The translations under genes were made by a program, and so were the position numbers. Below the pieces are notes generated by a model that searched no databases, was not told the origin of the DNA, and worked only from the letters and a program-made list of their open reading frames with translations. Shown here one piece after another: positions 1 through 64,000 of a stretch of 64,000 nucleotides of DNA (position 1 is its first letter; the number at the start of each line of letters is the position of its first letter). This DNA comes from a virus, in the IMG/VR virus record IMGVR_UViG_3300042691_016049, positions 4,538 through 68,537 of that record; one strand, given 5' to 3'.

Positions 1-11
1 TGGAAGGTCTT

Positions 12-3000
12 GTGGGTGTCGGGCTTGGCGCTGGCGCTGGTGCGATTGAACCCCGAACCCAACCAGCCACGAAAGAAGAAGTCGCCGCCGCAGCCGCTGA
101 AACTCAAGATGTGGCAAGGCAGAATAAAGATGTGGCTCCCGCTACCGCTTCCCTTGTTGAAGGCCAAGCAGAACAGATCGTCCAAACACAAGAAACCCCC
201 GAACAGCGAGTAGCCCGCCTCCAAGAAGAAGCTACCGCAGCAGCAGAGATTCCACTAGAAGAGCGCCCTCTAGAACAAATCACTCAAGAGGCACAAGCCC
301 GAATCGCCGAACGTCAAGGCATAGAACAATCCGAAGTAGAAGAACCTCAAGGAACTAGGGTTGAAGCGGCGGCATATAAAGCTCCCGATGGCACGGTGTT
401 TTACGGGCCTTCCCACTTGGAAGCCATGGCCCAAGCCCGCGATGCTGGAAAGATTGATCAGGCTGAGATTGATGCAAAACAAGAAACTACCTCACGCGAA
501 ACTCCTGAGTTTGGATATTCCACCGAAGCAGAAGGATTTGTTAGTCGGGATCAGGCCGAAGCGATTGCCCGCGAGTCTGAGCAGCTATTGGTAGAACAAC
601 CAGCTACAGGAAAGCTTCACAGTAATGAAGTGGCATTGGATGCTTTTATGCAACCAGAGCCAGTGGCTGAAGAGGCCCTAGTTGTCGAGGAGGCTATAGC
701 AGAAGCGCCCATTACTACAACCAGAACCATTGCAGACTCTATCCGAGATAAGGACACATTTATTTATAACGGAATGCGTGGCGCTATCAGCGTTGAAAAT
801 GATGTTACTGTTTTCCGCCCATTTGGAACTCAAGAAAGATACGAGGTTCCAGTTAATCCCAATCAGACCATAGATGAGATTGAGGGTATTGAGTGGGCAA
901 GGCGCGGGCAACGCAGAGAAGGGCGTGTTGAGCCGCAGCCAGAAATTGCATCGATTGTTGAATCAGCACCAATTGTTTCTCAGGAAGAGGTTGATGCCGA
1001 AGAATCGGAATTTGAAGTTCCAGCGGCATTGGTCGAGATTGAAAAATCTCAGACGCTCAACGATCTCGCAGATCTTTTTGACACTGGCGAATCGGTTGTT
1101 TCTCAGGAGGGCAAAAGGGAGACAAAAGTTTCTGAAACCACAGAATTTTATCGCCAAGTCAGGCCCGATCAAATTGATCAAGCCAATCGGCTTATTGACA
1201 ATGCCCTAAGAATCATCGACGCTTTACCCATATCCGAAGACCAAAAGGCGGCTATGGCAGATCCATTCCTCCTTTTGGATCAAGATATTTCAAATTATGA
1301 AAGCAACCCAGAATACCAACAATACAAAGCGTCAATCCGCACGGAGGTTCGCCCTGCTGGCGAAGCTGTCGCGATCCCCGAAACTGAAGCAGAAGTTGCA
1401 GCAGGCGTCAGGGAGCTTGAAGCAAGGTCAAGAGCAGAAGCAGTCCGCTTAGAGCGTGAGGCGCAAGCTCGCCGCGTTGCGGCTGGTCAGGCAGCATTTG
1501 TCCCAGCGCCGCAGATCGAATCTCTTTCTCGCGTAATCCGCGCTGAAGCGCAACCACAAGAGTTTGAGGCTCTTGTCGAACAGGGGCTTGCCGAGGAATA
1601 CAACGGCCAGCAGATTCTAACTCAAGCTGGATTTGACGCGCTGCCACAAGAGCAACGCCCCCGCCTGACACCCGAAGCCCGAAAGATCCAAATCGATACT
1701 GGAGCCAGCGAGGCAGCAGCAGAAGCTATTACCAAAGGTCTTCGCATTGGAGTGGATCAAGTTCCGCCGAACGTGCGTATGCCAGAAGGATGGACTCTTG
1801 ATGGAGACATTTACATACCCCCCGCCGCCCAAGCGGAAGCTGGTAGAGTTGCAAGAGATGAAGAATCAATTAAAGAAATCGCCACTCAATACGGAGTTGA
1901 TAACAGGCTTGCGACTTCTGTATTTAACAACCAAATAGTAGAAGTTCCTTCTGGAAGATGGAGTGGCCCATCCAATTGGGTTGTTGAACAATATGGTGAT
2001 AAATTTTACGCCATTCCTCCAACAACTATCAAGAATCGCCTTGCCGCGCAGGGAGAATTGCGTAGGCTTTCAATGCTTGAAAGAGCGGCACTTGCTGGTA
2101 TCTTGACCGAGCAAAGACTGCTTACCGAAACCGATGCGAAACAATACATCCAAGACGCCTCAAAACAGGGTTATAGCGCAGACGAGATTAGTGCCGCCTC
2201 CACCGCTGCAGAAGCAACGTGGAATGAACGATTCGGAGGCGATGGGAACACTCGTCAAGTTGCAGGAGAAGTATCGCCAGAAGTTGTCGATGTCGCAGCA
2301 GAAGAAGCCGAGCGGTCAAAGAGGCCAAAAGTAACTGGCGGCACAGCCCTTCCCGCTTCCAAGCTTTTTGGAATGACGGCGCGTGAGGCCCTGCAATATT
2401 TGGCCGATCAAAACCTTGGGGCCGCACAGACGGAGACAGAGGGTAGGCCGCTTAACCTTTCTCAGCAAATGCAAAGGGCGGCTTCTATATTGGCCAAGCT
2501 TCCTCTTCGCATATTGGACGCTGACTTTATTAAAAAGGCCAGAGGTAGCAATAGAGCCTATCGTGCCAACGAAGGATTTATCCGCTTTCCAGCAACTCGT
2601 CGCGGAAAAGAATACTTTGAAGCACCAGAAACATTGGTGCATGAAGTTGGGCATACTCTTACGGCTGATGCTATAAGAAAGTATGTGTTTGATCGCGCAT
2701 TCCGCAGGGCAAGTGGCGACCAATATTTAAAGGCTTTGGACAATGCTCTAGCAAATCCCAACACTCCTGAGCAAATTAAAAGACTCATAAATCTCTACAA
2801 GCAAACCATTGATGAACTTGGGATTACTCAGGAATATTTTGGTGCTGGAGGGCTTGCAGGCACTGATGCAACCATATCGCAGAAGAAGGCTTGGAATCGT
2901 AAAAAACCGCTAATAAACAAGTTTACTGGTAAAAAAATTGGATGGTATGAGCTGTATGGTTTGGCAAACTTAGATGAGTTTGTTGCACAAGCTTGGAGCG

Positions 3001-6000
3001 ATTTAGAGTTCCAAGACATGCTTAAAAATATCAAGGTTCAAAACAAGCCATCCATCTACGAGCGTTTTGTTCGCATCATTCGGGATCTATTTGGTTTTGA
3101 TAGCGACACGATGGCCGCAGCGGTCATTGATGCATCTTATGCTTTGGCAGAGTTGGAAGCCCCAGCCACTGGTGGAACTATTGAGCAGAGAATAGCCAGA
3201 ACAACGGAAGCTAGGGGCGGTGTTGCCCCTGAACAGCAGGGAGTTCAGCCCATGGCTCCAGTTGAAGAATATGCTCCAAGAACAGAAGAAGAACAAAAGG
3301 CATTTGATAAAGCGTCTTCTAATAGGGTATTGGCGCGTAATCCACAACTCGCGGTAGCCGCAGTCAGGATGAAAAATGGCGAGATCACTGCTGGACAGTA
3401 TGCTGATTTGGTAGATGCCATCGATCCATTTACTGCCAAGGGCGCAGACCCGATTCCAACTGATGGCAAAATTAAACAATACATTCAAAGTAATAAGGTT
3501 GGTAAAGTTGGACTAATTGATAAAGATGGAAATCAAAGACTTCAATCTGGTGAGCAGTATGAGTTCAGAATAGATATTCCTACTTATAATGAATCAACTA
3601 AGGCTGGAGATACCGTATATGCAATAACAGCGCATGAGGCGGTTCCAGAAACTAGTCGCCGTGTTGGAGAAACATTCGCATATATTGGTGTGGCCAAAGT
3701 TACAAACCCAACATTTATGACCAGAGCAATCTCTGGTAAGGGTTCTGCCGTAGAAATTGCTATTGGAAAAAATAAATTCCCGCTGGCTACTGTCAAAGGA
3801 AACTACGAGCCAATCACCGAACTTCCAGCCAATATTAATGACCCCAATGTTTGGACTGAGGTTGGATATAATCCAATTCGTTCCAGTTTCTTTGTGGATG
3901 TTCGCAGCAAAGATGCTGTGGTTGGTGGGTCTGAGGCCATCATGGTTGGTTCCCGTGTGTTTGTTAAAGATGCTGTGTTGGAACCTCGTCCGACTGGAGT
4001 CACCATGGGCGAGCTTTATGCTCCGCAAGAAGTTCCGCAAGAAATCCCTACATTCTCTGAGGGAAGCCCAGAAGCAGCGACTCTTTCTGCCATGGCAGCA
4101 TCAATGGCCAAGGTGGATGCGGCGTCCGAGGCCAAAGGCCCGACAACCTTGAAGATTAGCGAGATAGCCTCTATCTGGATGGATCAGGGTGGTGACGCTC
4201 GCCAGCTTCAAGATCTTATCACGCAAAACACAAACCTTACACCAGCCAATGCAAGGCGTGTGGCCAATGCTATTGAGCGCCAATACGATATCCAGCAGTC
4301 GATTGCTTCGGCGTTTATCGAAACTCAGACTGGTCTTTCTGTGGAAGCGTTACCAGAAGGCGTGACACTTCCCAAGGAGGTTGATCCTGATCGTCCGCGA
4401 CCCATCATGCAGCGCCTGTTCGACGTATTCATGGGAGTCAGGGTTCCGCCCGTGAAGATCACAGTCAATGAGAAGACCGCGCTTAATCAGCAGATTCGTC
4501 TCAAGGCAGCGGCTACCCGCGAGGCCAAGAAAGCCCAAAAAGAGACGGCTAATGAGGTTGTTGAGATCATTAAGGCCATGGAGCTTCGTGGCCCCGTTCG
4601 CCCGAAACAGGCCCAAGCCCTTGCCAAACGTGCGGCCAAAGTTATTTGGACTAGCGAAAAGTCTATCGAATCTTTCACCGATTATGCTGCCAAGGTTGTT
4701 GAAAACACCAACTATGATGCCGATCTTCGCGAAGCAAGAGACGCACAGAAACGAGCCAAAGCACTTTCAAAACAGAAAAAAGTCGCCCTTTCTCCGCAGC
4801 GTGAGGTCTTGGATGATATCAGCAAAATCGCGGTTAACCGAATCGAAGATCCGAGGATGTTTGCCGAGATGGTTAACTACTATTTGAGTGGATTCAAGGC
4901 TGTCCTATCTCCTGACTATGTGGTTGTTCCTGATTTAGAAATGCAGGGCTATCTTGCCAGCGTCAAAGACGAGGAAATTCAAAGCCAGCGCGAGCTTGAT
5001 CGCGCCGTCAACCTCCGCCTTGCCGAGAAATATGGGGTTGATCCCGAAGAAGTAAATGAAGTTTTAGCGGCATTCGATGTCATCAAAGAAATTGAAGCCA
5101 GCGAGAATCGCGAGGCTATCGACAATCTTCTAACCGAGAAAGCCATTGAAACACGCGATGGACTCAGGGCTTACGATCCGACTCCGCTTCGCGAAGATCA
5201 ACGCAGGGTGGTTGAAGCTATGGCCAAGGTCGATCCAGCCGCCTTGGACGCCGAAGAGCGTCAGCGTTTTATCCGTATTGCCAACAATGTGATCTTTAAC
5301 AATCAAACCAATGGCGCGGAATACTTTATGTCTGTAGCCAATGGGCAGCAGAATGCCCGCATGGCCGCACAGGATAGTGACATGGTCGCTCGCAACAAAG
5401 CTTGGGTAAATCTTCTTCCTGCCTTTGGATCTATCAAAGCCGAGAAGACCATGAAGGGATGGGCGCTTGAGCTTCAATCCGTTTCCGACACTTTCCGCAA
5501 TGCTTTCGGCCTCAAATCCATGGCCAAAATTTACAAGGCCATGGGAATGCTTGATCTCAATTCAAGTTTTGCACAGGCCAACAATACTGTTGATCAGATT
5601 CAGGAAGAGATGGCCGAGTTCCATAATGGCCTTGAAAAGAAATATGGCGCAGTTTCCCGCAATCAAGATGGTCTATTGGCAGAGGGTATTGTTGGATTCC
5701 TAATTCAACGTGTTCCAAAAAAAGACGAAGCAGACTCTATCGCGCAACGCCGAGATCTAATCAGGCAAGACATCGCCAACCGCCGTCAGTCTGGAGAGCT
5801 TGATCGAATTGCCATGGCAGATCGCATCGAAACGATCCTGAATCAGATCGATGGAACTTCAACGCAAGATATTTTGGATAAACTCAAGGAAGCTTATCGC
5901 CCTAACTATGATTCATTAATCTGGTACAAGGATACGCTCCTTCCTAAATACAAAGACTTCCTTAAAAACTTTGATGAGAACTTCAACGATCAGGCCAACA

Positions 6001-7757
6001 ACTACGATAACCCTGATTATCTTCCAATTGCTTTTACTTCTGTTGGGCCTTCGCTTGCCATCACTAAAGAAGAAGAACAAGTGTTCTATGATCAGGTCTC
6101 TCTCCGCCCGAAACAATCCGCCAACACTATCAAGCGGGTTGATTACGCTACACTTCCAAAAGACCGCACCACAGGAACGCCAAAAGAAATTGAATTTAAT
6201 CTTCGCCGCAACGCATTCAACAGTCTTTCTGACCAGATTAACAAGGCTTATACTTCTGGTGCTTGGCAGCAAATCGCTTCGTTTATGAAGACTCCTGAGT
6301 CCACTCAGGTTTTCGGTGGACAGGCAAACAAAGACTTCTTTGTGGATCGTCTCAATCGTTTGCGCCTTTCAAGAATGCGGCGTGGGGCCATGAGTCGCGG
6401 AGCATTTGAGAAAGCCGCCGATGCGGTAGGCGTGATCTCCCGCAAGCTTGGCACTGGCATTGCCTTGGGTGGCGTCTACCAATGGATCAAGCAGCCTCCT
6501 GATCAGCTTGTTACGGCTTGGGGTAGTGGTGCGCGTGGTGAAGTATTGGCCCGTAACATTGCTCCATCTAATCAGAAAGCAGCCCGAACCCTACTCAACA
6601 AATTCTCAATTGGACGGCGTGGTGACGCTTCTGCTGGTTATAAATATATCAACCAGATGGAGGGCCATCAAAACCGACTTGAACGCTACTTCTCCGAAAG
6701 CAAATGGGAACAGGCCAAAGAACAGGCTGGCAAGATTGCCGATGTTTGGATGTTTGGTCTAAAGAAATCTGATTTTATTGCGGCCTCCGCAGCTTGGATG
6801 ACTTACTACGAAACCGAGCTTAACAAGCGGAATATCCAGATCACCGACTGGAACCAAGAAGCTGAATTGATTGACGGCGATAACGACAGACAGGAAGCCG
6901 CAGCCTATGCCGAGCAGATGACTGATATTTATCAGGGATCTTCCGATCCTACTCAGATGGCTGTGTTTGCCCAAAGCGGAAAGTCTGGAGCCGAGAATCT
7001 TCTTAAAGCTATGTTTGTCCCCTTCAACTCGTTTGCCGTTCAGCAACGCATGAGGCTTTATTCCGATGTCCGAGACGTTTTGAGTGGAGACAAGCGTTCG
7101 CGTGGAGGGCTTGCTGGAACAATTGGTGGCCTCATTCTTTTCCATGCTACTAAGCGATATGTCCTTCCTGTTATTTCTGGATCAGCAATTGGCGTCCTCT
7201 ATAGCTTGATGGGTGTGGATGTCGAAGAGCTAGACGAGGAGAAGCAGAAGGAGCGGGCCAGCAAGAACTTCCGCCAGTTTCTTGCTGATGCGAGTTCCAA
7301 CTTGCTCGTTGGTGGCATGCCGCAAGTTATTGAATCTCAGCTTATTAAGGCTTTCAATTATGCCGCTTATCTCACTGCCATGCAGCTTGAGGACGAATCA
7401 GTAATGGGCGACGATGGAGAACTTATCTCATTTGATAAGTATCAAAAGGAGCGTTCGCCACTCTATCGTTATCAGACTTATGGTGGAGCCATGAGCCTTG
7501 GCATGTTGGAGATTGGTTTTGATCAGGCAAAACAAGTTGCCCTAAATACAAAGATGCTGGCATCTCCTGAAGAAATGGAGGCATTTACTCCTGAAGAAAA
7601 ACGACTTCTTTATTTCTCCGCGCTTTCCGATTGGCTCTATCTCATGCGCCTAAACGACACTGACTTTGCGCGTTTGGTGCAGAAGGCCCGCCGCGACATG
7701 ATCAAATCCGCCGAAGAGCGCGAGAAAGAACTGGCCCGAATCCGCGCTGGGCGCTAG
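12..7757 (+). CDS. Giant internal virion / ejectosome-like (large polyvalent-type) protein with zincin metallopeptidase motif; 5' end probably outside the window
   Basis: 2581 aa open from the window edge. Acidic Ala/Glu-rich N-terminus, HExxH (LVHEVGH) with a downstream 'LDEFVAQ' third-ligand motif, and a helical C-terminus typical of podovirus injection proteins. Confidence 0.7.
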   Translation: MGVGLGAGAGAIEPRTQPATKEEVAAAAAETQDVARQNKDVAPATASLVEGQAEQIVQTQETPEQRVARLQEEATAAAEIPLEERPLEQITQEAQARIAERQGIEQSEVEEPQGTRVEAAAYKAPDGTVFYGPSHLEAMAQARDAGKIDQAEIDAKQETTSRETPEFGYSTEAEGFVSRDQAEAIARESEQLLVEQPATGKLHSNEVALDAFMQPEPVAEEALVVEEAIAEAPITTTRTIADSIRDKDTFIYNGMRGAISVENDVTVFRPFGTQERYEVPVNPNQTIDEIEGIEWARRGQRREGRVEPQPEIASIVESAPIVSQEEVDAEESEFEVPAALVEIEKSQTLNDLADLFDTGESVVSQEGKRETKVSETTEFYRQVRPDQIDQANRLIDNALRIIDALPISEDQKAAMADPFLLLDQDISNYESNPEYQQYKASIRTEVRPAGEAVAIPETEAEVAAGVRELEARSRAEAVRLEREAQARRVAAGQAAFVPAPQIESLSRVIRAEAQPQEFEALVEQGLAEEYNGQQILTQAGFDALPQEQRPRLTPEARKIQIDTGASEAAAEAITKGLRIGVDQVPPNVRMPEGWTLDGDIYIPPAAQAEAGRVARDEESIKEIATQYGVDNRLATSVFNNQIVEVPSGRWSGPSNWVVEQYGDKFYAIPPTTIKNRLAAQGELRRLSMLERAALAGILTEQRLLTETDAKQYIQDASKQGYSADEISAASTAAEATWNERFGGDGNTRQVAGEVSPEVVDVAAEEAERSKRPKVTGGTALPASKLFGMTAREALQYLADQNLGAAQTETEGRPLNLSQQMQRAASILAKLPLRILDADFIKKARGSNRAYRANEGFIRFPATRRGKEYFEAPETLVHEVGHTLTADAIRKYVFDRAFRRASGDQYLKALDNALANPNTPEQIKRLINLYKQTIDELGITQEYFGAGGLAGTDATISQKKAWNRKKPLINKFTGKKIGWYELYGLANLDEFVAQAWSDLEFQDMLKNIKVQNKPSIYERFVRIIRDLFGFDSDTMAAAVIDASYALAELEAPATGGTIEQRIARTTEARGGVAPEQQGVQPMAPVEEYAPRTEEEQKAFDKASSNRVLARNPQLAVAAVRMKNGEITAGQYADLVDAIDPFTAKGADPIPTDGKIKQYIQSNKVGKVGLIDKDGNQRLQSGEQYEFRIDIPTYNESTKAGDTVYAITAHEAVPETSRRVGETFAYIGVAKVTNPTFMTRAISGKGSAVEIAIGKNKFPLATVKGNYEPITELPANINDPNVWTEVGYNPIRSSFFVDVRSKDAVVGGSEAIMVGSRVFVKDAVLEPRPTGVTMGELYAPQEVPQEIPTFSEGSPEAATLSAMAASMAKVDAASEAKGPTTLKISEIASIWMDQGGDARQLQDLITQNTNLTPANARRVANAIERQYDIQQSIASAFIETQTGLSVEALPEGVTLPKEVDPDRPRPIMQRLFDVFMGVRVPPVKITVNEKTALNQQIRLKAAATREAKKAQKETANEVVEIIKAMELRGPVRPKQAQALAKRAAKVIWTSEKSIESFTDYAAKVVENTNYDADLREARDAQKRAKALSKQKKVALSPQREVLDDISKIAVNRIEDPRMFAEMVNYYLSGFKAVLSPDYVVVPDLEMQGYLASVKDEEIQSQRELDRAVNLRLAEKYGVDPEEVNEVLAAFDVIKEIEASENREAIDNLLTEKAIETRDGLRAYDPTPLREDQRRVVEAMAKVDPAALDAEERQRFIRIANNVIFNNQTNGAEYFMSVANGQQNARMAAQDSDMVARNKAWVNLLPAFGSIKAEKTMKGWALELQSVSDTFRNAFGLKSMAKIYKAMGMLDLNSSFAQANNTVDQIQEEMAEFHNGLEKKYGAVSRNQDGLLAEGIVGFLIQRVPKKDEADSIAQRRDLIRQDIANRRQSGELDRIAMADRIETILNQIDGTSTQDILDKLKEAYRPNYDSLIWYKDTLLPKYKDFLKNFDENFNDQANNYDNPDYLPIAFTSVGPSLAITKEEEQVFYDQVSLRPKQSANTIKRVDYATLPKDRTTGTPKEIEFNLRRNAFNSLSDQINKAYTSGAWQQIASFMKTPESTQVFGGQANKDFFVDRLNRLRLSRMRRGAMSRGAFEKAADAVGVISRKLGTGIALGGVYQWIKQPPDQLVTAWGSGARGEVLARNIAPSNQKAARTLLNKFSIGRRGDASAGYKYINQMEGHQNRLERYFSESKWEQAKEQAGKIADVWMFGLKKSDFIAASAAWMTYYETELNKRNIQITDWNQEAELIDGDNDRQEAAAYAEQMTDIYQGSSDPTQMAVFAQSGKSGAENLLKAMFVPFNSFAVQQRMRLYSDVRDVLSGDKRSRGGLAGTIGGLILFHATKRYVLPVISGSAIGVLYSLMGVDVEELDEEKQKERASKNFRQFLADASSNLLVGGMPQVIESQLIKAFNYAAYLTAMQLEDESVMGDDGELISFDKYQKERSPLYRYQTYGGAMSLGMLEIGFDQAKQVALNTKMLASPEEMEAFTPEEKRLLYFSALSDWLYLMRLNDTDFARLVQKARRDMIKSAEEREKELARIRAGR

Positions 7758-8482
7758 ATCAATCCGCGCTTCTTGGCCTCGTCCAATTCTTCCTGCATCC
7801 ATTGCTGGGCATACCAGACTTCGGCGTCCCAAGGTAGTGGTCTCATGCGGTCAACCCCGAAAGATAGCCTTCCGTAGTTGTTGGGGCTGTTCTCTTCCAG
7901 TTTAACAAACTTGTCCTCTGGCAGCATGTCCTTGTCATGTGGTAGGAATAGATAGCCGCGCAAGAAATCCAGAATGAAACTATGGCGGATAAGGAAGGTT
8001 GATTGGGCGCAACTCATCCAAGGTGCAGCGTCCATCTTTGCCCCGAATACCATGCCCTTGTCACCGAGATCCTGATACAGGCGTTCTGGAACAGAACCGA
8101 ACCACAAGCAATCAGCTTCTTTATAAATGAAATCTCTTCCGCAGTTGTAGGCAATCATGGCCAAGGCACAGATCGACGCCGACCATCCGCATAGTCCCTC
8201 GCGACCCTCTTTAATAAGGTCTCCGACATGCCCTGCATTGTGATTACAGAGGATGTGATTGATTGCTGGAACATTCCTGACAGTTGAGATGATATGGTAA
8301 TCGTGGGTATATCTTTCGGTGTTCTCCCGCCAGATATCATAAAAAGACCGATCCCAATCAGATCGGTAGTGGTAGCCAGAACCAACAACGTAACTCATCT
8401 TTTGCGGTAGATAGATAGGGTGGGCTTTATCCAACGCGCCGTAGCAATAGATCTCAAATCCCGTGAGAACTCTTCCATCCAT
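7754..8482 (-). CDS. Putative GT-A-like glycosyltransferase (true start probably the ATG near 8398)
   Basis: 'FIYKEADCLWF' DxD-like motif after a beta strand; last gene of a GT/MTase cluster. Confidence 0.5.
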   Translation of the reverse strand: MDGRVLTGFEIYCYGALDKAHPIYLPQKMSYVVGSGYHYRSDWDRSFYDIWRENTERYTHDYHIISTVRNVPAINHILCNHNAGHVGDLIKEGREGLCGWSASICALAMIAYNCGRDFIYKEADCLWFGSVPERLYQDLGDKGMVFGAKMDAAPWMSCAQSTFLIRHSFILDFLRGYLFLPHDKDMLPEDKFVKLEENSPNNYGRLSFGVDRMRPLPWDAEVWYAQQWMQEELDEAKKRGLI

Positions 8483-8961
8483 TGATATCCCCAGAACTCA
8501 AAGATATCATTCCAATAGGATTGCGGCTGGCAATTAACATGATGGTGGCCCCCGTCACTCCATTGCGGTTCAGAGTAGGTCATGGCCACGATACTGGCAG
8601 AATTGAAGGTAGCCATGTAGTTGCTCACATACCTCTGTTCAACGTGTTCAACAAATTCACAAGACCAAGCAAGATCAAATGATCTATTGGGCCTATATGG
8701 GCCTTGGGTATAATCATGGATCATTATCCTGTCCTTGATCGGGCTATTTTCCAAAGCCTTGGTTGATCCCTCAATTCCGATTACATCCTTAACCCCACCT
8801 TCTCTAAACCACTTCATTGAGTGGGCCTCTCCACATCCTATATCGATCAGGCTTTTGGGATTGAAAGTATCAATCAGTTTTTGCCACACAATTGGATCAT
8901 AGGTATCAGGATCTCCTCCCTGAACAAAACCTCCGAGATGTCCGTCTTGTACGAGAATCAT
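8395..8961 (-). CDS. Class I SAM-dependent methyltransferase
   Basis: Motif I 'LIDIGCGEA', 'FDLAWSCEFVEHV' and 'GHHHVNCQ'. Confidence 0.85.
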   Translation of the reverse strand: MILVQDGHLGGFVQGGDPDTYDPIVWQKLIDTFNPKSLIDIGCGEAHSMKWFREGGVKDVIGIEGSTKALENSPIKDRIMIHDYTQGPYRPNRSFDLAWSCEFVEHVEQRYVSNYMATFNSASIVAMTYSEPQWSDGGHHHVNCQPQSYWNDIFEFWGYQWMEEFSRDLRSIATARWIKPTLSIYRKR

Positions 8962-9467
8962 TTAATTGCCTCCATAATAATAGTTTCAATCTTGTTGTTG
9001 TGATCTCCGATAACTTTGCCATGACCCTCCAGTTCGCTGAAGTCGCAGCCATATATCTTGTCAGGGTCAAACCCCGCAGCAAACAAACAGGCATCAAGGA
9101 TTGATTCGTTCCACGCTGAGAGATGGCCATGATCCAGCAAGATAGAACGGACTGCCCCACGCTTTGTTCCGTCTCCGAATCCAGATTGTCCGTGCCATTT
9201 GAGGTAGGCTCCGTCTGCCAGATCGTAGATCTTAGACGCGCTAGGAACCGCCACTCGCAATATTCCCTCTGGTTTCAAGACTCGCAGGGCTTCCGCAAAA
9301 AACCGCACAGCATCAGGTGTTGTGGTGTGTTCGACGCAGTGTTCGATAAAAATAAAATCAATTGAATTGCCATCATAAGGAAGTGGTTTGGTTATATCCA
9401 AATCCATATCGTGATTCTCCCAACCATCCAGAATGTTTCCTCCGCAGCCTAAATTTAGTTTTCTCAT
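8958..9467 (-). CDS. Class I SAM-dependent methyltransferase (Methyltransf_11-like)
   Basis: 'KLNLGCGGNILDGWENHD', 'EHCVEH' and 'RVLKPEGILRVAVP'. Confidence 0.85.
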   Translation of the reverse strand: MRKLNLGCGGNILDGWENHDMDLDITKPLPYDGNSIDFIFIEHCVEHTTTPDAVRFFAEALRVLKPEGILRVAVPSASKIYDLADGAYLKWHGQSGFGDGTKRGAVRSILLDHGHLSAWNESILDACLFAAGFDPDKIYGCDFSELEGHGKVIGDHNNKIETIIMEAIK

Positions 9468-10777
9468 GTCAGTAGCATTTTAAATATTCTTTCATTCCAT
9501 TTTGAGGCTGGACGATCCATGGAATCTGTCCAGCTTGATGGGTGGTCTTCATGGTAAAGAATTTTTTCATTCGGGATTTCGGCAGGATAGCGGTCTTCGA
9601 TCAGGTTGTCCATCGTGGAAACCCAACCGAATTGTCGCCTAATCCAAGCGGCTACAGCCAAATCAAACCAAGGAGAAGCCACGGCACAGTCAGGGAAATT
9701 ATAGATTCGGTCTGCCAACCAGTCCCAACGAAAGGCGAATAGCTCCCTGCCTATGTGGGCGGGATCTCGCCTCACCCCGACAGCCCCGAACCTACGGCAA
9801 TGTTCGACTACCTTATGGAGGTTGATGATTTGAACATCGTCATTAGTCCAGACAATGATGTCCCGATGTCTGGTGAACTTCAAAGCCTTGGCCAGCATCT
9901 CCTTCAACATAGGTAGCGGACGCCGATCCCCGATATTATTGGCAGTCCGATGAATATTCTCTGCTGTGAGCATATGGTCGAAGTGGGATTTTTGGTTCTT
10001 AAAAGCCTCTCTGTGGCGTTTTTCCTGCCCGAATCGATCCACAATCGCCCAGACTTCGCCTATTGGAACCAGTGTTTTCTCAACCTCGTCACAGATCTGA
10101 TCCACGTTGTAGTCATGATATCGGAAGGTGGAGGTAGCGGTAACTGGAGGTGGACTGCCCCGCCATCCGTCATTAATTAAGGCAATCGTTGGACACTTGG
10201 CGGCATTAGCCAACCACAGGTGAAGGGTATCGATAGTGACCAGACAGGAGGCCGCATCTAAAACACCTAATAAATCAAATGGCTTTTCTGCTTGGATGGT
10301 GGACAGGTCTACGATCTTGTATTTGGGGAATCTTGCTTTGAGTCCGCGAATCAAATGCGCCCCGTGCAAGAGCGGAGAGCTTATCCCATGGGTGGCCACG
10401 GCAATGAATGGGCCGTCAGGAATTAACCTCGCTTCTCTCTGGAAATCACGCCGATCAAAGACATAGGGATGTTTGCGCCACTGATCCCGAAATCCTCCCA
10501 AACGATAGCTTTCTAAGGCATAATTCTTTTCCTGTTTGGTTTCTTTGGGATGCATGAAGACCTGTGCAACCCGCAGATCTGGCAATCCTTGGCAAAGCCC
10601 GATGCAATGCTGTAACTCTACAGGGTCTCCGCTATACTTCTTAGTCTGGCAGTAGCTTGTCCCATCAAAGATCGAAGAGTATTTCTCCGATGTTACAAAG
10701 GTAGTTCCCTTGTTGGCATAAGCCACGGGCAAGAGATTAATATGGTCTCCGAGTCTTCCAAGATTCAGGATGGTCAT
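9464..10777 (-). CDS. GT9 (heptosyltransferase-like) glycosyltransferase fused to a second GT-A-like domain
   Basis: N-terminal 'RLGDHINLLP', 'LVTIDTLHLWLANAAKCPTIAL', and C-terminal 'IIVWTNDDV'. Confidence 0.7.
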   Translation of the reverse strand: MTILNLGRLGDHINLLPVAYANKGTTFVTSEKYSSIFDGTSYCQTKKYSGDPVELQHCIGLCQGLPDLRVAQVFMHPKETKQEKNYALESYRLGGFRDQWRKHPYVFDRRDFQREARLIPDGPFIAVATHGISSPLLHGAHLIRGLKARFPKYKIVDLSTIQAEKPFDLLGVLDAASCLVTIDTLHLWLANAAKCPTIALINDGWRGSPPPVTATSTFRYHDYNVDQICDEVEKTLVPIGEVWAIVDRFGQEKRHREAFKNQKSHFDHMLTAENIHRTANNIGDRRPLPMLKEMLAKALKFTRHRDIIVWTNDDVQIINLHKVVEHCRRFGAVGVRRDPAHIGRELFAFRWDWLADRIYNFPDCAVASPWFDLAVAAWIRRQFGWVSTMDNLIEDRYPAEIPNEKILYHEDHPSSWTDSMDRPASKWNERIFKMLLT

Positions 10778-12354
10778 AGCTTTTTAAGCGTATCCAGAAG
10801 GGGCAACAGGTCAACCATGGAGGTGCGGCGTTTGATCTCGGTTTCCAACATGGACTTGTATATACTATGTATATCCAGACCAGCTATATCCTCACAGGAT
10901 ATGCCGCTAACCGCCGCTTCAACTGACCCATCCAACTGTGAAATGACTTTTGCTATGGACGATAGATTACCCGCCTTATAGTCCGAGTCCATGATGGTTT
11001 TGATGTCTTCGTCCGACAACAAATTCCAATTATAATTTGATGCGATGTCCTTACCGCACAATAAAAGATGGGCTACCAATTGTTTCCAAGCCTCGCCCTT
11101 CTGTTCTCCGTAGCGGGTTTCGGTGGGCAGGGCTATGTGTCCTCCTCCCATTGCCGCCTGTTTCTTTAACTGGGAAGGCTTGATGCCGAGCAGCTTCGCA
11201 CACCGATTGGCCAATTCGTCCCGCTCAATCCCATCTTCCAAGACAGACAGGGCTTGCCCGACCTTACCCATTGCAATCTGTTTATCCTCAATTGAATTTT
11301 TATCCAGTGATTCTGCCAATGCTTCTGGGTAGATCTTGGCATTTGAGATCAGACTCGCAATGTCTCCGCCCGAAACCAAGAAGGAATCGGGATCTCCATC
11401 TGCCAGCATAACAGCCCTAACCCTGACACCAAGGCTTGCCAGCCCCGCAAATGCCTTAAATGACGCCTCTCGCCCCGCTTTATCCCCGTCGAACACCAAG
11501 ACAGCCTCTTTGCACAGGCGACGAATGATGGCCCCATGAGTGGCGGTAAATCCCGTTCCAAGTGGAGCAACGGCATTGGTAATACCGCTCAAGTGGCATC
11601 TGATAGCATCAATCTGCCCCTCAACAATGATCACTTGCCCCGAATCGATGATGGATCGTTTGGCTTTGTCCAGTCCGTAGAGAAGCTTTCCTTTGTGAAA
11701 TAGCGGGGATTCGGGGGAGTTAAGATACTTGGCAGGATGGTTATCAATGGTGCGTCCGCTGAATCCAACCAGAGTCCCCGCCTCATCCGCTATCCCGAAC
11801 ATAATACGATTGGAAAAACGCAGCGTCCCATTATCGTAGGTTAACCCCGACAGGGTATGATGATTGGCACTACCAGACAGGGCATAGCTCTTTGGCGCGA
11901 ATCCGATCTTCCATTCCTCGCAGATCTCTTTATTGAATCCACGTTCCTTGAGAATCTTTCGAGCTTCAGCCCCTTCCTTAGTTAAAAGCAAACTGAAAAA
12001 TTGTTGGTTAGCCTTATAGACAACAGATACCAAGCCCCTTCGTAGCTTATCGGCCTCACTCTCCTGTTCCTCTATGGCTATCCCCGCTTTGGCTCCAAGT
12101 TTGCGGACAGCTTCGGGGAAGTTGATCTTGTCCATTTCCATGACAAAGCGGAAGACCGACCCTCCAGCCCCGCATCCAAAACATTTATAGTTTCCCTTGT
12201 CATCATTGATAAAGAATGATGGAGTCTTCTCCCGATGGAATGGACAGAGCGCAACGAATCGTCCGCCCCTCTTTTTTACAGGGAAGTAATCCCCTGCTAC
12301 TTCAGAGAGACGGACGTTTGCCGCTATCGAAGCAATGGTCGTTTCAGAGATCAA
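10774..12354 (-). CDS. dnaG: DnaG-type DNA primase (CHC2 zinc finger + TOPRIM)
   Basis: 'CPFHREKTPSF..CFGCG', 'KYLNSPE', 'VEGQID', 'FDGDKAG' and 'DPD'. Confidence 0.95.
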   Translation of the reverse strand: MISETTIASIAANVRLSEVAGDYFPVKKRGGRFVALCPFHREKTPSFFINDDKGNYKCFGCGAGGSVFRFVMEMDKINFPEAVRKLGAKAGIAIEEQESEADKLRRGLVSVVYKANQQFFSLLLTKEGAEARKILKERGFNKEICEEWKIGFAPKSYALSGSANHHTLSGLTYDNGTLRFSNRIMFGIADEAGTLVGFSGRTIDNHPAKYLNSPESPLFHKGKLLYGLDKAKRSIIDSGQVIIVEGQIDAIRCHLSGITNAVAPLGTGFTATHGAIIRRLCKEAVLVFDGDKAGREASFKAFAGLASLGVRVRAVMLADGDPDSFLVSGGDIASLISNAKIYPEALAESLDKNSIEDKQIAMGKVGQALSVLEDGIERDELANRCAKLLGIKPSQLKKQAAMGGGHIALPTETRYGEQKGEAWKQLVAHLLLCGKDIASNYNWNLLSDEDIKTIMDSDYKAGNLSSIAKVISQLDGSVEAAVSGISCEDIAGLDIHSIYKSMLETEIKRRTSMVDLLPLLDTLKKL

Positions 12355-12615
12355 AAACTAAGCGGATTAGGATTTGATGGCATCTCCTCAACGCGAGGCA
12401 AGACATAGATCTTGTCCTGCTTTGGTTTGCGCGATGGTGCTTCGATGGCGGTTACCACACACAAAAATGCGGAAACAGCCACAATGGTTGCCAAGAATGC
12501 GTAAGGTTTCATTTCTTTTTATATTTTCTGGTTTCTTGAATGTTGTTTATTATCAGGGTTGAGAATGCCCATGTTGTAATGAACACGAACGTTCCGATTA
12601 CTGAATAAGATAGGA

Positions 12616-12861
12616 TTAGACCAAACATAGATCCTCCTGATCGTAGAGTTCTCCCAAGTCGCGGTAATGTTCCAAGATCTTCCCCATCAAATCATTGGAG
12701 ACAATGTCTTCAATATCGATGAAGTATTTTCGCTCCAGTTTCTTTACTTCGGTCACACTCATGGTTAGCTCAATATTACTTGAGTCGTTCCAGATTGTGA
12801 CCCTCCCCCTGCAACGTCTTTCGGCGTTGAGACCAGCTTTAGTTATGTGACGATGTATCAT
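12616..12861 (-). CDS. Hypothetical protein
   Basis: Part of a chain of overlapping minus-strand ORFs. Confidence 0.55.
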   Translation of the reverse strand: MIHRHITKAGLNAERRCRGRVTIWNDSSNIELTMSVTEVKKLERKYFIDIEDIVSNDLMGKILEHYRDLGELYDQEDLCLV

Positions 12862-13205
12862 GGTTTTGCTTTTGATTTCAGTGCTTGATTGATTTCAAAC
12901 TTAATGCGCCTCAAGTCTTTTGAGGTTAGATTGAATATTGTTGTTTCTGGGCCGCACGGAGGGCTAAACGTCAGGAAAAAATCATCTTTCAGATTTTCAT
13001 CAATACCGACATCTACGGCGAATGGCTGAATTTCTTTGAGTCTTTGGGCGCATTTGGCAGCTTCAACAATCACTATCGATTGCTCTGACATAACCCAATC
13101 TTTTATTTGATCATCCCACAAAACCAATACTTCAATTGTGCTGATTGTCTTGGGTGTTTTTATTTCAAACGGAACATATTTATGTTTCTGTTTCATGGTT
13201 AGCAA
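12858..13205 (-). CDS. Hypothetical protein
   Basis: Overlap-coupled ORF in the minus-strand operon. Confidence 0.55.
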   Translation of the reverse strand: MLTMKQKHKYVPFEIKTPKTISTIEVLVLWDDQIKDWVMSEQSIVIVEAAKCAQRLKEIQPFAVDVGIDENLKDDFFLTFSPPCGPETTIFNLTSKDLRRIKFEINQALKSKAKP

Positions 13206-13512
13206 ATGATCAAAAGGTTATTCTTCATCCAGTCTTTACCGATTCCTTTTTCAGCAAGACGATTTGTGATGGCTTTCTTTAGTTGCTTTTCGCGCTGCGA
13301 AGAGCCCGACTTTTTCTTTTTAGTTTTGATTTTCATGGTTTGTGTGTTTGATGGAGATCCAATCCTCCGTTTGTTGGTATGCTTCCAGACGGGGAACCCA
13401 AGGAACATTGCTGCACCATGAGACTCCTTCTGCCAGAAGCGAAGGTTGTTTGGGCTTTCGGACAAGCAGCATGAGGTCATGCCACAGGTCGCATACAAAT
13501 CTTACTTGTTCT

Positions 13513-13731
13513 TTAGACATAAGAATCCTCCTGACGTTGGCATTCAGCCCGAATAACTGAAAGGTCTTGAGCATGCGGCATACAGCCGAGGTGCATGCAG
13601 GCATCCAATACACGGGCATTTCCGAATTCTTGACATAGAGAGTAGAGCGGACGGGATTGAAATGTTCTTCCGTTGATCCTGATGCCCTCCCAAAATTCGT
13701 AGTGGTCATTGCCACAGGCATCAGTCCACAT
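13513..13731 (-). CDS. Hypothetical protein
   Basis: Overlap-coupled ORF. Confidence 0.5.
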   Translation of the reverse strand: MWTDACGNDHYEFWEGIRINGRTFQSRPLYSLCQEFGNARVLDACMHLGCMPHAQDLSVIRAECQRQEDSYV

Positions 13732-13957
13732 ATATTTCCCTCTGGTTTAAGCCGCGCATAGCTTTGGCTGTTAGCCTTGCCTCTTTTCTGGCAATTTTTG
13801 AATGAGAGCGGTTAGACATATGCTTTCGCAACTTGTCTTCCAGTGCCATTTTTATTGTTGTGATCTCCGCAAAGCCCAGCCGCAATACATAGCCGCTGGT
13901 TGGTGATTTGTATTTTTGTATTTTTGTTTTCATGGGTAGGCTTGTTGTGTTAGACAT
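13721..13957 (-). CDS. Hypothetical basic protein
   Basis: ORF in the early operon; an ATGAAAAC internal start lies at 13933. Confidence 0.5.
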   Translation of the reverse strand: MSNTTSLPMKTKIQKYKSPTSGYVLRLGFAEITTIKMALEDKLRKHMSNRSHSKIARKEARLTAKAMRGLNQREIYVD

Positions 13958-14191
13958 TGTCCGTCAACTGACGTTCAATGAAATCTTCATGGTCAATCCA
14001 CGATTTTCCGCCTGAAGAGGGAGAAGATCCCGCTCCAGTGGCAGAGAAACCATTCGTCCCTCCGCCTCTTACGGCAAAAGAGAAGGCGGCAATCCGCTTT
14101 GCAGCCATACGGAATCGTCCCGACAGGAAGGGGCGTGGAGCCAGACGGCGAGCGGGTGAAAAGAAGTGGGCAACAAAAGGAAAATAGTTTT

Positions 14192-14461
14192 TCATGCGGT
14201 TCTCCAGAATCGTAGCTTTTTCTTTCCGCCCTCTGTCACCATGCGCGTAGGGTAACGCCTTCCGTTGCGGCGTCCCTCTTTTGAGGCAATAGATCTAAGA
14301 AAATTCCAATCTGTTTCTAATCCAGTGTCAGGCCAAGCAAATGATTCCCCCACGTTTAGCTTGGAAAGCATAAACGGGAGAGGGTGGACAAGCGGCCCTC
14401 TCTCCCCCTTGCGGGGGAGGAGGACTTTGTCATCTATGGTGATGGTATAGGTGCGCTTCAC
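14192..14461 (-). CDS. Small DNA-binding-like protein
   Basis: 'PF..L.VGESF...R.WR' pattern common in small phage proteins; GTG start overlaps the upstream stop. Confidence 0.55.
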   Translation of the reverse strand: MKRTYTITIDDKVLLPRKGERGPLVHPLPFMLSKLNVGESFAWPDTGLETDWNFLRSIASKEGRRNGRRYPTRMVTEGGKKKLRFWRTA

Positions 14462-14700
14462 CGATTGCTCCAGAAGTGACCAGATAGCGCATCCGCCGCG
14501 CACTTATCACGGCATGATTCGCGGACATCTTCGTAGTTGGATTCTTTGAACCCGCGAGCCTTGGCAATAGTGGCAAGCGCAAATTCAACGTCATCATCAT
14601 CCGCCATGGGATGAGTGAGGCGAAGCAATGCATCCATCATATCGGGAGATGCATCGATCATATGTTGAGTAATCTTTCTGTCAGTGTGTAGCGGTATCAT
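14458..14700 (-). CDS. Hypothetical protein
   Basis: 'IDASPDMMDAL...IAKARG' pattern typical of small phage early proteins. Confidence 0.6.
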   Translation of the reverse strand: MIPLHTDRKITQHMIDASPDMMDALLRLTHPMADDDDVEFALATIAKARGFKESNYEDVRESCRDKCAADALSGHFWSNR

Positions 14701-14857
14701 TTTGATTTATCGATTAGTTTTTGCAGGAAGTCTTTCGGTAGTTTGTAGGAATCATTCGACAACACCGATTTGTTGATCAGGCGAGTGGCATGGTCATTCA
14801 AGAACCAGTAGGTTCCTGCTGGTATGCCATTGATTTGGTTTTCTTTTAGTGTGGCAG

Positions 14858-15037
14858 TCACAGCGTCTTTCCCTTTGATGGCGCTGACGTTACGATAGCC
14901 TTGCAAGCAGAACGTGCCGCCGCTTCGACTCTATCGATAGTTTCCTGACTTACTCTGGAAAACTTGTGGGCGCGATTTGCCTCTGCGAATTCCAGAATGA
15001 ACTTTTTAACTTGTGATGGTTTTGTCAGGTTATTCAT
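14858..15037 (-). CDS. Small protein, weakly histone-fold-like
   Basis: 'SQVKKFI...RVSQETIDRVE...KTL' after an A/C-rich leader. Confidence 0.45.
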   Translation of the reverse strand: MNNLTKPSQVKKFILEFAEANRAHKFSRVSQETIDRVEAAARSACKAIVTSAPSKGKTL

Positions 15038-15041
15038 GGTG

Positions 15042-15248
15042 TTAGCGGATTCCGAATGCTTCGGGTTTCGCGGCATAGAAGGCGAACGCATCCCGCAAGC
15101 GGTAACGCTCTAGAATGCGCGTGATCTTGTCCATGCGCGGATGGATTGAGGCAAGCTCATAGAGTGCCAGTTTCAGGGCGCGGCATTTCATCATGGATTG
15201 ATCCAATCCGAAATGCTTTGCTGCTTGGATTTTGTCAGTGGTTTTCAT
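15042..15248 (-). CDS. Hypothetical early protein
   Basis: ATG follows the leader AAAACAAAAACACCACA. Confidence 0.6.
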   Translation of the reverse strand: MKTTDKIQAAKHFGLDQSMMKCRALKLALYELASIHPRMDKITRILERYRLRDAFAFYAAKPEAFGIR

Positions 15249-15318
15249 TGTGGTGTTTTTGTTTTCGGGCTGAAGCAACCCATTCCGCCCCCTGTCACCA
15301 AGGAACGGATGGAGTGCT

Positions 15319-15525
15319 TCACCGAGTCTCGCCGCCGAAGGTAACAAGACTGATGGAAGTTAGAATTCTATTTGATTCAGCATCATACAGATCTTCCCAA
15401 ACGTGTTTGACGTGGTAGACATCTGAATTATTATCGTGCCGATAATTAATCTCAACGTTGCGCGGATCGACCCCGCAATGGTCGCAGATTTTTTGGATTT
15501 TGTTTATCAGTTGTTGTGCGTTCAT
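15319..15525 (-). CDS. Hypothetical early protein
   Basis: ATGA overlap with the upstream gene. Confidence 0.6.
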   Translation of the reverse strand: MNAQQLINKIQKICDHCGVDPRNVEINYRHDNNSDVYHVKHVWEDLYDAESNRILTSISLVTFGGETR

Positions 15526-15698
15526 TTTCCGCTCCTGATTTTTCCAAGAACGCGAGAAAGCTGCCTGTTCAAGGTTTTCCCGTAATCGTCCCCGTGTTTT
15601 TTTGTCAATTCATCGATGGCATTAGCCGCGATGATGATTAGTGCTGTCAGATATTCTGACCGAATAGTTTCTGTCTGTGGTTTATTTTTAGTTTTCAT
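15522..15698 (-). CDS. Hypothetical early protein
   Basis: ATG follows the hairpin element and a CCACCACA leader. Confidence 0.55.
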   Translation of the reverse strand: MKTKNKPQTETIRSEYLTALIIIAANAIDELTKKHGDDYGKTLNRQLSRVLGKIRSGK

Positions 15699-15707
15699 TG
15701 TGGTGGA

Positions 15708-15766
15708 TTGGGGAAGATTCCCCATTCTGCCCTCTCCGAAGAGAGGACAGATGGGAAACCCTCGCC
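15708..15766 (-). repeat. Intergenic hairpin element, copy 2
   Basis: GGCGA..TTCCC.CTGTCCTCTC-TTCG-GAGAGGGCAG..GGGGAA..TCCCCAA. Confidence 0.7.
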
Positions 15767-16807
15767 CTAGTTGGCAAGAGCCGCTTGCCTGACCGCTTCC
15801 TGACCACGGGAGAACATGGTCACCCGATCAGGGCCAGCGAGCATGGCGATGAAGTTGCGCTTATGCTCCGCCGCTGAACCAAGTTGCGAGCGGTAAACCC
15901 GCGAGGCAAGGTTAGCTTTGCGCCCCGTGCCATTGCCGCTTGTCCAGTATTCTGTCGCGCCATTGGCGAGGTCATAGAGGTTGCGCCCCTTGTTCCCAAT
16001 GCCATTGGCGAACAGGTCAGCAATTTCCCGTGCCGCATTCATCGAACGGGTGGCGAGTTTGTTATCTTTCGCGTCTGTTGTCATGCAGAAATATCCCGCA
16101 GCCATTGCAAGCGCATCATTCGCATCGCAGGCGTGGTCAGCAAGATATTCCATGACTTTGACAAGCTCCACGCGCCCCTTGAGGATAGCGTTCAGGAGGT
16201 CACCGAGACCTTCAAGCGCGAATTCAGCGTTTTTTGTATGGTAAACTTTGAACTTGTTTTCCGCCGCATTGCGCGACCACTGAAAAGTGTTCATGCAAAC
16301 GATACGGATAGCAGAGTCGAAAGACTCCATTGCGATTGTCCCGTCATGCGATGTTACAAAATTCAAATTTGCTTTGAATTGGTCACCATTAATGACGAGG
16401 TCGGAGTTTCCAATGTCGCAAGAGATGGAAAACTTTTTTCCACGCTCCAATGTGCAGACCGAAGTCACCTTGCAGTCGAGATCCCGCAAGGATTTCTGCA
16501 TGACATTCCAAATTTCCCGATTGCTGATGACTTTGTAACCCGCCTTGGGAATGTGAAGCGGAACCAAGGCATCCCGCCCCGAAAGATCAGGGCGAACTTT
16601 GCGGTGATCCGCCACAAGAACTTTGTAGTCTTCCAAGGTTGCGGTTTCCCCGTCCACCTGAACGAAGGCGGGGCTTTCGATGATATCGAACAGCAAAGGA
16701 GAGACTTCCGTGTCTCCGATTGCTGAAACGTGTTGGGCTAATCCATGCCATTCGGTTCCCTCGATGGAGAGGACAATGTCATGGGGCTGTTCGATTTTGT
16801 GACTCAT
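15767..16807 (-). CDS. DUF932-family protein
   Basis: 'WHGL', 'YKVISN', 'TSHDGT', 'IRIVCMNT', 'HTKN' and 'NGATEY' motifs. Confidence 0.85.
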   Translation of the reverse strand: MSHKIEQPHDIVLSIEGTEWHGLAQHVSAIGDTEVSPLLFDIIESPAFVQVDGETATLEDYKVLVADHRKVRPDLSGRDALVPLHIPKAGYKVISNREIWNVMQKSLRDLDCKVTSVCTLERGKKFSISCDIGNSDLVINGDQFKANLNFVTSHDGTIAMESFDSAIRIVCMNTFQWSRNAAENKFKVYHTKNAEFALEGLGDLLNAILKGRVELVKVMEYLADHACDANDALAMAAGYFCMTTDAKDNKLATRSMNAAREIADLFANGIGNKGRNLYDLANGATEYWTSGNGTGRKANLASRVYRSQLGSAAEHKRNFIAMLAGPDRVTMFSRGQEAVRQAALAN

Positions 16808-16898
16808 ATGTGTGGTTTTTTCTATGTGTGGTTTTTTGGTTTTTCTCATTCCTCATCTTGTCACCCTATCGGGGCAAGGTTCGGTCTGATGAAAGTGA

Positions 16899-16926
16899 AA
16901 GTATCAGTGGGGAAAACTTTGTCAAC
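16899..16926 (-). promoter_or_regulatory. Sigma70-like early promoter
   Basis: TTGACA-16-TACTTT with a TG extension and an upstream A-tract. Confidence 0.65.
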
Positions 16927-17103
16927 TGGTTTTTTTAAAAAAAGATCAGGAAATTTTTGGGGGGAGAATTTGCCCCTTGTCACCTCGTTTTTCGGGGGTG
17001 TCATCATAGCGGGGCGGGAAAGAAAATCGTTTTGCGGGGCGTTTAAAGCGTGGAAATCGGACGGGACGGGGCGGAGGATCGGACTCCGCGCACCTTGTCA
17101 CCT

Positions 17104-17355
17104 TCAGAGGTTGCCAAATGTTTTCGGGGCATTCAGCCAATCCCACCAATTGCGGAAATTGGCAAAGGCGGGGCGTCCCCGTCTGTTATATTCTTCTAAC
17201 AGGTTGCAAACTGATAGCAGCCTGTCCAATATGGGAAGATCACTTGCGGGGAGTCTCTCCTCTAATTCCCTGAAGAGTCGCGAGGACATATTGTCCCCCC
17301 GTCCCCATATGCCATTGATTACCAATCTTGCCTCTTTTTCTGTTAGCGGTTCCAT
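17104..17355 (-). CDS. Hypothetical early protein
   Basis: ORF directly follows the upstream gene. Confidence 0.5.
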   Translation of the reverse strand: MEPLTEKEARLVINGIWGRGDNMSSRLFRELEERLPASDLPILDRLLSVCNLLEEYNRRGRPAFANFRNWWDWLNAPKTFGNL

Positions 17356-17359
17356 AGGA

Positions 17360-17695
17360 TCAAAGGGAATTCATGGCGAGAGCGACCAATGCCTTGTGAG
17401 CTTCAAGCACCCTCTCCCGTGCGCGATTTATTAAGGCTTTCGCCTCTTTTTCTTTTTCCGCAACCTGATTTTCTGCCCGTGCAAGCATGGAATTTGCCTG
17501 TCTGTTAGCGTCTGCGACCAGTCTTTCGCACTGTTCCCGTGTATCTTTAAGGCTAATTTCGGGGACAAGATCGGACTTCATGGCCGCTTCCAACTCAAAA
17601 CGAATCGAGGACAGCCACGGGCCAAGATAGGAATTCGGGCCAAGCTTGGCAATGGCCTGATTTATGATTTCCAACTCTTCTTTTTTTGTGATCAT
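17360..17695 (-). CDS. Hypothetical coiled-coil protein
   Basis: ATG after an A-rich leader; 'LGPNSYLGPWL' followed by a coiled coil. Confidence 0.65.
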   Translation of the reverse strand: MITKKEELEIINQAIAKLGPNSYLGPWLSSIRFELEAAMKSDLVPEISLKDTREQCERLVADANRQANSMLARAENQVAEKEKEAKALINRARERVLEAHKALVALAMNSL

Positions 17696-17722
17696 GTGAT
17701 TATTTTTTATTTTGGTTTTTAG

Positions 17723-17783
17723 TTGGGGATTTTCCCCGTGCTGGCCTCTCACTAGGAGAGACCAGAGGCGGGAACAATTCGCC
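17723..17783 (-). repeat. Intergenic hairpin element, copy 1
   Basis: GGCGA..TTCCC..CTGGTCTCTC-CTAGT-GAGAGGCCAG..GGGGAAAATCCCCAA. Confidence 0.7.
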
Positions 17784-17786
17784 TTA

Positions 17787-18644
17787 TCAGTGGACGCCTA
17801 TTGCAATAGGAACCCCACGGAATTTTTCCGAGCCGCATGCGTGGCCTGATGGGGTGCAATCCCCGCAGCGTCCCGCGCAAACGAATACGCGCCGCCCCGC
17901 TTGTTCGCGAACGTCCCGCGCATAGTCTGCAAATCCCGCATTTCGTTTGCTCTGGTAGGCCCTCCCGTGATCCTTGGCGGTCTCGATGGCGATGAATTCT
18001 CCCCGTGCAATGGGGAGGCGGGAAACAGCTTGTTTCTCCTCCTCTGTCCCCTTCCCTCCGCTTGAAAGGTTCAGGAGGTAGTTAGACGGGAAACGCGCCC
18101 CGCTTTCAGCGTAGGCGAGGAGAAGCGCCCATGATTTGCTGTATCCGTAAACCTGAAGATCAGGCCGCGCAAAGCAGAGGCGAAACCAGAACGCGAGGAT
18201 TTCGGGGGACGCGAAATCCCCATCAACATAAAGACGGACAATCGCCCTTTGAGGGAGGGCCATCCAAGCCGTGACAATTTCGTCGCGCCCCTCTTTTGTC
18301 CGCAAACGAGTCGAATTAATCAGTTGACGCATAAATGCCGCAGGATAGCGCCAAGCTTTGAAGCTGTAGCAGAATCCCCCCATCAGTTCCCCGTTTTCCC
18401 CGTAAAGGCATTTCCCCGCTTGTGGGCAGTCAATCCCCGCCAAGGATGAGAAAGCGTAGAAAGGAAGCTTTGAATTCCCGCCCTCCGCGAATACGGCGGG
18501 AAGCTTCCCCGAATCAATCCGCCGATAGCAGGATTGCCAACCGATCCCGCGAGACATGAAGAGGCCGCGCAAAGGTTCGACAGATTGCGCTTCCACGCAT
18601 TGCAAGGCCCCCGAATAGAGGGAAAGAGTGAATTGTTTTTTCAT
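17787..18644 (-). CDS. Phage gp88-like Cys-rich (radical-SAM-like fold) protein
   Basis: 'GNSKL', 'CPQAGKC..CY', 'VRLYVDGDF', 'YGYSKS' and 'CAGRCGDC..C'. Confidence 0.7.
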   Translation of the reverse strand: MKKQFTLSLYSGALQCVEAQSVEPLRGLFMSRGIGWQSCYRRIDSGKLPAVFAEGGNSKLPFYAFSSLAGIDCPQAGKCLYGENGELMGGFCYSFKAWRYPAAFMRQLINSTRLRTKEGRDEIVTAWMALPQRAIVRLYVDGDFASPEILAFWFRLCFARPDLQVYGYSKSWALLLAYAESGARFPSNYLLNLSSGGKGTEEEKQAVSRLPIARGEFIAIETAKDHGRAYQSKRNAGFADYARDVREQAGRRVFVCAGRCGDCTPSGHACGSEKFRGVPIAIGVH

Positions 18645-18651
18645 TGGTGCG

Positions 18652-18852
18652 TTAGTGTTGAAAGAAAAGGTTGACAAGGTGAAGCCCGAAAACAAAAGCC
18701 ACGAGAGCCACGCAAAGCGCAAAGCCTGAAGCTTGTTTAAATTCTCGCAAGATCCCGCCAAGGTAGAAAGCAAAGCGGGACGGATTCCGAATGATAGCGC
18801 GAACGTGCAAGGTGCAGCGTCCGCCCAATGAATTAGGCAATGGTGTTTTCAT
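18652..18852 (-). CDS. Hypothetical membrane protein (first early gene)
   Basis: C-terminal hydrophobic segment; TTGACA promoter immediately upstream (~18884-18889). Confidence 0.5.
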   Translation of the reverse strand: MKTPLPNSLGGRCTLHVRAIIRNPSRFAFYLGGILREFKQASGFALCVALVAFVFGLHLVNLFFQH

Positions 18853-19027
18853 GCACGGGGAGAATCTGACGGGAAGGGGGGAATGTCAACACGTTTTTTC
18901 AATTTATTTTTAGCAATGCTAATTGGAATAATTCCAAATAGGAATTGACGTAGTGCGGGAAGGGAAATTCGCGACAGAGAAAACGTGCATTGCAATACAT
19001 GACAAAAATGTCAGGTAAAAAAATCAT

Positions 19028-19055
19028 TTGACAATTAATGCGGGGAGGATAGATT
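19028..19055 (+). promoter_or_regulatory. Sigma70-like promoter, ATG 10 nt after the -10
   Basis: TTGACA-16-TAGATT. Confidence 0.6.
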
Positions 19056-19065
19056 TGCCCCTGTT

Positions 19066-19359
19066 ATGGAAAACACCACTGAAAACACGATGGGCGCGGG
19101 AGCAATCGCCACGCAAAAGCCAATCCCCTTTTATTACGGGGAGAGGACAGAAAAGACTCCGCTTGAACGCATCGACAATCTGGAGAAGCAGCTATTCAAC
19201 GCGCAAGAGATGCTCGCGACAATTGAGGCGGACGGAGATCATTCCTCGCATCTCCATGGGTTTTATAAGTCGCGAGTCCATAAGCTTGACTTAAAGCTTG
19301 AAGACTTGAAGCGGGAATTTCCGCCCGTCTTTTTCTCGGTGCGTCACTTCGTCGGATAG
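19066..19359 (+). CDS. Hypothetical coiled-coil protein
   Basis: Bounded by a promoter and a terminator. Confidence 0.6.
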   Translation: MENTTENTMGAGAIATQKPIPFYYGERTEKTPLERIDNLEKQLFNAQEMLATIEADGDHSSHLHGFYKSRVHKLDLKLEDLKREFPPVFFSVRHFVG

Positions 19360-19380
19360 TCTCCTCGCTTCCCTCTCATG

Positions 19381-19416
19381 CCCCGTCAGGCGAAAGCTTG
19401 GCGGGGTTTTTCTTTT
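19381..19416 (+). terminator. Rho-independent terminator
   Basis: CCCCGTCAGGC-GAAA-GCTTGGCGGGG followed by TTTTTCTTTT. Confidence 0.8.
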
Positions 19417-19809
19417 CGGGGTTTTCCCCTGCGGGATATGGCTCGACTCTTGAAGGTCTCCCCGTTTGCGCATGGCATAGGTTCCCCGCTTTCTCTGTAG
19501 CTTCCCCCATACCAACATAGCGCCCGACCAATCAAAGCCCCTCATATGGCCGTATAAGCGGAGACTCATCTATCAAGTCATGGGATCGGGGCGGGATGGC
19601 ATGAGACATGAGAGCCAACTATCAGAGCGGACGGGGGACAGCGCACGGCGGGGACAGCCAGCCGATAGGCGCAAACCCGCTCGCAAATCACAGACCCCAC
19701 CCCACGGGTGTTGACCCCACGTTCTCATTAGCGCGGGCACTGGCTCCACGAAAATACCTGTTTTCAAATATTGTTTGACAAAACTAATCTTAGTAACTAC
19801 ATTGCTAGT

Positions 19810-20382
19810 ATGAAACTCAAATACGCCAAACTTAAAAACAAAGAAGCCATCAAGATTTTCCGCAGAATTCTGGAAGAAATTGAGAAATTGCACCGATTGG
19901 AAGAAGAAGAGGTAGATTATTTCAGTTCTGCGTTTTGGAAAGAGATTAATCTTACTGATGGGTCAAAGATCTGCTATGAGAATTATCGTAGATGTTTACA
20001 GAGAAAACAGGCCAGAAGGGCTTATCGCGCCATGATGGACACTTATATGAAGCATTATGGAGAAAGGCTAGTAACTCCAGAAGCCCGCAGACGCCATGCC
20101 CAGAAGCGCCGTGTGTTAAAGTCCTCCAAGAAAGATTCCAAGGCTCGCTCAAAAATACTTGCTATCAATGTTGGCCCTTGTAAGTGTTACTGGTGTGGGG
20201 TTAAGTTACCAACTGGTGGACACGCAGACCATATTGTGCCATTGTCTAAGGGTGATAGCAACACCTGTGATAACATTGTAGCCGCCTGTAAGATATGCAA
20301 CGAAACCAAGAAAGACACGATGCCCAACTCCAAGGATCTACCGATTCACATGGAGCTTCAGTTGCCGCTGATCCACTCCTGA
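19810..20382 (+). CDS. HNH endonuclease (probably leaderless mRNA)
   Basis: 'CYWC..HADHIVPLSKG..N..NIVAACKICN'; promoter TTGACA-17-TACATT ends 6 nt before the ATG. Confidence 0.85.
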   Translation: MKLKYAKLKNKEAIKIFRRILEEIEKLHRLEEEEVDYFSSAFWKEINLTDGSKICYENYRRCLQRKQARRAYRAMMDTYMKHYGERLVTPEARRRHAQKRRVLKSSKKDSKARSKILAINVGPCKCYWCGVKLPTGGHADHIVPLSKGDSNTCDNIVAACKICNETKKDTMPNSKDLPIHMELQLPLIHS

Positions 20383-20691
20383 AGGATAATACCAAGTATC
20401 AGAGGAAGTATTACTCTAGGAATAAGGAGAAGGTTAAAGATAGGGTTCGGCGTTGGAGGGCCAAGAACAGGAAGAAATACAACGAGTATATGCGGAATCT
20501 CCGCAAGAAGAAAGATGAGCTACCCCCCGTCTCTTTTGTTTCGGGCTTACCCCCTACCCCCTTGTTTTAAGCTAACCCCGTCTCAGATATTTTTCTCTGA
20601 TATGTTTACGGCTTAGACATATTGGGGGGAATGTGTATAAGGATTCCGCTTTTATCGACATATCGCCCCGTGGATGTGGCGTAATTGCGTT

Positions 20692-20976
20692 CTATAGCTC
20701 TTCTGGAGGGTTTTCTGTCCAGAGACCTATCAAGTCATCATAATGGACTACAATGTCTCCTAGAGCTTTCTGGCGCTCTAAGTAGTCTATGGCTTTGGAC
20801 AGGACAAAAAAGTAGACTGTGTTATAACCTCCGCTTCGTCCTCTGATCGGAATCCTGAAGCTGTGCCATTTCTCCCCTGTCTCTTCTTCTTGGTATTGGG
20901 GAATGAAGATGGGGTCGTCTTCGGGGGCTTCGGTCTTCTTTACTATCCTATATGCTGTGCGGATGGAGACTTTCAT
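20692..20976 (-). CDS. Hypothetical protein
   Basis: 'YRIVKK..FIPQY..W' small phage family; two similar ORFs at 26056 and 26237. Confidence 0.55.
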   Translation of the reverse strand: MKVSIRTAYRIVKKTEAPEDDPIFIPQYQEEETGEKWHSFRIPIRGRSGGYNTVYFFVLSKAIDYLERQKALGDIVVHYDDLIGLWTENPPEEL

Positions 20977-21893
20977 GCTTCGGGGTTGGTCTCAATCGGG
21001 CCCAAGGGTATGGGTTGGTTGAGCATAAATGGCCGCTGGTGGGACTTTCTGCTTGAGGGCTTACGCTTGTAGCCAATAAGGCACAAAGTCTCTCCTAAGA
21101 CGTTGTAGATGGGAACCAGATGGCCCTTACTTACCAGTTTCTTCAGATTCATGGTTGTTCTGTTTCTGGCCTTGCCCTTGTGGTGGGCCGTCCTCTCCAC
21201 TATTCCACCCGACTTTAGTCCGTAGCTCATTGTTGCTCCATTTGATGTTATCGTAGTTGTCCCGATACTTCGTGCCATTGACCCTGCGTGGTCTGTCTCC
21301 CTTACCTGCGCTCATTTGCTGGCCTCCTTCACGATTTCCCAAACTTCTTCTGGGTGTTTGTTTTCAAATTTAGGGTGTGTTGAAAGCATCCCTACTGCGA
21401 TATAAAGTTGCTCCCGTAATTCATCACACTCACATTCCAGCTTTCGACAGAGCTTCCAAGGATCGGGGTTTCTGCCCTTAATCTTACTTTGCTTCAAAAG
21501 TGCGTTTGTTTCGGGTGTGTTGCTCATTTCGTTTTAAATTGGAATTTGGCATCACCATTTGCATCCGCGACCCATTCGGCTACTCCAGTTTTTATAGCCT
21601 CTTTCTGCCATTGGATTCCGCTAAAGATACCACCGATGATGAAAGCCGCAATAAAAACAAACACTACGAACAAAATGAATACAGGTGGTGGTGAGTCATT
21701 CATATTTTTTCTATGGTTTCCTCTTCATAAAGACCAATATCAATTTTCCAGAGGTGGGGCCAAACAGTCTGCTTTTTAAGCCATGCAAAGAACTTATCCA
21801 TTGCCTCTGACGGGGACTCGGCATCAATGGCAACTTTCCCCTCAAAGATGTTTCCATCAGAATTATAATGAGCAATGTATGTTTTCATTGTTG

Positions 21894-22091
21894 TTAGAAC
21901 TCCAAAGGATCAACCACCCATCCCAATTGCGGATGGCGGTCTATGATTCGGCGTTGTAGCCCCTTAACGAAGTCTTCTCCAGACTCTTTGATGTCGCTAT
22001 CCAGCCAATCTCTGGTTGATTCCAACAGATATCTTAACGTGGATTCGGCGTGGGAAAGATCATCGTTAAGCTGCGCGATGGTTGTATTCAT
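21894..22091 (-). CDS. Hypothetical protein
   Basis: ATG follows a GC-rich hairpin and an ACAC leader. Confidence 0.55.
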   Translation of the reverse strand: MNTTIAQLNDDLSHAESTLRYLLESTRDWLDSDIKESGEDFVKGLQRRIIDRHPQLGWVVDPLEF

Positions 22092-22148
22092 GTGTAGAGG
22101 TGGGGCGAGAGAATCAGGGGAAACTTTGACTCCCCCGCCCCGAAAGAC

Positions 22149-22361
22149 TTAAAACGCCTCGTCTACTTCCTCTTCCTTCTTGTAGGGAGGAGAGAACTTA
22201 AGGCTAATGTAGTCCACTCCCTTTTGGGACTTCTGTTTCCAGCCAGCCACATCCAAGGCTACGCCATTGACGATGACTTTACCTTTGTGGGTCGGTGCTT
22301 TCGGGTTGTCGCTTTTGTTTGGGAACAATGCTCCCGAATTATCTTTTTGTTGGTTGCTCAT
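22149..22361 (-). CDS. Small DUF736-like / putative ssDNA-binding protein
   Basis: 'NSGALFPN..P.HKG..V.G..AGW..YISL' with an acidic tail ending in F. Confidence 0.6.
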   Translation of the reverse strand: MSNQQKDNSGALFPNKSDNPKAPTHKGKVIVNGVALDVAGWKQKSQKGVDYISLKFSPPYKKEEEVDEAF

Positions 22362-22822
22362 ATATTAGGTTTCTTTATTGTTGCTTCACTAATGGCAAGT
22401 AGATCCACGGTGGGTACTACAGTCATCAGATCTTTTCTACCTTCTCGTTGGTAAAGTTTGTATACTTCGGGCCTTTGGCTTCTTAGATTTTTCTGCGTAG
22501 CTCCTTCAACGTAAGCCATGAGAAACCGACGATCCACTACCAGCCAATATTTTCTGGTCTCAAAAGCGATATAATCGGCCTCCCCATAAAGCCATCCAAG
22601 CTCCCCGTGGACATTGCGAAGCTCCACATAGTGCATGCGGTCTGTGGGTTCGGGGTCTTCCCGCCTCCATTTCTTCATGGCCTTAACATCATACCTCTTG
22701 CCATCCGACTCCACATCCCAATGCTCACGCATATCTTGCTCTGGTGTGGAGAATTGAGGGTTGGTTAGCAATTGTGCAAAACGCTGTTCGGCGCGTTGCC
22801 CGACTTCATAACATGTGTCCAT
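22358..22822 (-). CDS. PD-(D/E)xK nuclease-like protein
   Basis: 'GQRAEQRF..EHWD..YDVK..VELRNV.G..GWLYG.AD'. Confidence 0.6.
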   Translation of the reverse strand: MDTCYEVGQRAEQRFAQLLTNPQFSTPEQDMREHWDVESDGKRYDVKAMKKWRREDPEPTDRMHYVELRNVHGELGWLYGEADYIAFETRKYWLVVDRRFLMAYVEGATQKNLRSQRPEVYKLYQREGRKDLMTVVPTVDLLAISEATIKKPNI

Positions 22823-23218
22823 GGTGGTTTAGACCTTGTGCCTTTGAAAATGTTCAAAGTTTTTTGCCAACCAAATCATTGCCCCGCTATCATTGGCTAC
22901 GTCTTTGGCCCAAATGGTGTTATCACTAACTACCCCGTATTCTTGAAGGACGTTCATCACTTCAACCTCATTTGCAAATCGAGCTTTTATCCAGTTTTCC
23001 AGCTTGTTGGCGTTCATTATTCGGGTTTAATGCGGTCTTTGATGACTTTGAGGGCCACGATAAGCATGGCCCCCCAGAACACGATAGCAGTAAATGAGTC
23101 AACCATCAGTCCAGATATTTGTCAGTTACCTTCCACCAGCCGATAAATAAGCAGGCCAGCATTGCGTAGATAGATCCTAGTGTTTCCATTGTGTTTTTAT
23201 TTCTTCCATAAAATAAAT

Positions 23219-23246
23219 AGGGAGGGGACTAAATGCCCCCTCCCTT
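23219..23246. terminator. Hairpin terminator, possibly bidirectional
   Basis: GGGAGGGG-ACTAAATG-CCCCTCCC with T-rich flanks on both strands. Confidence 0.6.
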
Positions 23247-24102
23247 TGTTTCTGTAGCATGAACCCGTTGTCTACAGAAAAAGACACGCAAACCAGCGGC
23301 ACAAACCGAAACAGTTGGGTTTGTCCTGTTTCGTTTTGAGTCGCGGGGCGTAGCCAATTGCCCCATAGGGGCCGTAGACAATACCGAATCCATTGGTGTA
23401 GTAGTGATCCAATTTTTCCACCTCCTTTCTGTAAAAGAACGAAGCTGGAATTATGCCAGAATTACCTTGTTCCGTAAAGCGTTACCCAGAGCAATCCCCA
23501 CTGGGAAAAACAATATCCGCCCCAAATTACTGATAGGGCGTAGTTTCCGCGAATGGCCTGTTCCAGAGAAACAATTCCATAACAGATTCCAACCGCCCCA
23601 ATCAGCCAAATGCTAGTCATTAGAAGCTTCTTCTTTCGGCGTGGTTTCGGACGCAAGCTGCTCAACCATTTCTTTAGCACCTTCAAATGTCATCAAAACA
23701 TCACCCTTCTTTTTTCCTTTTGTGCCACGGATCATAATAATATTATCAACTCCACCGTTGAGAAGCGTATATCCATCGGCAATCAGTGCCTTGTTGACTC
23801 TATTTTGAAGCGCCTCGGCGCTCTTCGGATTTGGTTCGTTTTGTTCGCTCATAAATGTTGATTGTCTGTAAATCGGACGAATGTTGATCCATCCATGTAC
23901 ATATGGTCGAGGTGGACGGGCTCCTTGTCAACCCTCCACAAGAAAAAAGCTGTGGCATCTCCCACTCTTTCTTTGGTGATATAGCCCTCATGATCGCGCT
24001 CAAAATCCGAATATTCGCGCCATCCGCTAACCCTTTCAAAGGTTTTGGCCAGTTCATTGCTCATAGTTAAGTCCGACAATTAAGATCGGGATTCGTTCAA
24101 TG

Positions 24103-24540
24103 TCAAGAGAAAATAACCCTAACTTCAGCCTCGTCAAACATTTGAAGAGCAGCCTTGAATGAGTCAGCCCAGCGTTCATAGCTGTCCAAATGCGCGTTGA
24201 ATGGACAATACACATCTTTGATTCCAGATTGAATGATTGATGCGGCACAATGGGCGCATGGTTGGAACGGCCAGACAAAAATAGAATATCCATTTAAAGG
24301 CTCTTTGGCCGAAAGAATGGCATTCATTTCGGCGTGAATGGTATAGAGAAGCTTGGTTTCCCGACTGGCGATTCGATCATGGCTATCTTCAACCCCTCGC
24401 GGAAACCCATTGAATCCCACAGAGGCTATGGTGCGGTCTGGGCGTACAATCACAGCGCCAACTTGGGACGAAGAATCCTTCGACCAAGTGGCAATTTCTT
24501 TTGCCAGCTTGCTAAATCTCGCCGTCCACTTGGAATCCAT
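24103..24540 (-). CDS. dCMP deaminase
   Basis: 'VGAVIV', 'GFNGFPRG', 'HAEMNAI' and 'PCAHCA'. Confidence 0.93.
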   Translation of the reverse strand: MDSKWTARFSKLAKEIATWSKDSSSQVGAVIVRPDRTIASVGFNGFPRGVEDSHDRIASRETKLLYTIHAEMNAILSAKEPLNGYSIFVWPFQPCAHCAASIIQSGIKDVYCPFNAHLDSYERWADSFKAALQMFDEAEVRVIFS

Positions 24541-24788
24541 TGTCTTGAAGTTTCTTTACCATCCCACCAATCATGGTTGTTTTAAGTTTGCGCTCGTAGG
24601 AGTCTTTGGCTCTCCACATTTTTAATTCTGAAAGCATAAGATCAATTGTGATGGCGGGGTTTTCGCTTTGGAAGGTCTGGTATTCCGCGATTAGCTGCTT
24701 AATTTCTTCAAGCTGTGAACAGGCTGGGCACGGAATGAAACTATCATCGTCTTTGCCGTTGCTACCATTAAGTCCATTATTCATTAGA

Positions 24789-25367
24789 TCAATCATAGTA
24801 CGGATCGGTAAGTTTGCTAGGAGGAAATAGCGCGGTCTTCAGGGGGATTATCTTTTCGGGCATCTGGCTCCAAATACGAGTGGTCTCATAACTCTTCTTG
24901 CACCACTTGCGATTATTAAACATCCAATGATAACCCAAGATATAAGCGTTTGCCATCTGGGCGTATTCTTTGAGATTTACTGGCAGTTTGTTTCGGGCAA
25001 TTTTGCGGACAGACCTCATTTCGCAATCCCACTCTAGTTCAATAACGAGGCGGATATACTTGTCCACATAGTCCACTCGTTTGCCAGCAAGCCAATCGTC
25101 CACATGCCCAAGGGCGTCTTCGCGGGGCTTGTGCCACTTGGGCCTTTGTGTCTGCTGATCCAGATGACAGGTCTCATGGACAAACACATCCAGCCATGTG
25201 GAAAGCGGACGCTTGGTGGCTATTCGTAGCTCTTTATCGTCAGCCCAACCAACAGAAGTAGCTTTTCCAGTAATGAGGTATCTCTGAGGAACGAAAGTTA
25301 GCTTAAACTTTCGATATTTGAGGATGGCTCGCCCCAAAAAGTTGATGGTTGCTTGATCCATTGTCAC
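24789..25367 (-). CDS. Zincin-like (HExxH) protein
   Basis: 'VFVHETCHLDQ' plus 'LEWDCE'. Confidence 0.6.
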   Translation of the reverse strand: MTMDQATINFLGRAILKYRKFKLTFVPQRYLITGKATSVGWADDKELRIATKRPLSTWLDVFVHETCHLDQQTQRPKWHKPREDALGHVDDWLAGKRVDYVDKYIRLVIELEWDCEMRSVRKIARNKLPVNLKEYAQMANAYILGYHWMFNNRKWCKKSYETTRIWSQMPEKIIPLKTALFPPSKLTDPYYD

Positions 25368-25526
25368 TCTTCTTCGACATCGGTTTCCTCAACTTGTTCA
25401 AACAACATTCTGATAGGATTGTCGCAAAAGCCTTCTTCTTGTTCTGGGAATGGCATCAGAACGCCCGTGTCATCGTAGGCGACTTTTAGATCAGCATCGA
25501 ATTGGCTCTGTGTCATTTGCCCTATA

Positions 25527-25919
25527 CTACTGGCTTCTGTCCCAAACTTCAATTATGGTTTTTTCTTCTTCGCCCTTTTTCGTTTTCCTTTGCGTGACCC
25601 TGAGTTCGATTTGGTCTTCGGTATCGTCTGGGATTGCCCCACAGTAGCGTAAAAAATCGCAATAAAATTTCGCACCACCATAGAGATTGTCGGTGTCGAG
25701 GAGTCGATTTTTTCGGACGCTTTCAATGCAGACAAGCAGGCGGCTTGAATCTCCTTCTTTTCCCTCAACCTCTGAAAGTGGTTCATCGAAAAGAGGCGGT
25801 TGAGTGATGGCAGGCGGTGCCTTACGTTTAGTCTTAGCACTAGCCTTTTGTTTGATGATGTCTCTTCGCTCATAGACTCCCTTACTTATTTCCACATAGC
25901 CCGCTGGTAGTTCCTTCAT
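25527..25919 (-). CDS. RusA-like Holliday-junction resolvase, catalytic C-terminal half
   Basis: 'R.LDTDNL..GAKFYCDFL..GAIPDD'; ATG coupled (ATGA) to the upstream ORF 26059..25916. Confidence 0.7.
   Translation of the reverse strand: MKELPAGYVEISKGVYERRDIIKQKASAKTKRKAPPAITQPPLFDEPLSEVEGKEGDSSRLLVCIESVRKNRLLDTDNLYGGAKFYCDFLRYCGAIPDDTEDQIELRVTQRKTKKGEEEKTIIEVWDRSQ
25553..25873 (-). CDS. Nested out-of-frame ORF carrying the RusA-like N-terminal half
   Basis: 'LVLRLNVRHRLPSLNRLFSMNHFQRLREKK'; preceded by the SD-like AAGGGAG. Confidence 0.5.
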   Translation of the reverse strand: MSEETSSNKRLVLRLNVRHRLPSLNRLFSMNHFQRLREKKEIQAACLSALKASEKIDSSTPTISMVVRNFIAIFYATVGQSQTIPKTKSNSGSRKGKRKRAKKKKP

Positions 25920-26059
25920 GTTTCGGGATTTGAGGATGGTTTAAGGACTAATATCACAGCCAGCGCAAACCACCAAGGACTCCAGTCCTGCCAGCCCACT
26001 AGATAGGCCGTGCCGCCGAAGACGAAAATATTCCAGATTAAGCAGAATATGGCGTTCAT
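25916..26059 (-). CDS. Small two-TM membrane protein
   Basis: 47 aa, MNAIFCLIWNIFVFGGTAYLV..WSPWWFALAVILV; ATGA overlaps at both ends. Confidence 0.6.
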   Translation of the reverse strand: MNAIFCLIWNIFVFGGTAYLVGWQDWSPWWFALAVILVLKPSSNPET

Positions 26060-26253
26060 TTATTATGAATGATTGGTTTGATATTGTGGTTGTGTTCGGC
26101 TCTTGCGATATACTTTTGTGCTTCTGTAAAAGTATTAAAGTCGGCGGGATTATACACACAACCAGCATCTACCCAAAATAATCCAAACATCTTCCATTGG
26201 ACGTAGAACCTTGATCCGTCATAAAATGGATACTCTTTAATTCGGTATTTCAT
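26056..26253 (-). CDS. Hypothetical protein (paralog of 26237..26464)
   Basis: Shared MKYRI.E..Y.Q.K..LFW....F..EA.KY pattern. Confidence 0.6.
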   Translation of the reverse strand: MKYRIKEYPFYDGSRFYVQWKMFGLFWVDAGCVYNPADFNTFTEAQKYIARAEHNHNIKPIIHNK

Positions 26254-26464
26254 TTAAGTATTTTTCAGCCTCTTCTTTATATCTAAAATAAGGTGCATAT
26301 TTGTAGATCCACTTAGGCCCGATGCCAACTTCTTCAAAGTTTTTCCAAAATAACCATACTTTGTATTGAGGGTAGTAAACAGTAATTTCCTGCCATTTTT
26401 TATCTAAGTAGCGAAAGTAAACCTCCTGTTTTACTTCTTGAATTCTGTATTTCATTGCTTCCAC
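26237..26464 (-). CDS. Hypothetical protein (paralog of 26056..26253)
   Basis: Same pattern as the neighbouring ORF. Confidence 0.6.
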   Translation of the reverse strand: MEAMKYRIQEVKQEVYFRYLDKKWQEITVYYPQYKVWLFWKNFEEVGIGPKWIYKYAPYFRYKEEAEKYLNEIPN

Positions 26465-26958
26465 TCATCTGCTACTTGTTTCATCGCGGCGTAATGCGAA
26501 CCCTCCAGTTTGCCTGTCTTTAGCATTTTTTCTTCGGCGCGGTATTCCACTTCTTGGACGAAAACGGAGATCACAAGATTGATTGTTTCGCGATCTATAT
26601 CTTTAAGCTTCTCTTTCATTGCTCAAGCAATACTTCCTCTTTGAGTTTTTCGGCTTCGGGGTCGGGAGCGATGCACATCATCAGTGCTTGGCGGGCCTTC
26701 TCCAGTTGCCTTTCTTTTTGTTCTAGCATGATGTGAAGAATGCTTCTGTCGGCAAACTCTGAAACATTGCTATAGACTCGTCCAACTGTCATAGCGGTAG
26801 CGGCATTTCATCAAATGCTTCGCCGTTAAGTTTTAAAAATCCGATCATGGCAAGATCTGGGTCGCAAGCGCCGTCAACCTTCCAGTCTCCTCGCCTGATT
26901 GCGGCATCCATTACTTCATATAGCCTTGTGGCACAATTGCGCCATTTTGTTTCTTCGT

Positions 26959-27288
26959 TCATTTGATGATTCCTTCTTGGCGGGCAATGGCCTCAATCTG
27001 GCTCACATACTCGCGGGTACAATTGAATACTTCGGCAACGGCGGTGAAGTTGGTTTCGGGGTTGTTCATAATGAAACCCAGAATCTTGAACGCCCTTCCC
27101 CCGTTGGACAGACGCCTCTTGGTGGTCTTCTTGCGCCTCGCCCGAATGCCAGTCCGCTTCAACGCCGAAGCCATGGCATGGTAGCTTGATCCGTGTTTTA
27201 CGGCCAGTTCACCAATGGTGATTTCGGGGTTTTCCTGAATTTCAGTAGGTAGAGTAGATGTGTTGATCATATAATTATGTATTGACAT
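26959..27288 (-). CDS. HTH DNA-binding protein (sigma region-4-like C-terminus)
   Basis: 'TIGELAVKHG' and 'FTAVAEVFNCTREYVSQIE'. Confidence 0.7.
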   Translation of the reverse strand: MSIHNYMINTSTLPTEIQENPEITIGELAVKHGSSYHAMASALKRTGIRARRKKTTKRRLSNGGRAFKILGFIMNNPETNFTAVAEVFNCTREYVSQIEAIARQEGIIK

Positions 27289-27322
27289 TACACAGTAGCT
27301 GGGCTTTAATCGCCGTCAAATA

Positions 27323-27607
27323 TTAATATTTAGGGGGCGTTGGAACTTTCCGTTTCCGCGCCTTTCGCGGTTTACGGGCTTTCCTCTGCTCCCTGTGGAA
27401 CAATTTGTGGCACACCTTACAGAGGCAGATCAGATCGTCTAGGTGATTAAGTTCGTCTCCTTGGTGTTCGTAGGTTCGGTGGTGGGCCTGAAGTTCTAGG
27501 GGGCTATTGCATACCCCACATCTCCACCCGAATCGCTTCTTCACAAGTCGGCTTACTTCCCGCCAGTAGGGGGTCAGCAAGTAAACTTTGTAGGATTCTT
27601 TATCCAC
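27323..27607 (-). CDS. Small HNH endonuclease
   Basis: 'YL.TPYW..CGVC..LQAHHRTY..DLICLCKVCH'. Confidence 0.8.
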   Translation of the reverse strand: MDKESYKVYLLTPYWREVSRLVKKRFGWRCGVCNSPLELQAHHRTYEHQGDELNHLDDLICLCKVCHKLFHREQRKARKPRKARKRKVPTPPKY

Positions 27608-27659
27608 AGAAAGATATTACTCTCTTGTTGACTCTGTGCAACTCCAGTGTATTCTATGC

Positions 27660-27740
27660 ACTTCCTTGCATCTGGGTGCGGTTCCTTGCGCTGTCATGAC
27701 GTTGACTTTGTTTCGGGGCCGCACCCTCTTTCTTTCTTGA
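27660..27740 (+). ncRNA. Candidate small RNA: 12-bp stem, 29-nt loop, pyrimidine tail
   Basis: Promoter TTGACT-16-TATTCT at 27628-27655; stem 27674-27685/27715-27726. Confidence 0.5.
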
Positions 27741-27759
27741 CTCTTGTTTGAACATTTCG

Positions 27760-28212
27760 TAGGGTCGCGCTGTCAACGTCGAGTGACAGCGTAAAGTGGG
27801 CGCGACATACGCCACTAAAACCTGTGACCCTAGGTATGCAAGGATCAAACCGCCGAACGCTCAGGTCAGCCATCCGTCCCATAGCTTGAACACATTGCGG
27901 CGTGGGAATCCAGAGAAACTCTGGTAAGCGCGAGGGATAATACCCTCGGAGGTCGATTGCGGTTGTTTGAAGGTCTAATAGCGGCTTCGGAGCCTAGACC
28001 GTGATCTGTGGAATAAAGCGGAGGACTCACTCATAGGAATGAGAATCCAATCTTTTGACTACTGCCTTTGCCCCTGCGGGGGCGAGGTGTAGTCAATCGG
28101 TCGGATCTAGCTCAAGGAATTATTAATCCAATGACGGCGGCGATTCGGGGTTAAACGAAACGGAGCCGCAATGATAGGCGGGCGCACGGCTTTAGCCCGC
28201 CGAATACCCCCA
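27760..28212 (+). ncRNA. Candidate large structured ncRNA (~450 nt)
   Basis: No plus-strand ORF >60 aa; at least seven stem-loops visible by eye. Confidence 0.55.
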
Positions 28213-28279
28213 AAGAAAAAAGAAGAAAAAACATTGAACGCCCCGAAGGGGCTGTGGTCTATGTATCTATGGATACTTC

Positions 28280-28424
28280 GGAGAGGATCATTGAGGGCAA
28301 CACTGCGAATGCGGGGTTGAGCGACCTGAGTCCTCTCCCAATTTTTGGAGGTGGGGAGACCCGCATGCAAATGCGAAAGCTTCAAAGGCTGGGGGGCTAA
28401 TGAGGTTGCGCCACCCCGCCTCCA
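28280..28424 (+). ncRNA. Two tandem closed-stem RNAs, each ending in CCA before a T-run
   Basis: GGAGAGGA/TCCTCTCC (28280-28340) and GGAGGTGGGG/CCCCGCCTCC (28347-28424). Confidence 0.45.
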
Positions 28425-28433
28425 ATCTTTTTT

Positions 28434-28712
28434 ATGAAAAAACTACTACTACTGGCATTAGTCACTAGCGTTCAGGCCCAAGATGGTTCGTTTAATGGAA
28501 CCATCTATGATTTGGATTCGGGGAGGATACAGGTCATAAGTGGGTCTGTGGATATTAAGCCAAAAGAAGACACATACTTGGAAACGCTTCGCCGCATCAA
28601 TGCGGAGTTGGCCGAATCAAACGCCCGTATTAGTGCGGAGATTGCCGCAAGTAACCAACTTTCTGAGTTGCAAGAGCAGACCCGCCTTCTTCGCAAAATT
28701 GCCGACCAATGA
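28434..28712 (+). CDS. Secreted protein with Sec signal peptide
   Basis: MKKLLLLALVTSVQA|QD, then a coiled coil. Confidence 0.65.
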   Translation: MKKLLLLALVTSVQAQDGSFNGTIYDLDSGRIQVISGSVDIKPKEDTYLETLRRINAELAESNARISAEIAASNQLSELQEQTRLLRKIADQ

Positions 28713-30346
28713 GCAACTATCTGAACGTCAATATCCCCACCTTCTTTGCTTTCGTAGACGAGGGGTTTTTCTACGATCTGGAGCCAGAGGTGTCTCGCTC
28801 AAGACAATTGGTAGAAGTCTTTGCTTTTACTTCTATTCCCCAACGTTGCGGGATGTTCAGCGTGATGACCGAATACGGAAGCCAGCATGCCAGAGTCCCG
28901 ATCCATTACCTCCATACCGATGAAACTGGAGGCACATTTTACCCGCTGGACTGGATACAACTCTGGGACTCCATGAGCTACTATTGCTCAGTCAATATCT
29001 TGGATTACTGCAAAAACAGGGCGGCAAACATCATGCTTAAAAACAAAAGCTTTGAGGAAGCCAAGTATATGTTCACGCTAGATTGGTGTTTGGGGCCGCA
29101 ATATACATCTGGATACGGCGAGATGGCGGCTGGTCACAAGTGCTTTGGCGAGGACACAATGATTCTTTGCAAAGATGGGCTTTACCCAATTAAAGAAGTT
29201 GAGGTTGGGGATTATGTTTGGACACACAAAGGTAGATGGAAGCGTGTGGCCGCTATTCATAAAAGAGTTGGCGATTCGGTTTCCGTGAAAGCTGCTGGAA
29301 TTGCCAACTTTATAACAACAAAAGAACATAAAATTTTAACAACACTAGGATGGGAGCAAGTTCAAAATGCAGGATGCGTGACTCTTGCATCGCCGCAATT
29401 ACCTCTTAGTCGCCCCATTGATTGTCCTCTAGAAATCAATGGAGATTTCATGCGGTTTCTTGGGAGGTGGGTTGGCGATGGTTGTATTAATTACTCGCAA
29501 AAATCGGGAAGACCAAAGGGAGAGTTGGTCAACAGAATCATTGTTTCTTGTAATGCTCAAGAGGAAGAATCTCTTGAAAAAGACATTGATTTGTTTTTCA
29601 AAACAAAAACGCGCCAACAGGTTTCTGGAAACTGCTATAATTATTACATGGAAAACAAACAATTGGCTGAATGGATTTCAGACAATTTTGGTAGATACTC
29701 TTGGGCAAAAAGAATTCCAAACTGGATTTATTCTTTAGACAAAAGCCTGATTGAGGATTTCATCTATGGATATTTTCTTTCTGACGGTTCTATAACAAAA
29801 GACACCAATGAAAGATCAATAACCAGTGTTTCTAAAAAACTTGCTATTGGAGTAGCGATGCTTCTTCGGGTTTGTGGATATTATCCCAAAATCTATTATC
29901 GCGACAGAGATAACGATTTATGCAAAATTCACAAAACCACCTACAAGTGTAAGCCGAGATATTCCGTAAGGTGGATGATTGACAAAAAACAAAATACCTT
30001 CACAAAATATGCTGATGGTAGAATTACTTCTAAGATAAAATCTTTAGAAGATTTTGGCACCGCCCTTCTTTATGATCTTTCAGTTGAGGACGATCACTCG
30101 TACATTGCAGATGGCGTGATAGCGCACAACTGTGGTCATGTATTTGCGGGTAATGGGCAATACTTCATCCAGCCCAACAATCGCGTGTTATGGATGGATG
30201 GAGGATCGTTTATTGCCAAGAAGTTTCCGCAAAAGCCCGACTGGAAAGTATTCAGCCAAGAGTTTAGTTGTGAACACACTGGGAGCCGTTGGGTCAGTGA
30301 AAGCGAGGAGGAGCTATGGTTTTACGACTTCAAAGAGCAGGGATAG
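28709..30346 (+). CDS. Conserved phage hypothetical protein (~215 aa extein) containing an intein
   Basis: Extein 'YLNVNIP..QLWD..YMFTLDW..GHK|CGHV..GQYFIQPNNRV'. Confidence 0.85.
   Translation: MSNYLNVNIPTFFAFVDEGFFYDLEPEVSRSRQLVEVFAFTSIPQRCGMFSVMTEYGSQHARVPIHYLHTDETGGTFYPLDWIQLWDSMSYYCSVNILDYCKNRAANIMLKNKSFEEAKYMFTLDWCLGPQYTSGYGEMAAGHKCFGEDTMILCKDGLYPIKEVEVGDYVWTHKGRWKRVAAIHKRVGDSVSVKAAGIANFITTKEHKILTTLGWEQVQNAGCVTLASPQLPLSRPIDCPLEINGDFMRFLGRWVGDGCINYSQKSGRPKGELVNRIIVSCNAQEEESLEKDIDLFFKTKTRQQVSGNCYNYYMENKQLAEWISDNFGRYSWAKRIPNWIYSLDKSLIEDFIYGYFLSDGSITKDTNERSITSVSKKLAIGVAMLLRVCGYYPKIYYRDRDNDLCKIHKTTYKCKPRYSVRWMIDKKQNTFTKYADGRITSKIKSLEDFGTALLYDLSVEDDHSYIADGVIAHNCGHVFAGNGQYFIQPNNRVLWMDGGSFIAKKFPQKPDWKVFSQEFSCEHTGSRWVSESEEELWFYDFKEQG
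29141..30130 (+). mobile_element. Intein (330 aa) with LAGLIDADG homing endonuclease
   Basis: N-terminal CFGEDTMI, block B 'TKEHKI', 'FLGRWVGDG', 'FIYGYFLSDG', C-terminal 'YDLSVEDDHSYIADGVIAHN', +1 Cys. Confidence 0.93.
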
Positions 30347-30606
30347 GAATCGCGCTACTTATTGCAAGTGGTTGTGTTTCTTATCCACCTCGTCCCTATC
30401 CTTGGAATTTCCCACCAGAAAGAGAATGGAATGCCCCACTAGAAACAAGCTGGGTTAATGCCGTAGATGCTTTTCGCAACTGGACGGCCCCCAAGGGCAA
30501 AATCTGGAATCCAATTATTCGCCAGTACGAACCTGACTTTGGTTATGAAATTGAACTTATGAAGGTTCTTCCTCCCGATCTTGAGGAACATGAATTGTAT
30601 CAATAA
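30316..30606 (+). CDS. Putative lipoprotein
   Basis: Hydrophobic stretch with lipobox 'IASGC'. Confidence 0.55.
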   Translation: MVLRLQRAGIGIALLIASGCVSYPPRPYPWNFPPEREWNAPLETSWVNAVDAFRNWTAPKGKIWNPIIRQYEPDFGYEIELMKVLPPDLEEHELYQ

Positions 30607-30919
30607 CCCAACCCTGTTTACGGGCCTCTCGTCCATTCTGATGGCACCAATCATGGCAATCCCTGCAAAGCGCGGCAAACAGACTGTAGTCGCAAAGGTA
30701 GCGCCCATTTCGTCCTGCCTTGTGATGAATGTCCTGACTCTTCGTCTTTTTGCATTTCTCGCACATTGGATGCAATGCCAAGTAAGCTTTCTTAACCTTT
30801 GCATACTCATTGTATTCGCGCTGGCGCTTGGGGGATGCATACCGCAACCTTCCGCTGCGCTTGAGGCTTTGCGTTCTTTTTAGTGGAGTTTTTGAACGGA
30901 GTGGAGTTTTTCTTGTCAT
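30557..30919 (-). CDS. Small HNH-family protein
   Basis: 'CEKC..QDIHHKAGR..LCRDCHDWCH'. Confidence 0.75.
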   Translation of the reverse strand: MTRKTPLRSKTPLKRTQSLKRSGRLRYASPKRQREYNEYAKVKKAYLALHPMCEKCKKTKSQDIHHKAGRNGRYLCDYSLFAALCRDCHDWCHQNGREARKQGWVIDTIHVPQDREEEPS

Positions 30920-31508
30920 ACCTACTATGATCACTTGGAATGATTACAACCAGATGAAGCCCGACAGAGAGGGAATCTATCTCATTAAAAACGACGAGTC
31001 AAATCCACCGTTAAAGTGGGCCTGCCACTACCATCCCCACCATGGATGGAGTGGTGTTGGACATATACTTGAGCGTGTGATTAAGTATTGGAGTCCATGG
31101 CCAGATTCAAAGTAGTATTAACTGTTATCAATGAAGACTCCGTTTCCCCATTCGTGGTTGGCCCACGCTTCCGCAGAGGAAGCCCCATGCCGATGGAAGC
31201 ACTCTACGCTGAACGCGGCGGTTACTTCTTCGACCCAGAATCAGAAATCGAGATGGCCAGAGATTGCTGCAAACTTTTTGAAAAGTACATCAACCAAGCA
31301 GAAACCAAGAAAAAGAAAAAATGAGCGATAAAACCAAAACATTCATTGTGTGCCATGGAGACAATGTTGTCGAACTTCATGGGTTTGGACTGAGTCACGA
31401 AGCGGCAACTCTTCAGGCCGACCAGCTAACAAAGGCTGGAAAGCGCAACGTCCGCATTCGACTGGAAGATCCGATTCATCCAAGCTGGCCGATGAACTTC
31501 GACGCACA

Positions 31509-32465
31509 ATGAACATAGTCTTTGCCTATCACAAGGGGGATGCCGAACTGGCGATGGAGTCTGCCAAGGCGATTACCGCCATGGGAGTCAATATGCGTCA
31601 CAAGGCTTATGTCTGCACCAAGCAAGACACCAAAAATTGCAACTTTATCATCCAAGAATTAAAGAAGTCTTTTCAAGAAGTTGAGCAATTGTTTGTTCAG
31701 GATGGGTTTGATGGCTGGCCGCTTGGCCCAAACCAGATGTTTGCTGATGTTGCAGCAGTCATGTATTCGACAATCGTCCCGTTTTATTTCTGGGAGCCAG
31801 ACTGCGTCCCAATGAAGGTTGGATGGGTGGATGACTTGGATGCGGAATACCACAAGCAATTGGGCATTCTGGGCCACAAATACGAAGGAGGAATGGCGTC
31901 CAACGGAAGGAATATCTACAAGATGATTGTTGGAAGCGCCGTATATCCGCCAAACTTTTTGGATTTTTGTCCCTCGGCCCAATCGCTATCTACATATAAC
32001 TTGGCTTACAAAAACTCAGGGAACATTCCAGAGCCTTGGGATGTGAGGTGCCGCTGGGACTTCATGGCTATTGGGCGGGACACCCCACTCATTCGCACCT
32101 ACTGGAAAAGCGTCAATTATCAATGGAAAGACGGAAAGATTGTATTCTTTGCCGCAGATCCAGAGGCTCAAGCGGTTCAGGGGGTTACTTGCCCAGACCG
32201 AATTATCTCCAGCCAAGCCGTGGTAATCCACGGGTGTAAGGACGGCTCGCTCCACCGCATGGCCATCAACCACTTTGTTACAAACGAAGAAACTACAGAG
32301 GCAAAAACAGAGGTAACAAAATCTCCCATCGAAATAAAAAGTATAGCAAAAGCTACTAAGAAAAAAAAGAGAAAAATCAGCGAAAAAGAGCGCCAGCGCA
32401 GGCGCGAGGCCATGATGGCAATTTTGGAAAGAAAGCGTGAACGAAAAGCCCAATCGGCTGTCTAA
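31509..32465 (+). CDS. Putative glycosyltransferase-like protein with a basic tail
   Basis: 'GWPLGPNQMF', 'FYFWEPDCVP', 'GSAVYP' and 'VIHGCKDGS'. Confidence 0.5.
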   Translation: MNIVFAYHKGDAELAMESAKAITAMGVNMRHKAYVCTKQDTKNCNFIIQELKKSFQEVEQLFVQDGFDGWPLGPNQMFADVAAVMYSTIVPFYFWEPDCVPMKVGWVDDLDAEYHKQLGILGHKYEGGMASNGRNIYKMIVGSAVYPPNFLDFCPSAQSLSTYNLAYKNSGNIPEPWDVRCRWDFMAIGRDTPLIRTYWKSVNYQWKDGKIVFFAADPEAQAVQGVTCPDRIISSQAVVIHGCKDGSLHRMAINHFVTNEETTEAKTEVTKSPIEIKSIAKATKKKKRKISEKERQRRREAMMAILERKRERKAQSAV

Positions 32466-32473
32466 CGCTTCCT

Positions 32474-33778
32474 ATGCACGAAGTCATTCACGAACCCTCG
32501 GCTGAAACTGCAATCCTTTCCTGCCTCTGCCATGCGCCGACAGAGGATCAACGCGAGATCCTTCTATCAATTAAGGAAGATCATTTCTACCTACAGGAGA
32601 ATAAGATCATCTTTCGGGCGATCATGCGGGCTATCGCCAAGGGGATGCAAGCCGACATCATAAATGTTAAGTCGGAAATCGAAGCGGCCAACGAATACGA
32701 TATCATTGGTGGTGAACAGAAGATTGCAGAAGTGGCAACTTCGTGTGTAGCCCACAACAACTGGAAGCGTTACTATCCGAAGCTGGAAGAAGCCCGATAC
32801 AGAAGGTCGTTGGAATACTTGGCCAATGACATGGTTCACAAGGCCAGAGACCGCGAACTAAAGGTCGAGGAACTCAAGAACTGGTCGGAAACCACGGTAA
32901 TGCGAGCCGATTATGAGATTGATGACGGAAACAAGCTCTCCATTGTCAACGCCCTAGACCGCGCTGCCCAGAATATTGAATCAACGATTGCTGGGAAGCC
33001 CTGTGTCGGCATCCGTACTGGATTGACTCCAGTAGATGATTTGCTGATTTTTGGAATGCGTGGAGGAGACATGGTTGTGGTTGCTGCCCGTCCAGCAGTC
33101 GGAAAGACATCCAGCGCCATGCAGATTGCAGAGCATGTGGCTCTTAATGAACAAAAACGAGTGTTGGTATTCTCTTTGGAGATGACCAGCGTTGCCCTGA
33201 TGGAGCGTCTTATCCGCTCCCGTGCGCGTGTGCGAGCCGCAGACATTCTCGCGAGGACGGTAACCCCGCAACAAAAGAAAGCCTTGGCACAGGCCACAAC
33301 AGAGATCCAGCAGTCCAAGATTCTGTGTGACGATAGCTCCGCCAAATCAATTGGCTACCTAAAGGCCGTTGCTCGTCGCGCCCATCAGCGGGAACCGCTC
33401 GATCTCATCATTATCGATTATCTTCAGCTTGTCAGGGGAGATAGTCGGCGTGGAAAAGAAAATCGCGTGTGCGAGGTGGAAGAGATTAGTGGCGGCATCA
33501 AGGATCTTGCAAAGACACTTAAGGTTCCAGTTCTTGTTTTGGCCCAACTTAATCGTGACCCCGACAAGCGCGGAGGACGCCCAAGCTTGGCCGATCTTAA
33601 GGGATCAAGTGCAATTGAGATGGATGCGGACATTGTAATCATGCTCCACAGCGAAGAGGCTGCTGATCATGGCCAAAATCCCACCATGGAATTCATTGTG
33701 GCAAAGCATCGTGAAGGCCCGACAGGTGTGGCCAACATGATATTCAACAAGGCGATTACCCGATTTGAGGCGGCTTAG
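32474..33778 (+). CDS. dnaB: DnaB-like replicative helicase
   Basis: 'AARPAVGKT', 'FSLEM', 'IIDYLQL', 'LAQLNR', 'IEMDAD' and 'KHREGPTG'. Confidence 0.96.
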   Translation: MHEVIHEPSAETAILSCLCHAPTEDQREILLSIKEDHFYLQENKIIFRAIMRAIAKGMQADIINVKSEIEAANEYDIIGGEQKIAEVATSCVAHNNWKRYYPKLEEARYRRSLEYLANDMVHKARDRELKVEELKNWSETTVMRADYEIDDGNKLSIVNALDRAAQNIESTIAGKPCVGIRTGLTPVDDLLIFGMRGGDMVVVAARPAVGKTSSAMQIAEHVALNEQKRVLVFSLEMTSVALMERLIRSRARVRAADILARTVTPQQKKALAQATTEIQQSKILCDDSSAKSIGYLKAVARRAHQREPLDLIIIDYLQLVRGDSRRGKENRVCEVEEISGGIKDLAKTLKVPVLVLAQLNRDPDKRGGRPSLADLKGSSAIEMDADIVIMLHSEEAADHGQNPTMEFIVAKHREGPTGVANMIFNKAITRFEAA

Positions 33779-34355
33779 ACTTCCAGCAAAAGTCTGGAAA
33801 TTCTAGATTTTCCCCGCCCTGAACATCAACGGGTAGGTGGACGCTTACAGCATTGTAGCAACCGCAAATTCCACAAGCCTTGAGTTGCAAATCGTATGAG
33901 GTCTTTCTGGCTCCTGCGATATGCGGAAGCATTCCAGCAATGCCCTTGCATCCCCAGCATCCAGTTGTGGCAATTTGATGTGGACATGCTGCACAAATTT
34001 GGGCCCGTCTTTCCGCCTCTTCTTGCGGCACAAGCTCAAACTTTCCGTTAACCGCGAATTGATACATGGCCCTAACCCACCGAACAATCTCGGAAAAACC
34101 AAGTTTTTGTTTCTCCTGAGAGCAGGGAACGCAGTTTGTATTTCCAGCCATTCTTTCACAAAGATTGTGTTCTATTTGTGACACAAAATCTGTGGGTGGT
34201 GTAATTTCCTTGGAAACCAAAAGCTTTTCACAGTTTCCAACCATATCCCAAAAGTCGCCTCCATAAACTGGTTCGTTTACGATTGGACACTTAACCCACC
34301 AACCCTGTGGTGGTACGCTGGTTTTACTGGAATAGCAGAATCTCGGACTATTCAT
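33756..34355 (-). CDS. Cys-rich hypothetical protein
   Basis: 'RAQICAACP..CWGC..CGICGC..CW'. Confidence 0.65.
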   Translation of the reverse strand: MNSPRFCYSSKTSVPPQGWWVKCPIVNEPVYGGDFWDMVGNCEKLLVSKEITPPTDFVSQIEHNLCERMAGNTNCVPCSQEKQKLGFSEIVRWVRAMYQFAVNGKFELVPQEEAERRAQICAACPHQIATTGCWGCKGIAGMLPHIAGARKTSYDLQLKACGICGCYNAVSVHLPVDVQGGENLEFPDFCWKSKPPQIG

Positions 34356-35118
34356 TAATTACAAGCTCTGCTTCATAGGTTGAGTTTTCGGGAATCTTCA
34401 TGGACTCTAGCTTTGTTGCAATATTTATCTGAATTGCATTTTGTTGATTCGGGCCTTCAGAGAAGTTGATCGATGCGGCTTCTGCAAGCTGTTTGATGTT
34501 TCTCATCATTCCAAGAGCTTCCATACCATCCAGATCTTGCGCGGCGTCAGCAGCCTTGACCAATACTTTTCCAGTCAAAAACTTTATAGACTTCTTCATG
34601 GTTTCCAAGGAAGCCGTGATTTCAGACATCAAGGTTGGAACTCCGTCATCCTCCCAAGGGGCTGGAGACTGCTCATTGACCAATCTTTCGCGACACTGAA
34701 TCCATCGCTGGGTATCGCGCCATAAGCAAACGGTAGACTCGCTAACCTTTAGTTCTTCGGCAATATCCCGCAAGGTTCGTCCAGAGCAATACATGGAGAA
34801 GCCCTTGATGCATTCAAGTCTTCGCCTTCTGTCCATTTCTTCCATTTTGGCTGGAGGCGGAATCAAGGCTACTGGGCGCTCTTTGTCCCAAGGATAGAGG
34901 TTTTCTTTTTCGGGATTTTCCTGCCAGATCTTGGCATACTCGTCCCACTTTTCGCTATAGATCATTTTCTCAAGCGTGGCCTTGTGCTTGGTTTCCAAAG
35001 CTTTCATTACTTCTGGCAAATCCCTGCCAGCGGCATAAAGACGAAATGCGTTTTGTTTTTTAAGTCGGTTTTCGGGCGCATCCCAATCCCGTTCTGCAAC
35101 CTTGCGCTTTTTCTCCAT
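34348..35118 (-). CDS. Probable terminase small subunit with two HTH-like repeats
   Basis: Repeats 'AFRLYAAG..W' and 'FSMYCSGRTLRDIAEEL.VSESTV..W'; C-terminal 'IQINI'; adjacent to TerL. Confidence 0.55.
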   Translation of the reverse strand: MEKKRKVAERDWDAPENRLKKQNAFRLYAAGRDLPEVMKALETKHKATLEKMIYSEKWDEYAKIWQENPEKENLYPWDKERPVALIPPPAKMEEMDRRRRLECIKGFSMYCSGRTLRDIAEELKVSESTVCLWRDTQRWIQCRERLVNEQSPAPWEDDGVPTLMSEITASLETMKKSIKFLTGKVLVKAADAAQDLDGMEALGMMRNIKQLAEAASINFSEGPNQQNAIQINIATKLESMKIPENSTYEAELVINE

Positions 35119-35146
35119 TGCGATTAGTGTAGTATAAATTTCATAA

Positions 35147-36988
35147 ATGGCAACAGTTGATCAGGGGATAGAAAAATACGGAAGGCTATGGCTACCCAAG
35201 GATGGACAAGCTATTACACCAATTCGTATTGAAATGGATGCATTCTTGCAGGGGCTAACACCAGAAGAGGGTGGACTTGGCAAGGCTCGTCATTATCGCA
35301 ATATTGTTTCAGCTATCTGGCCTACCTTTCAATGGCATCGATGGGCGGAACTTAGCGCACAGGCATTTTGCACAAATACCTATGAGGTGGACGAGGCGAC
35401 TGGCAACCGATTTGTCCGAAGCGTAACAGGTCTGGCTGGTGGTACGGATTCTGGTAAATCCTATGGGATGGCGGCATTTGCCTTGGTTAACTGGTTTTGT
35501 GATCCAATTAATACGATGTGTATTGTGGTATCTACGTCCAAGATTGACGCCAAGCAGCGTATCTGGGCGGCATTGGTCAAGATGTATCGCGAAGCCCGAA
35601 ACATGGGATTGGCCTCTGGAAGGCTTATTGAGTCCATGGACATCATCAAGCTTTCTGATGAAGAGGGGGCTGTTATCGATCCCGAAACTGGCGTGAGTGA
35701 TGCATCATCAATCATGCTTCTTGCGGCTGGCGACGAATACAAAGATGATGCCCAAAAACGACTTCAGGGTAAGAAAAATCGTCGTATTGTGTTGATAATA
35801 GACGAGTTACAAGACTGCTCGGCTTCCGTAATTAACGAGGCGGTATGGGGGTTTAAGGGCGCACAAGAACTCTACATTGTTGGCGCTGGCAACCCATCAT
35901 CCATCTTCGACCCCCACGGGAAGTTCTGCGAACCCATCAAGGGGTGGATGAGCGTGGACGAGCAAACCCCAAACTGGAAGATACGAGTGGCTGGTATTGA
36001 GGGGGTATGCATCAGGTTTGATTCAGAAAACGACAACCCCAACCAACAATCCTTCGATGCTGGCAAAGGACTCCGCTACCCATTCCTACCCAAGCCCAAC
36101 GATGTAACATTGGCCAAGAAGGAACTTGGAGAACTTAACCCACAGTATTGGAGAAAATTTCGGGGCTTCTGGCCTCCCGCAGATGCCGATGACTCCACGA
36201 TTGTATCAGATATCTTGCTGGCCCGTCACGGGGCACTTGAAAAACCAATATGGGACGGAACCCCGAAAGATATAGCAGGGATTGATCCCAGCTACACCGA
36301 AGGTGGAGACCGTTTCGTCTTTACCCACATGAAGTATGGGAAGCTGATAAGTGGGAAATGGGCGATAGCAGTAGAGAAACAGTATGTTCTCAACAGAAGG
36401 GCTGGATCTCAGGAAGACTTTCAATATGAGATGATCCAGCAAATTCACGATCTTTCGGTCAAATTGGGAATACCAAATCAATGGATGGGGGTTGATGCTT
36501 CGGCGGGTGGTATCTTTTGGTCTATTGGAGAGCGAGAACTCCTAAAGGGTTGGCATGCAGTAAGTTTTGCAGGGGCGGCGTCTGATTTACCCGTTAGCGC
36601 CCAATACGCCATGAGGAATGAGGTCACGGGAAAACCCCAAGTCGGCAAGGAATTGTTCCACAACATGGCCTCGGAACTCTGTTTTGCTGCCCGATACTTC
36701 CTAGAATGCGAACAACTCAAAGGAATTACCCCCGATCTTGCATGGGAAATGACTCAAAGAAAGTATGTACGAAGGACTCGGAAGATTATTATTGAGTCCA
36801 AGACAGACATGAAGAAGCGAATCGGGAAATCGCCTGACTTATTCGACTCATTTGCAGTAGGACTTTTTGTGGCCCGTAAAGTATTTGGGGCGATGGCGGG
36901 TAGTGAAGCGATTGAGGAAAAGAAACGGCTCAACAAGGAGACGTTTAAAAAACTCAAACAAGCCTTGACTATAAAGAAGAATTGGTAG
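35147..36988 (+). CDS. terL: Terminase large subunit
   Basis: Walker A 'GGTDSGKS', Walker B 'LIIDE', 'GNP', nuclease 'GIDPS..GGD' and 'KSPDLFDS'. Confidence 0.92.
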   Translation: MATVDQGIEKYGRLWLPKDGQAITPIRIEMDAFLQGLTPEEGGLGKARHYRNIVSAIWPTFQWHRWAELSAQAFCTNTYEVDEATGNRFVRSVTGLAGGTDSGKSYGMAAFALVNWFCDPINTMCIVVSTSKIDAKQRIWAALVKMYREARNMGLASGRLIESMDIIKLSDEEGAVIDPETGVSDASSIMLLAAGDEYKDDAQKRLQGKKNRRIVLIIDELQDCSASVINEAVWGFKGAQELYIVGAGNPSSIFDPHGKFCEPIKGWMSVDEQTPNWKIRVAGIEGVCIRFDSENDNPNQQSFDAGKGLRYPFLPKPNDVTLAKKELGELNPQYWRKFRGFWPPADADDSTIVSDILLARHGALEKPIWDGTPKDIAGIDPSYTEGGDRFVFTHMKYGKLISGKWAIAVEKQYVLNRRAGSQEDFQYEMIQQIHDLSVKLGIPNQWMGVDASAGGIFWSIGERELLKGWHAVSFAGAASDLPVSAQYAMRNEVTGKPQVGKELFHNMASELCFAARYFLECEQLKGITPDLAWEMTQRKYVRRTRKIIIESKTDMKKRIGKSPDLFDSFAVGLFVARKVFGAMAGSEAIEEKKRLNKETFKKLKQALTIKKNW

Positions 36989-37004
36989 ATTCTATTTGCC
37001 ATTT

Positions 37005-37367
37005 ATGGCTCAACTACCGATTGCGGAAGCGGATATCTGTATTTTTCAAGGTGCCACTTTCAATCAAACATTGTTTTACGAGACAGGAGAACCTTCTGCT
37101 CCCGTGGATCTTGCTGGCTATACAGCCAAGATGCATATTCGGTCAAAGCCCGAATCCAAAGCACTAATCCTTGAATTATCAACTACCAATGGTAGAATCG
37201 TTTTGAATGAAAATACAGGATCTATTAGACTATCTATTTCGGCGTCCGACACCGCCTCCCTCTCCGTCTGCGATAAAGCCGTATATGACCTTGAGCTTAC
37301 AACAGGGGCCGTCACAACCCGAATCTTGCAAGGTAATGTTATCATTTCACCAGAGGTTACCCGATAA
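37005..37367 (+). CDS. Virion beta-sandwich adaptor (fibre-attachment-like)
   Basis: 'I.QGATF..VDLAGYTAKMHIR..VYDLEL..RILQG.V'. Confidence 0.7.
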   Translation: MAQLPIAEADICIFQGATFNQTLFYETGEPSAPVDLAGYTAKMHIRSKPESKALILELSTTNGRIVLNENTGSIRLSISASDTASLSVCDKAVYDLELTTGAVTTRILQGNVIISPEVTR

Positions 37368-37691
37368 ATGAGCAAAATTTGTATTCCTATTCCTTCTTCC
37401 AGTGTTATCGGCGTTTCTTCGACTCCGATTAATACTCCCAGCATCAATATCCTTCGTGTTGAGCCGTCCATCACTGGACTCACTGGTGGTGCAGCTACGG
37501 ATCTTGATTCACTCAATACTGTTAGCGGAACCTATGCGGTTGGCATTGTTGTGTTTGTTGTTATTGGGGGAGTTCCAGCTATCTATCAACTAACCAATGG
37601 GACTGACGCCGAAAATGAGCCATTCGTCATCCGCCCAAATGATTATGACAACCAAACTGGAACAAAGCGTGTTTGGAAACGATTAATGTAA
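37368..37691 (+). CDS. Virion/fibre-associated protein
   Basis: 'TGLTGG..LD..I.PND..W' pattern; located in the fibre module. Confidence 0.55.
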   Translation: MSKICIPIPSSSVIGVSSTPINTPSINILRVEPSITGLTGGAATDLDSLNTVSGTYAVGIVVFVVIGGVPAIYQLTNGTDAENEPFVIRPNDYDNQTGTKRVWKRLM

Positions 37692-37692
37692 A

Positions 37693-39573
37693 ATGAAATA
37701 TATCCTCTCACTTATTATCGGCGGAGCCTTGGTTGTTTCTGGTTTCGGGCAAACACGAAATGTTTTGGTTGGAACCAACAACACGGTGGTTCAACCAACC
37801 AATTTTTGGAGCGCCGATGCTTCTAATGCTCGTTCTGGTCTTGGTCTTGGAAGCGCAGCCACCAATCCCACAACAGCATTCCAGCCAGCTTCTTCGGCGT
37901 TGACAAATCTTTCCACCAACAATGGCGGCTCATTGATCAATTTACAGGCCACAAATTTGGTTGGAATAATCCCCGCCTCTAATATTTCTACTGTAAATTT
38001 TACCAATATTTCTGGAACACTTGCGTTAACTTCGGGTGGAACTGGAGCCACCAACGCCGCAACAGCAAGAACAAATCTTGGATTGGGAGAAACAAACAGT
38101 CCAACTTTCAAAAAGATAGTACTAAATCCTTTTGCTTCTGGCGCTCTTGGATTGCAATTTGGAACAAATGACACTGGTTTATATGTTGGCGGCTCTTATG
38201 ATCAAATTAGTTTTCGTGCAAGTGGCACTAATTTATTTACCGCTAATAGTGGTTTTGGAATATTAAATTTTGATGTTGCCCCAACATTTACATTACCAGA
38301 TATAACGAGAACAAATCTTGGGCTTGGATGGTCAGCACTAACAAATACAAATTCTGGAACTGGCCTTGTTTCTGTCAACACCAATGGAGATGTGGTAAGT
38401 CCGACCAATTTCTGGCAAGGAGCGCCGATTGCCACCACTGTCCAATATCAGACCAATATTACTGGAACATCAACAAATTCCGCAACAAATAGCCGCAATC
38501 TTTTCCTGTTCAGTCTTTCTGCTTCGGTATCTGGGGTTACCAATACGGTGACATTACCCACGAACCCCGCAACCACATTTGAAGGAGATAGGGCAACTAT
38601 TACCCATTTGGCCCAAACAACCAATGCGGTAACAGCCATTAGGCAATTGGGCGCAGCAACCAATCTAATTACTCTCAACCAACTTGATGAAACGGTTTTG
38701 TTGATATATCGCAGCGGAGCATGGAGACTGGCCGATAACATCTCCTACATTGAGCCTATCTATTTTTCAGGAACCAATGCATCAGCCAATGCGGCGGCGA
38801 GCAGAACTAATTTGGGAATTGGCGCAACTTGGCTCACCAACACAAACGTCACAAATTTCCGCACGGCTATTGGGTTGGGTTCTGCCAATGGCGTTTCCTT
38901 TGCGACTGTTTCTGCACAAGAAATTTACGACAGTGTTGGAAACAGGGCCATTGATTTGGAAAATTTTATTTTAAGTGTTGGAACAACTTCCGCTCTTGAG
39001 TGGGCAACAAATCAAGTTCAAGTCAATGTTCCAATTCTGTTTAACGGAATCAATACCGCTGCAACCACACGCACCAACCTCGGCCTCGGTGAAACAAGTG
39101 AGCCAGAATTTCAAGCCATATTGTTAACAGAAGGCACAAACACATTCACACTAAGTGCTAGTGCTGGAGTCAATCGAACCAACCTCGGCCTTGGAGGAAC
39201 AAATGCTGTTACGTTTGGTTCTTTAATAATTAATAGCGCCTCTTTGGGTGAAGCGACGAATACATCAATCAGATTCGGAACAAACAATGTTGGTTTTTAT
39301 GCTGGTGGAGTTTCTTCTGGAAGACTAACAGCGGCTCAAGACGGAAATACAATTTGGATTATTGATGATACAAACACCATTGGATTTGGCGTTTACTATC
39401 CAATTACGTTTCAGGGCGCAGCCGCAACAACCAATGCAGCTATTACCAGAACTAATTTAGGACTTGGCAGTGGAGTTACAACTAATCTTGATATTAAACT
39501 TAATAACAATGATGGAATGAGGCTTTATTTTTCTAACGGAATCTTGACCAACGCCGCAACCCCGATTCCCTAA
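37693..39573 (+). CDS. TN-rich fibre-like protein with RTNLGLG repeats and an N-terminal signal peptide
   Basis: Seven or more (A/T)RTNLGLG-like repeats; MKYILSLIIGGALVVSGFG|Q. Confidence 0.7.
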   Translation: MKYILSLIIGGALVVSGFGQTRNVLVGTNNTVVQPTNFWSADASNARSGLGLGSAATNPTTAFQPASSALTNLSTNNGGSLINLQATNLVGIIPASNISTVNFTNISGTLALTSGGTGATNAATARTNLGLGETNSPTFKKIVLNPFASGALGLQFGTNDTGLYVGGSYDQISFRASGTNLFTANSGFGILNFDVAPTFTLPDITRTNLGLGWSALTNTNSGTGLVSVNTNGDVVSPTNFWQGAPIATTVQYQTNITGTSTNSATNSRNLFLFSLSASVSGVTNTVTLPTNPATTFEGDRATITHLAQTTNAVTAIRQLGAATNLITLNQLDETVLLIYRSGAWRLADNISYIEPIYFSGTNASANAAASRTNLGIGATWLTNTNVTNFRTAIGLGSANGVSFATVSAQEIYDSVGNRAIDLENFILSVGTTSALEWATNQVQVNVPILFNGINTAATTRTNLGLGETSEPEFQAILLTEGTNTFTLSASAGVNRTNLGLGGTNAVTFGSLIINSASLGEATNTSIRFGTNNVGFYAGGVSSGRLTAAQDGNTIWIIDDTNTIGFGVYYPITFQGAAATTNAAITRTNLGLGSGVTTNLDIKLNNNDGMRLYFSNGILTNAATPIP

Positions 39574-39941
39574 TGACCAACTACTGGAGACTTGAGAGAG
39601 ATATCGAAATCGTCCAAGGAAAAACATGGACGGCGAAGTTTCGTTATCTGACCAAGTCCTGTAAGGGAAAGTCCAATGTCCCAGTGAATCTTACGGGCTA
39701 CGGGGCAAATATGGTGATTCGTGAGTGCGCCAAAGATAGTGCTACTTTGCTCACATTGACCTCTGGAAGCGGGATTACGCTTGGAGGAACCGCTGGTACT
39801 ATCGAAATAGAAATCACCGCCACGCAGGCCGCAAACCTCACAGCAGGCGACAACGTCTACGAAATAGAACTCTACCAAGGCTATACCTACATCGCATTCG
39901 CCACTGGTAAGGCCAAGGTCTATCAGGAGATTGCCCGATGA
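39573..39941 (+). CDS. Second beta-sandwich adaptor (paralog of 37005)
   Basis: '[26 protein letters not shown]'. Confidence 0.7.
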
Positions 39942-42900
39942 GCCAAGAAGTCATTGAGGTAACAGAGAGAGAAGTAGAGATTATTGAGATCGTGGAGCGC
40001 GGCCCTGTGGGGCCAACTGGCCCGCAACCCGATATCAACTATACTGTAGTTTCGTCTAATACGACTCTCCAAACGGCAGATCTTATTGCCGCCAATACTG
40101 CTGGTGGAAGTTTTACTCTGACACTTCCAGCCAATCCAAGTGCTGGCGATGCGGTGGACATCTTTGATTACTCCGACACATTCGATACAAATAACCTGAC
40201 CATCGCCCGAAACGGACAACCCATCGAAAGCTTGGCAGAAGATCTTATCTGCAATGTAAAAGGCGCGTATTTTACACTAATCTACACTGGAGCAACAAGA
40301 GGATGGCAAGTGTTGCCTCGCTATGGAACTTCTGGCGGCGGAGGAGAAACAGTCCTCACAACCCAAGGTGACATGCTTTATCGCGGGGTTGGGGTCAACG
40401 CCCGACTCCCAATTGGCACGGCAGGACAGGTTCTTAAAGTAAATAGCGGAGCCACCGCTCCCGAATGGGGAACCATTTCTACCGCACCAAGCGGCCCCGC
40501 AGGAGGAGACCTTACAGGAACCTATCCCAATCCCACCTTAACTACTTCAGGGGTTGGCGCGGGAACCTATACTAAAGTCACTGTAGATACCAAAGGACGA
40601 GTTACCACGGGTGCGTCCGCTACGAAATCAGACGTTGGACTTGGCAATGTGGACAATACAAGCGATGCGAATAAGCCCATCAGCACCGCTACCCAGACTG
40701 CGTTAGATCTCAAGGCCAATCTGGAATCCCCTGCGCTCACGGGAACCCCGACAGCCCCGACAGCATCTGCTGGAACAAATACTACTCAGATTGCCACTAC
40801 GGCATTTACGCTGGCAAATCGCGGAGACCGATACCTAACAACCAGCACATCGTCTCATTCTCTTACTTCTGGTTCCAAGACATTTACTGTACAGTCGGGA
40901 CTTAGCTACAGCCCGACACAAGACGTTACGATTGTCTATGATCTAGACCCCACAAATAAACATATGCATGGAGTGGTTACAAGCTACTCTGGAACAACGC
41001 TGGTAGTCAATGTGGAGGCTGTCGAAGGAACTGGTGGGCCATTTACAGCTTGGACGATCAATGTTGGCGGGCTTTTGACGGCACAAGGGGCACTTCTAGA
41101 GGTTAACAATCTCAGTGATGTGGCCAACCCCGCAACCGCACTTACAAATATCGGAGGCGTTCCGACAAGCCGAACAATTAGCGCGGGAACAGGACTCGCT
41201 GGCGGAGGCGACCTCACAGCCAATAGAACACTCGCAGTAAGCTACGGATCTTCGGCTGGCACGGCCTGCGAGGGGAATGATGCGCGATTGAGTGATGCGA
41301 GGACGCCAAGCACGCACGCCGCAAGTCACCTCGCAGGCACACCCGCCATTGCCGCCAGCTACACAGGCATCGGAGACAATGAAACTTTTTCGGAAGAAGT
41401 AACCATCACGGCCAACACCGCAGGCACGGCGGGCAACAGCATCACGCTGACCTTCGATGGCGTGGACGATGTGGATACCGTGCTGGCCGCTTGGAACACA
41501 GCCAATCCGTCAAACCAAGCAACGCGACAAGAAGGCGATGGCGGGCAAGTTCCCGAAGATGGCGACTCGCTTACGCTTTCGGGCGGGGTTGCTGGCATTG
41601 CTGGCGGAAGCGATCCGATTTACGACCAAGACCTCAACACCACCAACTCGCCAACATTTGAAAAACTAACGATCAGCAATGGCGGCACCTATTCCATCAA
41701 ATCCAACGGCACCAGCATTGCTGGGTCTGGCGCGGAATTTGAAATTGCCCCAAGCGCAGGCAATCCAATCATTGCCTCTACTGCGGCTGGAGAAGTTGTT
41801 TTTGCTGGCAGCAGCGCATTTTTTGGATTTGCTGACCGCGCAGCATCGACAGACCCGACCAAGCATGGCGGATTTTACAAAAACAACGGTGTAGTCAATT
41901 TTTGGAGCAATCCTAACCAGCAAAACATCGTTTCCATCTCGGATAATGGTGACGTTCTCATTGGCAACACAGGCTACGCAACGCCGAATGGAACGGCCTC
42001 CACCAGTTCGTGGGGCAAAAAGTTTTTGGTCGACGGCAACATCAGCACAAAAGACGCCGAAAACAACTTTGTCGCCACGTTCGAGGCGCAGGACAAACTC
42101 TCTGCCAACCGAACCTACGATCTTCCAAACGCAAACGGAACCCTTGCTCTCACAACCGACAACGCCGACCAGTTCGGCAGCGGAGTCGCAGCAGATGGCT
42201 ACGTCCTGACCGCTGACGGCGCTGGCGGGGCAGCATGGGAAGCGGCAACTGGAGGAGGCGGCGACACCGTCTCAATCGAAACAACCGCCGCAGATGTTCT
42301 TTCCGTCTCTTCGGGCGCAATTTCTGCCGATGACGCGGGCGCGGATCGGATTGTTTACTGGAACAACACCAGCAACAAGCTCGCCTACGGCACACCCTCC
42401 GATGTCGGCGCGGCGGCAAGCTCGCACACGCACTCGGACGCCACACAGTCTGTCGCTGGCTTCATGTCCACGGCGGACAAGACCAAGCTGGACGGAATTG
42501 CTTCGGGCGCGGAAGTAAACGTCAACGCCGACTGGAACGCATCGAGCGGTGACGCGCAGATTCTTAACAAACCGACCCTCGGCAACAGCGCCACACTCAA
42601 CACGGGCACAACCGCAGGCACGGTTGCCACTGGCAACCATTCCCACGAACTAACCTCCCTCGCCGCCACAGGCGCGACCAACGGCCATGTGCTGACGGCC
42701 AATGGATCGGGCGGGGTAACATTTGCGGCGGCATCTGGAGGAGGATCTGGCGGCACGAAGACCTACGCCGTCTTCACTGCCGAACACAACCAGCCGCCAT
42801 CGACCAGCTTCGCCACTCTCGACACCCGCAACAGCATCGCCGTCCTCGACTTCGATGACGCCTCGACCGAATCTGCTGTCTTCGTCGGCATCATGCCCGA

Positions 42901-43228
42901 AGGCGCATCACTCGGCAGCGGCTTGATCGTCAATCTCGACTTCATGGCAACCACGGCCACCAGCGGCAACGTGCGCTGGAGTGTCGCCTTTGAGCGTTGC
43001 ACGACCGACCTCGACAGCGATTCTTTCGACACGGCCACCGCTGCCACAGTTGCGGTTGCCTCAACCTCTGGTGTGGTCGCCGTGGGCAGCATCACTTGCA
43101 CGGCCATCGACGGCATCACGGCTGGCGACTTGTTCCGTTTGCGGGTGCAACGGCTCGGAGCAGACGCCGCAGATTCAGCCAGTGGGGACATTGAGTTGGT
43201 CGCAGTTGAGTTAAGGAGCGCGGCGTAA
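39938..43228 (+). CDS. Long mosaic tail fibre
   Basis: Collagen-like GPxGP, '[15 protein letters not shown]', '[20 protein letters not shown]' and 'DKTKLDGI' fibre motifs. Confidence 0.85.
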
Positions 43229-43896
43229 TGGCTTACAATTTTACAGCCGCGAGCAGTCAGTATTTGTCCACAGCTTCCACGCCTGTGACCAGTATGCCAT
43301 TAACAATCGCTGCATGGTTTAATTCTAATGTATCAACAGCGCAAAGAGTCATTGCTCAAATAGGAAACACGGCTCTGGCTGGCGGAGAAGTGTATCGTCT
43401 TGTTATACCCTCAGGCGCTCAAGTTTTGCGGGCCATTTCATTAAGCGGAGGCGGATTTGGCGGAGCAACAACTTCCGTTCAAGCCGAGACAGCCTCGGGA
43501 ACGGTAAGCAATCAAGTGTGGAATCATGGCGCTGGAGTATTTGAATCCACTACCTCAAGAACAGTATATTTGAATCACTCAACGTCTGCTTCAAATACCA
43601 CATCATACTCGCCTCCCACTGTTGCCAACATCCATATAGGCGCAAACCTTACGAATAACACATCAGCGGCAGCGACTTGGTCTGGATTATTGGCCGAAGT
43701 CGGGGTCTGGTCAGCCGCCCTCACCGCCGATGAGATTAAGTCACTTTCGGCTGGCATGACCTGCGACAAGGTGCGTCCGCAGTCTCTTGTCTTCTACGCG
43801 CCCTTAATCCGCGACCTCCAAGATGTGCGCGGCGGCTTGACCATCGCCAACAACAACAGCGCGACAGTCGCCAACCATCCCCGCGTTTATGCCTAA
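43228..43896 (+). CDS. LamG/concanavalin-A-like lectin domain protein
   Basis: 'LTIAAWF', 'WNHGAG', 'IHIGA' and 'EVGVWSAALT..EI'. Confidence 0.75.
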   Translation: MAYNFTAASSQYLSTASTPVTSMPLTIAAWFNSNVSTAQRVIAQIGNTALAGGEVYRLVIPSGAQVLRAISLSGGGFGGATTSVQAETASGTVSNQVWNHGAGVFESTTSRTVYLNHSTSASNTTSYSPPTVANIHIGANLTNNTSAAATWSGLLAEVGVWSAALTADEIKSLSAGMTCDKVRPQSLVFYAPLIRDLQDVRGGLTIANNNSATVANHPRVYA

Positions 43897-44335
43897 TCTC
43901 TACTACCGAATCAGCGACCCCAACGATGTCCGCGACCTTGGCGAGCAGATGGCCTCGTGGCAGCTTGCCGACAATCCCAAGCGTTTTGATTGGGCTGTAG
44001 TCCCCGAACCGCCGTCACCAAATGCCGTGTGGCAGGATGGGGCTTGGAGTGTGCCGCCTGTGGCGACGATGACCGCAGAAGAGGCTGTCAGCCAATACTT
44101 CTCTCCCTACCAGACGCTCGCCCTCCAGCGTTTTGAGATGGCATTGCTCCAAGCAGGCAGGCCCCTCGGCGCGAAAATGACCGCCTGCAAGACATGGCTG
44201 GAATCCGTGATGCTGGGCTGGGCGATGAATCCAACGCCCGCGCCTGCGGCCAACTTCGGAAGCCCTGCGGCATCGTTTGAAGAGGCTTCAAGCGAAGCGG
44301 TTCAGGATCTCAACAGCCCGAACCCCGAACCCTGA
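43889..44335 (+). CDS. Hypothetical fibre-associated protein
   Basis: Overlap-coupled ORF in the fibre module. Confidence 0.55.
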   Translation: MPNLYYRISDPNDVRDLGEQMASWQLADNPKRFDWAVVPEPPSPNAVWQDGAWSVPPVATMTAEEAVSQYFSPYQTLALQRFEMALLQAGRPLGAKMTACKTWLESVMLGWAMNPTPAPAANFGSPAASFEEASSEAVQDLNSPNPEP

Positions 44336-44390
44336 AACCCCGAAACATAATAGTCGCCTAGAACCCCGAATCCAAATATACTAAATAGAA

Positions 44391-44621
44391 ATGGCCTTAC
44401 TCTCCGCATATTACCCCCAGCCCGTAGTGGCAGGAACCACCGCAGGAACCTATGCGGAAGGTAATGATAGCCGTATTGTTGGGGCGGCACAGAAGGTTGG
44501 GGGTTCAGATATAGAGATTACCGATGCTTCCAAGGGTATTATTTTTCGGGATTCTAATGGAGTCCGTCACAGATACAGGGCTGGAACTGAAGGACAACTT
44601 ATAGAGGAAATTGTGCCATGA
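44391..44621 (+). CDS. Small fibre-module protein
   Basis: 'GTTAGTYAEGNDSRI' motif shared with the long fibre. Confidence 0.6.
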   Translation: MALLSAYYPQPVVAGTTAGTYAEGNDSRIVGAAQKVGGSDIEITDASKGIIFRDSNGVRHRYRAGTEGQLIEEIVP

Positions 44622-46234
44622 AATATTTTCTAATTATTTTACTTGCTTTAGTTTCGGCGTCTTACGGACAGAAGCAAACTGTCATGGTTAACACAAATGG
44701 TGGAGTTGTTTTTCCAACAAATTTTTGGCAACAGGCTCCAATTTCCACAAATGTTCAGGAGTTTATTGGAACCAATGCTTTTGGACAAACCAATGGATTT
44801 CTTCAATTTGTTACCCGCCGTCACGATGTTACTTATCCACAGCAAACCAGTTGGACTCCAATACCAGACACTTATGCTGGAGTGACACCACAAGGCAGGC
44901 TTTGGTTGGCAAATTCCGATCCAACAACTAATAATTCCGTTTCTTTAGCTGTCTTTAGCAATGTTTTTAATCTTTCGCAGCAGACAAATTTAATAATAAC
45001 AAACGCCAATGCCGCACATGGAGGTTATAGATATAATTCTGAACGCAATGTCATGTATGCTAGTGGCAGGAATGACCGAGTTATTGGAATTAATCCGACC
45101 AATTATTCTGTAAGTATTATTTCAACAAATGCTGGAGCCCAGCATAGACCAGCTTTGATAGTTGGTGCATTTATGTATGTCTCTAAAGGTGGTGCCCCTT
45201 CATCAGAGGCTATTAGTAAAATCAATTTAACCAATGATGTACAAGTAGATGTTGTTACCGTAGCGCCCACAAATGCTAATACGGCTGCAATCTATCGCAT
45301 GGAAACCAATCCCGCTGGAACAATTTTGGCGGGAGCAATGACGGGACTAAGTGGATCTAATTCTGTTTTTTGGACAATTGCACTTTCAAACTTTTCAGCA
45401 ACCAGAACCTCAACAACCAATTTGATTTATAATGTTATTGGTGTAAATGAAAATTACGCATTTGTTTCTGGCAATCCTAGTGGGGCTTATAATTTAACTA
45501 ACCATGATTTTATAAATATGGGTAATTTTTCGTATAGCGGAGTTTATAGCACAAATGGCAATGTGTATTTTTTTGGAGATGGTGAAATTTATCAATATAA
45601 TTTAAACAATTCAAATAAAACCACTTATTACACGGGAAAATTTGGAGCAACCGATAGATTGCAAGGAATGGCAGAAATTGACGGAAAAATTATTGCAATA
45701 GATGGAAAAACAAATATTTACGAATTGCAATTTATACCATCGGTTTCTTCTCAAGAAATGAATATTAGCAATGTGGTTGATGGTGCATCATTGCCACTCG
45801 TGACCAATGTTTCTATTTCCAACAATTATCCGTTGTTGAATACCAATAGGAATGCCTATTATGAAATTAATCCGCTAGAAACAAATAGAAATGTTTTAAA
45901 CACATCATTAATGGAACAAGGAAATCAAACAATATTTCCAAATGGATACCAATTTACAATTCGTAACAACAGCACTTCTAACAACATTAATTTTTTAAGA
46001 TTTCAAGGAAGCACTATTACAACGATTCCTCCCCAACAATCAAAAACGTGGGTATTGGTAAACCCAGCATCTACAACATTCACTAATAGGTGGAAACAAA
46101 TTTACAGTCGCGAAGAAATGGGACTTGGCGGCGGTCTGTCAACTAACCGTGTTTTTGTTTCTTATAATGGAACCAATTACACCACTAATACCGTTACCAT
46201 AAGCAATGGGATTATTACGGGATGGACGCAATAG
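44618..46234 (+). CDS. AT-rich Asn/Thr-rich beta-propeller-like adhesin with signal peptide
   Basis: MKYFLIILLALVSASYG|Q; shares 'VV.PTNFWQ.API.T.VQ' and C-terminal 'SNGI.T' with 37693. Confidence 0.6.
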   Translation: MKYFLIILLALVSASYGQKQTVMVNTNGGVVFPTNFWQQAPISTNVQEFIGTNAFGQTNGFLQFVTRRHDVTYPQQTSWTPIPDTYAGVTPQGRLWLANSDPTTNNSVSLAVFSNVFNLSQQTNLIITNANAAHGGYRYNSERNVMYASGRNDRVIGINPTNYSVSIISTNAGAQHRPALIVGAFMYVSKGGAPSSEAISKINLTNDVQVDVVTVAPTNANTAAIYRMETNPAGTILAGAMTGLSGSNSVFWTIALSNFSATRTSTTNLIYNVIGVNENYAFVSGNPSGAYNLTNHDFINMGNFSYSGVYSTNGNVYFFGDGEIYQYNLNNSNKTTYYTGKFGATDRLQGMAEIDGKIIAIDGKTNIYELQFIPSVSSQEMNISNVVDGASLPLVTNVSISNNYPLLNTNRNAYYEINPLETNRNVLNTSLMEQGNQTIFPNGYQFTIRNNSTSNNINFLRFQGSTITTIPPQQSKTWVLVNPASTTFTNRWKQIYSREEMGLGGGLSTNRVFVSYNGTNYTTNTVTISNGIITGWTQ

Positions 46235-46277
46235 TCTTTGACTTAAATCCCGAAACAATTTAACCTACTTATTATTA

Positions 46278-48548
46278 ATGGCTAATCAAGACGGAAACGC
46301 GCAACTGGAAAACCTGACTGAGGTAGGATCTCCACCGAAAAAACGCATCAAATCATCCGATAGCCTTGTTGCAATCGCTAACAAGTATATCGAACAAGAT
46401 GAGGATGCGGCGTATCTTCGGGCGCGGGCGCAAGCCTTGGTCAACGGCGAGGCCCCCTACGATGCAGAAGAACTGAAGTCCAAGGGACTGACCCATGTGG
46501 TCAATGCCAACTTCGGGGAAGCCAATGCCATCATGGAAGCCGCCTTGGCCCCGTATATCGAACTCCAAAACGGGGTGCCGCGCATTGCCAACGTAGTCAT
46601 GGACTCCTATCAAGGAGACTCCAATGAAGACTCCGAGATCATCTCTGAAGAATTTGACTGGATGCTCAAAGAATGGAGCGACCATGCCTATAATATGCAA
46701 CTTCTTTCCCGTGAGTTTGTGGGTGACGGGGTTGGGGTTGCCATGTGGCCTGACGAACGCTCCATCTTCTGGGAACCTTGCGGACTCAAGGATTTTAAGG
46801 TAGCTCGCGATACCAAGGTATCAGATGAATCTATTGAAGTAGCTATCGTCCAACGCTCCATGAGCGTAAGCGAGCTTTATCGATACATCCGCAATCCTAA
46901 AGCCGCGAAAGAACTTGGCTGGAATCTCAATGCGGTCAAGCAGGCCATTTGGAAAGCCTCGACCAAGCGGGATCAGTGGAAGAACTACACCGCCCACTGG
47001 GAAGATTTTGAACGCGAGATTAAAGAGAATGACCTCTATGCTGGGGAATCTGCCTACCACCGCGCACAGCTAATCTATGGCTACAACCGTGAATTCGACG
47101 GCAAATTTACCCAGCTTATTGGTTCCCGTGATTCTTCGGACTTCCTCTACGAGCGTTATTCCCGCTATGGAAATGTGAACCAGTGCTTTGTCATCTTCAC
47201 CTACGGAGTGGGACAGGGAACATTCCACACGATTCGCGGACTCAAGCAAAAGATCTACAATCAGATCCAGATTTCTAACAGGGTTCTTTGTCAGTCGGCC
47301 CAAGCCGCCATCACGGCAGGACTTATTCAATTACAGGGTGACGCCGAGGCCATCCAAGACTTTCAATACATTGAGGTCGGGCCTTATACATTCATCCCCA
47401 GCGGATTGACCCCGATCCAACTTCAGCCTCCTTCGATTGCTACTCAGGGTCTTCCTGTTTACAATCTTATGAGCCAAGTATTACAGAACAACACTGGAAG
47501 CTATCGCTCGCGTCAGGCCACTCCAGATGGACAGGCCCGCTCTGCCACAGAAGTTGTTCAGCAGGCTCGCCAAGAATCCACCCTCAACGCCGCAGCACTG
47601 GAACTTTTCTACACTCCGTATAACAAGCTTCTGACCGAACAATACCGCAGAGCCGTCAATCCCCTCCTTACCGCTAATGATAGGGGTGGGCAACTCGCCC
47701 TTGAGTTCCGCCGCCGTTGTGCGCGTCGAGGAGTTTCTATTGAGCGTATGCGCCAGTTTCTTAAAGTCACGGCTTTCCGCGCCATGGGCGATGGAAGTCC
47801 CGTAATGACCGAGATGGCAAGTAAGCAACTCATGGAACTCTATTCCTTGATGGACGAGAAGGGTAAGGAAAATACTCTACGCTCCGTCATTGCGGGAATC
47901 TCTGGTGTGGGTTGGCAGAAGGTTAACCTCTTCGTTTCCGACAAAGGCCCGCGCCGTGTGGTTGATTTTGACATCGCCAACCTTGAGAACGGCAACCTCC
48001 GTCAGGGTATTCAGCAGATGGTTCACGATAGCCAGAACCACGCGGTTCACATTGAGGCCCATATCCCGATGATTGCCGAGATCATTGAAGCCCATCGCCA
48101 GCAGCAAATGACCGATGAGCAGGCGATGCAGATCCTTCGTCCTGCCGCAGACCATGTGACCGAACACCTTGTTCTATTCTCCAACAATAGCTTTAGGGCG
48201 CAGGAAGTCCGAGAGCTTCGTCGCCAACTCCAAAACCTCACTGCCTACATTGACGAGCTAGAGCAACAGGTGATCAACCGCATGATGGCACAGCAGAGCC
48301 AAGCACAAGAGGCTGCAATGCAAGCTCCGCAGGGACAGATTGATCCACGCACCGAAATGGAACTCCAGAAGGCCCAATTGAAGCTTGCAGAAATGCAAGA
48401 AAAGCGGATGATGAACCAAGAAACCCATCAGCAAAAGATGGAAACCATCCGTCAGCAAATGGCACTCAATGATCTAAAGACACGCAGTTCTATTTTAGAG
48501 AAGACGGCAAGACCCGCAGGCCGACCACCGCTTGCAGCAACAGCGTAA
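46278..48548 (+). CDS. Portal protein
   Basis: 756 aa upstream of scaffold and capsid; 'RSATEV' motif; Gln-rich coiled C-terminus; promoter TTGACT-17-TAACCT. Confidence 0.75.
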   Translation: MANQDGNAQLENLTEVGSPPKKRIKSSDSLVAIANKYIEQDEDAAYLRARAQALVNGEAPYDAEELKSKGLTHVVNANFGEANAIMEAALAPYIELQNGVPRIANVVMDSYQGDSNEDSEIISEEFDWMLKEWSDHAYNMQLLSREFVGDGVGVAMWPDERSIFWEPCGLKDFKVARDTKVSDESIEVAIVQRSMSVSELYRYIRNPKAAKELGWNLNAVKQAIWKASTKRDQWKNYTAHWEDFEREIKENDLYAGESAYHRAQLIYGYNREFDGKFTQLIGSRDSSDFLYERYSRYGNVNQCFVIFTYGVGQGTFHTIRGLKQKIYNQIQISNRVLCQSAQAAITAGLIQLQGDAEAIQDFQYIEVGPYTFIPSGLTPIQLQPPSIATQGLPVYNLMSQVLQNNTGSYRSRQATPDGQARSATEVVQQARQESTLNAAALELFYTPYNKLLTEQYRRAVNPLLTANDRGGQLALEFRRRCARRGVSIERMRQFLKVTAFRAMGDGSPVMTEMASKQLMELYSLMDEKGKENTLRSVIAGISGVGWQKVNLFVSDKGPRRVVDFDIANLENGNLRQGIQQMVHDSQNHAVHIEAHIPMIAEIIEAHRQQQMTDEQAMQILRPAADHVTEHLVLFSNNSFRAQEVRELRRQLQNLTAYIDELEQQVINRMMAQQSQAQEAAMQAPQGQIDPRTEMELQKAQLKLAEMQEKRMMNQETHQQKMETIRQQMALNDLKTRSSILEKTARPAGRPPLAATA

Positions 48549-48605
48549 AATTTACGACATTTATACTAGACAAAGATATAATCTGAGTATAGTTAGGATT
48601 TATTA

Positions 48606-48896
48606 ATGGAGTGGACAGATCAGGATGCCCGTGAATGGGCCAAAACTTGGGCGATGCCCAATATGCAGAAGGGGCTTAAATTTATCTCCAAACGGGTTCG
48701 CCCGAAGCGGAGTAGTAGTCCTGTCGCGCAAGGTTTCGATCTGTCGCCCGTGTTTATTAAGAGCGCGGGTTTTTATGAGGGCAGTCAAGAGGTTATGGAT
48801 CTCATTGATACCTTGGGTCAGGGTCAGGTAAATAAACCCAAATTTGACTTGCCAGAACCATTCTCCCATATAACTTCAGAAGAACAAAACCAATAA
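48606..48896 (+). CDS. Hypothetical head-module protein
   Basis: Lies between portal and scaffold. Confidence 0.65.
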   Translation: MEWTDQDAREWAKTWAMPNMQKGLKFISKRVRPKRSSSPVAQGFDLSPVFIKSAGFYEGSQEVMDLIDTLGQGQVNKPKFDLPEPFSHITSEEQNQ

Positions 48897-48912
48897 CTAA
48901 TATAATACTACC

Positions 48913-50238
48913 ATGGCTGATATCCTTAATTCCGCCCTCACGGGTGAAGCAGACTTTGCTGGCACAATTTTTGGCGGCAAAAACCAAGAACCCGTAGAAC
49001 CCACGCCGAGTGAGACGCCTGCACCCGAAGCTCAAGAACAGTCCGCCACCGAGACTCCGAAAGAAGAAGCTCCCAAAGAGGAGAAAAAATCTCCCATCAA
49101 AGCGGAACCCAAGGCCGAAAAGAAACCCAAGGCCACCAAAGAGGAGACTGCCAAGGCGGTAGAAACCCTTACCAAGGAAGTTGCTTCGGAGAAGACTGAG
49201 GATAAGTCAAATGAGAATACTTCGGAAGACGATCTTCCGCTCAATCCCCACTTTGCCGACAAGCCTGTGGCAGACAGGCCCGAAGGCGATGATTCCGAGA
49301 AGGGGATCTCAAGCTGGAAAGAAATCAAAACCGAAATGAAAAAGGCCCGTGAAGAGCGGGATCGTCTCAAGGCTGAATTGGAAGCCACCAAAGAGAAGGT
49401 TGGCAAATATGAGGGTGAAACAGTCAAGAGTCTCCAAGAAGAGCTTGAGGGCTACAAAACCCGCCTTGCCGAGCTTAATCGCGAACTAAAGGCCGCTAAT
49501 TTTGAAAGAAGCCCCGAATACGTCGAGACCATCAAAAAGCCCCTAAGTGGCCTTCAGGGTGATTTACGAGCCATTGCAGAAGCCAATGACGCCGATTTCT
49601 CCAAGCTCTGGCAAGCTTTGACGGAGCCCGATGCCCGTAAGCGCATCGATTCTCTGGAAGATTTGACCAGCGACTTCAAACGCATGGAGCAACTGTCCAT
49701 CGTCAAAATGGCCGATAAATACCATGAGTTGGCACAATACCATGAACGGTTCCAGAAAGAAGCGGAAACCCTCGCGGAAGCCGAAGCCGCCCGCAAGGCC
49801 CAATCTGAGCAAGAGTTTATTGAGAATGACCTCCGTCTTCAGAAAGCATTTACTGCCAAAACTTGGACAAATCTTGAAGATCGCTACTCTTTCCTTCAAG
49901 AAATCGACGGACAGGATGAGTGGAATAGTCACATCCGCAATGCCAAGAAGAATGCCGCAGAAACCAACTTGGATCGCTTGAGCGTCGAAGACCGAAGCGC
50001 CATCCTCGCACGGGCTGCTGTTGTCCCCTTCCTTGAGTCGGCAATTAATCATTATACCTCCCAGATGGAGCGGATGAGTGCCGAAAAGGATGCCAAAATT
50101 AAAGAACTTCAGACTCAACTAGAAGGACTGGTCGGAGCCACCCCAAGCTTGGGCAAGGCCACGGAAACCGACAGTAATGATGATGGGGACGAAAATCCTG
50201 ACAGCCTGATGAATTTCGGAAAATCTATTTTCCGTTAA
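48913..50238 (+). CDS. Capsid scaffolding protein
   Basis: Acidic disordered N-terminus plus coiled coil, directly upstream of the capsid gene. Confidence 0.7.
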   Translation: MADILNSALTGEADFAGTIFGGKNQEPVEPTPSETPAPEAQEQSATETPKEEAPKEEKKSPIKAEPKAEKKPKATKEETAKAVETLTKEVASEKTEDKSNENTSEDDLPLNPHFADKPVADRPEGDDSEKGISSWKEIKTEMKKAREERDRLKAELEATKEKVGKYEGETVKSLQEELEGYKTRLAELNRELKAANFERSPEYVETIKKPLSGLQGDLRAIAEANDADFSKLWQALTEPDARKRIDSLEDLTSDFKRMEQLSIVKMADKYHELAQYHERFQKEAETLAEAEAARKAQSEQEFIENDLRLQKAFTAKTWTNLEDRYSFLQEIDGQDEWNSHIRNAKKNAAETNLDRLSVEDRSAILARAAVVPFLESAINHYTSQMERMSAEKDAKIKELQTQLEGLVGATPSLGKATETDSNDDGDENPDSLMNFGKSIFR

Positions 50239-50248
50239 AATTCTGCTA

Positions 50249-50277
50249 TTGACAATTTAACGCAAATGTAATAGTTT
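50249..50277 (+). promoter_or_regulatory. Promoter of the major capsid gene
   Basis: TTGACA-17-TAGTTT followed by a ~165 nt leader. Confidence 0.65.
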
Positions 50278-50445
50278 GCGCTCAAGACTTAAATCCGAGT
50301 TGGTCGCGGATGCCTCGCTGGCGGGTTAGCCTTCAAAATTTGTAGCCGTAAATCTCTGGTCGCGGCCCAGAAACTCAACCGATAGACGGGCATTTTATGC
50401 CTTGATATCAAAACTAACCCATAAACCAAATAGAAATAAAATAAT

Positions 50446-51672
50446 ATGTCAGCACAAACTGCTACCACTTGTGAGGCTATTAGCGACCAGTTTCAACGCG
50501 AGACTGGACGTATCGCTCTTGGCACTCATCGCTTGGGTCTTTATAAAGATCCGTATCTTCGTTTTGTTACCCAGTCGGCTTTCCCCGACAACATGGGCAA
50601 AACGATCACTAACACCATCGCCCAGCGCACGGTTGCCACTGGCAGCGGCTGGGAGGAAATTGGCGTGACTGGTGAGTCTGGTCAGGACAACTCCTGCTTG
50701 GCTCCCGTCAAAAAAGTCGGCTATGCCTTCGACCAAAAGACCTTTTCGCTCCGTCATCAGGCGATTGAGTCGGATTGGATCTGCTTGGAAGACGTTCGTA
50801 CTTCGGCCTTCCCGATTGATGATGTCAACAACTACATCAAAATCCTTGCCGACAACGTCAACAAGGAATGGATTGAGCGTTATGACAACGACTACTATGC
50901 CGCTGTGACGAAAGTCTCTGTGGAACCTGGCCTTGCCGAGTCCACGGGAAGCTCGTTTGGCTCGTTGCCGAACCCGACCTCCGTCCTCACGATTGGCGTC
51001 CTTCGTGAACTCTATGATCGTCTCTACCAGAACAACGCTGGTGATGACGGTGATGCGGTTACCGATGATGGCTCGCCCGTCTTCAACGTGTTTGCCGAAC
51101 GCGCCACGATTGAGAACCTGATCAAACTCAACGACGATGTCCGTCAGGACATTCGCTGGAGTGATCGCGTTAACGATCTGCTTGGTGCCAACGGTTCCTC
51201 GCTGTTGCCCCGCAAGGCTTACGGTGGATTCGTGTTCCATAGCCGTCCGTTCCCGAAACGTTTCAACGATAACGGTTCTGGTGGTTATGTCGAAGTTGCT
51301 CCGTATATCGCTACGAGCGGCGCGACCAAAGGAACAAAGTTCATCATCAACCCCGCCTACAAGGCTGCGAAGTACACCTCCACGGTGATCTTCCACCCGA
51401 AGGCCGTTGAGTGGCTTGTCCCGAATCCTAACCTCAAGGTTGGCAAGCTTGTCTATGATGCTCAGAACTATCGCGGAGATTTCCGCTGGATCAATGAGTA
51501 CGACAAGAACTGCAACCCTGACAAAAACAGCGGTTACTGGCGGGCCAAGATGGCTTGCGCGGCGAAGCAGATTTTCCCCGAATTCGGGTTCTACATTCTG
51601 CACCTCCGTTGCAACCTCGCGAACGACCTCGTCGCCTGCCCTAGCGGCTCTGGCTACGGATACTTGGTCTAA
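50446..51672 (+). CDS. Major capsid protein
   Basis: 408 aa after the scaffold, strongly biased codon usage, own promoter, strong downstream hairpin. Confidence 0.75.
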   Translation: MSAQTATTCEAISDQFQRETGRIALGTHRLGLYKDPYLRFVTQSAFPDNMGKTITNTIAQRTVATGSGWEEIGVTGESGQDNSCLAPVKKVGYAFDQKTFSLRHQAIESDWICLEDVRTSAFPIDDVNNYIKILADNVNKEWIERYDNDYYAAVTKVSVEPGLAESTGSSFGSLPNPTSVLTIGVLRELYDRLYQNNAGDDGDAVTDDGSPVFNVFAERATIENLIKLNDDVRQDIRWSDRVNDLLGANGSSLLPRKAYGGFVFHSRPFPKRFNDNGSGGYVEVAPYIATSGATKGTKFIINPAYKAAKYTSTVIFHPKAVEWLVPNPNLKVGKLVYDAQNYRGDFRWINEYDKNCNPDKNSGYWRAKMACAAKQIFPEFGFYILHLRCNLANDLVACPSGSGYGYLV

Positions 51673-51680
51673 TAGTTAGG

Positions 51681-51735
51681 CTCCCTTCATCAAGGCTTGC
51701 CTTGGAGTAAAATCTAAGGCAAGCTCTATGAGGAG
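51681..51735 (+). terminator. Long stable hairpin after the capsid gene (terminator or processing site)
   Basis: GCTTGCCTTGGA-GTAAAA-TCTAAGGCAAGC with extended pairing; no U-tract. Confidence 0.55.
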
Positions 51736-51746
51736 AGATAACTATT

Positions 51747-51995
51747 ATGAAACTAACTATACCTGAAGGATACACCCTGCCCGAAGACGTTGCCGATGGC
51801 GACACGTTTGAGGAACTTGTTACATTCCGTGTGGACGGCGATTCGCTGACCCCCACCATGTTGGCTGGCGTCGAGATTGCGACTGAAGAGGCCGAAGACG
51901 AAGAGGATGACATGGAGGAGGAAGCTGCTGACGAAATGGAAGCTAATGTTTCCCCGATGCGCGGAATGGGCGAGCGAATCATGGGCATGGCCTAA
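51747..51995 (+). CDS. Small acidic protein
   Basis: Asp/Glu-rich; GAGGAG RBS upstream. Confidence 0.65.
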   Translation: MKLTIPEGYTLPEDVADGDTFEELVTFRVDGDSLTPTMLAGVEIATEEAEDEEDDMEEEAADEMEANVSPMRGMGERIMGMA

Positions 51996-52016
51996 CCGTT
52001 GGAGAGTCCATAGACT

Positions 52017-52673
52017 ATGGCTCTTCCAGCTTTAGATGCTACGTTTGCTTCGGCGGCGGATCTGCCCCGAAGGATGATGCTTGCCAAGTGGCTTGTTGAG
52101 GAAAAGGGAGAAACACAGGCTCCTTCTTCTGTTTTGGTTTCAGGAATAAATGAAACAGGAAATGGATCATATTTATATGATGGAAATCTTAATGGAAAGC
52201 CATCTTATAAAAAATCTGATGTTATTTTTATTCAGTGGGATGGCGGATGGACTATAAATATTGATGGAGATGTTCTTTCATCTATTTCAAATGTTGCCTA
52301 TCCTTGGCTTGCGACAGGATGGTTTGGAGATATCGATGTAACTAATCTTGTAGTTACTGAAGTTTCAGCAGCCAGCCCGATCTCCAACTACTACTCTCTT
52401 CCAGAACGCTATCTCTGGGCCAAGATCGCCGTAGCCGTGGGAGCAGATAGAACTGAAGCAGACTATATTAGCCTTCCAAAAAACTATGTATGGAGCGATA
52501 TCTACAGGGCATTAACTTCTGAACCAGATACATTTCTAGACTGGAATGAAAAAGAAGCCTTGGGACATATTGCCGCCGCTTATCGCGGAGATACGGGCAA
52601 CCCCGCAAACCTAGCCACATATATTGACTGGCCTTGGCGCTATCAAGTGGCTTCAATTATTACGGCGCTATGA
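52017..52673 (+). CDS. Hypothetical virion protein with an AT-rich inserted domain
   Basis: LP..Y.W repeats flank an AT-rich 'NGKPSY..W' segment. Confidence 0.6.
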   Translation: MALPALDATFASAADLPRRMMLAKWLVEEKGETQAPSSVLVSGINETGNGSYLYDGNLNGKPSYKKSDVIFIQWDGGWTINIDGDVLSSISNVAYPWLATGWFGDIDVTNLVVTEVSAASPISNYYSLPERYLWAKIAVAVGADRTEADYISLPKNYVWSDIYRALTSEPDTFLDWNEKEALGHIAAAYRGDTGNPANLATYIDWPWRYQVASIITAL

Positions 52674-52942
52674 GCATCCAACCCGTTAGAAATGAGCGAG
52701 GCATAAAACTTACGATGAGTGAGTTGATTGCTGGAACAGCCCTGATGGTTACTTTGTTTTCGGCGCTTAACGGATGGGTTGTCCTCCCAGAACAGATGAG
52801 AGCCATACAGGGCAATGACGCCAAACAAGATGCAAAGATCGAATTAATCCAGAAAGACGCCCAAGCGCGTTCCGAGACCTTGGCCCGAATTGATGAGCGC
52901 ACAAAAAGAATCGAAGAATACTTGCAATCCAAGGGCTTCTAA
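52670..52942 (+). CDS. TM + coiled-coil protein (lysis-associated)
   Basis: One TM followed by 'LARIDERTKRIE'. Confidence 0.6.
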   Translation: MSIQPVRNERGIKLTMSELIAGTALMVTLFSALNGWVVLPEQMRAIQGNDAKQDAKIELIQKDAQARSETLARIDERTKRIEEYLQSKGF

Positions 52943-52958
52943 TCTAGCTTTATACCAT

Positions 52959-53243
52959 ATGAAATCATTCTTTGCCAAAATCTGGGGAATTACCTCCAAT
53001 GTCTTCAACTTCTTCCTTCCGATTCTTAAAGAGGTTGCATCCTCTTCGGTTGCCGCACTTTTGCCGATTGCTTTAGAGATTGTTGAGTCTCTTGCATACA
53101 CGGACAAAACTGGGGCACAAAAACGAGAAGCCGCTGTCAAAAAGCTCACTACCGAAGCTAGAAAACAGGGCATCAGCGCCTCTGAGTCCCTGATTCGTTT
53201 TGCTATTGAATCTGCTGTGCAGCGTTATAAATTGGATCTATGA
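52959..53243 (+). CDS. Holin-like protein
   Basis: 'TGAQKREAA..IESAV' pattern; located in the lysis cassette. Confidence 0.5.
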   Translation: MKSFFAKIWGITSNVFNFFLPILKEVASSSVAALLPIALEIVESLAYTDKTGAQKREAAVKKLTTEARKQGISASESLIRFAIESAVQRYKLDL

Positions 53244-53581
53244 AAGACAAAATCCTTGCATTCCTAGTTTCCAAAGCGGGAGGCGTTATCACCCCTCTTG
53301 TGGCCATGGGCGTAGCTGCTATTGTATCAAAGCTTGCTATGATTGATCCCACGCTGGCCGAATCCGTCGATCAAGTTAGCCTTACGGGATTTATTGTGGC
53401 CTTGATTCTGGCGATTGTTAACTACATTACCAACGAGGTTCAATCCAAGGGAGTTAAACAGATTCAGGCTTTGGTTAATACAACCCAAGATGGCATTGTC
53501 GGGCCGATTACCTACACTGAGGTTCGTCGGGCCATCAAGGTTCCCAAGATGCCCAAGCCTGTTCGTAGAAAGAAGAAATGA
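53240..53581 (+). CDS. Two-TM protein with a peptidoglycan-binding-like tail
   Basis: Two hydrophobic helices and 'VKQIQALV..DGIVGPIT'. Confidence 0.6.
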   Translation: MKDKILAFLVSKAGGVITPLVAMGVAAIVSKLAMIDPTLAESVDQVSLTGFIVALILAIVNYITNEVQSKGVKQIQALVNTTQDGIVGPITYTEVRRAIKVPKMPKPVRRKKK

Positions 53582-53807
53582 GGCTATCCCATGAAACGCT
53601 CAAAGCAATACTCGTCAAATCCCCGCCCCAAGAAGATCGCAGAAATTTCTTTGTCCGTTTATTCAGTTCCGTCCGACTCACAGCCAAAATCAAGCGGAGC
53701 CATGATGGAAAGATTGCCCGATCCTTCGGAGTCCGAGGTGGAGCGGATTTTTAGGAATTGGGATATTGGGCGCAGGAAGTGCTGTTGGTAAAAAATGGAA
53801 AAGCCCA

Positions 53808-54461
53808 ATGTGGCAGTTGATCCTGAAACTACTTGGGCTAGAATCAAAAAGTGGCCAAGCGCCGTCCTTGCAGAGTTTGCCATCCGTATCCAAGTCGAAC
53901 TCCATGAAAGAGCCGAGCATCAAAAAAGAAAAAGATCAAAGCGCAGTAGAAAAGCTGGTTAAAATAGCACTGTCTCAAGTTGGTGTTAAAGAGTCTGGCG
54001 GAAACAACAACGGGGCAAAGATCCGCAAGTATCAGACTGCTACCAATCTAAAACCAGCTTCTTGGCCATGGTGCGCTGCGTTTACGGGATGGGTTATACA
54101 GGAATGGCTTAAAGATCCAGAGGTGGTCAAATGGTTGGGGCTTAAGGTTATGACCCCAGAAAAGTGGAGGCCCAAGACAGCCGCCGCATTTGGATATATT
54201 AAATGGGCCAAAGACCGCCCCGCCACCACCAAGGTATTGGGCGAGAGGGACAGGCCGCAAGTCGGTGATCTGGTTGTGTTTGATTTCTCCCATATTGGTA
54301 TTGTTACCAAGGTGAATGCTAAAAATTTTCAGTGCGTGGAGGGCAATACCAATGGCAGGGGAGATCGAGATTCCGTTTCTGGTGACGGCGTTTGGCTAAA
54401 AACCAGAACTCCTTCACTTGTAAGATGTTACATTAGAATCAACCCATCAACAGCAGTATGA
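53808..54461 (+). CDS. Endolysin, CHAP-family amidase
   Basis: 'SQVGVKE..NN', 'WPWCAAF', 'SHIGIV' and 'VEGNT'. Confidence 0.85.
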   Translation: MWQLILKLLGLESKSGQAPSLQSLPSVSKSNSMKEPSIKKEKDQSAVEKLVKIALSQVGVKESGGNNNGAKIRKYQTATNLKPASWPWCAAFTGWVIQEWLKDPEVVKWLGLKVMTPEKWRPKTAAAFGYIKWAKDRPATTKVLGERDRPQVGDLVVFDFSHIGIVTKVNAKNFQCVEGNTNGRGDRDSVSGDGVWLKTRTPSLVRCYIRINPSTAV

Positions 54462-54614
54462 AAGACGGCGAAAAACCCCGAAAGAAAAAGAACTACCGTA
54501 GGCCCGAAGCCAGAGAGTGCCCCTACTGTGGCTCAAAAAATATTGAACAAACGTCAATCAAGCATGTCGGAGTAGTCAAGACATGCAAGAATTGCAGAGA
54601 ACAAATCGACTGAT

Positions 54615-54878
54615 ATGGCATCTCATGACAAGAGACTCCAGAAGGTATTGGACAAGCTGTGTCGCGATTTGGTTGAATACTTTGATTCGGGCTTTGTCGT
54701 TGCCACTTTTCAAGATGGCGGAGAAACCAAGAATGCATTCGTCAAGTTTGGTAATGATTACGCTATTGAGGGCATTGTATCCAACATCCATGACATCCTT
54801 TATGGGCAGGAAGAGGATGGGGACGATGACGATGACTTGGATGACGGGGACTTGAAAAAGGTTATCAAAGACTCTTAA
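54615..54878 (+). CDS. Hypothetical acidic protein
   Basis: 'LVEYFDS..GNDYAIEG' with an Asp-rich tail. Confidence 0.6.
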   Translation: MASHDKRLQKVLDKLCRDLVEYFDSGFVVATFQDGGETKNAFVKFGNDYAIEGIVSNIHDILYGQEEDGDDDDDLDDGDLKKVIKDS

Positions 54879-54898
54879 CAACCACACTAACACAATAC

Positions 54899-55501
54899 AT
54901 GACTACAGTATACATCTGTGGCCCTATGCGCGGCCACAAGAACCTCAATCATCCTGCATTCTTTGAGGCCGAAGAGGCCCTAATGAAGGCGGGGCACAAA
55001 GTAATCAATCCAGCAAGGATGGATCAAGACCTTGGGCTAGATCCCCACAACTCCCAGATGGACAGCAAGTTCATTGAAGAAGCTGCCAGAAGAGATATTG
55101 ATGCGGTTTTTGAATGCGACGAGGTGGTACTCCTTCCCAAATGGGAGAAGTCCAAGGGGGCTAGAGCGGAAGTGGCTGTTGCCCAATGGCTGGAAAAACC
55201 CTTGCGCCTTTATCCATCAATGGTTAGATTGGAAAAAGAAGATGTGTGCGACATTGCCAAGCGCCTTACTTCCTATGATCGCCAAACAGACTATGGAAGT
55301 CCGATTGAAGACTTTACCAAACAGGCCAAAATGTGGGGGGCCATTCTCGGAACCAATGTAACCACGCAACAAATTGCCATGTGCATGATTGCCGTTAAAC
55401 TTTCCAGACTCACCAATTCGCCCCGTCATCGCGACTCAGTCGCAGACATCTGTGGGTATGCGCGGTGTTTAGATCTTTGCAACCAAGCAACCTCTCTATG
55501 A
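54899..55501 (+). CDS. DUF4406 (NDT-like) + DUF6378-like fusion
   Basis: 'VYICGPMRG..N.PAF..NPA..LPKWEKSKGARAE' and 'DRQTDYGSP..KLSR..HRDS.ADICGYA'. Confidence 0.75.
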   Translation: MTTVYICGPMRGHKNLNHPAFFEAEEALMKAGHKVINPARMDQDLGLDPHNSQMDSKFIEEAARRDIDAVFECDEVVLLPKWEKSKGARAEVAVAQWLEKPLRLYPSMVRLEKEDVCDIAKRLTSYDRQTDYGSPIEDFTKQAKMWGAILGTNVTTQQIAMCMIAVKLSRLTNSPRHRDSVADICGYARCLDLCNQATSL

Positions 55502-56286
55502 GTAAAAAAATAGCAGTCCTATCGGACTTCCACTGCGGACATAAGGTCGGTTTAACCCCTAGGGGATATCTCCCCGAAGAACCAGCAGAAGAGCGGTCAC
55601 GCTGGGTTAATGCCAATAAAGCCTACTACAACTGGTACAACCAGAATATCCGCAAGAACGGCCCCTACGATATCATTTTTCTGAATGGAGATCTCGTAGA
55701 CGGCACTGGTAAAAAGTCGGGCGGAACCGAACAAATCACCACCGACATGGAGGAGCAGTGTGATATGGCGGTCAAGATCATCCGCGAAATCCCGAAAACC
55801 AAAAACTGCAAAATAGTTATCACTAGGGGAACCCCCTACCATACAGGGGATGCGGAGGACTGGGAAAACATTATCGCAGAACGTGTAGACGCCGCAATCG
55901 GAGAGCATGAGTGGGTGGACGTAGAGGGGGTTATATTTGACCTTAAACACCATCCAGCAGGCTCAAGCGGCATTCCCCATGGTCGGCATAGCGGAGTGGC
56001 CAGAGACCGCCTCTGGAACCTTATATGGGCCGAAAAAGAACTACAGCCAAAGGGAGACATCTTTATCCGATCCCACGTTCATTATCATAACTTCGCAGGA
56101 GGCCCAGACTGGCTGGCCATGACCACCCCAGCCTTACAGGGATTTGGCTCCCGTTTCGGATCCAGACGTTGCACGGGCATTGTTGATTTCGGATTTGTAA
56201 TTTTCACCGTAAACAAAGGAACATACACATGGCAACCCATCATAGCAAAACTGGAAGAGCAAAAAGCTCCAATGATAAAATTGTAG
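55498..56286 (+). CDS. Calcineurin-like metallophosphoesterase
   Basis: 'SDFHCG', 'NGDLVDG', 'GTPYH' and 'SHVH'. Confidence 0.85.
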   Translation: MSKKIAVLSDFHCGHKVGLTPRGYLPEEPAEERSRWVNANKAYYNWYNQNIRKNGPYDIIFLNGDLVDGTGKKSGGTEQITTDMEEQCDMAVKIIREIPKTKNCKIVITRGTPYHTGDAEDWENIIAERVDAAIGEHEWVDVEGVIFDLKHHPAGSSGIPHGRHSGVARDRLWNLIWAEKELQPKGDIFIRSHVHYHNFAGGPDWLAMTTPALQGFGSRFGSRRCTGIVDFGFVIFTVNKGTYTWQPIIAKLEEQKAPMIKL

Positions 56287-56519
56287 TCCCGTCATGGGAT
56301 GAGGTATGGGACTCGTTTGATATCCGAAACCAAAAGACCACCATTGAGGCGATGAACGCCGAAGGATGGAGAACAGTAGATCAGGTAATACAAAAAACTG
56401 GACTATCAAGCCCTCGCATTTACAACATGATGCGAGAGGGAAAGTTTGAAGCAGTCAAAAAAAAGGTTTTCCATGCTGGAAAAACCAGAGACATTAACTT
56501 TGTCAGGCCGAAACTTTAA
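56229..56519 (+). CDS. Small HTH-like protein
   Basis: 'GWRTVDQVIQKTGLSSPRIY'. Confidence 0.5.
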   Translation: MATHHSKTGRAKSSNDKIVVPSWDEVWDSFDIRNQKTTIEAMNAEGWRTVDQVIQKTGLSSPRIYNMMREGKFEAVKKKVFHAGKTRDINFVRPKL

Positions 56520-57339
56520 GATCGCCAGTTTTGGTATCGAAAGTTTTGTAAAGTTTGTATAAAGCCTCTGGGTTGTGGCGACCAAGAGAGTCAATTGTCC
56601 TGCTCATTGTATCCACTCTTGATTTGCCGCCCATTAGGTGACAATACCCCTTGCGTTCGGCATCGTCTTCAATGCTGTTGTTGTCCAAAAATGTCATTAC
56701 TGGTATTTCGTTTTTATTGGCAAATGCAGTAAAGCAAAACTGCTCATATATTATAGCTTGTCCACTGAACGGCCTTCCGTTGCCAGCACAGCCAAAAATA
56801 TCCTGACAATATTGGTGGCATTTTTCCAAATCAAAACATCCAAAAAGACCCATATTGTGTTGTGTCCACAGTTTTTGGGTTGCCCTTTCTTCGGCATATT
56901 CTGGAAAAATGTGGCCATTATTTTTGGCCATAAAGTAAACAGACCTAATATGATCCTGTTTGTCTGATGACGATTCCAAGTTTTGTGTTAAAAAGCCAGA
57001 GTTCCAGAGTTCTAAATTTGGATTTTTGTAAATAAAAACATCATGGTCAATGTGCAGAAACGGTTCGGATTGTTGTGAATAAGACATTATCTTATTCATT
57101 TGCCAGTTGTAATCTCCGAACTGTTGACAATTCTGGTGAACTATAGACACATCGCTAAACAGTTCAGACAAAAACTCCCCCATATCTGGAGTTGTTCTTA
57201 TTTCAATATTGTTAAAATATTGTTTAGACAGAGTGACCGACAGCAGCAGACAGGCTCTGTCGAAAAATTTATTACAGAAAAAGCTGTTTGGAATATAAGA
57301 TCCAACGTCTTCAAAAATTGCGGTGTATACAAGTTTCAT
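56503..57339 (-). CDS. DUF6734-like putative glycosyltransferase
   Basis: 'KIMSYSQQSEPFLHIDHDVFI', 'NMGLFG', 'EQ' and 'YCHLMG'. Confidence 0.65.
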   Translation of the reverse strand: MKLVYTAIFEDVGSYIPNSFFCNKFFDRACLLLSVTLSKQYFNNIEIRTTPDMGEFLSELFSDVSIVHQNCQQFGDYNWQMNKIMSYSQQSEPFLHIDHDVFIYKNPNLELWNSGFLTQNLESSSDKQDHIRSVYFMAKNNGHIFPEYAEERATQKLWTQHNMGLFGCFDLEKCHQYCQDIFGCAGNGRPFSGQAIIYEQFCFTAFANKNEIPVMTFLDNNSIEDDAERKGYCHLMGGKSRVDTMSRTIDSLGRHNPEALYKLYKTFDTKTGDLKVSA

Positions 57340-57575
57340 GGTATTGTTCCTAGTGCCGATCCAGATCCTATTGAAATATTAAGTGCCGAGATGTAATTTG
57401 TTGTCTGATCCATTTGCCTTGATGTCAGGTCAAATAGCTTCTCTGAAAAAACAAGCCTAGATCCTTGTGGCCCGCTCGGAGCATATGGACTGTTTCCCCG
57501 AATAAACGCTTGAGGGTCTTTTGTTCCAAGGCCAACAAATGCTGGACTAGCTTTATATTGTGGCAACCCATCCAT
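57336..57575 (-). CDS. Hypothetical protein
   Basis: Operon position. Confidence 0.5.
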   Translation of the reverse strand: MDGLPQYKASPAFVGLGTKDPQAFIRGNSPYAPSGPQGSRLVFSEKLFDLTSRQMDQTTNYISALNISIGSGSALGTIP

Positions 57576-57583
57576 TATATCAT

Positions 57584-59731
57584 TTAGACGTATTCGCTGG
57601 TTATGTGTGCAATAACAGCCGTGATTCTTACCAATCCATATTTATAAGATTGTGAATCTATGCTGACAATGAAGTTGCCAGTTGGAAACTGTGGATAATT
57701 TGTTGCATTAGCCGTCTTTGGATAAAAATCTATTTCGTTGCTTGTGATGTCGGCAAACGCACTGACGTTGAACGGAGGTTCAACGGGAATCATTACACCG
57801 CTGGGCAATGTGTTGTATCCAAGTGATGGAGCGTTTCCAAATCTTATAAGGCTATAAGTGTACCAATTTTCATTGGTTGGCGAGCCAGTTCCAAATATCC
57901 TGTTGAACGTAAGGCTTGCGTGGAGTGTAGGCGGAATATTGATGATGGAGGTTTGAAGAGATGTATCATAGCTTCCAGAAGAAGAAAGCCCGCTTCCACT
58001 TGATGACGATGTCTGTGATCTTTGTTGTCTATGAGATATGTTGGCCCCATTAAGCGTGATTGTTACTGGTTCTGGCTTGATTGATGGCCATAGTGACGCT
58101 CCAGTTTTGGCCATGATTTGGGCCATCGTGGAATTATTCCTGTCCAAAAAGAAAACATAACGTGTTGCGGGAACCGTTCCTGTATACCCGTTGATAATAT
58201 TTGGCCTTACGGAATATGTAAGGCTTGCAGAAGCTTGTGCCGAAGCATTGAAGTCGTTTCCAACGCCCTGTCCAGCGCCAGTAGATTTGCTGTATGTTTT
58301 GATTATATCAACTGATACAAGCCGATCTGGAAGATTGACGTTTACAAAATCCGCAATTTGCCATTCTTGATTCAGTGCCGCATCCCGAAATTCTGAAATA
58401 TCAAAATTCCTTTTTATGGAATGGAATACATCTCTTGGCTGGATCTCTGTCCTCGGATCTCCTACTCCAGTATTTGGTTCTACAAATTGCTGCGTGAACG
58501 GGAATACAATATCCAGTTCTTCATCATAGCTTTGTCCAGTAAGCTCTGGCGGCGAAGATAGCTCAACCTCTCTGGTAACAAACTTTCCGTCACCCAACGC
58601 CTCTTTTTCGGCTGTCACCGTTCCATAAGCTGGAGATATATTTACAGAAGCGCCATAGCGTTCTGTGACTTGGGCAATGCCACCGCCCAGTTCTGTGGTA
58701 TAGGCTTCTCCTTGGACAACACCTTCAGCCGCTGGATCGCGTTCTTCAGTTCTTACCCTTTTGACAAACTCTGTTACTTGTTGTTCTGATTTGGAAATTT
58801 CGCTTCCCGCCAAAGTAATTGAGCTTCCAACATTTCCAGCAACGGATCGCTCAACAACGGTGGACGGAACATTGGCCCTAAACTTTTGGGGAGTAACATC
58901 TGGTTTCTCAAGGCTTAGTGATTTGCCCTCAAAAACACTGGGCGAGTCTACAATGCGCTCAACAAGCGATTCTGCGTCTTCGCGAGAAGCCTCAACCGTT
59001 CTTGTTGCCGTTGGGTTTGGCGCGATGTAGTCCAAGGCCGCTTTGCGTTGCGTTGTGACCGTGACAAGCTGTCCTTGTTCGTTTGTTACATTACCAATAA
59101 GTTGCGGCCCATCTACGGAATATGTCTGAACAATCTTAAATAAAAGAAATTCGTTGTATGGTTCGTAAGAAGTTTGGGTTATAACCCCATCAACATTCTC
59201 AAGGCTTCCAACCTCTTCGCCAGTTGGAACAAACAATTGACGGCGTTCTTGGACGGCTCCGCGAGAAGCATCGTAAAAATCCCGATCCCGAATCGGAAAC
59301 AGAGAATTACCATCATCGTCAGTCTTGATCGACCAAGATTCCTCAATCTCGGTATAGACAATGGCTGAACCCTCGCGGGCTTCGTAGGTAACACGTTTGT
59401 CAGCGGCAAGGCTGGCTACCTGTCCTTCGTTTTTTACAGAGCGGCGTCTGCCTTGAATCGGGCCTAGATCATCATCATAGCGAGTAAACGGAACCCAAGG
59501 AGACGGGAGAATTTCGTAGACATGAGTGACAACTTGGTCTCCACTAGTTGGTTGCGAACCTGTAAAGACATGGTTGGGATAGCGTTTGCTATCGGGGTGT
59601 GGGCTAAGATCTTCTGGAACCCTGTATCCAGCGGTTCTGGGATCTAGGCGAATCGCAACTATTGGAAAGTCACGATCATTAGCCGCATAGGAAGCGGTGT
59701 AAAACTTGTTGATAGGCGGGTAGTCGGCCAT
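57584..59731 (-). CDS. Putative structural protein with beta-rich internal repeats
   Basis: 715 aa, Thr/Ser/Val-rich; promoter TTGCCG-17-TAAGTT upstream. Confidence 0.6.
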   Translation of the reverse strand: MADYPPINKFYTASYAANDRDFPIVAIRLDPRTAGYRVPEDLSPHPDSKRYPNHVFTGSQPTSGDQVVTHVYEILPSPWVPFTRYDDDLGPIQGRRRSVKNEGQVASLAADKRVTYEAREGSAIVYTEIEESWSIKTDDDGNSLFPIRDRDFYDASRGAVQERRQLFVPTGEEVGSLENVDGVITQTSYEPYNEFLLFKIVQTYSVDGPQLIGNVTNEQGQLVTVTTQRKAALDYIAPNPTATRTVEASREDAESLVERIVDSPSVFEGKSLSLEKPDVTPQKFRANVPSTVVERSVAGNVGSSITLAGSEISKSEQQVTEFVKRVRTEERDPAAEGVVQGEAYTTELGGGIAQVTERYGASVNISPAYGTVTAEKEALGDGKFVTREVELSSPPELTGQSYDEELDIVFPFTQQFVEPNTGVGDPRTEIQPRDVFHSIKRNFDISEFRDAALNQEWQIADFVNVNLPDRLVSVDIIKTYSKSTGAGQGVGNDFNASAQASASLTYSVRPNIINGYTGTVPATRYVFFLDRNNSTMAQIMAKTGASLWPSIKPEPVTITLNGANISHRQQRSQTSSSSGSGLSSSGSYDTSLQTSIINIPPTLHASLTFNRIFGTGSPTNENWYTYSLIRFGNAPSLGYNTLPSGVMIPVEPPFNVSAFADITSNEIDFYPKTANATNYPQFPTGNFIVSIDSQSYKYGLVRITAVIAHITSEYV

Positions 59732-59819
59732 GGAGAATCCCGAAAACTTACTCTAAAAGATAGTTGGCGGCAAGATGATTTTCCGCTTGCATTGGTTGAT
59801 GGGCATGATAGATTCCAGC

Positions 59820-59895
59820 TTGGAAGGCGCTCGTCTTCCTGTTTTCATGTGTGTGGGGCGGGGTCGGGCTAAAAACTCGGCCCCGCTTTTTTTTT
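59820..59895 (+). ncRNA. Candidate trans-acting sRNA
   Basis: Promoter TTGCAT-16-TAGATT, 5' hairpin, unpaired TGTTTTCATGTGTGTGG, intrinsic terminator with T9. Confidence 0.6.
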
Positions 59896-59942
59896 GAACG
59901 CTTGACAAGATCGGTTGTCGGATATAACGAACATCTACCTAT

Positions 59943-60566
59943 ATGGCATATCAATCCAACCAACCCAAAGCACCAGTCCTCTCACACTACACGCTCGCGA
60001 AAAATGGGCCCAAACTTGTAGCCGTCAAATCACCCCCCAAGTGGGTAAAGAACAATTCGTTGTGCGTTATCGAATTGATTGTGGATGGCGCTGCCCATGT
60101 ATATTTTACTGAGAATAAAGACATTGCGTCGAAGTTTCAGCAATATGTTGGCAAGTCTGTAGTGCTAATTGCCTCTGGTAATTCCAAGCAAAAGACCGAC
60201 TCCATGGAAATTCAGCCTGCTGGGGTTCCAGCTTCCAGCCTGCCAGCGGCCAAAAGTGCCCCGCAATCATCCCAAAAGCCCGCAGAAAAGGTTATTACTG
60301 CTCCAGCCCATCCAGACAAGGAAGCCAAGCAATTCCTCTGTCAGGCGGCAAATCTGATGCGTCTATGTGTCAAGAAGGCCAATGATATTGCGGTGGAATT
60401 GAATCTTCCAGAGCAGCATCGTCAGGGAATTGCAACCACACTTTTCATCAATGGTGATAAGCAGGGCTATATTTCCTCCATGCCAATCACGGCATATACT
60501 CCCGAACAACTTGGCTTCGGGGCGAGCAAGGCCGAATCCCTGAATAATCCACAGGCAAATGACTAA
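59943..60566 (+). CDS. Hypothetical protein (possible SSB/recombination function)
   Basis: Beta-rich N-domain, Pro/Ala linker, 'ATTLFI' helix; TTGACA promoter at 59902. Confidence 0.55.
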   Translation: MAYQSNQPKAPVLSHYTLAKNGPKLVAVKSPPKWVKNNSLCVIELIVDGAAHVYFTENKDIASKFQQYVGKSVVLIASGNSKQKTDSMEIQPAGVPASSLPAAKSAPQSSQKPAEKVITAPAHPDKEAKQFLCQAANLMRLCVKKANDIAVELNLPEQHRQGIATTLFINGDKQGYISSMPITAYTPEQLGFGASKAESLNNPQAND

Positions 60567-60822
60567 TGAACGAGAGCGCGGCATCGAAATTCTGTCGCAT
60601 GATAAGGGATCATTCCTCGTTCAAAGTCGGTCTAATCGCGAAGACTACTACTTGGTGGAATTCACTACCGATGAAGCGGGAGACGTCACAGGATGTTCCT
60701 GCACTTGTTCAGGCTATCACTTCCGCAAAGAGTGCTTCCACATCCGATACCTCTGTAAACTCTTGGGCGTCGAAACGCCGAAGTCAACAAACAACAACCA
60801 ACTAGAAATAGCAGTAGTATGA
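60559..60822 (+). CDS. SWIM zinc-finger protein
   Basis: 'YLV..CSCTC..F..EC.HI'. Confidence 0.75.
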   Translation: MTNERERGIEILSHDKGSFLVQSRSNREDYYLVEFTTDEAGDVTGCSCTCSGYHFRKECFHIRYLCKLLGVETPKSTNNNQLEIAVV

Positions 60823-60977
60823 AGAAATCCAAAGGAGAGAAAAAAATCAGCAAGGTCATGCGTGAGTATGGCAAGGGCAAACTCAAAAGCAGTTCTGGCC
60901 AGAAGGTCAAGAATCCCAAACAGGCCATCGCAATCGCACTCAGCGAAGCTGGCAAGAGCAAGAAGAAGGGCAAGTAA
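60819..60977 (+). CDS. DUF6496-like small basic protein
   Basis: KISKVMREYGKGKLKSSSGQKVKNPKQAIAIALSEA. Confidence 0.75.
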   Translation: MKKSKGEKKISKVMREYGKGKLKSSSGQKVKNPKQAIAIALSEAGKSKKKGK

Positions 60978-60989
60978 CACTTTGGCAAC

Positions 60990-61059
60990 GTCAGCCAGCA
61001 TTGCGGGTCGCAACCGTGGGCTACAATGGCGTGACAGCAGGAGAGACTGCACATTTTTT
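60990..61059 (+). ncRNA. Candidate structured intergenic RNA motif
   Basis: GTCAGCCA..TGGCGTGAC stem, then GCAG-GAGAGA-CTGC hairpin and a T-run. Confidence 0.5.
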
Positions 61060-61092
61060 GAACGAATCAACCATACACCTGTCAAAACACAT

Positions 61093-61305
61093 ATGAGCAA
61101 CATCTGCCCAAAATGCGGATCAGTAATGGTCGAAAAGCCGCCAGAGCAAATCTATTGCAGCTATCCTCCGCAGTGGGACTCCGTCATGTGGTGCGGATGC
61201 GGCTACACCGAAGATCGCGGAATGGTCTACGGGAAAACACCGCAAGAATACCTCCGCGAGACATGGGAAAATATTAACAAACTGAATAAAGTATATGGGC
61301 AATAA
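61093..61305 (+). CDS. Small zinc-ribbon protein
   Basis: CPKCG..YPPQ..CGCG. Confidence 0.6.
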   Translation: MSNICPKCGSVMVEKPPEQIYCSYPPQWDSVMWCGCGYTEDRGMVYGKTPQEYLRETWENINKLNKVYGQ

Positions 61306-61403
61306 ATCAAAATATTTTGAACTAGAGATAATATTCACTATGCTATTTTGGCTTATTGTGCTTCTCTTATTGAAGCAGCTTCCGACTCTAGAAAACCAAC
61401 AAA

Positions 61404-61697
61404 ATGACACTAGATCAAATCGACAGATTCATGCGCCTTCGGGAGCGGACGTTCGCGTTCATCCGCGAATACCTTATGAAGGAGCCTCATTGCAAAATAT
61501 ATGAGGGCGAGTTCAGCATTGTCTTCCCAAACTATTTCGGGAATATCCCTTGGATAATCAAGCTTTCGTGCTATGTTTTGGGGCCAGCCCGTCACTATGA
61601 TTGGGGCGGTGATTCGTTTGAAGAGTGCTTGGACAAGGCCGAAAAAGACATAGACCAATGGATCAAAGAAGAGGAGGAATGGCTTCGTGAGGGTTAG
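61404..61697 (+). CDS. Hypothetical protein
   Basis: ATG after an A/C-rich leader. Confidence 0.55.
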   Translation: MTLDQIDRFMRLRERTFAFIREYLMKEPHCKIYEGEFSIVFPNYFGNIPWIIKLSCYVLGPARHYDWGGDSFEECLDKAEKDIDQWIKEEEEWLREG

Positions 61698-62553
61698 TAA
61701 TATTTTTGGATTGCCCCAGCCGTTCGTTGACTTGGTGAGCGAGTCTTCGTATTCGGCGGGGGAGGCTGATATCACTACGACAAGTCTCTTCCAGCCCCCG
61801 AAAATTCGGGAGTTAATGAAGCGGCACGGGGATACGATTACAGAAGATGCTTCGGATCGCGTGTGGACAATGCTTGGAACAGCCAACCATTACGTTCTGG
61901 AGCAGATCGCCAAGAGGAATCCCGAACGCTATCTAACCGAAGTGAGGCTCTATCTCACGGTGGACGGCGTGAAGCTCGGAGGCCAGATCGACCTCTATGA
62001 CAAGCAGGAGCAAGTCCTCTATGACTACAAGGTCAGCGGTGTCTACAAGGCAATGAGTGATGATCGTTTTGAGTGGACGGCACAAGCGGCGGTCAACCGA
62101 CTGCTACTAGAACACAATGGCTATCCAGTCAAGCGTTCTGCCATCATTCTCGTAATGAAAGATTTTAAGTTGCGGGATGCGAAGATCAAGGCCGACTACC
62201 CGAAGTGTCCTGTGGTAGAAATTAAGCTGGATGCATGGAAGCCCGAAGAAACATTTGCATATATCAAAAGTCGGATTAACCTCCATCAACAAGCTAAAGA
62301 CCTTACTGATGACCAGATCCCGATCTGCACCGAATCCGAACGCTGGCGTGTCCCAGACCTCTATGCCGTCCTCCCGAAAAAAAGAGCAAAGCGAGCGGTC
62401 AACAATGGGACTTACGAAGACAGACTACAAGCTGAAGCTCATGCCAAGCGTATCGGAGGTATTGTTGAGGAACGGCTTGGGGAAGATAAACGTTGCGCGG
62501 ACTACTGCCGTGTTAGAGCCTATTGCAACTACGGAAGAAACCTAAAAAAATAA
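61687..62553 (+). CDS. PD-(D/E)xK exonuclease (Cas4-like)
   Basis: 'GTANH..E..GQIDLY..DYK..Q' and C-terminal Cys cluster 'C..RCADYC..YC'. Confidence 0.85.
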   Translation: MRVSNIFGLPQPFVDLVSESSYSAGEADITTTSLFQPPKIRELMKRHGDTITEDASDRVWTMLGTANHYVLEQIAKRNPERYLTEVRLYLTVDGVKLGGQIDLYDKQEQVLYDYKVSGVYKAMSDDRFEWTAQAAVNRLLLEHNGYPVKRSAIILVMKDFKLRDAKIKADYPKCPVVEIKLDAWKPEETFAYIKSRINLHQQAKDLTDDQIPICTESERWRVPDLYAVLPKKRAKRAVNNGTYEDRLQAEAHAKRIGGIVEERLGEDKRCADYCRVRAYCNYGRNLKK

Positions 62554-62558
62554 TTACT

Positions 62559-62852
62559 ATGAGCAAATCAAATAGAACACAATCAACGCTAAAACGTCTT
62601 GGACTTTCTGGCGTCAACAAGCCAAAGCGCACACCGTCCCATCCAACCAAGAGCCATGTTGTATTGGCTAAAGAGGGTGACAAGACCAAGGTCATTCGTT
62701 TTGGCCAACAGGGAGTTAGCGGTTCTCCCAAGAAAGAAGGAGAGTCAGAGTCCTATCGCAAGCGCCGAGAATCATTCAAGGCTCGCCATGCTTCCAATAT
62801 TAAAAAGGGCAAAATGAGTGCGGCATATTGGGCGAACCGCGAGAAGTGGTAG
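62559..62852 (+). CDS. Small basic phage protein
   Basis: 'PTKSHVVLAK..IRFGQQG..RRESFKARH..SAAYWA..KW'. Confidence 0.7.
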   Translation: MSKSNRTQSTLKRLGLSGVNKPKRTPSHPTKSHVVLAKEGDKTKVIRFGQQGVSGSPKKEGESESYRKRRESFKARHASNIKKGKMSAAYWANREKW

Positions 62853-62872
62853 TGATTTAAAATCAACGACTT

Positions 62873-63058
62873 ATGAAAAAGAAATCCAAATCAACAGTCA
62901 ATGCTGCTGGCAACTATACAAAGCCAGCAATGCGTAAGCGCCTTTACCAAAAGATCAAGGCTGGAACCAAGGGCGGGGACAAAGGCGAATGGGGCGCGAG
63001 AAAGAGTCAGCTATTAGCTAGAGAATATAAAAAAGCTGGTGGAGGATACAAGGACTAA
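62873..63058 (+). CDS. DUF5872-like protein, N-part
   Basis: 'NYTKP.MR..G.KGG..GEW.ARK.QL..Y..GGGY'. Confidence 0.65.
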   Translation: MKKKSKSTVNAAGNYTKPAMRKRLYQKIKAGTKGGDKGEWGARKSQLLAREYKKAGGGYKD

Positions 63059-63497
63059 AAAATGCACAATGTGCAAAGAAACCAAACCGATTTCAAAATT
63101 CAGAAGTCGGGGTGGGGCAATGTCGCATTTAGTTAAAAGTCGCTGCAACTCCTGCCTCTACAAAGAGCATTTAAGGTGGACAAAAGAAAACCAAGACAGG
63201 GTCAGGGAATATCGACAAAGAGACAAGTGGACGATAGTAAAAAGATGCAAGAGGCACGGAATATCTCCACAAATTTTAATAGAAGCATACGAGGCGCAAA
63301 ACGGACTTTGTCCAATTTGTAAAAACCACATAGAGCTAATGGGAAGCGCAATTGATCATAACCACAATACTGGTGAATTTCGTGGCGTTCTGTGCAAAAA
63401 GTGCAATCGTGCCTTGGGTCTGTTTCACGATAGTCCCAATGTCTTGACAAGGGCAGCAAACTACCTAAAAGAGAAAGGAAGCTATTCAAATCTATGA
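63039..63497 (+). CDS. Endonuclease VII-family (homing-type) nuclease
   Basis: N-terminal CxxC..CxxC, then 'Q.G.CPIC..IDHNH.TG..RGVLC..CN..LG'. Confidence 0.85.
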   Translation: MEDTRTKKCTMCKETKPISKFRSRGGAMSHLVKSRCNSCLYKEHLRWTKENQDRVREYRQRDKWTIVKRCKRHGISPQILIEAYEAQNGLCPICKNHIELMGSAIDHNHNTGEFRGVLCKKCNRALGLFHDSPNVLTRAANYLKEKGSYSNL

Positions 63498-63724
63498 AAA
63501 AACCACAACAATCACTCAAGAAATGGACAGAGCAGAAGTGGCGCACTTCGGACGGTTCGCCGTCCAAGGGCAAAAAACGCTATCTTCCTGATGCTGCGTG
63601 GAGCGCATTGTCTCCCGCTGAGAAGGCGGCAACCAATCGAGCCAAGGCCAAGGGCAATAAGGCTGGAAAGCAATTTGTCAAACAGCCAAAGAAGATTGCA
63701 CAGAAAACTTCAAAATATCGCTGA
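63494..63724 (+). CDS. DUF5872-like protein, C-part
   Basis: 'QQSLKKWT.QKWRT..RYLP.AAW..L..T...K..GKQFV'. Confidence 0.65.
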   Translation: MKKPQQSLKKWTEQKWRTSDGSPSKGKKRYLPDAAWSALSPAEKAATNRAKAKGNKAGKQFVKQPKKIAQKTSKYR

Positions 63725-63726
63725 CA

Positions 63727-63951
63727 ATGAAGCCTCATCCTGACGATAATATCTTCAAGGTCAAAGAATTCATCAACGAACTATCCAAGGTTCAAGAGGT
63801 CTACTTTGAAAAACTCTGCAAAGATCTTGAGATCGAAGAAGGTCATCTTAAAGACCATTTGTTTGACTACATCTACAACGAAGACAAGTTGATTACCTTC
63901 GGAGAGTATCTAGATGAGTTTGGTCATGGAGATCTTTGGGACGGGCTGTGA
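63727..63951 (+). CDS. Hypothetical protein
   Basis: Operon position. Confidence 0.55.
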   Translation: MKPHPDDNIFKVKEFINELSKVQEVYFEKLCKDLEIEEGHLKDHLFDYIYNEDKLITFGEYLDEFGHGDLWDGL

Positions 63952-64000
63952 CCCTCAACATCTTCACGATTGTCCTTGATGGCTCTCCGTGGATCGGGGC
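63948..64000 (+). CDS. Partial CDS, probable GT2-like glycosyltransferase N-terminus
   Basis: GTG start overlapping the upstream stop; 'LNIFTIVLDGSPWI' resembles the GT2 first strand. Confidence 0.35.
   Translation, partial: MTLNIFTIVLDGSPWIG

Follow-up and report, generated by a model that had tools for sequence, protein, structure and literature searches.

Two nested reading frames on the minus strand of the window, by which we mean the whole 64,000-nucleotide stretch of viral DNA that was analyzed, appear to encode the two halves of a RusA-like enzyme, with the catalytic part in the outer frame (ORF B) and a counterpart of the RusA N-terminal part in the inner frame (ORF A). Dual coding is well supported by the sequences compared here, and, on balance, we favor the reading that the two products come together to restore a RusA-like enzyme. 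The comparative side is solid, in that both frames are open, each has a start, selection on them is complementary, and a short overlap between the halves is doubly constrained. Translation of both products in vivo, their binding to each other, and the cutting of junctions by the complex are what we infer.

RESULTS

Layout of the locus

ORF A lies wholly inside ORF B in the +1 frame relative to it, so that going from A to B is a −1 shift. The ATG of B overlaps the TGA of an upstream ORF of 47 amino acids (25916..26059) as ATGA. A first-pass annotation had described this coupling, the nesting of A with its own AAGGGAG, and the coordinates and frames of both ORFs, and re-reading the sequence gave the same picture. 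The features are as follows:

25919..25527, minus strand: ORF B, 130 amino acids; N-terminal peptide, spacer of ~37 amino acids, and RusA-like C-terminal part; stop codon at 25527-25529
25873..25553, minus strand: ORF A, 106 amino acids; nested wholly in B in the +1 frame; stop codon at 25553-25555
25886..25897, minus strand: mini-ORF ATG TGG AAA TAA in frame A, ending 12 bases before the A ATG
25883-25877, minus strand: AAGGGAG, Shine-Dalgarno-like, just before the A ATG and within B codons K13-G14-V15
25860..25919, minus strand: B residues 1-20, conserved N-terminal peptide MKELPAGYVEISKGVYERRD
25749..25859, minus strand: B residues 21-57, variable spacer overprinting the N-terminus, strand, and helix of A; predicted to be disordered
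25713..25748, minus strand: B residues 58-69, SSRLLVCIESVR, predicted beta2 strand; Arg60 codon CGC at 25740-25742
25530..25712, minus strand: B residues 70-130, putative catalytic part with DxDN, helix alpha2, DD, and strands beta3 and beta4
25715..25849, minus strand: A residues 9-53, strand beta1, LPSLN, and helix alpha1 HFQRLREKKEIQAACLSALKAS; putative counterpart of the RusA N-terminal part
25715..25750, minus strand: doubly constrained stretch, in which the same bases encode A residues 42-53 and B residues 57-68
25556..25714, minus strand: A residues 54-106, out-of-frame reading of the B catalytic part, S/T-rich with a K/R-rich end RKGKRKRAKKKKP
25754..25759, minus strand: AAG AAG (K39 and K40 of A), the sole A-rich site upstream of B Arg60; the equivalent in other clades is A_AAA_AAG
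25715-25708, minus strand: CGAAAAAA, the site named in the first-pass annotation for a possible frameshift

The neighborhood is a phage replication and nucleotide-metabolism module, with a dCMP deaminase, an HNH endonuclease, a DnaB-like helicase, and a ribonucleotide-reductase-like protein. A small downstream ORF (25364-25552, minus strand, containing MTQSQFDADLKVAYDDTGVLMPFPEQEEGF) follows the A/B pair in most relatives, distant ones included, and had no match in searches of PHROG and Pfam.

Both frames are kept in relatives

Scans of viral and metagenome contigs with B gave 16, 56, and 32 loci, which, with the window included, made up 89 entries, 73 of them unique. Six entries in which B runs off the contig were left out, as were five without the A motif; two of these five are 5′-truncated contigs, and the other three are unrelated to the RusA-like part (two have only the first ~25-38 residues in common with B, and one overlaps only its last ~34). 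The remaining 78 entries reduce to 61 unique complete loci. Each of the 61 has both frames open, down to 35% identity, with an ATG in frame A and an open frame for 63-84 codons past the S-L-N motif. Among them are clades with just 35-45% identity to B (L062-66, L067, L069, and L072). A degenerate DNA pattern for the A motif found 44 further stretches, 30 of them distinct, with both frames in every one, and added the clades L106, L108, L109, L112, L114, L118, L120, L122, L123, and L130. The check proposed in the first-pass annotation, that both frames be open and conserved in homologous phages, therefore came out in its favor.

The chance of such open frames was estimated by synonymous resampling of 13 representatives, which are not fully independent. 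The A tail was open with p = 0.04-0.58 per lineage and B across the A head with p = 0.009-0.36 per lineage; the summed log10 values over the 13 representatives, −12.0 and −12.9, respectively, overstate the case because the lineages are related, and rough products over about nine deep clades are ~1e-7 for the A tail and ~1e-10 for B across the A head. The two-frame layout is confirmed as real and as more than chance.

We weighed whether the layout could instead be an artifact or a decaying gene, produced when an ordinary RusA gene acquired an indel in assembly or a frameshift by recent mutation. Such events are the most frequent reason for finding a domain divided between frames, and one database protein, P0001, is pieced together from three frames. 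The first-pass annotation expected an assembly indel to reveal itself through homologs with one continuous ORF, and the related loci have two frames in 61 of 61 cases, the same layout extending to clades at 35% identity. Contigs from other sequencing runs (freshwater, lake, and wastewater DNA) cross the gene with no indels or gaps, and three short contigs of relatives from RNA libraries, which may be DNA carry-over, cover parts of the gene at 90-99% likeness, also without gaps; these are no sign of either transcription or editing. Moreover, both parts are under purifying selection, and the catalytic motif is not in frame in any of the 149 A-type database ORFs examined. We regard the artifact reading as effectively refuted, with hardly any probability left to it.

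Runs whose labels read freshwater, lake water, wastewater, and "fungus metagenome" contain DNA nearly identical to positions 25300-26200. Of the 24 runs listed, 9 have at least half of the words sampled from this interval, and 4 of the 9 may be the source sample.

Selection switches between the frames

Entropy was taken at B codon positions 1/2/3 in a codon alignment of 53 sequences, where B position 1 is A position 3, and the pattern along the gene points to the following frames under selection:

B residues 5-20: entropy 0.17/0.19/0.86, frame B selected
B residues 37-65 (A residues 22-50): entropy 0.86/0.41/0.48, frame A selected
Six columns between the A-head and C-part regions: entropy 0.96/0.80/1.13, neither frame, all positions variable
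B residues 75-126: entropy 0.60/0.47/1.01, frame B selected

The amino acid identities between groups follow the same order. The N-terminal peptide has an identity of 0.91 in frame B versus 0.66 in frame A, the A head (alignment columns 39-67, which are B residues 37-65 and reach into the B strand) 0.32 versus 0.64, and the C-terminal part 0.50 versus 0.35. By these measures, selection switches frame along the gene, reading the first 20 residues of B as B, the next ~30 codons as A, and the last ~55 codons as B. Variation peaking at B codon position 3 in the N-terminal peptide means that this peptide evolves as a B-frame protein, and the A head, present in every locus, has its peak of variation at A position 3, which upholds the conservation of frame A on which the first-pass reading depended. 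The sequence of the A tail (residues 54-106) is not conserved, yet its frame is kept open, and the B spacer is open in all loci despite low identity. Purifying selection is found on both frames of the A/B pair, as expected of a pair of the Rz/Rz1 type.

A stretch that appears to be read twice

The first-pass annotation held that the A helix and the B strand have their coding nucleotides in common, and this is the case: A residues 42-53 and B residues 57-68 share positions 25715-25750, where the end of the A helix (IQAACLSALKAS) and the predicted strand of B (SSRLLVCIESV) come from the same bases. The codon for B Arg60 is CGC in 42 of 43 distinct sequences and CGT in the other one, while the A codon contributing the leading base of that codon always ends in C and specifies, across the set, eight amino acids (A, L, R, D, I, T, N, and G). 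Selection in frame A cannot explain this constant C and selection for Arg in frame B can, so that B is under selection within the A helix. The strand-like pattern of B is itself largely a by-product of the A codons, because nTT, nTC, and nTG all encode hydrophobic residues, and Arg60 is the only independent sign of B selection within the strand. The shared nucleotides, thus, appear to be read in both frames.

Starts and stops

Frame A has an ATG in all of the 43 distinct sequences, at a distance of 9-34 codons ahead of the PSLN proline, and a B-frame ATG lies upstream of this ATG in 39 of the 43, by 4 to 121 bases. In L118, the B-frame ATG is 11 bases downstream of the A ATG, and it is absent in three sequences, namely L116 and L095, which begin with a GTG-encoded residue, and L122. 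The TAT of B Tyr16, source of the A ATG, is invariant in 53 of 53 sequences; synonymous sites of B over the Shine-Dalgarno motif are depressed (K13 0.61, G14 0.45, and V15 0.31), and an SD-like motif precedes the A ATG in 26 of the 43 distinct sequences. No ATG, GTG, or TTG occurs in frame B near beta2 in the window as an internal start. Frame A usually stops 11-107 bases before the B stop; in L112, L120, and L135, it runs 121-139 bases past the B stop into the frame of the next gene.

The two starts are nearly adjacent in some loci. In L118 (~2278-2292), the sequence is ATGAAAAAAAAATG, where the A start comes 11 bases ahead of the B start and nine consecutive A's are crossed, and loci of the L062 type (L110, L113, and L132) have ATGTATG, with B first and A 4 bases later; in such loci, one ribosome-binding site might serve both A and B. 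The mini-ORF ahead of A has the pattern "AMW[KR]*" in most close relatives, and the TAT of B Y8 in its region is invariant. In L033, the mini-ORF stop is lost and A starts at the upstream ATG of the mini-ORF; in L026 and L028, the mini-ORF sequence differs, and A starts at the upstream ATG as well.

ORF B carries the candidate catalytic part

The first-pass annotation assigned the RusA catalytic motifs to B, and they are all there: D75-T-D77-N78, K84, D88, R91, and D98-D99, with D75, D77, K84, D88, R91, and D99 invariant in 39 B-type proteins. We set D75, D77, K84, D88, and D99 beside D70, D72, D91, and K76 of E. coli RusA, and B has the acidic catalytic residues by which a RusA is recognized. 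Against the PHROG families of RusA-like Holliday junction resolvases, B matched phrog_34 (E 2.2e-5, residues 69-128) and phrog_1682 (E 1.1e-4, residues 58-123), and hhalign of B against single-frame RusA-like proteins gave a probability of 97.8% (E 7e-13), with B 61-122 aligned to their 55-123. Neither A nor B had a match in a Pfam search. In one clade (L042, L047, L048, L049, L056, L086, L093, L095, and L097; 9 of the 53 aligned sequences), D-P-C-N replaces D-x-D-N, the second Asp being Cys, and both frames are kept.

AlphaFold2 predicts for B (mean pLDDT 67) a hairpin at residues 8-18, a helix at 19-26, and disorder at 26-57, with pLDDT below 50 at residues 26-50, followed in the C-terminal part by a strand at 61-69, a helix at 76-93, and strands at 104-112 and 120-127. 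Residues 59-129 of this model align with residues 53-118 of E. coli RusA (1q8r_A) with Z 4.3, an rmsd of 2.7 Å over 64 aligned residues, and 22% identity, a match that ranks third for the model and is tied with tautomerase-like folds of the 4-OT/MIF type and other beta-alpha-beta folds. Foldseek with the B model gave nothing at E ≤ 0.001, and sequence-profile searches of the PDB with A, B, and the single-frame family did not return RusA. As the B model aligns to RusA 53-118 only, RusA residues 1-52 have no counterpart in B, in agreement with the unrelated-looking N-terminus that the first-pass annotation ascribed to it.

The N-terminal ~20-38 residues of B (MKE[LI]PAGYVEVSKGVYER..) also head unrelated proteins in related contigs, including a 384-amino-acid protein with DUF1064 and HTH (L071:1501-2652) and a Mom-family protein (L100:379-1056), and the peptide occurs again at L099:1501-1620 (compare 25860-25919 of the window). 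Its presence on unrelated proteins makes it look like a portable module or a recombination boundary.

ORF A resembles the missing N-terminal part

For A, AlphaFold2 predicts two helices, a long one at residues 32-55 (pLDDT 85-90) and another at 61-82 (pLDDT about 72), with disorder at the basic end. By hhalign, the A head matched an alignment of 19 single-frame RusA-like sequences at 65.6% (E 5.8e-5), with A 16-44 colinear with their 7-36, and against a 4-sequence alignment the probability was 6.5%; the similarity of the A head to the RusA N-terminus is, thus, modest. A had no match in PHROG or Pfam, and an ESM Atlas search with the A head gave no usable match. The first-pass view of the strand-LPSLN-helix of A as the N-terminal elements of RusA, therefore, holds in part, as the elements are present and colinear but without a match to either family database.

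Searching 1.84 billion representative proteins (clusters at the 50%-identity level) with a profile of the A head gave 212 clusters at E ≤ 1e-3, 58 of them at E ≤ 1e-10. The best 150 of the 212 matches were examined, and without the three-frame chimera P0001, 149 A-type ORFs remain, none of which has D-x-[DC]-N in frame, suggesting that, among these best matches, the A head exists only in the two-frame form. An A-type tail is present in 131 of the 149, with a median of 51 residues, an S/T-rich start, and a K/R-rich end holding a median of 8 K+R in the last 25 residues. The B-type proteins found, 76 in number, are all unnamed or "hypothetical." No match to A or B was obtained by tblastn against 50,697 phage records, and scanning the GTDB species genomes with the A head found no relative.

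These data also bear on whether B could be a nuclease by itself, its own N-terminal hairpin replacing beta1, with A as a separate small protein such as a regulator or an inhibitor that mimics half of the enzyme. All candidate catalytic residues are in B, the hairpin is predicted by AlphaFold2, and the basic tail of A could bind DNA by itself. However, the N-terminal peptide is not universal, since L118, L122, and the L062-type loci have another N-terminus or almost none, whereas the A head is found in every locus and is colinear with the N-terminal part of the single-frame relatives, for which B has no counterpart. We consider it improbable that B acts alone in this way.

Predicted association of A and B

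The complex was predicted with ESMFold2 using full-length B and A residues 1-60, separate alignments, and three controls. The A+B runs gave ipSAE values of 0.48, 0.48, and 0.47, with 0.01 for the best of the three controls, contact agreement of at least 94%, and a partner pLDDT of at least 68. Of 80 solved complexes, 58 attain the ipSAE mark, as do 2 of 110 mismatched pairs, and the range up to 0.60 holds only 7 of the 80 solved complexes and both mismatches. Since A and B would be halves of a known fold, the ipSAE pass may also reflect likeness to solved RusA, and the prediction hints weakly at an association of the two. The first-pass proposal of a dual-coded heterodimeric nuclease is, therefore, upheld for the dual coding, by frame-specific selection, separate starts, and Arg60, and only faintly for the heteromeric nuclease (ipSAE 0.48).

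Programmed frameshifting

Programmed −1 frameshifting, or another form of recoding, from A into B would yield a single RusA-like fusion chain, A would then be the by-product made without the shift, and the shift could occur at the Lys-Lys site (AAG AAG here and A_AAA_AAG in other clades) or near CGAAAAAA. The direction of the shift and the order of the elements fit, −1 shifts are used elsewhere by phages, and A_AAA_AAG or A_AAA_AAA is found in frame A, 3-4 codons before B Arg60, in 18 of 43 distinct sequences. Even so, we think this reading unlikely. The canonical heptamer is missing at the Lys-Lys site in 25 of the 43, the window included (GAA AAG AAG), and in 22 of the 43 the scanned region lacks any X_XXY_YYZ heptamer. 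Variability is highest at the junction that follows the helix (entropy 0.96/0.80/1.13), there is no Rfam match, and the downstream fold is not unusually stable (25760-25640, −27.4 kcal/mol, z −1.0). In addition, frame A continues for ~50 codons with no stop after the junction, and frame B is open upstream, with its own ATG and an N-terminal peptide that evolves as a B-frame protein.

The first-pass annotation had reasoned that a simple frameshift would delete one element, and this is correct for both positions: a shift at Lys-Lys would drop the second half of helix alpha1, which is selected in frame A, and one placed after the helix would cost beta2 and Arg60, which are selected in frame B. 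Its alternative of a programmed frameshift near CGAAAAAA did not stand, as the site is not conserved and lies in the most variable stretch, and no conserved heptamer or RNA structure was found. As a conserved mechanism, programmed frameshifting is not supported by the alignment, although the heptamer in 18 of 43 sequences may mean that a fused product is made in some of those clades. We also considered a backward ribosome hop of ~34 bases, by which the shared stretch would be read twice; it is conceivable but unnecessary, because B has its own start.

DISCUSSION

In the mechanism that we favor, B would start at 25919 by ATGA coupling to the upstream gene, and its product would consist of the short conserved N-terminal peptide, a disordered spacer that is the A head read out of frame, and the catalytic part (beta2, DxDN, alpha2, DD, beta3, and beta4). 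A would start 46 bases downstream of B, in the +1 frame and with its own SD and ATG, and would provide the missing N-terminal part (beta1, the PSLN loop, and the long alpha1) along with a passenger tail with a basic end. The two products would associate and rebuild the RusA fold, and because RusA is a homodimer, the assembly would probably be A2B2.

The likeness to RusA (E. coli, 1q8r; phrog_34, phrog_1682, and phrog_4632) lies in the profile match of the C-terminal part of B and its D-x-D-N/K/D/DD pattern, and in the A head, whose strand, P-S-x-N, and long basic helix are what one would look for ahead of that part; E. coli RusA has a PSNN motif. The difference is that here the halves are in different frames of the same DNA, overlap by ~12 codons, and do not form a continuous chain. 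A single chain of ~120 amino acids in the order beta1-alpha1-beta2-alpha2-beta3-beta4 was not found: in all related loci, frame A encodes beta1 and alpha1, and the elements from beta2 to beta4 belong to frame B. B also has the extra N-terminal peptide and spacer, A has the extra basic tail, and there is no Pfam RusA match. The single-frame RusA-like phage proteins (L011 and L014-L016) resemble B in LDTDNLYGG and the downstream helix and strands, and resemble A in an N-terminal S-P-N...K-W...K-E-K helix, but in them alpha1, a loop of ~9 residues, and beta2 are consecutive in one frame. Their own matches to the RusA-like PHROG families are weak (E 2.5e-4 to 1.6e-2), and they have no Pfam match.

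Lambda Rz/Rz1 is a known case of a gene wholly inside another in the +1 frame, with separate starts and products thought to serve one function. A is likewise nested in B in another frame, each with its own start. Rz1, however, is an unrelated protein overprinted on Rz, whereas the two frames here carry two halves of what is one protein in relatives. Genes with programmed −1 frameshifts, such as dnaX and the phage tail chaperone G/GT, also have two frames with the downstream part in the −1 frame. In contrast to them, the A/B pair has no conserved slippery site or stimulator, its zero frame runs past the junction, and its −1 frame, from a start of its own, is open and under selection. PMC5764923 deals with a tail-chaperone frameshift.

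The pair would likely have arisen by frameshifting of an ancestral single-frame gene in which, by chance, both alternative frames were open. We put forward tentatively, as a possible history, that an old frameshift turned a RusA gene into two near-fully overlapping genes whose halves must meet, that this state was inherited across hundreds of phage lineages, and that the passenger segments have since been recruited for DNA binding or docking.

Hundreds of uncultured phage lineages share the layout, for which we found no earlier description in a RusA-type enzyme; a full-text literature search brought up no paper in which a RusA gene is split, frameshifted, or overlapping. Gene callers mostly annotate one of the two ORFs and name neither, so that a class of phage resolvases would be labelled "hypothetical." With ~390 bases and two chains of 106 and 130 amino acids, the pair offers a test system for fragment complementation, the evolution of overlapping genes, and the constraints of dual coding. 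If the products reassemble, this would be a natural enzyme coded as halves in two frames of the same DNA, and it would mean that a gene can survive a frameshift if its two alternative frames are both open, and that the split state can persist through deep divergence, the A head being matched by 212 protein clusters.

Follow-up and report, generated by a model that had tools for sequence, protein, structure and literature searches.

Replication of ColE1-type plasmids is controlled by a primer, RNAII, and its antisense partner, RNAI, and the RNAII hybrid at the origin is cut by RNase H and primes DNA synthesis. In phages P1/P7 (c4) and P4 (CI RNA), antisense RNAs are encoded on the same strand as their targets, and matched changes of regulator and target give rise to heteroimmune types. 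The R-loop origins of T4 and T7 begin replication with a transcript and not with an origin-binding initiator. To our knowledge, few families of large structured phage RNAs have been described, and the functions of two of them, GOLLD and ROOL, are a long-standing question. Both are described as large, ornate, phage-associated RNAs (10.1101/2024.12.08.627333), and Fremin et al. 2023 (PMC10690425) present 8,495 unnamed candidate structured RNAs from IMG/VR, given there as short clustered pieces with bit scores of 20-200 and no assigned function.

Here we analyse an 826-base gene-free stretch, 27608-28433, at the divergence point of two operons in an uncultured freshwater-type phage. Coordinates are those of the window, i.e. 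the whole 64,000-nucleotide stretch taken from a 68.5-kb IMG/VR record genome of a tailed phage with its own DnaB and primase. The locus resembles ColE1 in having a long structured RNA by the control region of the replicon and a short terminator-bearing RNA complementary to its 5′ end, in the fast, matched change of the pairing segments, which produces specificity classes, and perhaps in belonging to a replicon without an initiator protein of its own, no homologue of the sister-phage initiator having been found. It differs in the arrangement of the regulator, which in ColE1 is an overlapping antisense transcript but here comes from an upstream segment of the strand that also encodes its target, in the architecture of the long RNA, whose covarying core is ornate and contains an invariant loop, and in its setting, a tailed-phage genome; the persistent hybrid, RNase H cut and Pol I of ColE1 are at most hypothetical here. 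The tandem placement of regulator and target on one strand is shared with c4 and CI RNA, but the regulator would be directed at the beginning of a non-coding RNA of 400 nt instead of at an ant/icd mRNA leader or termination site; no match to the Rfam C4 family was found and no lysogeny genes were seen. With the T4/T7 origins the locus would share the start of replication by a transcript, which is our proposal; unlike the phage RNA described here, the T4/T7 transcripts are not known to adopt a conserved fold or to be paired with an antisense RNA of their own. As far as GOLLD and ROOL are characterized in the source cited, the core RNA is like them in its length of several hundred nucleotides, its many covarying helices, its phage-borne nature and its proximity to tRNA/tmRNA genes in relatives, and unlike them in matching no model, in having a partner antisense RNA and in alternating with a protein gene. 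With the catalogue in PMC10690425, compared by its description, it shares the data source and the covariation in intergenic regions of uncultured phages.

Predicted RNA elements of the cassette

An earlier note, made from the letters of the window alone, had reported dense stems in an ORF-free locus, and this observation is confirmed. No plus-strand ORF longer than 49 aa lies inside 27608-28433, in agreement with the limit of 60 aa given in that note; on the minus strand there are ORFs of 92, 64, 62 and 54 aa. Because the best-conserved part carries frameshifting 1-2-nt indels in relatives (28051-52 and 28062), a coding interpretation is disfavoured. The minimum free energy of the plus strand is −316.3 kcal/mol versus −279.0 ± 7 for 20 shuffles (z −5.33), and the minus strand folds less well (z −3.64). 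Relatives from IMG/VR reveal three plus-strand elements, namely, a small RNA of ~75 nt, a core RNA of ~400 nt and a three-way-junction leader, all with compensatory base changes on that strand, which bears out the proposal of a large phage ncRNA accompanied by satellite small RNAs. Moreover, there is a marked strand asymmetry, since many conserved G.U pairs of the plus strand correspond to A.C mismatches on the other strand; UG occupies one pair in 36/36 rows and three further pairs in 24-28 of 30 rows. The folding energy, the compensatory pairs and the conserved G.U pairs argue that plus-strand RNA is what is being maintained. We show that 27608-28433 holds a cassette of non-coding RNA elements on the plus strand, as predicted by comparing related sequences. 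In four RNA libraries, contigs extend over the core (e.g. one of 679 nt over 27867-28262) and over flanking genes at similar depth; because of this similar cover and possible DNA carry-over, they give no verdict on transcription or ends. A search of sequencing runs returned only small shares (≤0.15 of words).

The small RNA (27662..27737, plus strand) consists of a 5′ tail, a putative terminator stem (27674-85/27715-26) recognized by eye and through covariation, and a U-rich run (27727-37, TCTTTCTTTCTT). It is preceded by P1, a sigma-70-like site TTGACT-N16-TATTCT (27628..27655, plus strand), which is the sole promoter-like site that the scan reports in 26500-29500 and coincides with a promoter proposed previously at 27628; its TTGAC and TA..CT hexamer are retained in relatives. 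The stem GGGTGCGG/CCGCACCC becomes GGGCGGGG/CCCCGCCC in L052, L109 and L112. Of 42 core-RNA loci whose upstream sequence is long enough, 30 have a terminator of this type, and because the other 12 have a core RNA without such a small RNA, the small-RNA regulator is dispensable. The ends of both small and core RNA were placed from promoter-like or terminator-like sequences only. The terminator scan lists neither the small-RNA hairpin nor the outer hairpin of the leader (28345-56/28414-25), because their loops exceed 8 nt.

The core RNA ('RNA2'; 27768..28172, plus strand, ends inferred) was delineated with two covariance models, R1 and R2. Its putative promoter region, TTGACT-N17-TAGGGT, overlaps a conserved TTTGAAC-N17-TGTCAA (27738..27776, plus strand, seen in the alignments). 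This site and another at 28233, both proposed in the earlier note, fail the −10 rule of the scan, but are conserved in relatives. At least nine helices are maintained via compensatory changes: 27795-99/27812-16, 27822-27/27859-64, 27878-82/27902-06 and 27910-15/27919-24 towards the 5′ end; 27931-36/27943-48, 27955-63/27998-28006 and 28026-29/28040-43 in the middle; and 28057-75/28080-96 and 28138-42/28166-70, the latter read from alignments only, towards the 3′ end. In the 5′ half, 96.7% of cells are paired and both sides have changed in 27/38 pairs (shuffle mean 15.8, 0/500 as high); the corresponding values for the 3′ half are 98.9% and 16/36 (shuffle mean 4.1, 0/500 as high), compared with 31-46% paired in slid controls. 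Little support was obtained for two helices of R2, 28009-12/28047-50, with one pair changed on both sides, and 27981-82/27992-93, which shows no variation. RNAalifold recovered the structure in part from plain MAFFT alignments, because stems are misaligned in these. R1 gave 48 matches in 94 sources and R2, rerun at E ≤ 1e−6, gave 44 on the plus strand; L045 and L047 were not recovered by R2 even at E ≤ 0.01. Seven weak minus-strand matches of R2 at a looser cutoff fell on palindromic hairpins and were removed at E ≤ 1e−6.

Four of the seven stems listed in the earlier note covary in relatives: CCAGAG/CTCTGG (27910-24), CGAGGG/CCCTCG (27931-48), the arm 28055-96 (GACTAC/GTAGTC) and GGCGGGC/GCCCGCC (28177-201), which reads GGCGGGGC/GCCCCGCC in some loci. 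The stem CGCTGTCA/TGACAGCG (27768-91) is real, but its 3′ arm is better conserved in pairing with upstream 27686-94, and GGTCTA/TAGACC (27972-28000) holds in the window's own clade only, where it competes with the longer covarying helix 27955-63/27998-28006. By contrast, TAGGGTCGC/GTGACCCTA proved to be confined to the window and a small number of loci; in their place, TAGCCT.. and GTGA--CGAGG are found in most relatives.

The covarying helix 27822-27/27859-64 encloses an invariant 24-nt loop, AGGTATGCAAGGATNAAACCGCCG (27833..27856, plus strand; invariant columns in 39 sequences). A 'distant' blastn search of INPHARED phages yielded nothing. The exact loop motif occurs in 44 IMG/VR stretches. 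Among 185,579 species genomes it was found twice, in both cases inside protein-coding genes (antisense of a gene for a 586-aa membrane protein, and a PheT-like gene), which is about the chance number, with about one expected; an origin of the RNA from hosts was rejected on this basis. Known families likewise gave no matches. At the gathering score, Rfam 15 had 0 matches in the window and none at the core RNA in 23 related loci; in E-value mode, the 1501-nt region and the 466-nt core returned microRNA-type noise only (E 0.25-7.7), as did, at E ≤ 10, the core homologue of L045 (noise only). Thus, the Infernal/Rfam check proposed in the earlier note found no family for any of the three elements, and its view that the RNA is not tRNA, tmRNA or RNase P agrees with ARAGORN, which found no tmRNA in the window, and with Rfam. 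A role as a CsrA sponge, suggested by GGA motifs, was not adopted.

Downstream of the core, most loci have a GC hairpin, GGCGGGC/GCCCGCC (28177..28201, plus strand), with no U-run following; it is missing from L045, L047, L083, L106, L116 and L121. Next come a purine/A-rich tract and a conserved, P3-like motif ATTGAAC-N17-GTCTAT (28207..28262, plus strand), both retained in relatives whether or not the locus has the core RNA. L045 has recurrences of TTGAAC..GTCTAT, which precede the leader (28233), a tRNA-Met and the first rightward gene. We take the TTGAAC-N17-GTC motif to resemble ECF-sigma promoters; as a genome-wide phage promoter it was rejected, with 5 matches versus 3.1 expected and no enrichment of TTGAAC, and it is regarded as a local motif only. 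A variable hairpin TTCGGAGAGGA/TCCTCTCCCAA follows (inverted repeat I8; 28277..28341, plus strand), and L002, L005, L018, L021, L022, L029, L040, L044 and L064 carry inserts of 210-420 nt after 28338. The leader (28345..28425, plus strand) is a three-way junction with an outer stem (28345-56/28414-25), a GNRA-capped hairpin and a second hairpin, and is found in both variants of the locus, the core-RNA type and the initiator type (see below). In a plain MAFFT alignment of 41 distinct sequences it is 98.2% paired, with both sides changed in 11/26 pairs (shuffle mean 3.2, 0/500 as high). Its U-run, TCTTTTTT, with which the covarying outer stem looks, by eye, like an intrinsic terminator, reaches to 28433 and abuts the ATG at 28434 of the first rightward gene (28434..28712, plus strand), an ORF conserved in relatives and encoding a 92-aa protein with a signal-peptide-like N-terminus.

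Complementarity between the small RNA and the core RNA

Duplex energies point to two blocks of complementarity between the loop of the small-RNA terminator (segment A, 27686..27706, plus strand) and the core RNA, in which they fall within the first ~23 nt (segment B, 27772..27794, plus strand). Cognate A:B duplexes have a mean of −34.3 kcal/mol versus −22.8 (sd 6.4) for non-cognate ones, as calculated for 23 distinct combinations. In the whole 68.5-kb genome, the best plus-strand partner of A is B, at −33.4 compared with a genome mean of −10.8 (sd 3.4). A and B covary as matched sets that make up at least seven specificity classes, and even very different ones, GCGCTGTCA..GACGTTGAC, GAGCGGATGT..TCTATCAAGAC and GGGTTCTGG..TTCATCAC, each fit their own target.

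A second complementarity links the small-RNA 5′ tail TCCTTGCAT (27663..27671, plus strand) with part of the invariant loop, ATGCAAGGA (27836-44), as a 9-nt inverted repeat (I9) of 100% complementarity. Among 19 distinct small-RNA types, a tail-to-loop complement of 9-11 nt (G.U allowed) is present in 13, one of 8 nt in two and none in four; the match is restricted to one clade, that of the window.

Neighbouring genes and alternation with a putative DnaD-like initiator gene

To the left of the cassette, on the minus strand, lie genes for a 94-aa HNH endonuclease (27323..27607; PHROG HNH families down to 1e−9, Pfam HNH 21.2 bits) and a 109-aa HTH protein (26959..27288; Pfam HTH_24 23.5 bits, weak Sigma70_r4). 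An RNA–protein system involving the HNH gene, as suggested earlier, is not supported by the relatives: HNH was unmatched in eight loci with the core RNA (L045, L047, L049, L051, L053, L054, L057, L063), and an HNH allele is present in RNA-less loci (L004, L009, L017, L024, L027, L028, L031, L041, L058, L061). Since the HTH gene adjoins both kinds of locus in tblastn searches, it is not RNA-specific either. IscB proteins, which combine RuvC and HNH domains in about 400-500 aa, are encoded beside their own RNA on the same strand. An IscB/omega-RNA system was rejected here, because the HNH protein has 94 aa, reaches 25.4 bits where the cut-off is 175 and is encoded on the opposite strand, and because the RNA occurs without HNH.

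The small and core RNAs (27608-28225) exactly replace, in position, a gene of sister phages for a putative DnaD-like replication initiator/helicase loader. In the window and 93 loci, RNA only is seen in 48, initiator only in 14, both in 0 and neither in 32; because the loci are related, 48 versus 14 are not 62 independent events. Mutual exclusion can also arise without shared function at a mosaic hot spot. The N-terminal part of the initiator (L004:2288-2830, minus strand) matches PHROG families of replication-initiation/DnaD-like loader proteins, with five families spanning 1e−13 to 8e−7 (phrog_4707, 1.4e−13; phrog_186, 1.3e−12; phrog_270, 428 and 4221). The best fold match of its low-confidence structural model (pLDDT 55.8) is Geobacillus primosome protein DnaB (E 5e−3), with the DnaD N-domain and RctB domain 1 at lower ranks. 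Nothing matched in sequence searches of Pfam, NCBIfam and PDB, and all of its homologues (11/11) are annotated 'hypothetical'. Based on the PHROG matches and the model, the alternative cassette encodes a candidate DnaD-like replication initiator. A search of that cassette for iterons gave weak 16-nt doublets only.

No initiator homologue was found at E ≤ 10 in three RNA-type genomes, G000 (100% complete), G003 (96%) and G006 (91%), and G004 and G005 (both 100% complete) have the initiator gene and no RNA match. Nucleotide identity between the collinear genomes G000 and G005 is about 80%, and the exchanged segment extends from the HTH gene on one side to the first rightward gene on the other. 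None of the ORFs unique to G000 matched an initiator when searched; many ORFs have no assigned function. The earlier note had set a replication origin against its RNA reading; an origin role may be partly right in a different way, as the place of the RNA cassette is taken in other loci by a putative gene for replication initiation.

Possible roles of the RNA cassette

Our best reading, put forward tentatively, is that the cassette may be an RNA-based module for the initiation and control of replication, resembling RNAII/RNAI of ColE1. Like RNAII, the core RNA would stand in for the missing initiator. An RNA–DNA hybrid would form when transcription runs through the structured RNA into the purine-rich tract, and it would either prime DNA synthesis or open the duplex so that the DnaB helicase and primase of the phage itself can act; dnaB lies 4 kb from the locus, and the primase is encoded in the same genome. 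The small RNA, acting like RNAI, would bind the 5′ end of the core RNA (and its key loop) and misfold or block it, and this binding would set the replication rate and incompatibility class. Counting against such a mechanism, the ultra-conserved core and invariant loop exceed the needs of a mere primer and fit a protein- or ligand-binding RNA. A larger evolutionary claim, on which we have slightly more doubt, is that a tailed dsDNA phage lineage swapped its protein initiator/helicase loader for a folded, origin-activating RNA of ~400 nt with a tandem antisense small RNA that sets rate and incompatibility classes, the RNA-only module being exchangeable with a DnaD-like gene.

There is a considerable, though not preponderant, chance that the core is instead a trans-acting phage RNA with a function unrelated to replication (protein scaffold or decoy, anti-defence, translation-related), that the small RNA serves solely to regulate it as an antisense RNA and that the cassette merely sits in a recombination hot spot at which an initiator gene is kept by other phages. 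The loop and junctions are invariant or nearly so across clades whose helices have changed completely, as is typical of partner-binding RNAs, and one peripheral hairpin takes variable-length insertions of 69-100 nt, as in ornate RNAs. Moreover, the core occurs without the small RNA in the 12 loci mentioned above, and the same intergenic zone hosts tmRNA and tRNAs in L067 and L077 according to ARAGORN, and a tRNA-Met beside the core RNA in L045. However, the core RNA has no linked gene for a partner protein across loci, and a function unrelated to replication leaves unexplained both the exactness of the swap and the absence, from each of the three fairly complete RNA-type genomes, of any homologue of the initiator held by the two protein-type ones.

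It is improbable that all of 27608-28433 serves the rightward operon as one long leader acting in cis (attenuator, antiterminator or processive antitermination) and controlling read-through into the 92-aa gene, an intein-bearing gene and dnaB. Every element does lie on the strand of that operon, the final hairpin and U-run, ending one base before the start codon, are kept in every variant, and no U-run terminator belonging to the core RNA was found. However, in 14 loci with about 90% identity in the leader and downstream genes, the core and small RNAs are missing, so that the operon can do without them; a promoter-like site and a terminator-like hairpin belong to the small RNA itself, and a separate conserved promoter-like motif lies between core and leader, directly preceding the gene in L045.

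We regard it as very unlikely that the conserved features act as DNA, as cruciforms or single-strand hairpins of a protein-independent origin. The position at the divergence point, where a local minimum of the cumulative GC skew coincides with the turn in gene orientation, the A/B inverted repeat flanking a promoter and one perfect DnaA box (27600-08) would agree with an origin of this kind, but the six DnaA boxes of the window (1.58 expected) form no cluster here, a repeat search found no iterons at the locus, conserved G.U pairs are numerous on the plus strand only, that strand folds better, and helices spread over 400 nt together with invariant loops fit an RNA tertiary fold. Least credible of all is a highly diverged known family (tmRNA, RNase P RNA, GOLLD/ROOL or a group I intron), for which one might cite the loose synteny of tmRNA in distant relatives, the known location of GOLLD and ROOL near tRNA genes and a presumed likeness to the RNase P S-domain, with AAACCGCCG taken to resemble J11/12, against the Rfam and ARAGORN results given above for the window, the 466-nt core and the related loci.

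If the proposed role in replication is true, a structured RNA and a protein would be interchangeable starters of replication in closely related viruses, a natural case of such an exchange, and a plasmid-style antisense control circuit in a tandem, same-strand layout inside a lytic-type phage genome would be a new layout. The phages would then offer a system in which the substitution of origin-binding proteins by RNA and the evolution of pairing specificity classes can be followed. Even if the link to replication fails, the core represents a new family of large phage RNAs with strong covariation, an invariant loop and a dedicated partner RNA.

A non-coding region and its neighbours

The window covers bases 4538-68537 of an IMG/VR virus record that is 68,537 bases long, has direct terminal repeats and is rated 100% complete. 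Tail fibres, a large terminase and a primase are among the products encoded in this genome. An intergenic gap of 826 nt lies at 27608-28433. Its left-hand neighbours are an HNH gene on the minus strand (27323-27607), an HTH gene (26959-27288) and a series of small leftward genes. To the right are a 92-aa signal-peptide gene (28434-28712), which is the first rightward gene, an intein-bearing gene (28709-30346) and, farther on, dnaB (32474-33778). The earlier note had described the gap as densely folded, lacking a sizeable plus-strand ORF and unlike tRNA or tmRNA, and this description holds. The longest plus-strand ORF inside it has at most 49 aa, and the strand folds at -316.3 kcal/mol (shuffles -279.0 +/- 7; z -5.33), with the minus strand reaching z -3.64. 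ARAGORN finds neither tRNA nor tmRNA, and Rfam gave zero matches at gathering score across the whole window; at E<=10 it yielded just microRNA-type noise. Nothing similar to the gap was found among INPHARED phages. RNA-library contigs cover the core RNA region and adjoining genes alike.

This phage is rich in homing-type elements. An intein that includes a LAGLIDADG domain lies within the 545-aa phrog_3704 protein (28709-30346); it is absent from most relatives, where the match spans only about 645 nt, and relatives' RNA-library contigs join 29139 to 30154, the insert missing. The 94-aa HNH protein beside the gap weakly matches the HNH part of IscB in NCBIfam, but at 25.4 bits against a cut-off of 175 this is generic HNH similarity, and IscB identity was rejected. 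Two more HNH endonuclease genes lie at 19771-20382 and 30557-30934; for the former, tblastn against the sister genome G005 gave no match, so that it may be missing there or too diverged. A giant ORF (>2,580 aa, 12-7757), extending upstream beyond the window, has no PHROG match. At 27600-27608 a sequence identical to the DnaA-box consensus, TTATCCACA, overlaps the start codon of the HNH gene; the window has six DnaA boxes at scattered positions (1.58 expected; six reached in 1/100 shuffles).

Covarying RNA structures

Relatives were collected via the intein-bearing protein, yielding 80 IMG/VR loci, to which the gap aligned by blastn in 93 pieces, as a modular region. The window's clade supplied the basis for two covariance models, R1 for the 5' half and R2 for the 3' half of a predicted core RNA of ~400 nt (about 27768-28172), with which all loci were then aligned. 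Searching 94 sources gave 48 matches to R1 and 44 plus-strand matches to R2, including clades sharing only about 60-70% of sequence; the L045/L047 clade had no match with R2. In the 5' half, 96.7% of 1353 cells were paired (31-46% in slid controls) and 27 of 38 pairs showed substitutions in both partners (15.8 on average in shuffles; 0/500 as high); in the 3' half, aligned at E<=1e-6 so as to remove 7 weak minus-strand matches, 98.9% were paired and 16/36 pairs showed such double substitutions (4.1 on average in shuffles; 0/500 as high), two short helices having little or zero covariation support. Fitting these alignments to the model favours the structure, but the helices had already emerged from plain MAFFT alignments, where GATTGCGGT/ACCGTGATC is replaced by CATCGACGT/ACGTTGGTG, GTTCACTA/TAGTGAAC or GAGATAATT/AATTATCTC. 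A three-way-junction leader (28345-425, plus strand), whose U-run stops at the first rightward gene's ATG, has 11 of 26 pairs changed on both sides in plain MAFFT (41 distinct sequences; shuffle mean 3.2; 0/500 as high). Compensatory changes in related phages support three RNA structures in the gap (the core RNA, this leader and the small RNA described below), in keeping with the structured RNA suggested earlier.

Many conserved G.U pairs identify the plus strand as the RNA strand. A 24-nt loop that never varies (27833-56) is closed by one of the helices, and a peripheral hairpin (27910-24) bears insertions of 69 or 100 nt in some loci. Frameshifting indels in the best-conserved part exclude a coding reading. 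The best-conserved stretch, AGGTATGCAAGGNTNANACCGCC, is present in 44 IMG/VR stretches and has only two matches in 185,579 prokaryote species (one genome each), about one being expected by chance. Both fall within protein-coding genes and were rejected as homologues, so that the core RNA is confined to this uncultured phage group. No description of the core RNA or of its exchange for an initiator gene was found in the literature searched; pieces of the locus could be among 8,495 unnamed structured-RNA candidates reported from IMG/VR (PMC10690425).

Downstream of the core RNA, a plus-strand GC hairpin (28177-201) is followed by a purine-rich tract, the conserved plus-strand motif ATTGAAC-N17-GTCTAT (28233-62) and a variable hairpin, after which comes the three-way-junction leader. 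The form TTGAAC-N17/18-GTC(T/A)(A/T) occurs ahead of both the core RNA (27747-27776) and the leader (28233-28262), at 4941-4975 and 5664-5695 of the related locus L045, and in upstream regions of L057, L047 and L116. Copies likewise stand before a tRNA and before the first rightward gene, and some clades have an inverted copy facing the leftward operon. The motif shows no genome-wide enrichment; it might be either a promoter type used locally or an operator bound by the adjoining HTH protein. Nine relatives (L005, L002, L018, L021, L022, L029, L040, L044, L064) carry 210-420-nt inserts after window position 28338, which share conserved blocks, e.g. ACGTTTCGATGCGCGTC..GCGCGGGAATAAACGA, with about 550 nt of gene-free sequence in L045 (5090-5640); none has an Rfam match, and they may be further RNA modules. 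Within the 826 nt there are four copies of the short word (C/T)(C/T)CGGAG or ACGGAG (27945, 27986, 28160, 28276), partly in loops; a protein may bind it, or its recurrence may be chance.

A putative small RNA matched to the core RNA

The sole promoter-like site reported by the scan is sigma-70-like (TTGACT-N16-TATTCT, 27628-55, plus strand); a second promoter-like region (27738-76, plus strand) lies ahead of the core RNA. About 20 nt past the former starts a plus-strand stem, GGGTGCGGTTCC/GGGGCCGCACCC (27674-85/27715-26), followed by TCTTTCTTTCTT; in three clades the stem becomes GGGCGGGG/CCCCGCCC. We read the elements at 27628-27737 as a putative small RNA of ~75 nt with inferred ends. Two blocks in the loop of its terminator-like hairpin (segment A, 27686-706) can pair with segment B (27772-94), where the core RNA starts. 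Such a small RNA is found in 30 loci, with 23 distinct A/B combinations, and is missing from 12 loci that have the core RNA. Predicted cognate duplexes average -34.3 kcal/mol (-39.7 to -29.8) versus -22.8 (sd 6.4) for non-cognate ones, and A/B classes with unrelated sequences each fit their own partner. Genome-wide, the best plus-strand partner of A is B (-33.4 vs mean -10.8, sd 3.4). At the level of sequence, the two RNAs show matched antisense pairing. In 13/19 distinct small-RNA types, 9-11 nt of the 5' tail are also complementary to the invariant loop; 4/19 have no such stretch.

Alternation with an initiator-like gene and possible roles

In place of the core RNA, loci without it have a minus-strand gene of 165-180 aa matching five PHROG replication-initiation or DnaD-like helicase-loader families (1.4e-13 to 8e-7). 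Pfam, NCBIfam and PDB sequence searches with its product were negative, and its 11 database homologues are all unnamed; the top fold match of a low-confidence model (pLDDT 55.8) is Geobacillus primosome protein DnaB (E 5e-3). Among the window and 93 loci, 48 have only the RNA, 14 only the protein, none both and 32 neither (chiefly loci truncated upstream, or members of the distant L066-L081 group), counts that, the loci being related, do not represent independent events. Three genomes with the core RNA (100, 96 and 91% complete) have no initiator-like homologue at E<=10, and in two genomes with the gene, each 100% complete, it is present in one or two copies and the RNA has zero matches. The window's genome is collinear with a genome of the latter type at about 80% identity, with the HTH gene at one boundary of the exchange and the first rightward gene at the other; among ORFs peculiar to the window's genome, no initiator was found. 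The small RNA and core RNA alternate exactly with a probable initiator gene. In one related genome (G004:C1:35562-36397; loci L130 and L131) this gene occurs as two tandem, diverged copies with about 45% identity to the query.

The zone around the gap collects RNA genes in relatives. In distant relatives, the stretch upstream of the phrog_3704 gene contains tmRNA and tRNA-Ile (L067, 4913-5619; L077, 4831-5495) or tRNA-Thr (L072, 5923-5995), and in L045 tRNA-Met (5005-5079) directly follows the core RNA; tmRNA is reported in 2.3% of phage genomes (PMC9004378).

We tentatively favour the view that the small RNA and core RNA constitute an RNA-based module for replication initiation or control, analogous to ColE1 RNAII/RNAI. 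Its main rival, itself quite possible, is that the core RNA binds a partner in some other function and sits in a hot spot, which also gathers tRNA and tmRNA genes in relatives. A purely cis-acting leader is unlikely because 14 loci manage without the cassette, and an origin acting only as DNA, at odds with strand-specific G.U pairs, is very improbable. In the replication module that we favour, the small RNA would be the regulator and the core RNA the controlled RNA of replication initiation, as in RNAI/RNAII; in ColE1, the regulator is antisense, whereas here it is encoded in tandem.

Follow-up and report, generated by a model that had tools for sequence, protein, structure and literature searches.

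The loop of a hairpin encoded in the genome of an uncultivated freshwater phage (68.5 kb) is complementary to the 5' part of a large RNA predicted downstream of it on the same strand, and amongst relatives of this phage the two partners change together: loop and target take on quite different letters, and the new loop fits the new target in every case. These sequence comparisons strongly support a functional RNA–RNA pairing of the loop with the 5' part of the downstream RNA, and the match is neither a product of chance nor the trace of a recent duplication. Our best reading of the hairpin is that it belongs to a small RNA, free-standing or released, that would come in at least eight specificity types.

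The window, by which we mean the whole stretch of DNA analysed, comprises 64,000 nucleotides and corresponds to bases 4538-68537 of a 68,537-base virus record that carries direct terminal repeats and is rated complete. In addition to the genes listed in the table, the genome has tail, holin and endolysin genes; a giant ORF (12-7757), considered as a possible marker of N4-like phages, is without match in PDB, Pfam and PHROG. The RNA region itself is an 830-nt stretch without a credible gene, lying between a gene for an HNH endonuclease and a 92-aa ORF, and this gap is best explained as a row of RNA genes of which the small RNA would be the first. The sequence TTATCCACA is found at 27600-08.

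Table. Positions in the window of the hairpin region, its predicted transcripts and signals, and the surrounding genes.
Feature	Position	Strand	Remarks
DnaG-type primase	10774-12354
Winged-helix DNA-binding protein gene	26959-27288		adjoins the region
HNH endonuclease gene, 94 aa	27323-27607	-	one flank of the 830-nt gap
P1, sigma-70-like promoter	27628-27655	+	TTGACT, 16-nt spacer, TATTCT; points at the hairpin
Predicted small RNA, ~75 nt	27662-27738	+	12-nt leader, 53-nt hairpin, U-rich tail
Hairpin	27674-27726	+	12-bp GC-rich stem, 29-nt loop (27686-27714)
Loop segment A, TTGCGCTGTCA	27686-27696	+	pairs with 27784-27794
Loop segment B, GACGTTGAC	27698-27706	+	pairs with 27772-27780
U-rich tail, TCTTTCTTTCTT	27727-27738	+	9 T of 12; read as an intrinsic-terminator run
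P2, second sigma-70-like site	27737-27765	+	TTGACT, 17-nt spacer, TAGGGT; found by eye
Large structured non-coding RNA, ~440 nt, predicted ends	27766-28205	+	from fold and covariation
Target, 5' stem-loop of the large RNA	27767-27794	+	B' 27772-80, A' 27784-94
Invariant motif, AGGTATGCAAGGAT.AAACCGCCG	27832-27856	+	within the large RNA
3' hairpin of the large RNA	28177-83/28195-201	+
92-aa ORF	28434-28712	+	other flank of the 830-nt gap
Intein-bearing ORF	28709-30346	+	next after the 92-aa ORF
DnaB-type helicase	32474-33778		4.7 kb from the hairpin region
Large terminase	35147-36988

An earlier note on this DNA, made from the letters alone, had described a 12-bp stem followed by a pyrimidine run, and both are present: the arms GGGTGCGGTTCC (27674-85) and GGGGCCGCACCC (27715-26) form 12 bp, two of them G·U, with a hairpin energy of -29.7 kcal/mol, and the core of the stem was found independently by the repeat finder (I24). 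The note had also put the complementarity between the loop and 27772-27794 at about 19 bp with a small bulge; we count 11 + 9 = 20 bp, with a 1x3 internal loop. Both halves are listed by the repeat finder, the first (I7, 27686-96 against 27784-94) as 11 nt at 91%, the sole ‘mismatch’ being a G·U, and the second (I12, 27698-706 against 27772-80) as 9 nt at 100%. RNAduplex gives 24 pairs at -34.7 kcal/mol for loop and target of the window, a value reached by none of 200 shuffled loops (-12.7 +/- 3.2 kcal/mol), and a fold of 27660-27800 has both hairpins present (-52 kcal/mol, z -3.36). When the whole 64-kb window is searched on both strands, the target is the best site for the loop, its own antisense aside, against a background of -13.2 +/- 3.7 kcal/mol over 8528 windows and a next-best site at -30.6 kcal/mol (7644-7670, - strand); that second site falls within the tail of the background and was set aside. 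With a margin over this tail of only ~4 kcal/mol, the excess seen in the single sequence is to be rated as moderate, and there are 28 inverted repeats of at least 8 nt within 1.2 kb. The window alone would not settle the pairing, so that the decisive evidence has to come from relatives.

Using the neighbouring 545-aa protein as a query, we collected 80 related loci from viral contigs, and an invariant 23-mer of the downstream RNA retrieved 45 more stretches, many on the same contigs. The 79 instances of the motif reduce to 41 distinct ones, from which the 39 with at least 170 nt upstream were aligned. The hairpin is present in 32 of these 39 distinct loci, and the hairpin-bearing loci hold 24 distinct loop/target combinations, in an alignment that is near-constant in stem, U-rich tail and flanks. 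Over the 24 combinations the mean duplex energy is -32.9 kcal/mol for cognate partners, -20.3 kcal/mol for non-cognate partners and about -13 kcal/mol for shuffled loops; in all 24, none of 200 shuffles reaches the observed value. The cognate target ranks first for 13 of the 24 loops and within the top five for every one, ties being with close variants of one type. When the combinations are clustered by single linkage, at a swap penalty below 6 kcal/mol, eight clusters result, and exchanging partners between clusters costs 8.1-27.0 kcal/mol (mean 15.3).

Pair by pair, the same picture is obtained from 28 of 29 distinct stretches, one being omitted since its contig ends inside the stretch. Taking all counted pairs of the window structure, the paired cells amount to 92.9%, compared with 78.0% in shuffles (0/500), and cells changed on both sides number 136 against 48.5 (0/500), figures that overstate independence, as the sequences share descent and the counts are not independent events. 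Support that does not depend on descent comes from sliding the 3' partner by 1-3 columns, which leaves just 39-50% of cells paired, and from the eight letter sets, which are unrelated to one another. In the stem, 99.7% of cells are paired and two pairs have changed on both sides (U-A to C-G and C-G to G-C); its non-Watson-Crick pairs are all G·U on the + strand. For the three loop–target helices the paired share is 88-90% of cells, and changes on both sides are seen at 16 of the 20 loop–target pairs: 10 of 11 in segment A (helices 2 and 3) and 6 of 9 in segment B (helix 4). The compensatory changes between loop and target that the earlier note had suggested looking for in homologs are accordingly there to be found, and the loss of complementarity that it named as grounds for abandoning the idea is not seen, cognate pairs outdoing non-cognate ones. 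RNAcofold, another of its suggestions, gave uneven results when the small RNA was co-folded with 130 nt taken from the large one: at least 15 intermolecular pairs form in 12 of the 24 combinations, by a nested algorithm that cannot represent a loop–loop or ‘kissing’ complex, and for this reason we do not use it as evidence.

The target is able to fold on its own, as the earlier note had observed (27768-75 with 27784-91, repeat finder I25); the full arms are 27767-75 and 27784-92, and in the window this hairpin has an energy of -14.5 kcal/mol (0/200 shuffles). Compared with shuffles, folding of the target segments is only moderately stronger (mean z -2.05, 26 distinct segments), and most types are able to form some 5' hairpin. 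In the register of the window, however, the target's own hairpin is paired in 54.5% of cells with weak covariation, much below the conservation of the long-range pairing. The two mutually exclusive pairings proposed in the note are real in the window, and its functional pairing of loop with target stands, on the covariation, the cognate preference and the G·U bias described below; the cis switch that it had offered as one possibility is not established. That the long-range pairing is better conserved than the target hairpin suits a regulator acting in trans and a fixed pseudoknot equally. At loci without the upstream hairpin, the 5' hairpin of the target is mostly weak (-3 to -9 kcal/mol), with one exception at -13.3 kcal/mol (L107).

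A further contact may involve the leader of the small RNA, as the invariant motif has, at 27836-44, a complement to 27663-71 (TCCTTGCAT; repeat finder I11). Compared with shuffled leaders, this complementarity has p<0.05 in 15 of 24 leader/motif combinations; the other nine are three close relatives at p 0.06-0.11 together with all six rows of the more distant types. The motif is invariant and the leaders share a TTGCAT core, which is perhaps simply inherited.

The partner of the loop lies at the start of what is, judging from its fold and its covariation, a real, structured and unclassified RNA. Against shuffles the stretch folds with a z of -4.68 on the + strand and -6.18 on the - strand. 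RNAalifold, run on 29 of the 37 distinct sequences (the set omits eight with large insertions), predicts 44 pairs, compensatory changes being seen at 22 of these, and long invariant unpaired motifs lie between the helices. One helix predicted in the window, TAGGGTC (27760-66) with GACCCTA (27825-31), is not kept in relatives and was discarded. No reading frame is conserved in 27766-28230, where indels that are not multiples of three break the frames; in relatives, a 2-nt indel disrupts the sole + strand ORF 3' of the target (27796-27927, 43 aa). The 4227 models of Rfam 15 give no match at gathering score in the window or in ten related loci, and a search of 27250-28500 with E up to 10 returned three chance-level matches to unrelated families. 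There is no DNA match to 27300-28500 in the phage GenBank collection, and the invariant 23-mer has three matches in bacterial and archaeal genomes, each just 24-37 nt long, with ~4 expected by chance (19 fixed bases); one of them lies inside an apparent coding stretch, and the matches offer no pointer to the host. We found no description of the RNA pair or of the large RNA in the literature searched; PMC10690425, a catalogue of candidate structured RNAs in viruses and phages, may list the region in its supplements.

The large RNA occurs without the hairpin in 7 of the 39 distinct loci, and a search of these seven for a hidden upstream complement found none; the large RNA as such can accordingly do without the small RNA. 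Other relatives have a - strand ORF and different repeats in place of the whole cassette 27608-28225.

Signals that would delimit a small RNA are conserved around the hairpin. P1 is the sole promoter-like site listed by a scan of 27200-28800, and it predicts a transcript start near 27661-27663; a start near 27662 would give the 12-nt leader. In relatives its -35 box (TTGACx) and -10 box (TAxxxT) are kept across three spacer sequence types. At the other end, all 24 distinct relatives combine a hairpin of -27.6 to -32.6 kcal/mol with 8-11 T in the next 12 bases. A GC-rich stem directly 5' of a U-rich run is the anatomy of an intrinsic terminator, save for the loop, which has 29 nt in place of the usual 3-8 nt; the hairpin is missing from the output of a terminator scan, which was confined to loops of that size. 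Together, hairpin and tail predict a small RNA of ~75 nt, its ends being placed by the position of P1 on one side and by the hairpin and tail on the other.

One possible start of the large RNA is given by P2, a site absent from the promoter-scan list; its boxes (TTGACT/TTGCAx and TAGnnT/TATnnT) recur in most relatives, and in most that lack the hairpin as well. If its -10 box TAGGGT (27760-65) is used, transcription would begin near 27771-73, inside the target's own 5' arm; with a start at ~27772 the RNA would open with segments B' and A', and with a later one B' would fall outside it. Within the P2 spacer, TTTGAAC (27747-53) is invariant in the alignments, as is GTC 18 nt further on, and this TTGAAC-N17-xGTC arrangement could be another kind of promoter with a still later start, leaving B' outside the RNA. 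The arrangement recurs, as TTGAAC-N17-GTCTAT, at 28234-62 ahead of the next RNA, which is also the only site found when a phage-wide TTGAAC-N16-18-GTCTNT motif was sought in the genome; TTTGAAC alone is not enriched there (14 found against 15.2 expected).

Some indication of expression was sought in sequencing data. The stretch is present, whole or in part, in 24 runs, of which three are RNA libraries that contribute small shares. The RNA-library data consist of contigs, which show neither strand nor ends; they cover parts of the large RNA, and the flanking genes appear at similar depth. A 201-nt contig from an oligo-dT library is 99% alike over 27922-28099, a 679-nt contig spans the region in a relative, and a 400-nt contig from a DNase-treated library extends over 27663-28051 at a depth of 2.6, another sequence standing in for the variable part. 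This last, bridging contig fits read-through transcription, as a reading in cis would have it, or carried-over DNA. In run X23, 27657-27707 is without cover, which is uninformative.

Synthesising these observations, we propose, with somewhat more confidence than doubt, that the hairpin is a small RNA transcribed from a promoter of its own and ended by its own terminator, and that its loop recognises the large RNA at the 5' stem-loop, the two forming a private specificity determinant. The ~75-nt RNA would start at the sigma-70-type promoter and end at its own hairpin terminator, and the 29-nt loop would be the working part, pairing with the large RNA, which starts ~40 nt downstream, over its first ~25 nt. 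We suggest that pairing starts between the 3' half of the loop (segment B) and the apical loop of the target hairpin (B'), and that it then spreads into the 3' arm of the target (A with A'), such that the target hairpin is opened. The resulting duplex of ~20 bp might mask or remodel the 5' end of the large RNA, and in this way set its stability or activity. A reading by eye of the alignment finds the three P1 spacer sequence types in all combinations with the loop types; recombination must therefore be frequent here, and yet the match of loop and target is kept. It is because loop and target change together whilst the surrounding DNA recombines freely that we think of a private specificity determinant, in the manner of immunity or incompatibility RNAs.

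A different arrangement of the same parts, which we consider unlikely though well worth keeping in mind, is that P1 gives rise to one read-through RNA of ~540 nt in which the loop and the downstream segment form a long-range pseudoknot, either fixed or acting as a switch. Conservation of the loop–target pairing in 88-90% of cells, against 54.5% for the target's own hairpin, is what would be expected of a constitutive structural helix; the complementarity of the leader to 27836-44 could close such a domain; and a 29-nt loop makes for a poor terminator. A purely structural helix would nevertheless have no need of the U-rich run that follows a stem of -28 to -32 kcal/mol in 24 of 24 combinations. 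A promoter-like site lies between the partners, and it must serve the 7 of 39 loci without the hairpin. The contig that bridges 27663 to 28051 is in its favour, with the reservation that its depth is 2.6 and that contigs do not exclude DNA. The two-RNA and the pseudoknot readings are compatible, since a leaky terminator would give both forms.

We consider it improbable that the repeats act as DNA, be it as operators or iterons for a dimeric protein at P2 or as a hairpin in single-stranded DNA at an origin of replication, amongst the replication genes found here. The setting is suggestive in this respect, as the region lies between divergent gene blocks, a gene for a DNA-binding protein adjoins it, DnaB is 4.7 kb off, TTATCCACA stands close by and the repeats overlap a promoter-like site. 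A double-stranded protein site would, however, be expected to show no strand bias, whereas mismatches of the G·U type in the cognate duplexes number 69 of 555 pairs when read on the + strand and 18 of 480 on the - strand, the + strand duplex being the stronger in 18 of the 24 combinations; it is this G·U excess on the + strand that leads us to favour an RNA pairing over a protein-binding DNA site, and the wobble bias alone may also be compatible with a hairpin of single-stranded + strand DNA. Nor does the neighbouring DNA-binding protein co-vary with the repeat type: identical winged-helix proteins accompany pairs with a swap penalty of +15.7 kcal/mol, proteins 70-75% identical share the same loop type, and the Spearman correlation between protein and loop type is -0.16 over 171 pairs of 19 loci. 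The repeats moreover differ completely between near-identical flanks, so that a matching change in the protein would be needed each time. As to a functionless match, arisen by chance or through a recent inverted duplication, the narrow lead of the site over the best background (4 kcal/mol) and the abundance of inverted repeats nearby might have invited it, and the matched changes in eight clusters of relatives have already refuted it, leaving a likelihood close to nil.

Set beside known systems, the pair that we propose resembles P1 c4, P4 CI and ColE1 RNA I/II in its logic only, and it is not a member of any of their families: no model matches, the partners share one strand but with an apparent promoter and terminator for the small RNA, and the target is a non-coding RNA. 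ColE1 RNA I binds the extreme 5' region of the long folded RNA II, the loop contacts spreading into a duplex, and specificity variants of RNA I/II define compatibility groups. Here, too, the target is the start of a long folded RNA (~440 nt, 22 covarying pairs). The complementarity of RNA I is, however, automatic, because RNA I and its target are read from the two strands of one DNA; an overlapping, opposite-strand regulator is not what we find, as both partners lie on the + strand, 65 nt apart, and each matched change takes two mutations. That the large RNA might prime replication, as RNA II does, has its sole hints in the neighbouring DnaB and DnaG genes. RNA I is named in PMC11012335.

The likeness to c4 of P1 and P7 is that of a small RNA upstream of its target on the same strand (here hairpin 27674-27726 and target 27772-27794), with short loop segments that pair and matched changes that give related phages their own specificity. 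For the c4 antisense RNA of phages P1 and P7 (immI operon), PMC8198154 cites Citron and Schuster (1990); it presents P1 c4 as the antisense RNA of the c4-icd-ant operon, acting on sequences of its own operon. As in the family of c4 and CI, two segments (11 + 9 nt) pair with two target segments, though the window has no match to an Rfam covariance model of that family (P1/P7 c4, P4 CI). Members of the family are released by RNase P from a longer transcript, c4 being cut from that of its operon; the phage hairpin RNA, unlike c4, has an apparent promoter and terminator of its own, and its pairing part would be the loop of the terminator hairpin itself. The target of c4 is moreover the ribosome-binding region of a protein gene, and here it is the 5' end of a large non-coding RNA; masking of a ribosome-binding site finds no counterpart, the only downstream ORF being broken in relatives and the region folding as a covarying RNA.

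The CI RNA of satellite phage P4 pairs with seqA and seqC of its own transcript and is made by processing, with premature termination at two sites, seqA and seqC, according to PMC4825925. In both cases an untranslated RNA pairs with nearby same-strand sequences of the same transcription region and, in ours presumably, controls the RNA made there. Here, by contrast, there is a single bipartite target, with no evident terminator 3' of it.

Precedent for a terminator loop as a functional surface comes from SdsR, RseX and ArrS, small RNAs whose terminator loops can drive regulation, in the fepA case ‘likely without base-pairing’ (PMC11979758). LhrC is likewise reported as a small RNA acting through its terminator loop. 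All four share with our candidate the use of the terminator-hairpin loop, and they differ from it in being host RNAs with short loops that act on mRNAs. In type I toxin-antitoxin systems (tisB/istR-like) the target RNA encodes a small, conserved toxic peptide and the small RNA is adjacent; as noted, 27766-28230 has no conserved reading frame.

Antisense control with private specificities is textbook material for plasmids and for P1, P7 and P4, and the partners there come either from the two strands of one DNA or from within a single mRNA operon. What is new here is that two separate RNA genes on the same strand would keep ~20 bp of complementarity through many double changes, and that the molecule controlled would be a large, conserved and unclassified RNA. 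The relatives offer a natural set of at least eight orthogonal RNA–RNA pairs on near-identical scaffolds, as well as an example of the loop of an intrinsic terminator serving as a long recognition surface. They also provide a handle on the function of the large RNA, since its own regulator marks the part of it that is important.

Finally, we speculate, very tentatively and expecting that it may well prove wrong, that this is an RNA-only ‘lock and key’ of a lytic freshwater phage, in which the small RNA is the specific antagonist or licenser of a new class of large ornate RNA and conflict between co-infecting relatives drives the matched letters to change rapidly. If true, two same-strand RNA genes would make up a system of incompatibility or superinfection in which the object of control is a non-coding RNA, in place of an mRNA or a replicon primer. 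The pairing of loop and target is under selection, and what it points to is antisense-type control attached to a new large phage RNA.

The large RNA (27766-28205), the structured non-coding RNA lying downstream of the predicted small RNA, appears to belong to a class of large structured RNAs that has not been described. It carries 22 covarying pairs and unpaired motifs that are both long and invariant (e.g. 27832-27856), ranges from about 400 to 700 nt in relatives, has no match in Rfam, and was found in freshwater-type viral contigs only. At one position within it the window has a small hairpin, CCAGAGAAACTCTGG, in place of which some relatives carry insertions of ~65 to 100 nt (see table); this is a variable expansion site.

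A second set of complementary segments lies between the two RNAs, in that the 5' leader of the predicted small RNA (the nucleotides before its hairpin) is complementary over 9 nt (27663-27671) to 27836-27844, which is part of the large RNA's invariant motif. Among 24 leader/motif combinations of relatives, such complementarity reached p<0.05 in 15, falling into two registers, and was not found in the most distant types.

On the other side of the small RNA, TTATCCACA (27600-08), which has the letters of a consensus DnaA box, overlaps the start of the minus-strand HNH gene. A weak candidate promoter for this gene sits ‘back to back’ with P1, the sigma-70-like promoter ahead of the small RNA; it has no entry in the promoter scan, and an HNH mRNA started from it would be almost leaderless. 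Elsewhere in the window, the intein of the 545-aa ORF is inserted in a small host protein, the N-terminal part of which matches PHROG 3704, and the 2581-aa ORF has no sequence match in Pfam, PHROG or PDB.

Features in and around the RNA locus and elsewhere in the window
Feature	Position	Strand	Description
Insertion replacing hairpin CCAGAGAAACTCTGG (L010, L013, L016, L022, L040, L042)	at position of window 27910-27925		
Weak candidate promoter	27641 down to 27614	-	TTGCAC, 16-nt spacer, TAATAT; by eye
Third RNA unit	28234-28433		downstream of large RNA; motif, then structured stretch
Intein-bearing ORF, 545 aa	28709-30346		Hint and LAGLIDADG domains, residues ~145-478
2581-aa ORF	12-7757		runs from window start

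In the third RNA unit, a conserved TTGAAC-N17-GTCTAT (28234-62) stands ahead of the structured stretch, and the 3' end is formed by a long hairpin (28345-56/28414-25) and T run, with the ATG of a 92-aa ORF directly 3' of these. The body that follows the motif varies among relatives: at this position L045 has a tRNA-Met (3005-3079, called by ARAGORN), and L064 and others have a tRNA-like piece, not called by ARAGORN or Rfam, in which we recognise by eye a 7-bp acceptor-type stem, with G·U as its third pair, and a ...CCACCA end. Comparison of the region upstream of the 92-aa ORF homologs in five related loci (L004, L009, L027, L031, L041) showed the cassette of small and large RNA (window 27608-28225) to be wholly replaced, by a minus-strand ORF and a different non-coding sequence in which long inverted repeats are nested; these loci retain the third RNA unit.

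TTGAAC with GTC 18 nt downstream is invariant upstream of both the large RNA (27747-27775) and the next RNA (28234-28262), and was found nowhere else in the window. The arrangement resembles ECF-sigma promoters (GAAC ... GTC/TCT), and could be a special promoter for the genes of these two RNAs.

What the first reader, a model, noticed from the sequence alone, without database searches (positions are those of the whole stretch)
59787..59895. Stand-alone sRNA whose seed is antisense to start codons of the phage's early genes
Seen: promoter TTGCAT-16-TAGATT, 5' hairpin GGAAGG/TCTTCC, unpaired TGTTTTCATGTGTGTGG (59840-56), an 11-bp terminator with T9, then a new promoter for the next gene. The seed is complementary to CACACATGAAAACA. 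Minus-strand early genes begin with A/C-rich leader-ATGAAAAC: TGTTTTCATG at 18844 and 13925, GTTTTCAT at 15241, 15691 and 21881, TTCATGTGT at 22087. Inference: a generic anti-initiation sRNA silencing SD-less early (or host) mRNAs, i.e. an RNA-based early-to-late switch.
Basis: partly seen in the sequence, partly recalled or inferred. Interest (0 to 1): 0.7.

Follow-up and report, generated by a model that had tools for sequence, protein, structure and literature searches.

The report
Conserved small RNA gene in freshwater phages
A short non-coding RNA gene with its own promoter and terminator is conserved throughout a family of uncultured freshwater phages, but its proposed role as a general silencer of the phage's own early genes has little statistical support.

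Summary
The described anatomy is all present at 59787-59895: promoter TTGCAT-16-TGnTAGATT, 5' hairpin, unpaired TGTTTTCATGTGTGTGG, and a strong terminator with T9.

It is a real, selected element. A covariance model finds one + strand copy in 52 of 54 sources searched. Of paired cells, 97.2% form standard pairs against 82.8% in shuffles, and 17 of 18 pairs show double changes. In 35 close relatives the RNA body is 95-99% identical, while the promoter spacer is 50% and neighbouring third codon positions are 69%. Small ORFs on either strand are not conserved. There is no Rfam match.

It is therefore a new stand-alone phage sRNA family. No RNA-seq run holds it, so expression is untested.

All six listed complementary sites exist and sit on start codons of small ORFs. 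But 9-10-nt matches occur at chance frequency. Start codons are no better targets than internal ATGs in 11 genomes. Only a weak tail enrichment appears (p about 0.01-0.05). The UUUUCAU half of the seed is not conserved across clades; the conserved core is AUG plus a UG repeat. The best phage candidate, the DUF932 gene start, is not conserved.

The most likely mechanism is GcvB-like pairing of a G/U-rich seed with C/A-rich start regions. The target is unknown and may be a host mRNA.

The parts
59770..59794 (.). Palindrome GCAAG-N11-CTTGC overlapping the -35 of the sRNA promoter, with a conserved upstream ATTTTCC stretch. Possibly an operator or back-to-back -35 elements; function unknown.
   Evidence: It is the only such palindrome in the genome. 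CAAG...CATTTTCC.CTTGCA recurs in relatives. L005 and L015 carry a different upstream sequence yet keep the sRNA.
59787..59814 (+). sRNA promoter: -35 TTGCAT, 16-nt spacer, extended -10 TG (59806-59807), -10 TAGATT (59809-59814).
   Evidence: TTGCA is invariant, and TG and TA..TT are at least 90% conserved, in 38 aligned sequences from all clades. The spacer is only 50% identical among 35 close relatives. It is one of two intergenic sites in the genome that combine TTG-type -35, TGn and TAnnnT. It was not listed by the generic scan.
59822..59839 (+). 5' hairpin GGAAGGC-GCUC-GUCUUCC (7 bp). The predicted transcription start lies 0-3 nt upstream (inferred from the -10 position). Probably a 5' stabiliser.
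   Evidence: Fold results. Six of 7 pairs show double changes, and 93.3% of cells are paired. L028 has an inserted extra C-G pair. G-U pairs fit only the + strand RNA. The hairpin is weak or absent in clades B, C, D, H and I.
59840..59856 (+). Single-stranded G/U-rich stretch UGUUUUCAUGUGUGUGG, the putative seed. The core conserved across the family is AUG/CAU followed by (UG)n.
   Evidence: Unpaired in the centroid structure. 98.8% identical among 35 close relatives. The core is kept in all clades while UG-repeat length varies by 2-nt steps.
59858..59895 (+). Intrinsic terminator: 11-bp G+C stem (59858-68 / 59876-86), 7-nt loop, U9 tail (59887-95).
   Evidence: Terminator scan. All 11 pairs show double changes, and 99.4% of cells are paired. 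On the minus strand the hairpin is not followed by a U run.
59894..59942 (+). Separate promoter and leader of the downstream operon: TTGAAC-N16-TGTC (59894-59919) overlapping TTGACA (59901-06). The ATG of the 207-aa gene is at 59943.
   Evidence: TTGAAC-N16-TGTC is conserved in all clades. The same motif class occurs 11 times in the genome against 1.5 in shuffles, and 5-14 times in each of 11 genomes.
59943..60566 (+). 207-aa conserved protein, first gene of the + strand operon. It was used as the anchor to find relatives.
   Evidence: 65 related loci. The AF2 model has an N-terminal beta-barrel, a disordered linker and a helical C-terminus. Only weak OB-fold matches were found, E >= 0.026.
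57584..59731 (-). Divergent 715-aa gene with no family match. Its start is 55 nt from the sRNA -35.
16805..16815 (-). Best phage-internal candidate target: CCACACAUAUG at the probable true start (ATG 16807) of the DUF932 gene. It forms 11 bp, including one G-U, with CAUGUGUGUGG.
   Evidence: Best non-self duplex in the genome, -20.6 kcal/mol. Homology begins at this ATG. It is the top ortholog cluster in the comparative ranking, mean z -1.76 among 47 clusters, not significant after correction. It is not conserved in G004 or G006, and the gene is absent from G002.

Best explanation
A stand-alone gene for a non-coding RNA of about 70-76 nt, conserved throughout a family of uncultured freshwater phages with genomes of about 68 kb.

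It is transcribed by the host RNA polymerase from a sigma-70-type extended -10 promoter, so probably at once on infection. It ends at a strong intrinsic terminator. I put the probability that this is a genuine, selected RNA gene at about 0.85.

Proposed action (inferred). The single-stranded G/U-rich stretch between the 5' hairpin and the terminator, whose family-wide core is CAU/AUG plus a UG repeat, pairs in trans with C/A-rich translation start regions of the form ...CACACAUG.... In an organism that initiates without Shine-Dalgarno sequences, this would occlude the start codon and block initiation. G/U-rich region R1 of GcvB acts in a similar way on C/A-rich elements.

The physiological target is not identified. 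It is most likely one or a few host mRNAs. Phage mRNAs with CACA(U/C)AUG starts (DUF932, the small zinc-ribbon gene at 61093) are possible secondary targets.

Shown here: gene anatomy, conservation, covariation, non-coding nature, strand. Inferred: transcription, timing, pairing mechanism, targets.
For: - Anatomy as described.
- A + strand copy in 52 of 54 sources by covariance model. The two missed, L041 and L062, show the element by eye. One copy per source.
- Covariation: 97.2% of cells paired against 82.8% in shuffles, 17 of 18 pairs with double changes, 0 of 500 shuffles as high, and slid controls at 48-62%.
- Many G-U pairs, which would be A-C mismatches on the other strand.
- RNA body 95-99% identical, against 50% for the promoter spacer, 66% for the -10-to-hairpin stretch and 69% for third codon positions of the neighbouring gene.
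- ORFs on both strands are broken by frameshifts among relatives: 3-33 aa on the minus strand (one further frame ran off the region read) and 0-87 aa on the plus strand.
- The unit stays intact when an ORF is inserted downstream (L027, L055) or upstream (L005, L015).
- One single-stranded core is kept across clades whose neighbouring protein is only 48-66% identical.
- Phage genes lack SD sequences, so a start-codon-centred seed is a sensible way to block initiation.
- Weak tail enrichment of strong duplexes at start-like ATGs and at starts behind the TTGAAC-type promoters (n=86, pooled z -0.29, p=0.01).
- GcvB precedent: its G/U-rich R1 pairs with most of its targets (PMC9299463, introduction passage read). 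The C/A-rich nature of those targets is known to me only from the title of Sharma 2007 in that paper's reference list.
Against: - No expression data. No RNA run holds the region.
- The -35 matches TTGACA in only 3 of 6 positions, and the generic scan did not call the promoter.
- No target is established. Exact complements occur at chance frequency.
- No start-codon enrichment against shuffled-flank seeds or against internal ATGs in 11 genomes.
- The DUF932 site is lost in G004 and G006, and the gene is absent from G002, which keeps an identical seed.
- The 5' hairpin and the UUUUC part of the seed are not universal.
- UG repeats pair promiscuously through G-U, so duplex energies have little specificity.
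- The host is unknown, so the host-target half of the claim is untested.
Confidence: 0.45

Rival explanations
1. The sRNA is a generic anti-initiation RNA that pairs with the start regions (leader-AUGAAAAC) of the phage's own minus-strand early genes and shuts them off, acting as an RNA-based early-to-late switch.
For: - All six cited sites are real and lie on ATGs of small ORFs reading MKT or MNT.
- Minus-block starts pair slightly better than other starts: 32 against 51, p=0.01.
- Tail enrichment at start-like ATGs.
- Genes are SD-less.
Against: - 9-10-nt matches occur at chance frequency.
- Shuffled-flank seeds do as well.
- No enrichment over internal ATGs in any of the pooled tests across 11 genomes.
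- The UUUUCAU segment that pairs with AUGAAAA is absent in clades C, D, F and H, while the UG repeat is kept.
- The sRNA has one of the best host-type promoters in the genome, so it would be made together with, not after, the genes it is supposed to switch off.
Confidence: 0.12
2. The RNA is a protein decoy or sponge. The exposed UG repeat titrates a host or phage single-strand-binding or RNA-binding protein rather than pairing with mRNA.
For: - What is conserved across all clades is a low-complexity UG repeat whose length varies. That is more typical of a protein-binding site than of a seed matched to one target.
- No conserved complementary target was found in 11 phage genomes.
- The adjacent gene encodes a protein with a possible OB-like domain, but the fold matches are weak.
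Against: - No UG-binding bacterial protein can be named from any result here.
- The flanking CAU/AUG is also conserved.
- The OB assignment rests on E >= 0.026.
Confidence: 0.15
3. It is an anti-defence RNA, for example a mimic of a host CRISPR repeat, of an RNA antitoxin or of a host sRNA (a sponge), made immediately on infection.
For: - A host-type promoter, hence probably immediate expression.
- Strong conservation of the sequence, not only of the structure.
- No phage-internal target.
- That phages encode such RNAs is known to me from recall only; none of the papers was read here.
Against: - It is a single copy, not a repeat array.
- No similarity to any Rfam family.
- The host and its CRISPR repeats, antitoxins and sRNAs are unknown, so nothing could be compared.
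Confidence: 0.1
4. It is a cis-acting element, not a functional RNA. It could be a leader or attenuator of the downstream operon, or a promoter plus terminator that only insulates or tunes the neighbouring divergent promoters.
For: - It always lies upstream of and co-oriented with the 207-aa operon.
- The U-tail overlaps the TTGAAC of the next promoter.
- In L027 the tail is degenerate (TTTTCCTA), so read-through is possible.
Against: - A separately conserved promoter motif follows the terminator in all clades.
- No alternative antiterminator pairing appears in the fold.
- In L027 and L055 a whole ORF lies between the terminator and the operon, and the element is kept.
- The unpaired stretch is the most conserved segment at 98.8%, which an insulator would not need.
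Confidence: 0.1
5. It encodes a small protein on one strand: the 40-aa + strand ORF 59775-59897, or the 31-aa minus-strand ORF starting at CACACAUGAAAACA.
For: Both ORFs exist in the window. The minus-strand ATG has a C/A-rich context.
Against: Among relatives the minus ORF is 3-33 aa and the plus ORF 0-87 aa, with frameshifts from 1-2-nt indels. Substitutions preserve base pairs, not codons.
Confidence: 0.02

Closest known systems
GcvB sRNA (Enterobacteria and relatives), region R1
   Same: - A single-stranded G/U-rich stretch, flanked by hairpins, in a terminator-ended sRNA.
[quoted passage not shown]
- The target elements are C/A-rich and lie in or upstream of ribosome-binding sites (title of Sharma 2007 in that reference list; the paper itself was not read).
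   Different: - No sequence or structure homology: no Rfam hit to GcvB even at E <= 10.
- About 75 nt rather than about 200 nt.
- Encoded by a phage.
- The seed contains a conserved CAU, so it would cover the start codon itself.
- Hfq dependence and targets are unknown.
Known phage- and prophage-encoded trans-acting sRNAs (e.g. DicF, IpeX, the prophage Pas sRNAs of pathogenic E. coli)
   Same: A small terminator-ended RNA carried by a phage genome and thought to act by base pairing. Such RNAs were seen only in the search listing and abstracts. DicF and IpeX are recalled, not read.
   Different: - Those come from temperate phages or prophages of enterobacteria and have characterised host targets.
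- This one is in an apparently lytic-type, uncultured freshwater phage family with SD-less genes.
- No homology to any curated family.
Cis-antisense phage RNAs (lambda OOP, P22 sar; recalled)
   Same: A short phage transcript of about 70-80 nt, with its own promoter and intrinsic terminator, in a regulatory intergenic region.
   Different: Those overlap and are fully complementary to a gene on the opposite strand. Here no conserved gene or ORF lies opposite, and no minus-strand gene lies upstream to read through it.
P4 CI RNA / leader-derived immunity RNAs (recalled)
   Same: A small RNA encoded at the head of an early operon.
   Different: CI is processed from the operon leader and pairs with repeats in the same transcript. 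Here the RNA has its own terminator, the operon has its own promoter, and no complementary repeats were found downstream.

Membership tests
Stand-alone trans-acting sRNA gene (general class) | Own promoter | tested here: met
   TTGCA, TG and TA..TT are conserved across all clades with a hypervariable spacer. The generic scan did not call it.
Stand-alone trans-acting sRNA gene (general class) | Own intrinsic terminator giving a discrete short RNA | tested here: met
   Strong hairpin plus U9. 11 of 11 pairs covary.
Stand-alone trans-acting sRNA gene (general class) | Non-coding | tested here: met
   ORFs on both strands are not conserved in frame or length.
Stand-alone trans-acting sRNA gene (general class) | Conserved accessible seed | tested here: met
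   Unpaired in the centroid structure. 98.8% identity in 35 relatives. The AUG-(UG)n core is present in all clades.
Stand-alone trans-acting sRNA gene (general class) | Transcript detected | not testable with these tools
   No RNA run holds the region.
Stand-alone trans-acting sRNA gene (general class) | Identified complementary target(s), conserved or co-varying | tested here: inconclusive
   There is no enrichment overall, but a weak tail signal. The best candidate, DUF932, is not conserved. The host is unknown.
GcvB (Rfam RF00022; accession recalled) | Match to the family covariance model | tested here: not met
   No hit at gathering score in the window and none at E <= 10 in 59700-59960.
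GcvB (Rfam RF00022; accession recalled) | G/U-rich single-stranded seed | tested here: met
   UGUUUUCAUGUGUGUGG has 15 of 17 positions G or U. This is a functional resemblance only.
Cis-antisense RNA | Overlaps a gene or transcript on the opposite strand | tested here: not met
   No conserved opposite ORF. The 715-aa gene starts 55 nt outside the element. No minus-strand gene lies to its right.
Transcription attenuator / riboswitch-type leader | Alternative antiterminator structure, and physical continuity with the regulated gene | tested here: not met
   A single dominant fold. A conserved separate promoter follows the terminator. An ORF is inserted between the element and the operon in L027 and L055.
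Small-protein gene | Reading frame conserved among relatives | tested here: not met
RNA anti-CRISPR / antitoxin mimic | Similarity to host CRISPR repeat or RNA antitoxin; usually repeated units | not testable with these tools
   The host is unknown. The element is single-copy.

The most novel reading that the evidence does not exclude
In a host that initiates translation without Shine-Dalgarno sequences, this phage family uses an immediate-early sRNA as a host-takeover weapon. The conserved seed is the mirror image of an ideal start region: C/A-rich leader, AUG, then A-rich codons. The RNA would occlude start codons of many host mRNAs, and perhaps later of its own early mRNAs. That would make it the first 'anti-start-codon' sRNA family, and the first conserved regulatory sRNA family defined for uncultured lytic environmental phages.
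Probability: 0.12. Interest if true: 0.8.

Novelty: new member of a known kind. Interest (0 to 1): 0.55.

Why it matters
Regulatory sRNAs are well known in bacteria and prophages, but few are documented in lytic phages and almost none in uncultured environmental ones.

This element is a clean candidate supported by covariation. It has a defined promoter, ends and seed, and is conserved across relatives whose neighbouring protein is down to about 50% identical. All of that makes it directly testable once a host or a small-RNA metatranscriptome is available.

The phage genes lack Shine-Dalgarno sequences, and the conserved seed is centred on CAU. It could therefore show how sRNAs repress translation where there is no SD to mask.

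The work also exposes the phage family's transcription signals: a few host-type promoters and a family-wide TTGAAC-N16-GTC promoter class. These are useful for annotating these genomes.

Tried and rejected
- **Expression.** The look-up of sequencing runs listed no RNA holder (24 DNA runs, labelled freshwater, wastewater or 'fungus metagenome'). Expression could not be examined, and read laying was not used.
- **Cultured relatives.** There was no DNA match for 57500-62600 and no tblastn match for the terminase or the 207-aa protein in the phage collection. The primase matches only distant phages of many hosts at under 36% identity, which gives no host clue.
- **Host.** Two genome-contig scans with the 207-aa protein and with its alignment found nothing. 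The ESM Atlas gave only a weak pointer: the rank-2 cluster is mostly bacterial, commonest Cyanobacteriota, score 0.92. I treat this as a lead only. Control genomes carry no handles, so no taxon-wide search for host targets or CRISPR spacers was possible.
- **N4-like idea.** I considered that the giant ORF is a virion RNA polymerase and the hairpin its promoter. There are no PHROG or Pfam hits for the giant ORF, and the promoter conservation pattern is sigma-70-like. I dropped the idea.
- **Coding on either strand.** Rejected.
- **Attenuator.** Rejected.
- **DUF932 as the conserved target.** It is attractive in this genome and in close relatives. It is not kept in G004 or G006 and is absent from G002, and the comparative ranking is not significant after correcting for 47 clusters.
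- **CACA[CT]ATG motif.** The count was 18 non-sRNA occurrences in 11 genomes. This is not above the uniform expectation, although about 10 of them lie at gene starts by my reading of the rows.
- **Yfr1-sponge idea.** I recalled that the cyanobacterial sRNA Yfr1 has a C/A-rich motif. It was never tested because the host is unknown and no sequence came from a tool.
- **MAFFT-based RNAalifold** misaligned the distant clades and gave a poor consensus. It was replaced by the covariance-model alignment.
- **Exact 23-mer of seed plus terminator in IMG/VR.** It hit 23 contigs, all already in the family found through the 207-aa protein. Nothing was found outside the family.

Full report
**Context.** The window is bases 4538-68537 of a 68,537-bp virus record with a 69-bp terminal overlap, so the genome is a circular map of about 68.5 kb. 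G+C is 47.8%. It has no relative among cultured phages, by DNA or by terminase or 207-aa protein.

Recognisable genes include primase, DnaB helicase, dCMP deaminase, DUF932, large and small terminase, tail fibre, holin, CHAP endolysin, a PD-(D/E)XK exonuclease and endonuclease VII. A 2922-aa ORF has no family match.

The finding lies in the 211-bp divergent gap between a minus-strand 715-aa gene (57584-59731) and a + strand operon that begins with a 207-aa gene at 59943.

**Observation.**
- TTGCAT (59787-92), a 16-nt spacer ending TG-A, and TAGATT (59809-14).
- Hairpin GGAAGGC/GUCUUCC (59822-39).
- The 17-nt TGTTTTCATGTGTGTGG (59840-56).
- A terminator with an 11-bp G+C core, or 14 pairs counting G-U, and T9.
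- The next promoter, immediately after.

The RNA folds as proposed: -34.3 kcal/mol, z -2.89, with 3 of 200 shuffles as good. The 17-mer is unpaired in the centroid. The six listed complementary sites exist, and each overlaps the ATG of a minus-strand ORF of 58-70 codons beginning MKT (five) or MNT (one).

Single-sequence scans alone would not make the case. The generic promoter scan did not list this promoter, because its -35 matches in only 3 of 6 positions. Site counts in the region are near shuffle expectation.

**Is it real?** The 207-aa protein found 65 related loci in IMG/VR, at 48-96% identity.

A covariance model built from 19 close sequences was run over the window and 53 non-duplicate loci. 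It found one + strand match in 52 of 54 sources. The two misses, L041 and L062, show the element by eye.

In L027 and L055 the element lies 0.7-1 kb upstream, with an ORF inserted between it and the operon. In L005 and L015 the upstream flank is replaced. The promoter-to-terminator unit is kept in all of these.

On the model-fitted alignment of 47 distinct rows:
- 97.2% of cells form standard pairs, against 82.8% in shuffles.
- 17 of 18 pairs have changes on both sides.
- 0 of 500 shuffles reach any observed measure.
- Sliding the partner by 1-3 columns drops pairing to 48-62%.

A fitted alignment leans towards its structure. However, individual MFE folds of 45 distinct sequences give the same architecture with different stem sequences. 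Frequent G-U pairs fit only the + strand RNA.

Among 35 close relatives, identity by segment is as follows:

| Segment | Identity |
|---|---|
| Promoter spacer | 0.50 |
| -10 to hairpin | 0.66 |
| Hairpin | 0.95 |
| Unpaired stretch | 0.99 |
| Terminator | 0.98 |
| Neighbouring gene, codon position 3 | 0.69 |
| Neighbouring gene, codon positions 1+2 | 0.95 |

TTGCA is invariant, and TG / TA..TT are at least 90% conserved, in 38 sequences from all clades. ORFs on either strand are not conserved. There is no tRNA and no Rfam family: 0 hits at gathering score, and the best at relaxed threshold is E=0.53. An exact 23-mer of seed plus terminator occurs in 23 IMG/VR contigs, all within the family already found.

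I conclude that this is a genuine, selected, stand-alone non-coding RNA gene of a new family. Expression itself could not be tested, because no RNA run holds the region.

**What is conserved in the seed?** Nine sequence clades can be told apart. GUUUUCAUGUGUG is kept in clades A, E, G and I. Clades B, C, D, F and H have other 5' parts, for example CAUAUGUGUGUGUG, CAUAUGUUGUGUGUGUGG and ACAUGUGUGUGUG. The universal core is CAU/AUG followed by a UG repeat whose length varies in 2-nt steps. The part that pairs with AUGAAAA is therefore not the conserved part.

**Test of the proposed targets.**
- Outside the sRNA gene's own antisense strand, the best exact complements in the genome are two 10-mers and a few 9-mers. 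That is about what 137 kb gives by chance (my arithmetic: about 1 and about 4.7).
- In an RNAduplex scan, the best non-self site (-20.6 kcal/mol) is CCACACAUAUG at the probable true start of the DUF932 gene.
- Over 209 candidate start windows, the real seed is no better than 300 control seeds that keep CAU and shuffle the flanks: min p=0.15, top-5 p=0.36, count p=0.77.
- Start ATGs are no better than internal ATGs in this genome (83 against 812, p=0.76).
- The same holds in 11 genomes, each tested with its own seed (807 against 7613, p=0.999).

Three results point weakly the other way:
- A liberal start-like class shows a tail excess: 13/368 against 29/1969 at <= -15 kcal/mol, p=0.01, with thresholds chosen afterwards and no overall shift (p=0.31).
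- 11 of the top 23 windows are start-like, against 7.3 +/- 1.7 in 45 controls, of which 2 were as high.
- Starts behind TTGAAC-type promoters pair slightly better: n=86, z -0.29, p=0.01. Minus-block starts are also slightly better than the others (p=0.01).

The DUF932 site is kept in close relatives. It is absent in G004 and G006, and G002 keeps the seed but has no DUF932 match. In a comparative ranking the DUF932 cluster is first of 47, with mean z -1.76, which does not survive correction.

A generic early-gene shut-off is therefore not supported. A few phage starts of the type CACA(U/C)AUG remain possible targets.

**Mechanism.** The phage's genes carry no Shine-Dalgarno signal: 12/65 starts against 10/65 control windows. 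Its host therefore probably initiates on unstructured A/C-rich leaders.

The sRNA promoter is one of very few host-type promoters in the genome, so early synthesis by host polymerase is likely. This is an inference.

A G/U-rich single-stranded stretch centred on CAU is the complement of a C/A-rich start region. The closest functional precedent is region R1 of GcvB (PMC9299463, passage read). I therefore favour trans pairing that occludes start codons of unidentified targets, which are possibly host mRNAs. Overall confidence in this reading is 0.45.

They are listed with their odds in the Rival explanations section.

**Novelty and verdict.** This is a new family within a known kind, the phage-encoded sRNA. 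It is well supported as a gene.

**Limits of what was read.** Supplements of papers were not consulted. Apart from the GcvB passage, no paper text was read: the papers were seen only as listing and abstracts, and DicF, IpeX, OOP, sar and P4 CI are recalled.

Noticed in passing
window 59894-59919, 61058, 30892, 28234, 27748, 54543 (+); 25401, 24100, 22857, 13978, 3041 (-); also G001-G010: The bipartite motif TTGAAC-N15-17-NGTC occurs 11 times in this genome against about 1.5 in shuffles, and 5-14 times in each of 11 related genomes. Most copies are followed within 35 nt by an ATG-ORF. It looks like a family-wide promoter class resembling ECF-sigma promoters; that resemblance is recalled. One copy abuts the sRNA terminator and drives the 207-aa gene. 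In clades E and F another overlaps the sRNA promoter spacer. No Sigma70_r2 domain was found in six frames of the phage. A 109-aa ORF (26959-27288, minus) has sub-threshold HTH/Sigma70_r4 hits.
   Followed up: partly
window 61058-61095 and about 1.1-1.6 kb downstream of the 207-aa gene in L009, L015, L024, L028, L030, L039, L056, L063: A conserved promoter-leader cassette, TTGAACGAATCAACCACACACCTGTCAAA(A/G)CACA(T/C)ATG, precedes genes with different N-termini (MSNICPKC, MITHTAKM, MNDILTKT, MITKSSWR and others). It looks like a portable expression module in front of variable cargo. Its CACA(U/C)AUG is complementary to the sRNA core.
   Followed up: partly
window 16805-17110, minus strand: Upstream of the DUF932 gene lie a strong TTGACA-N14-TG-A-TACTTT promoter (16925-16898), three copies of GGTGACAAG (17102, 16984, 16865), and a tandem AAAAAACCACACAUAG / AAAAAACCACACAUAUG leader. 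The annotated longest ORF start (16849) is probably wrong, because homology starts at ATG 16807.
   Followed up: partly
window 59943-60566: The 207-aa protein has an N-terminal beta-barrel, a disordered P/Q/A-rich linker of variable length, and an almost invariant helical C-terminus (...CQAANLMRLCVKKANDI...HRQGIA...). Mean pLDDT is 73. There are only weak Foldseek matches to SSB, RPA and other OB folds, with best E 0.026. It may be an SSB-like protein of the recombination module that also holds the exonuclease at 61687-62553 and EndoVII at 63039-63497.
   Followed up: partly
genome 3526-12294 (window up to 7757): A 2922-aa ORF has no PHROG or Pfam match over the 2581 residues tested.
   Followed up: no
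window 28709-30346: A 545-aa protein carries Hint, intein-splicing and LAGLIDADG domain hits inside a protein whose flanks match PHROG families named 'ferredoxin' and anaerobic ribonucleotide reductase. It is probably an intein-containing gene.
   Followed up: no
whole genome: Genes lack Shine-Dalgarno motifs: 12/65 starts against 10/65 control windows. Many small minus-strand ORFs begin ATGAAAAC (MKT).
   Followed up: yes
window 59770-59794: The palindrome GCAAG-N11-CTTGC spans the sRNA -35 and is unique in the genome. On the minus strand a conserved TTTTAGAGT (-10-like) lies 12-13 nt from CTTGCC, upstream of the 715-aa gene. This may be a shared regulatory site for the two divergent promoters.
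   Followed up: no
L009, L012, G006 (L059): The seed variant UUAUCAUG, instead of UUUUCAUG, appears in two separate clades. In G006 it improves pairing with a conserved internal site ...CGCGCAUGGUGAC..., which in this window lies inside ORF 14192-14503. Its meaning is unknown.
   Followed up: no
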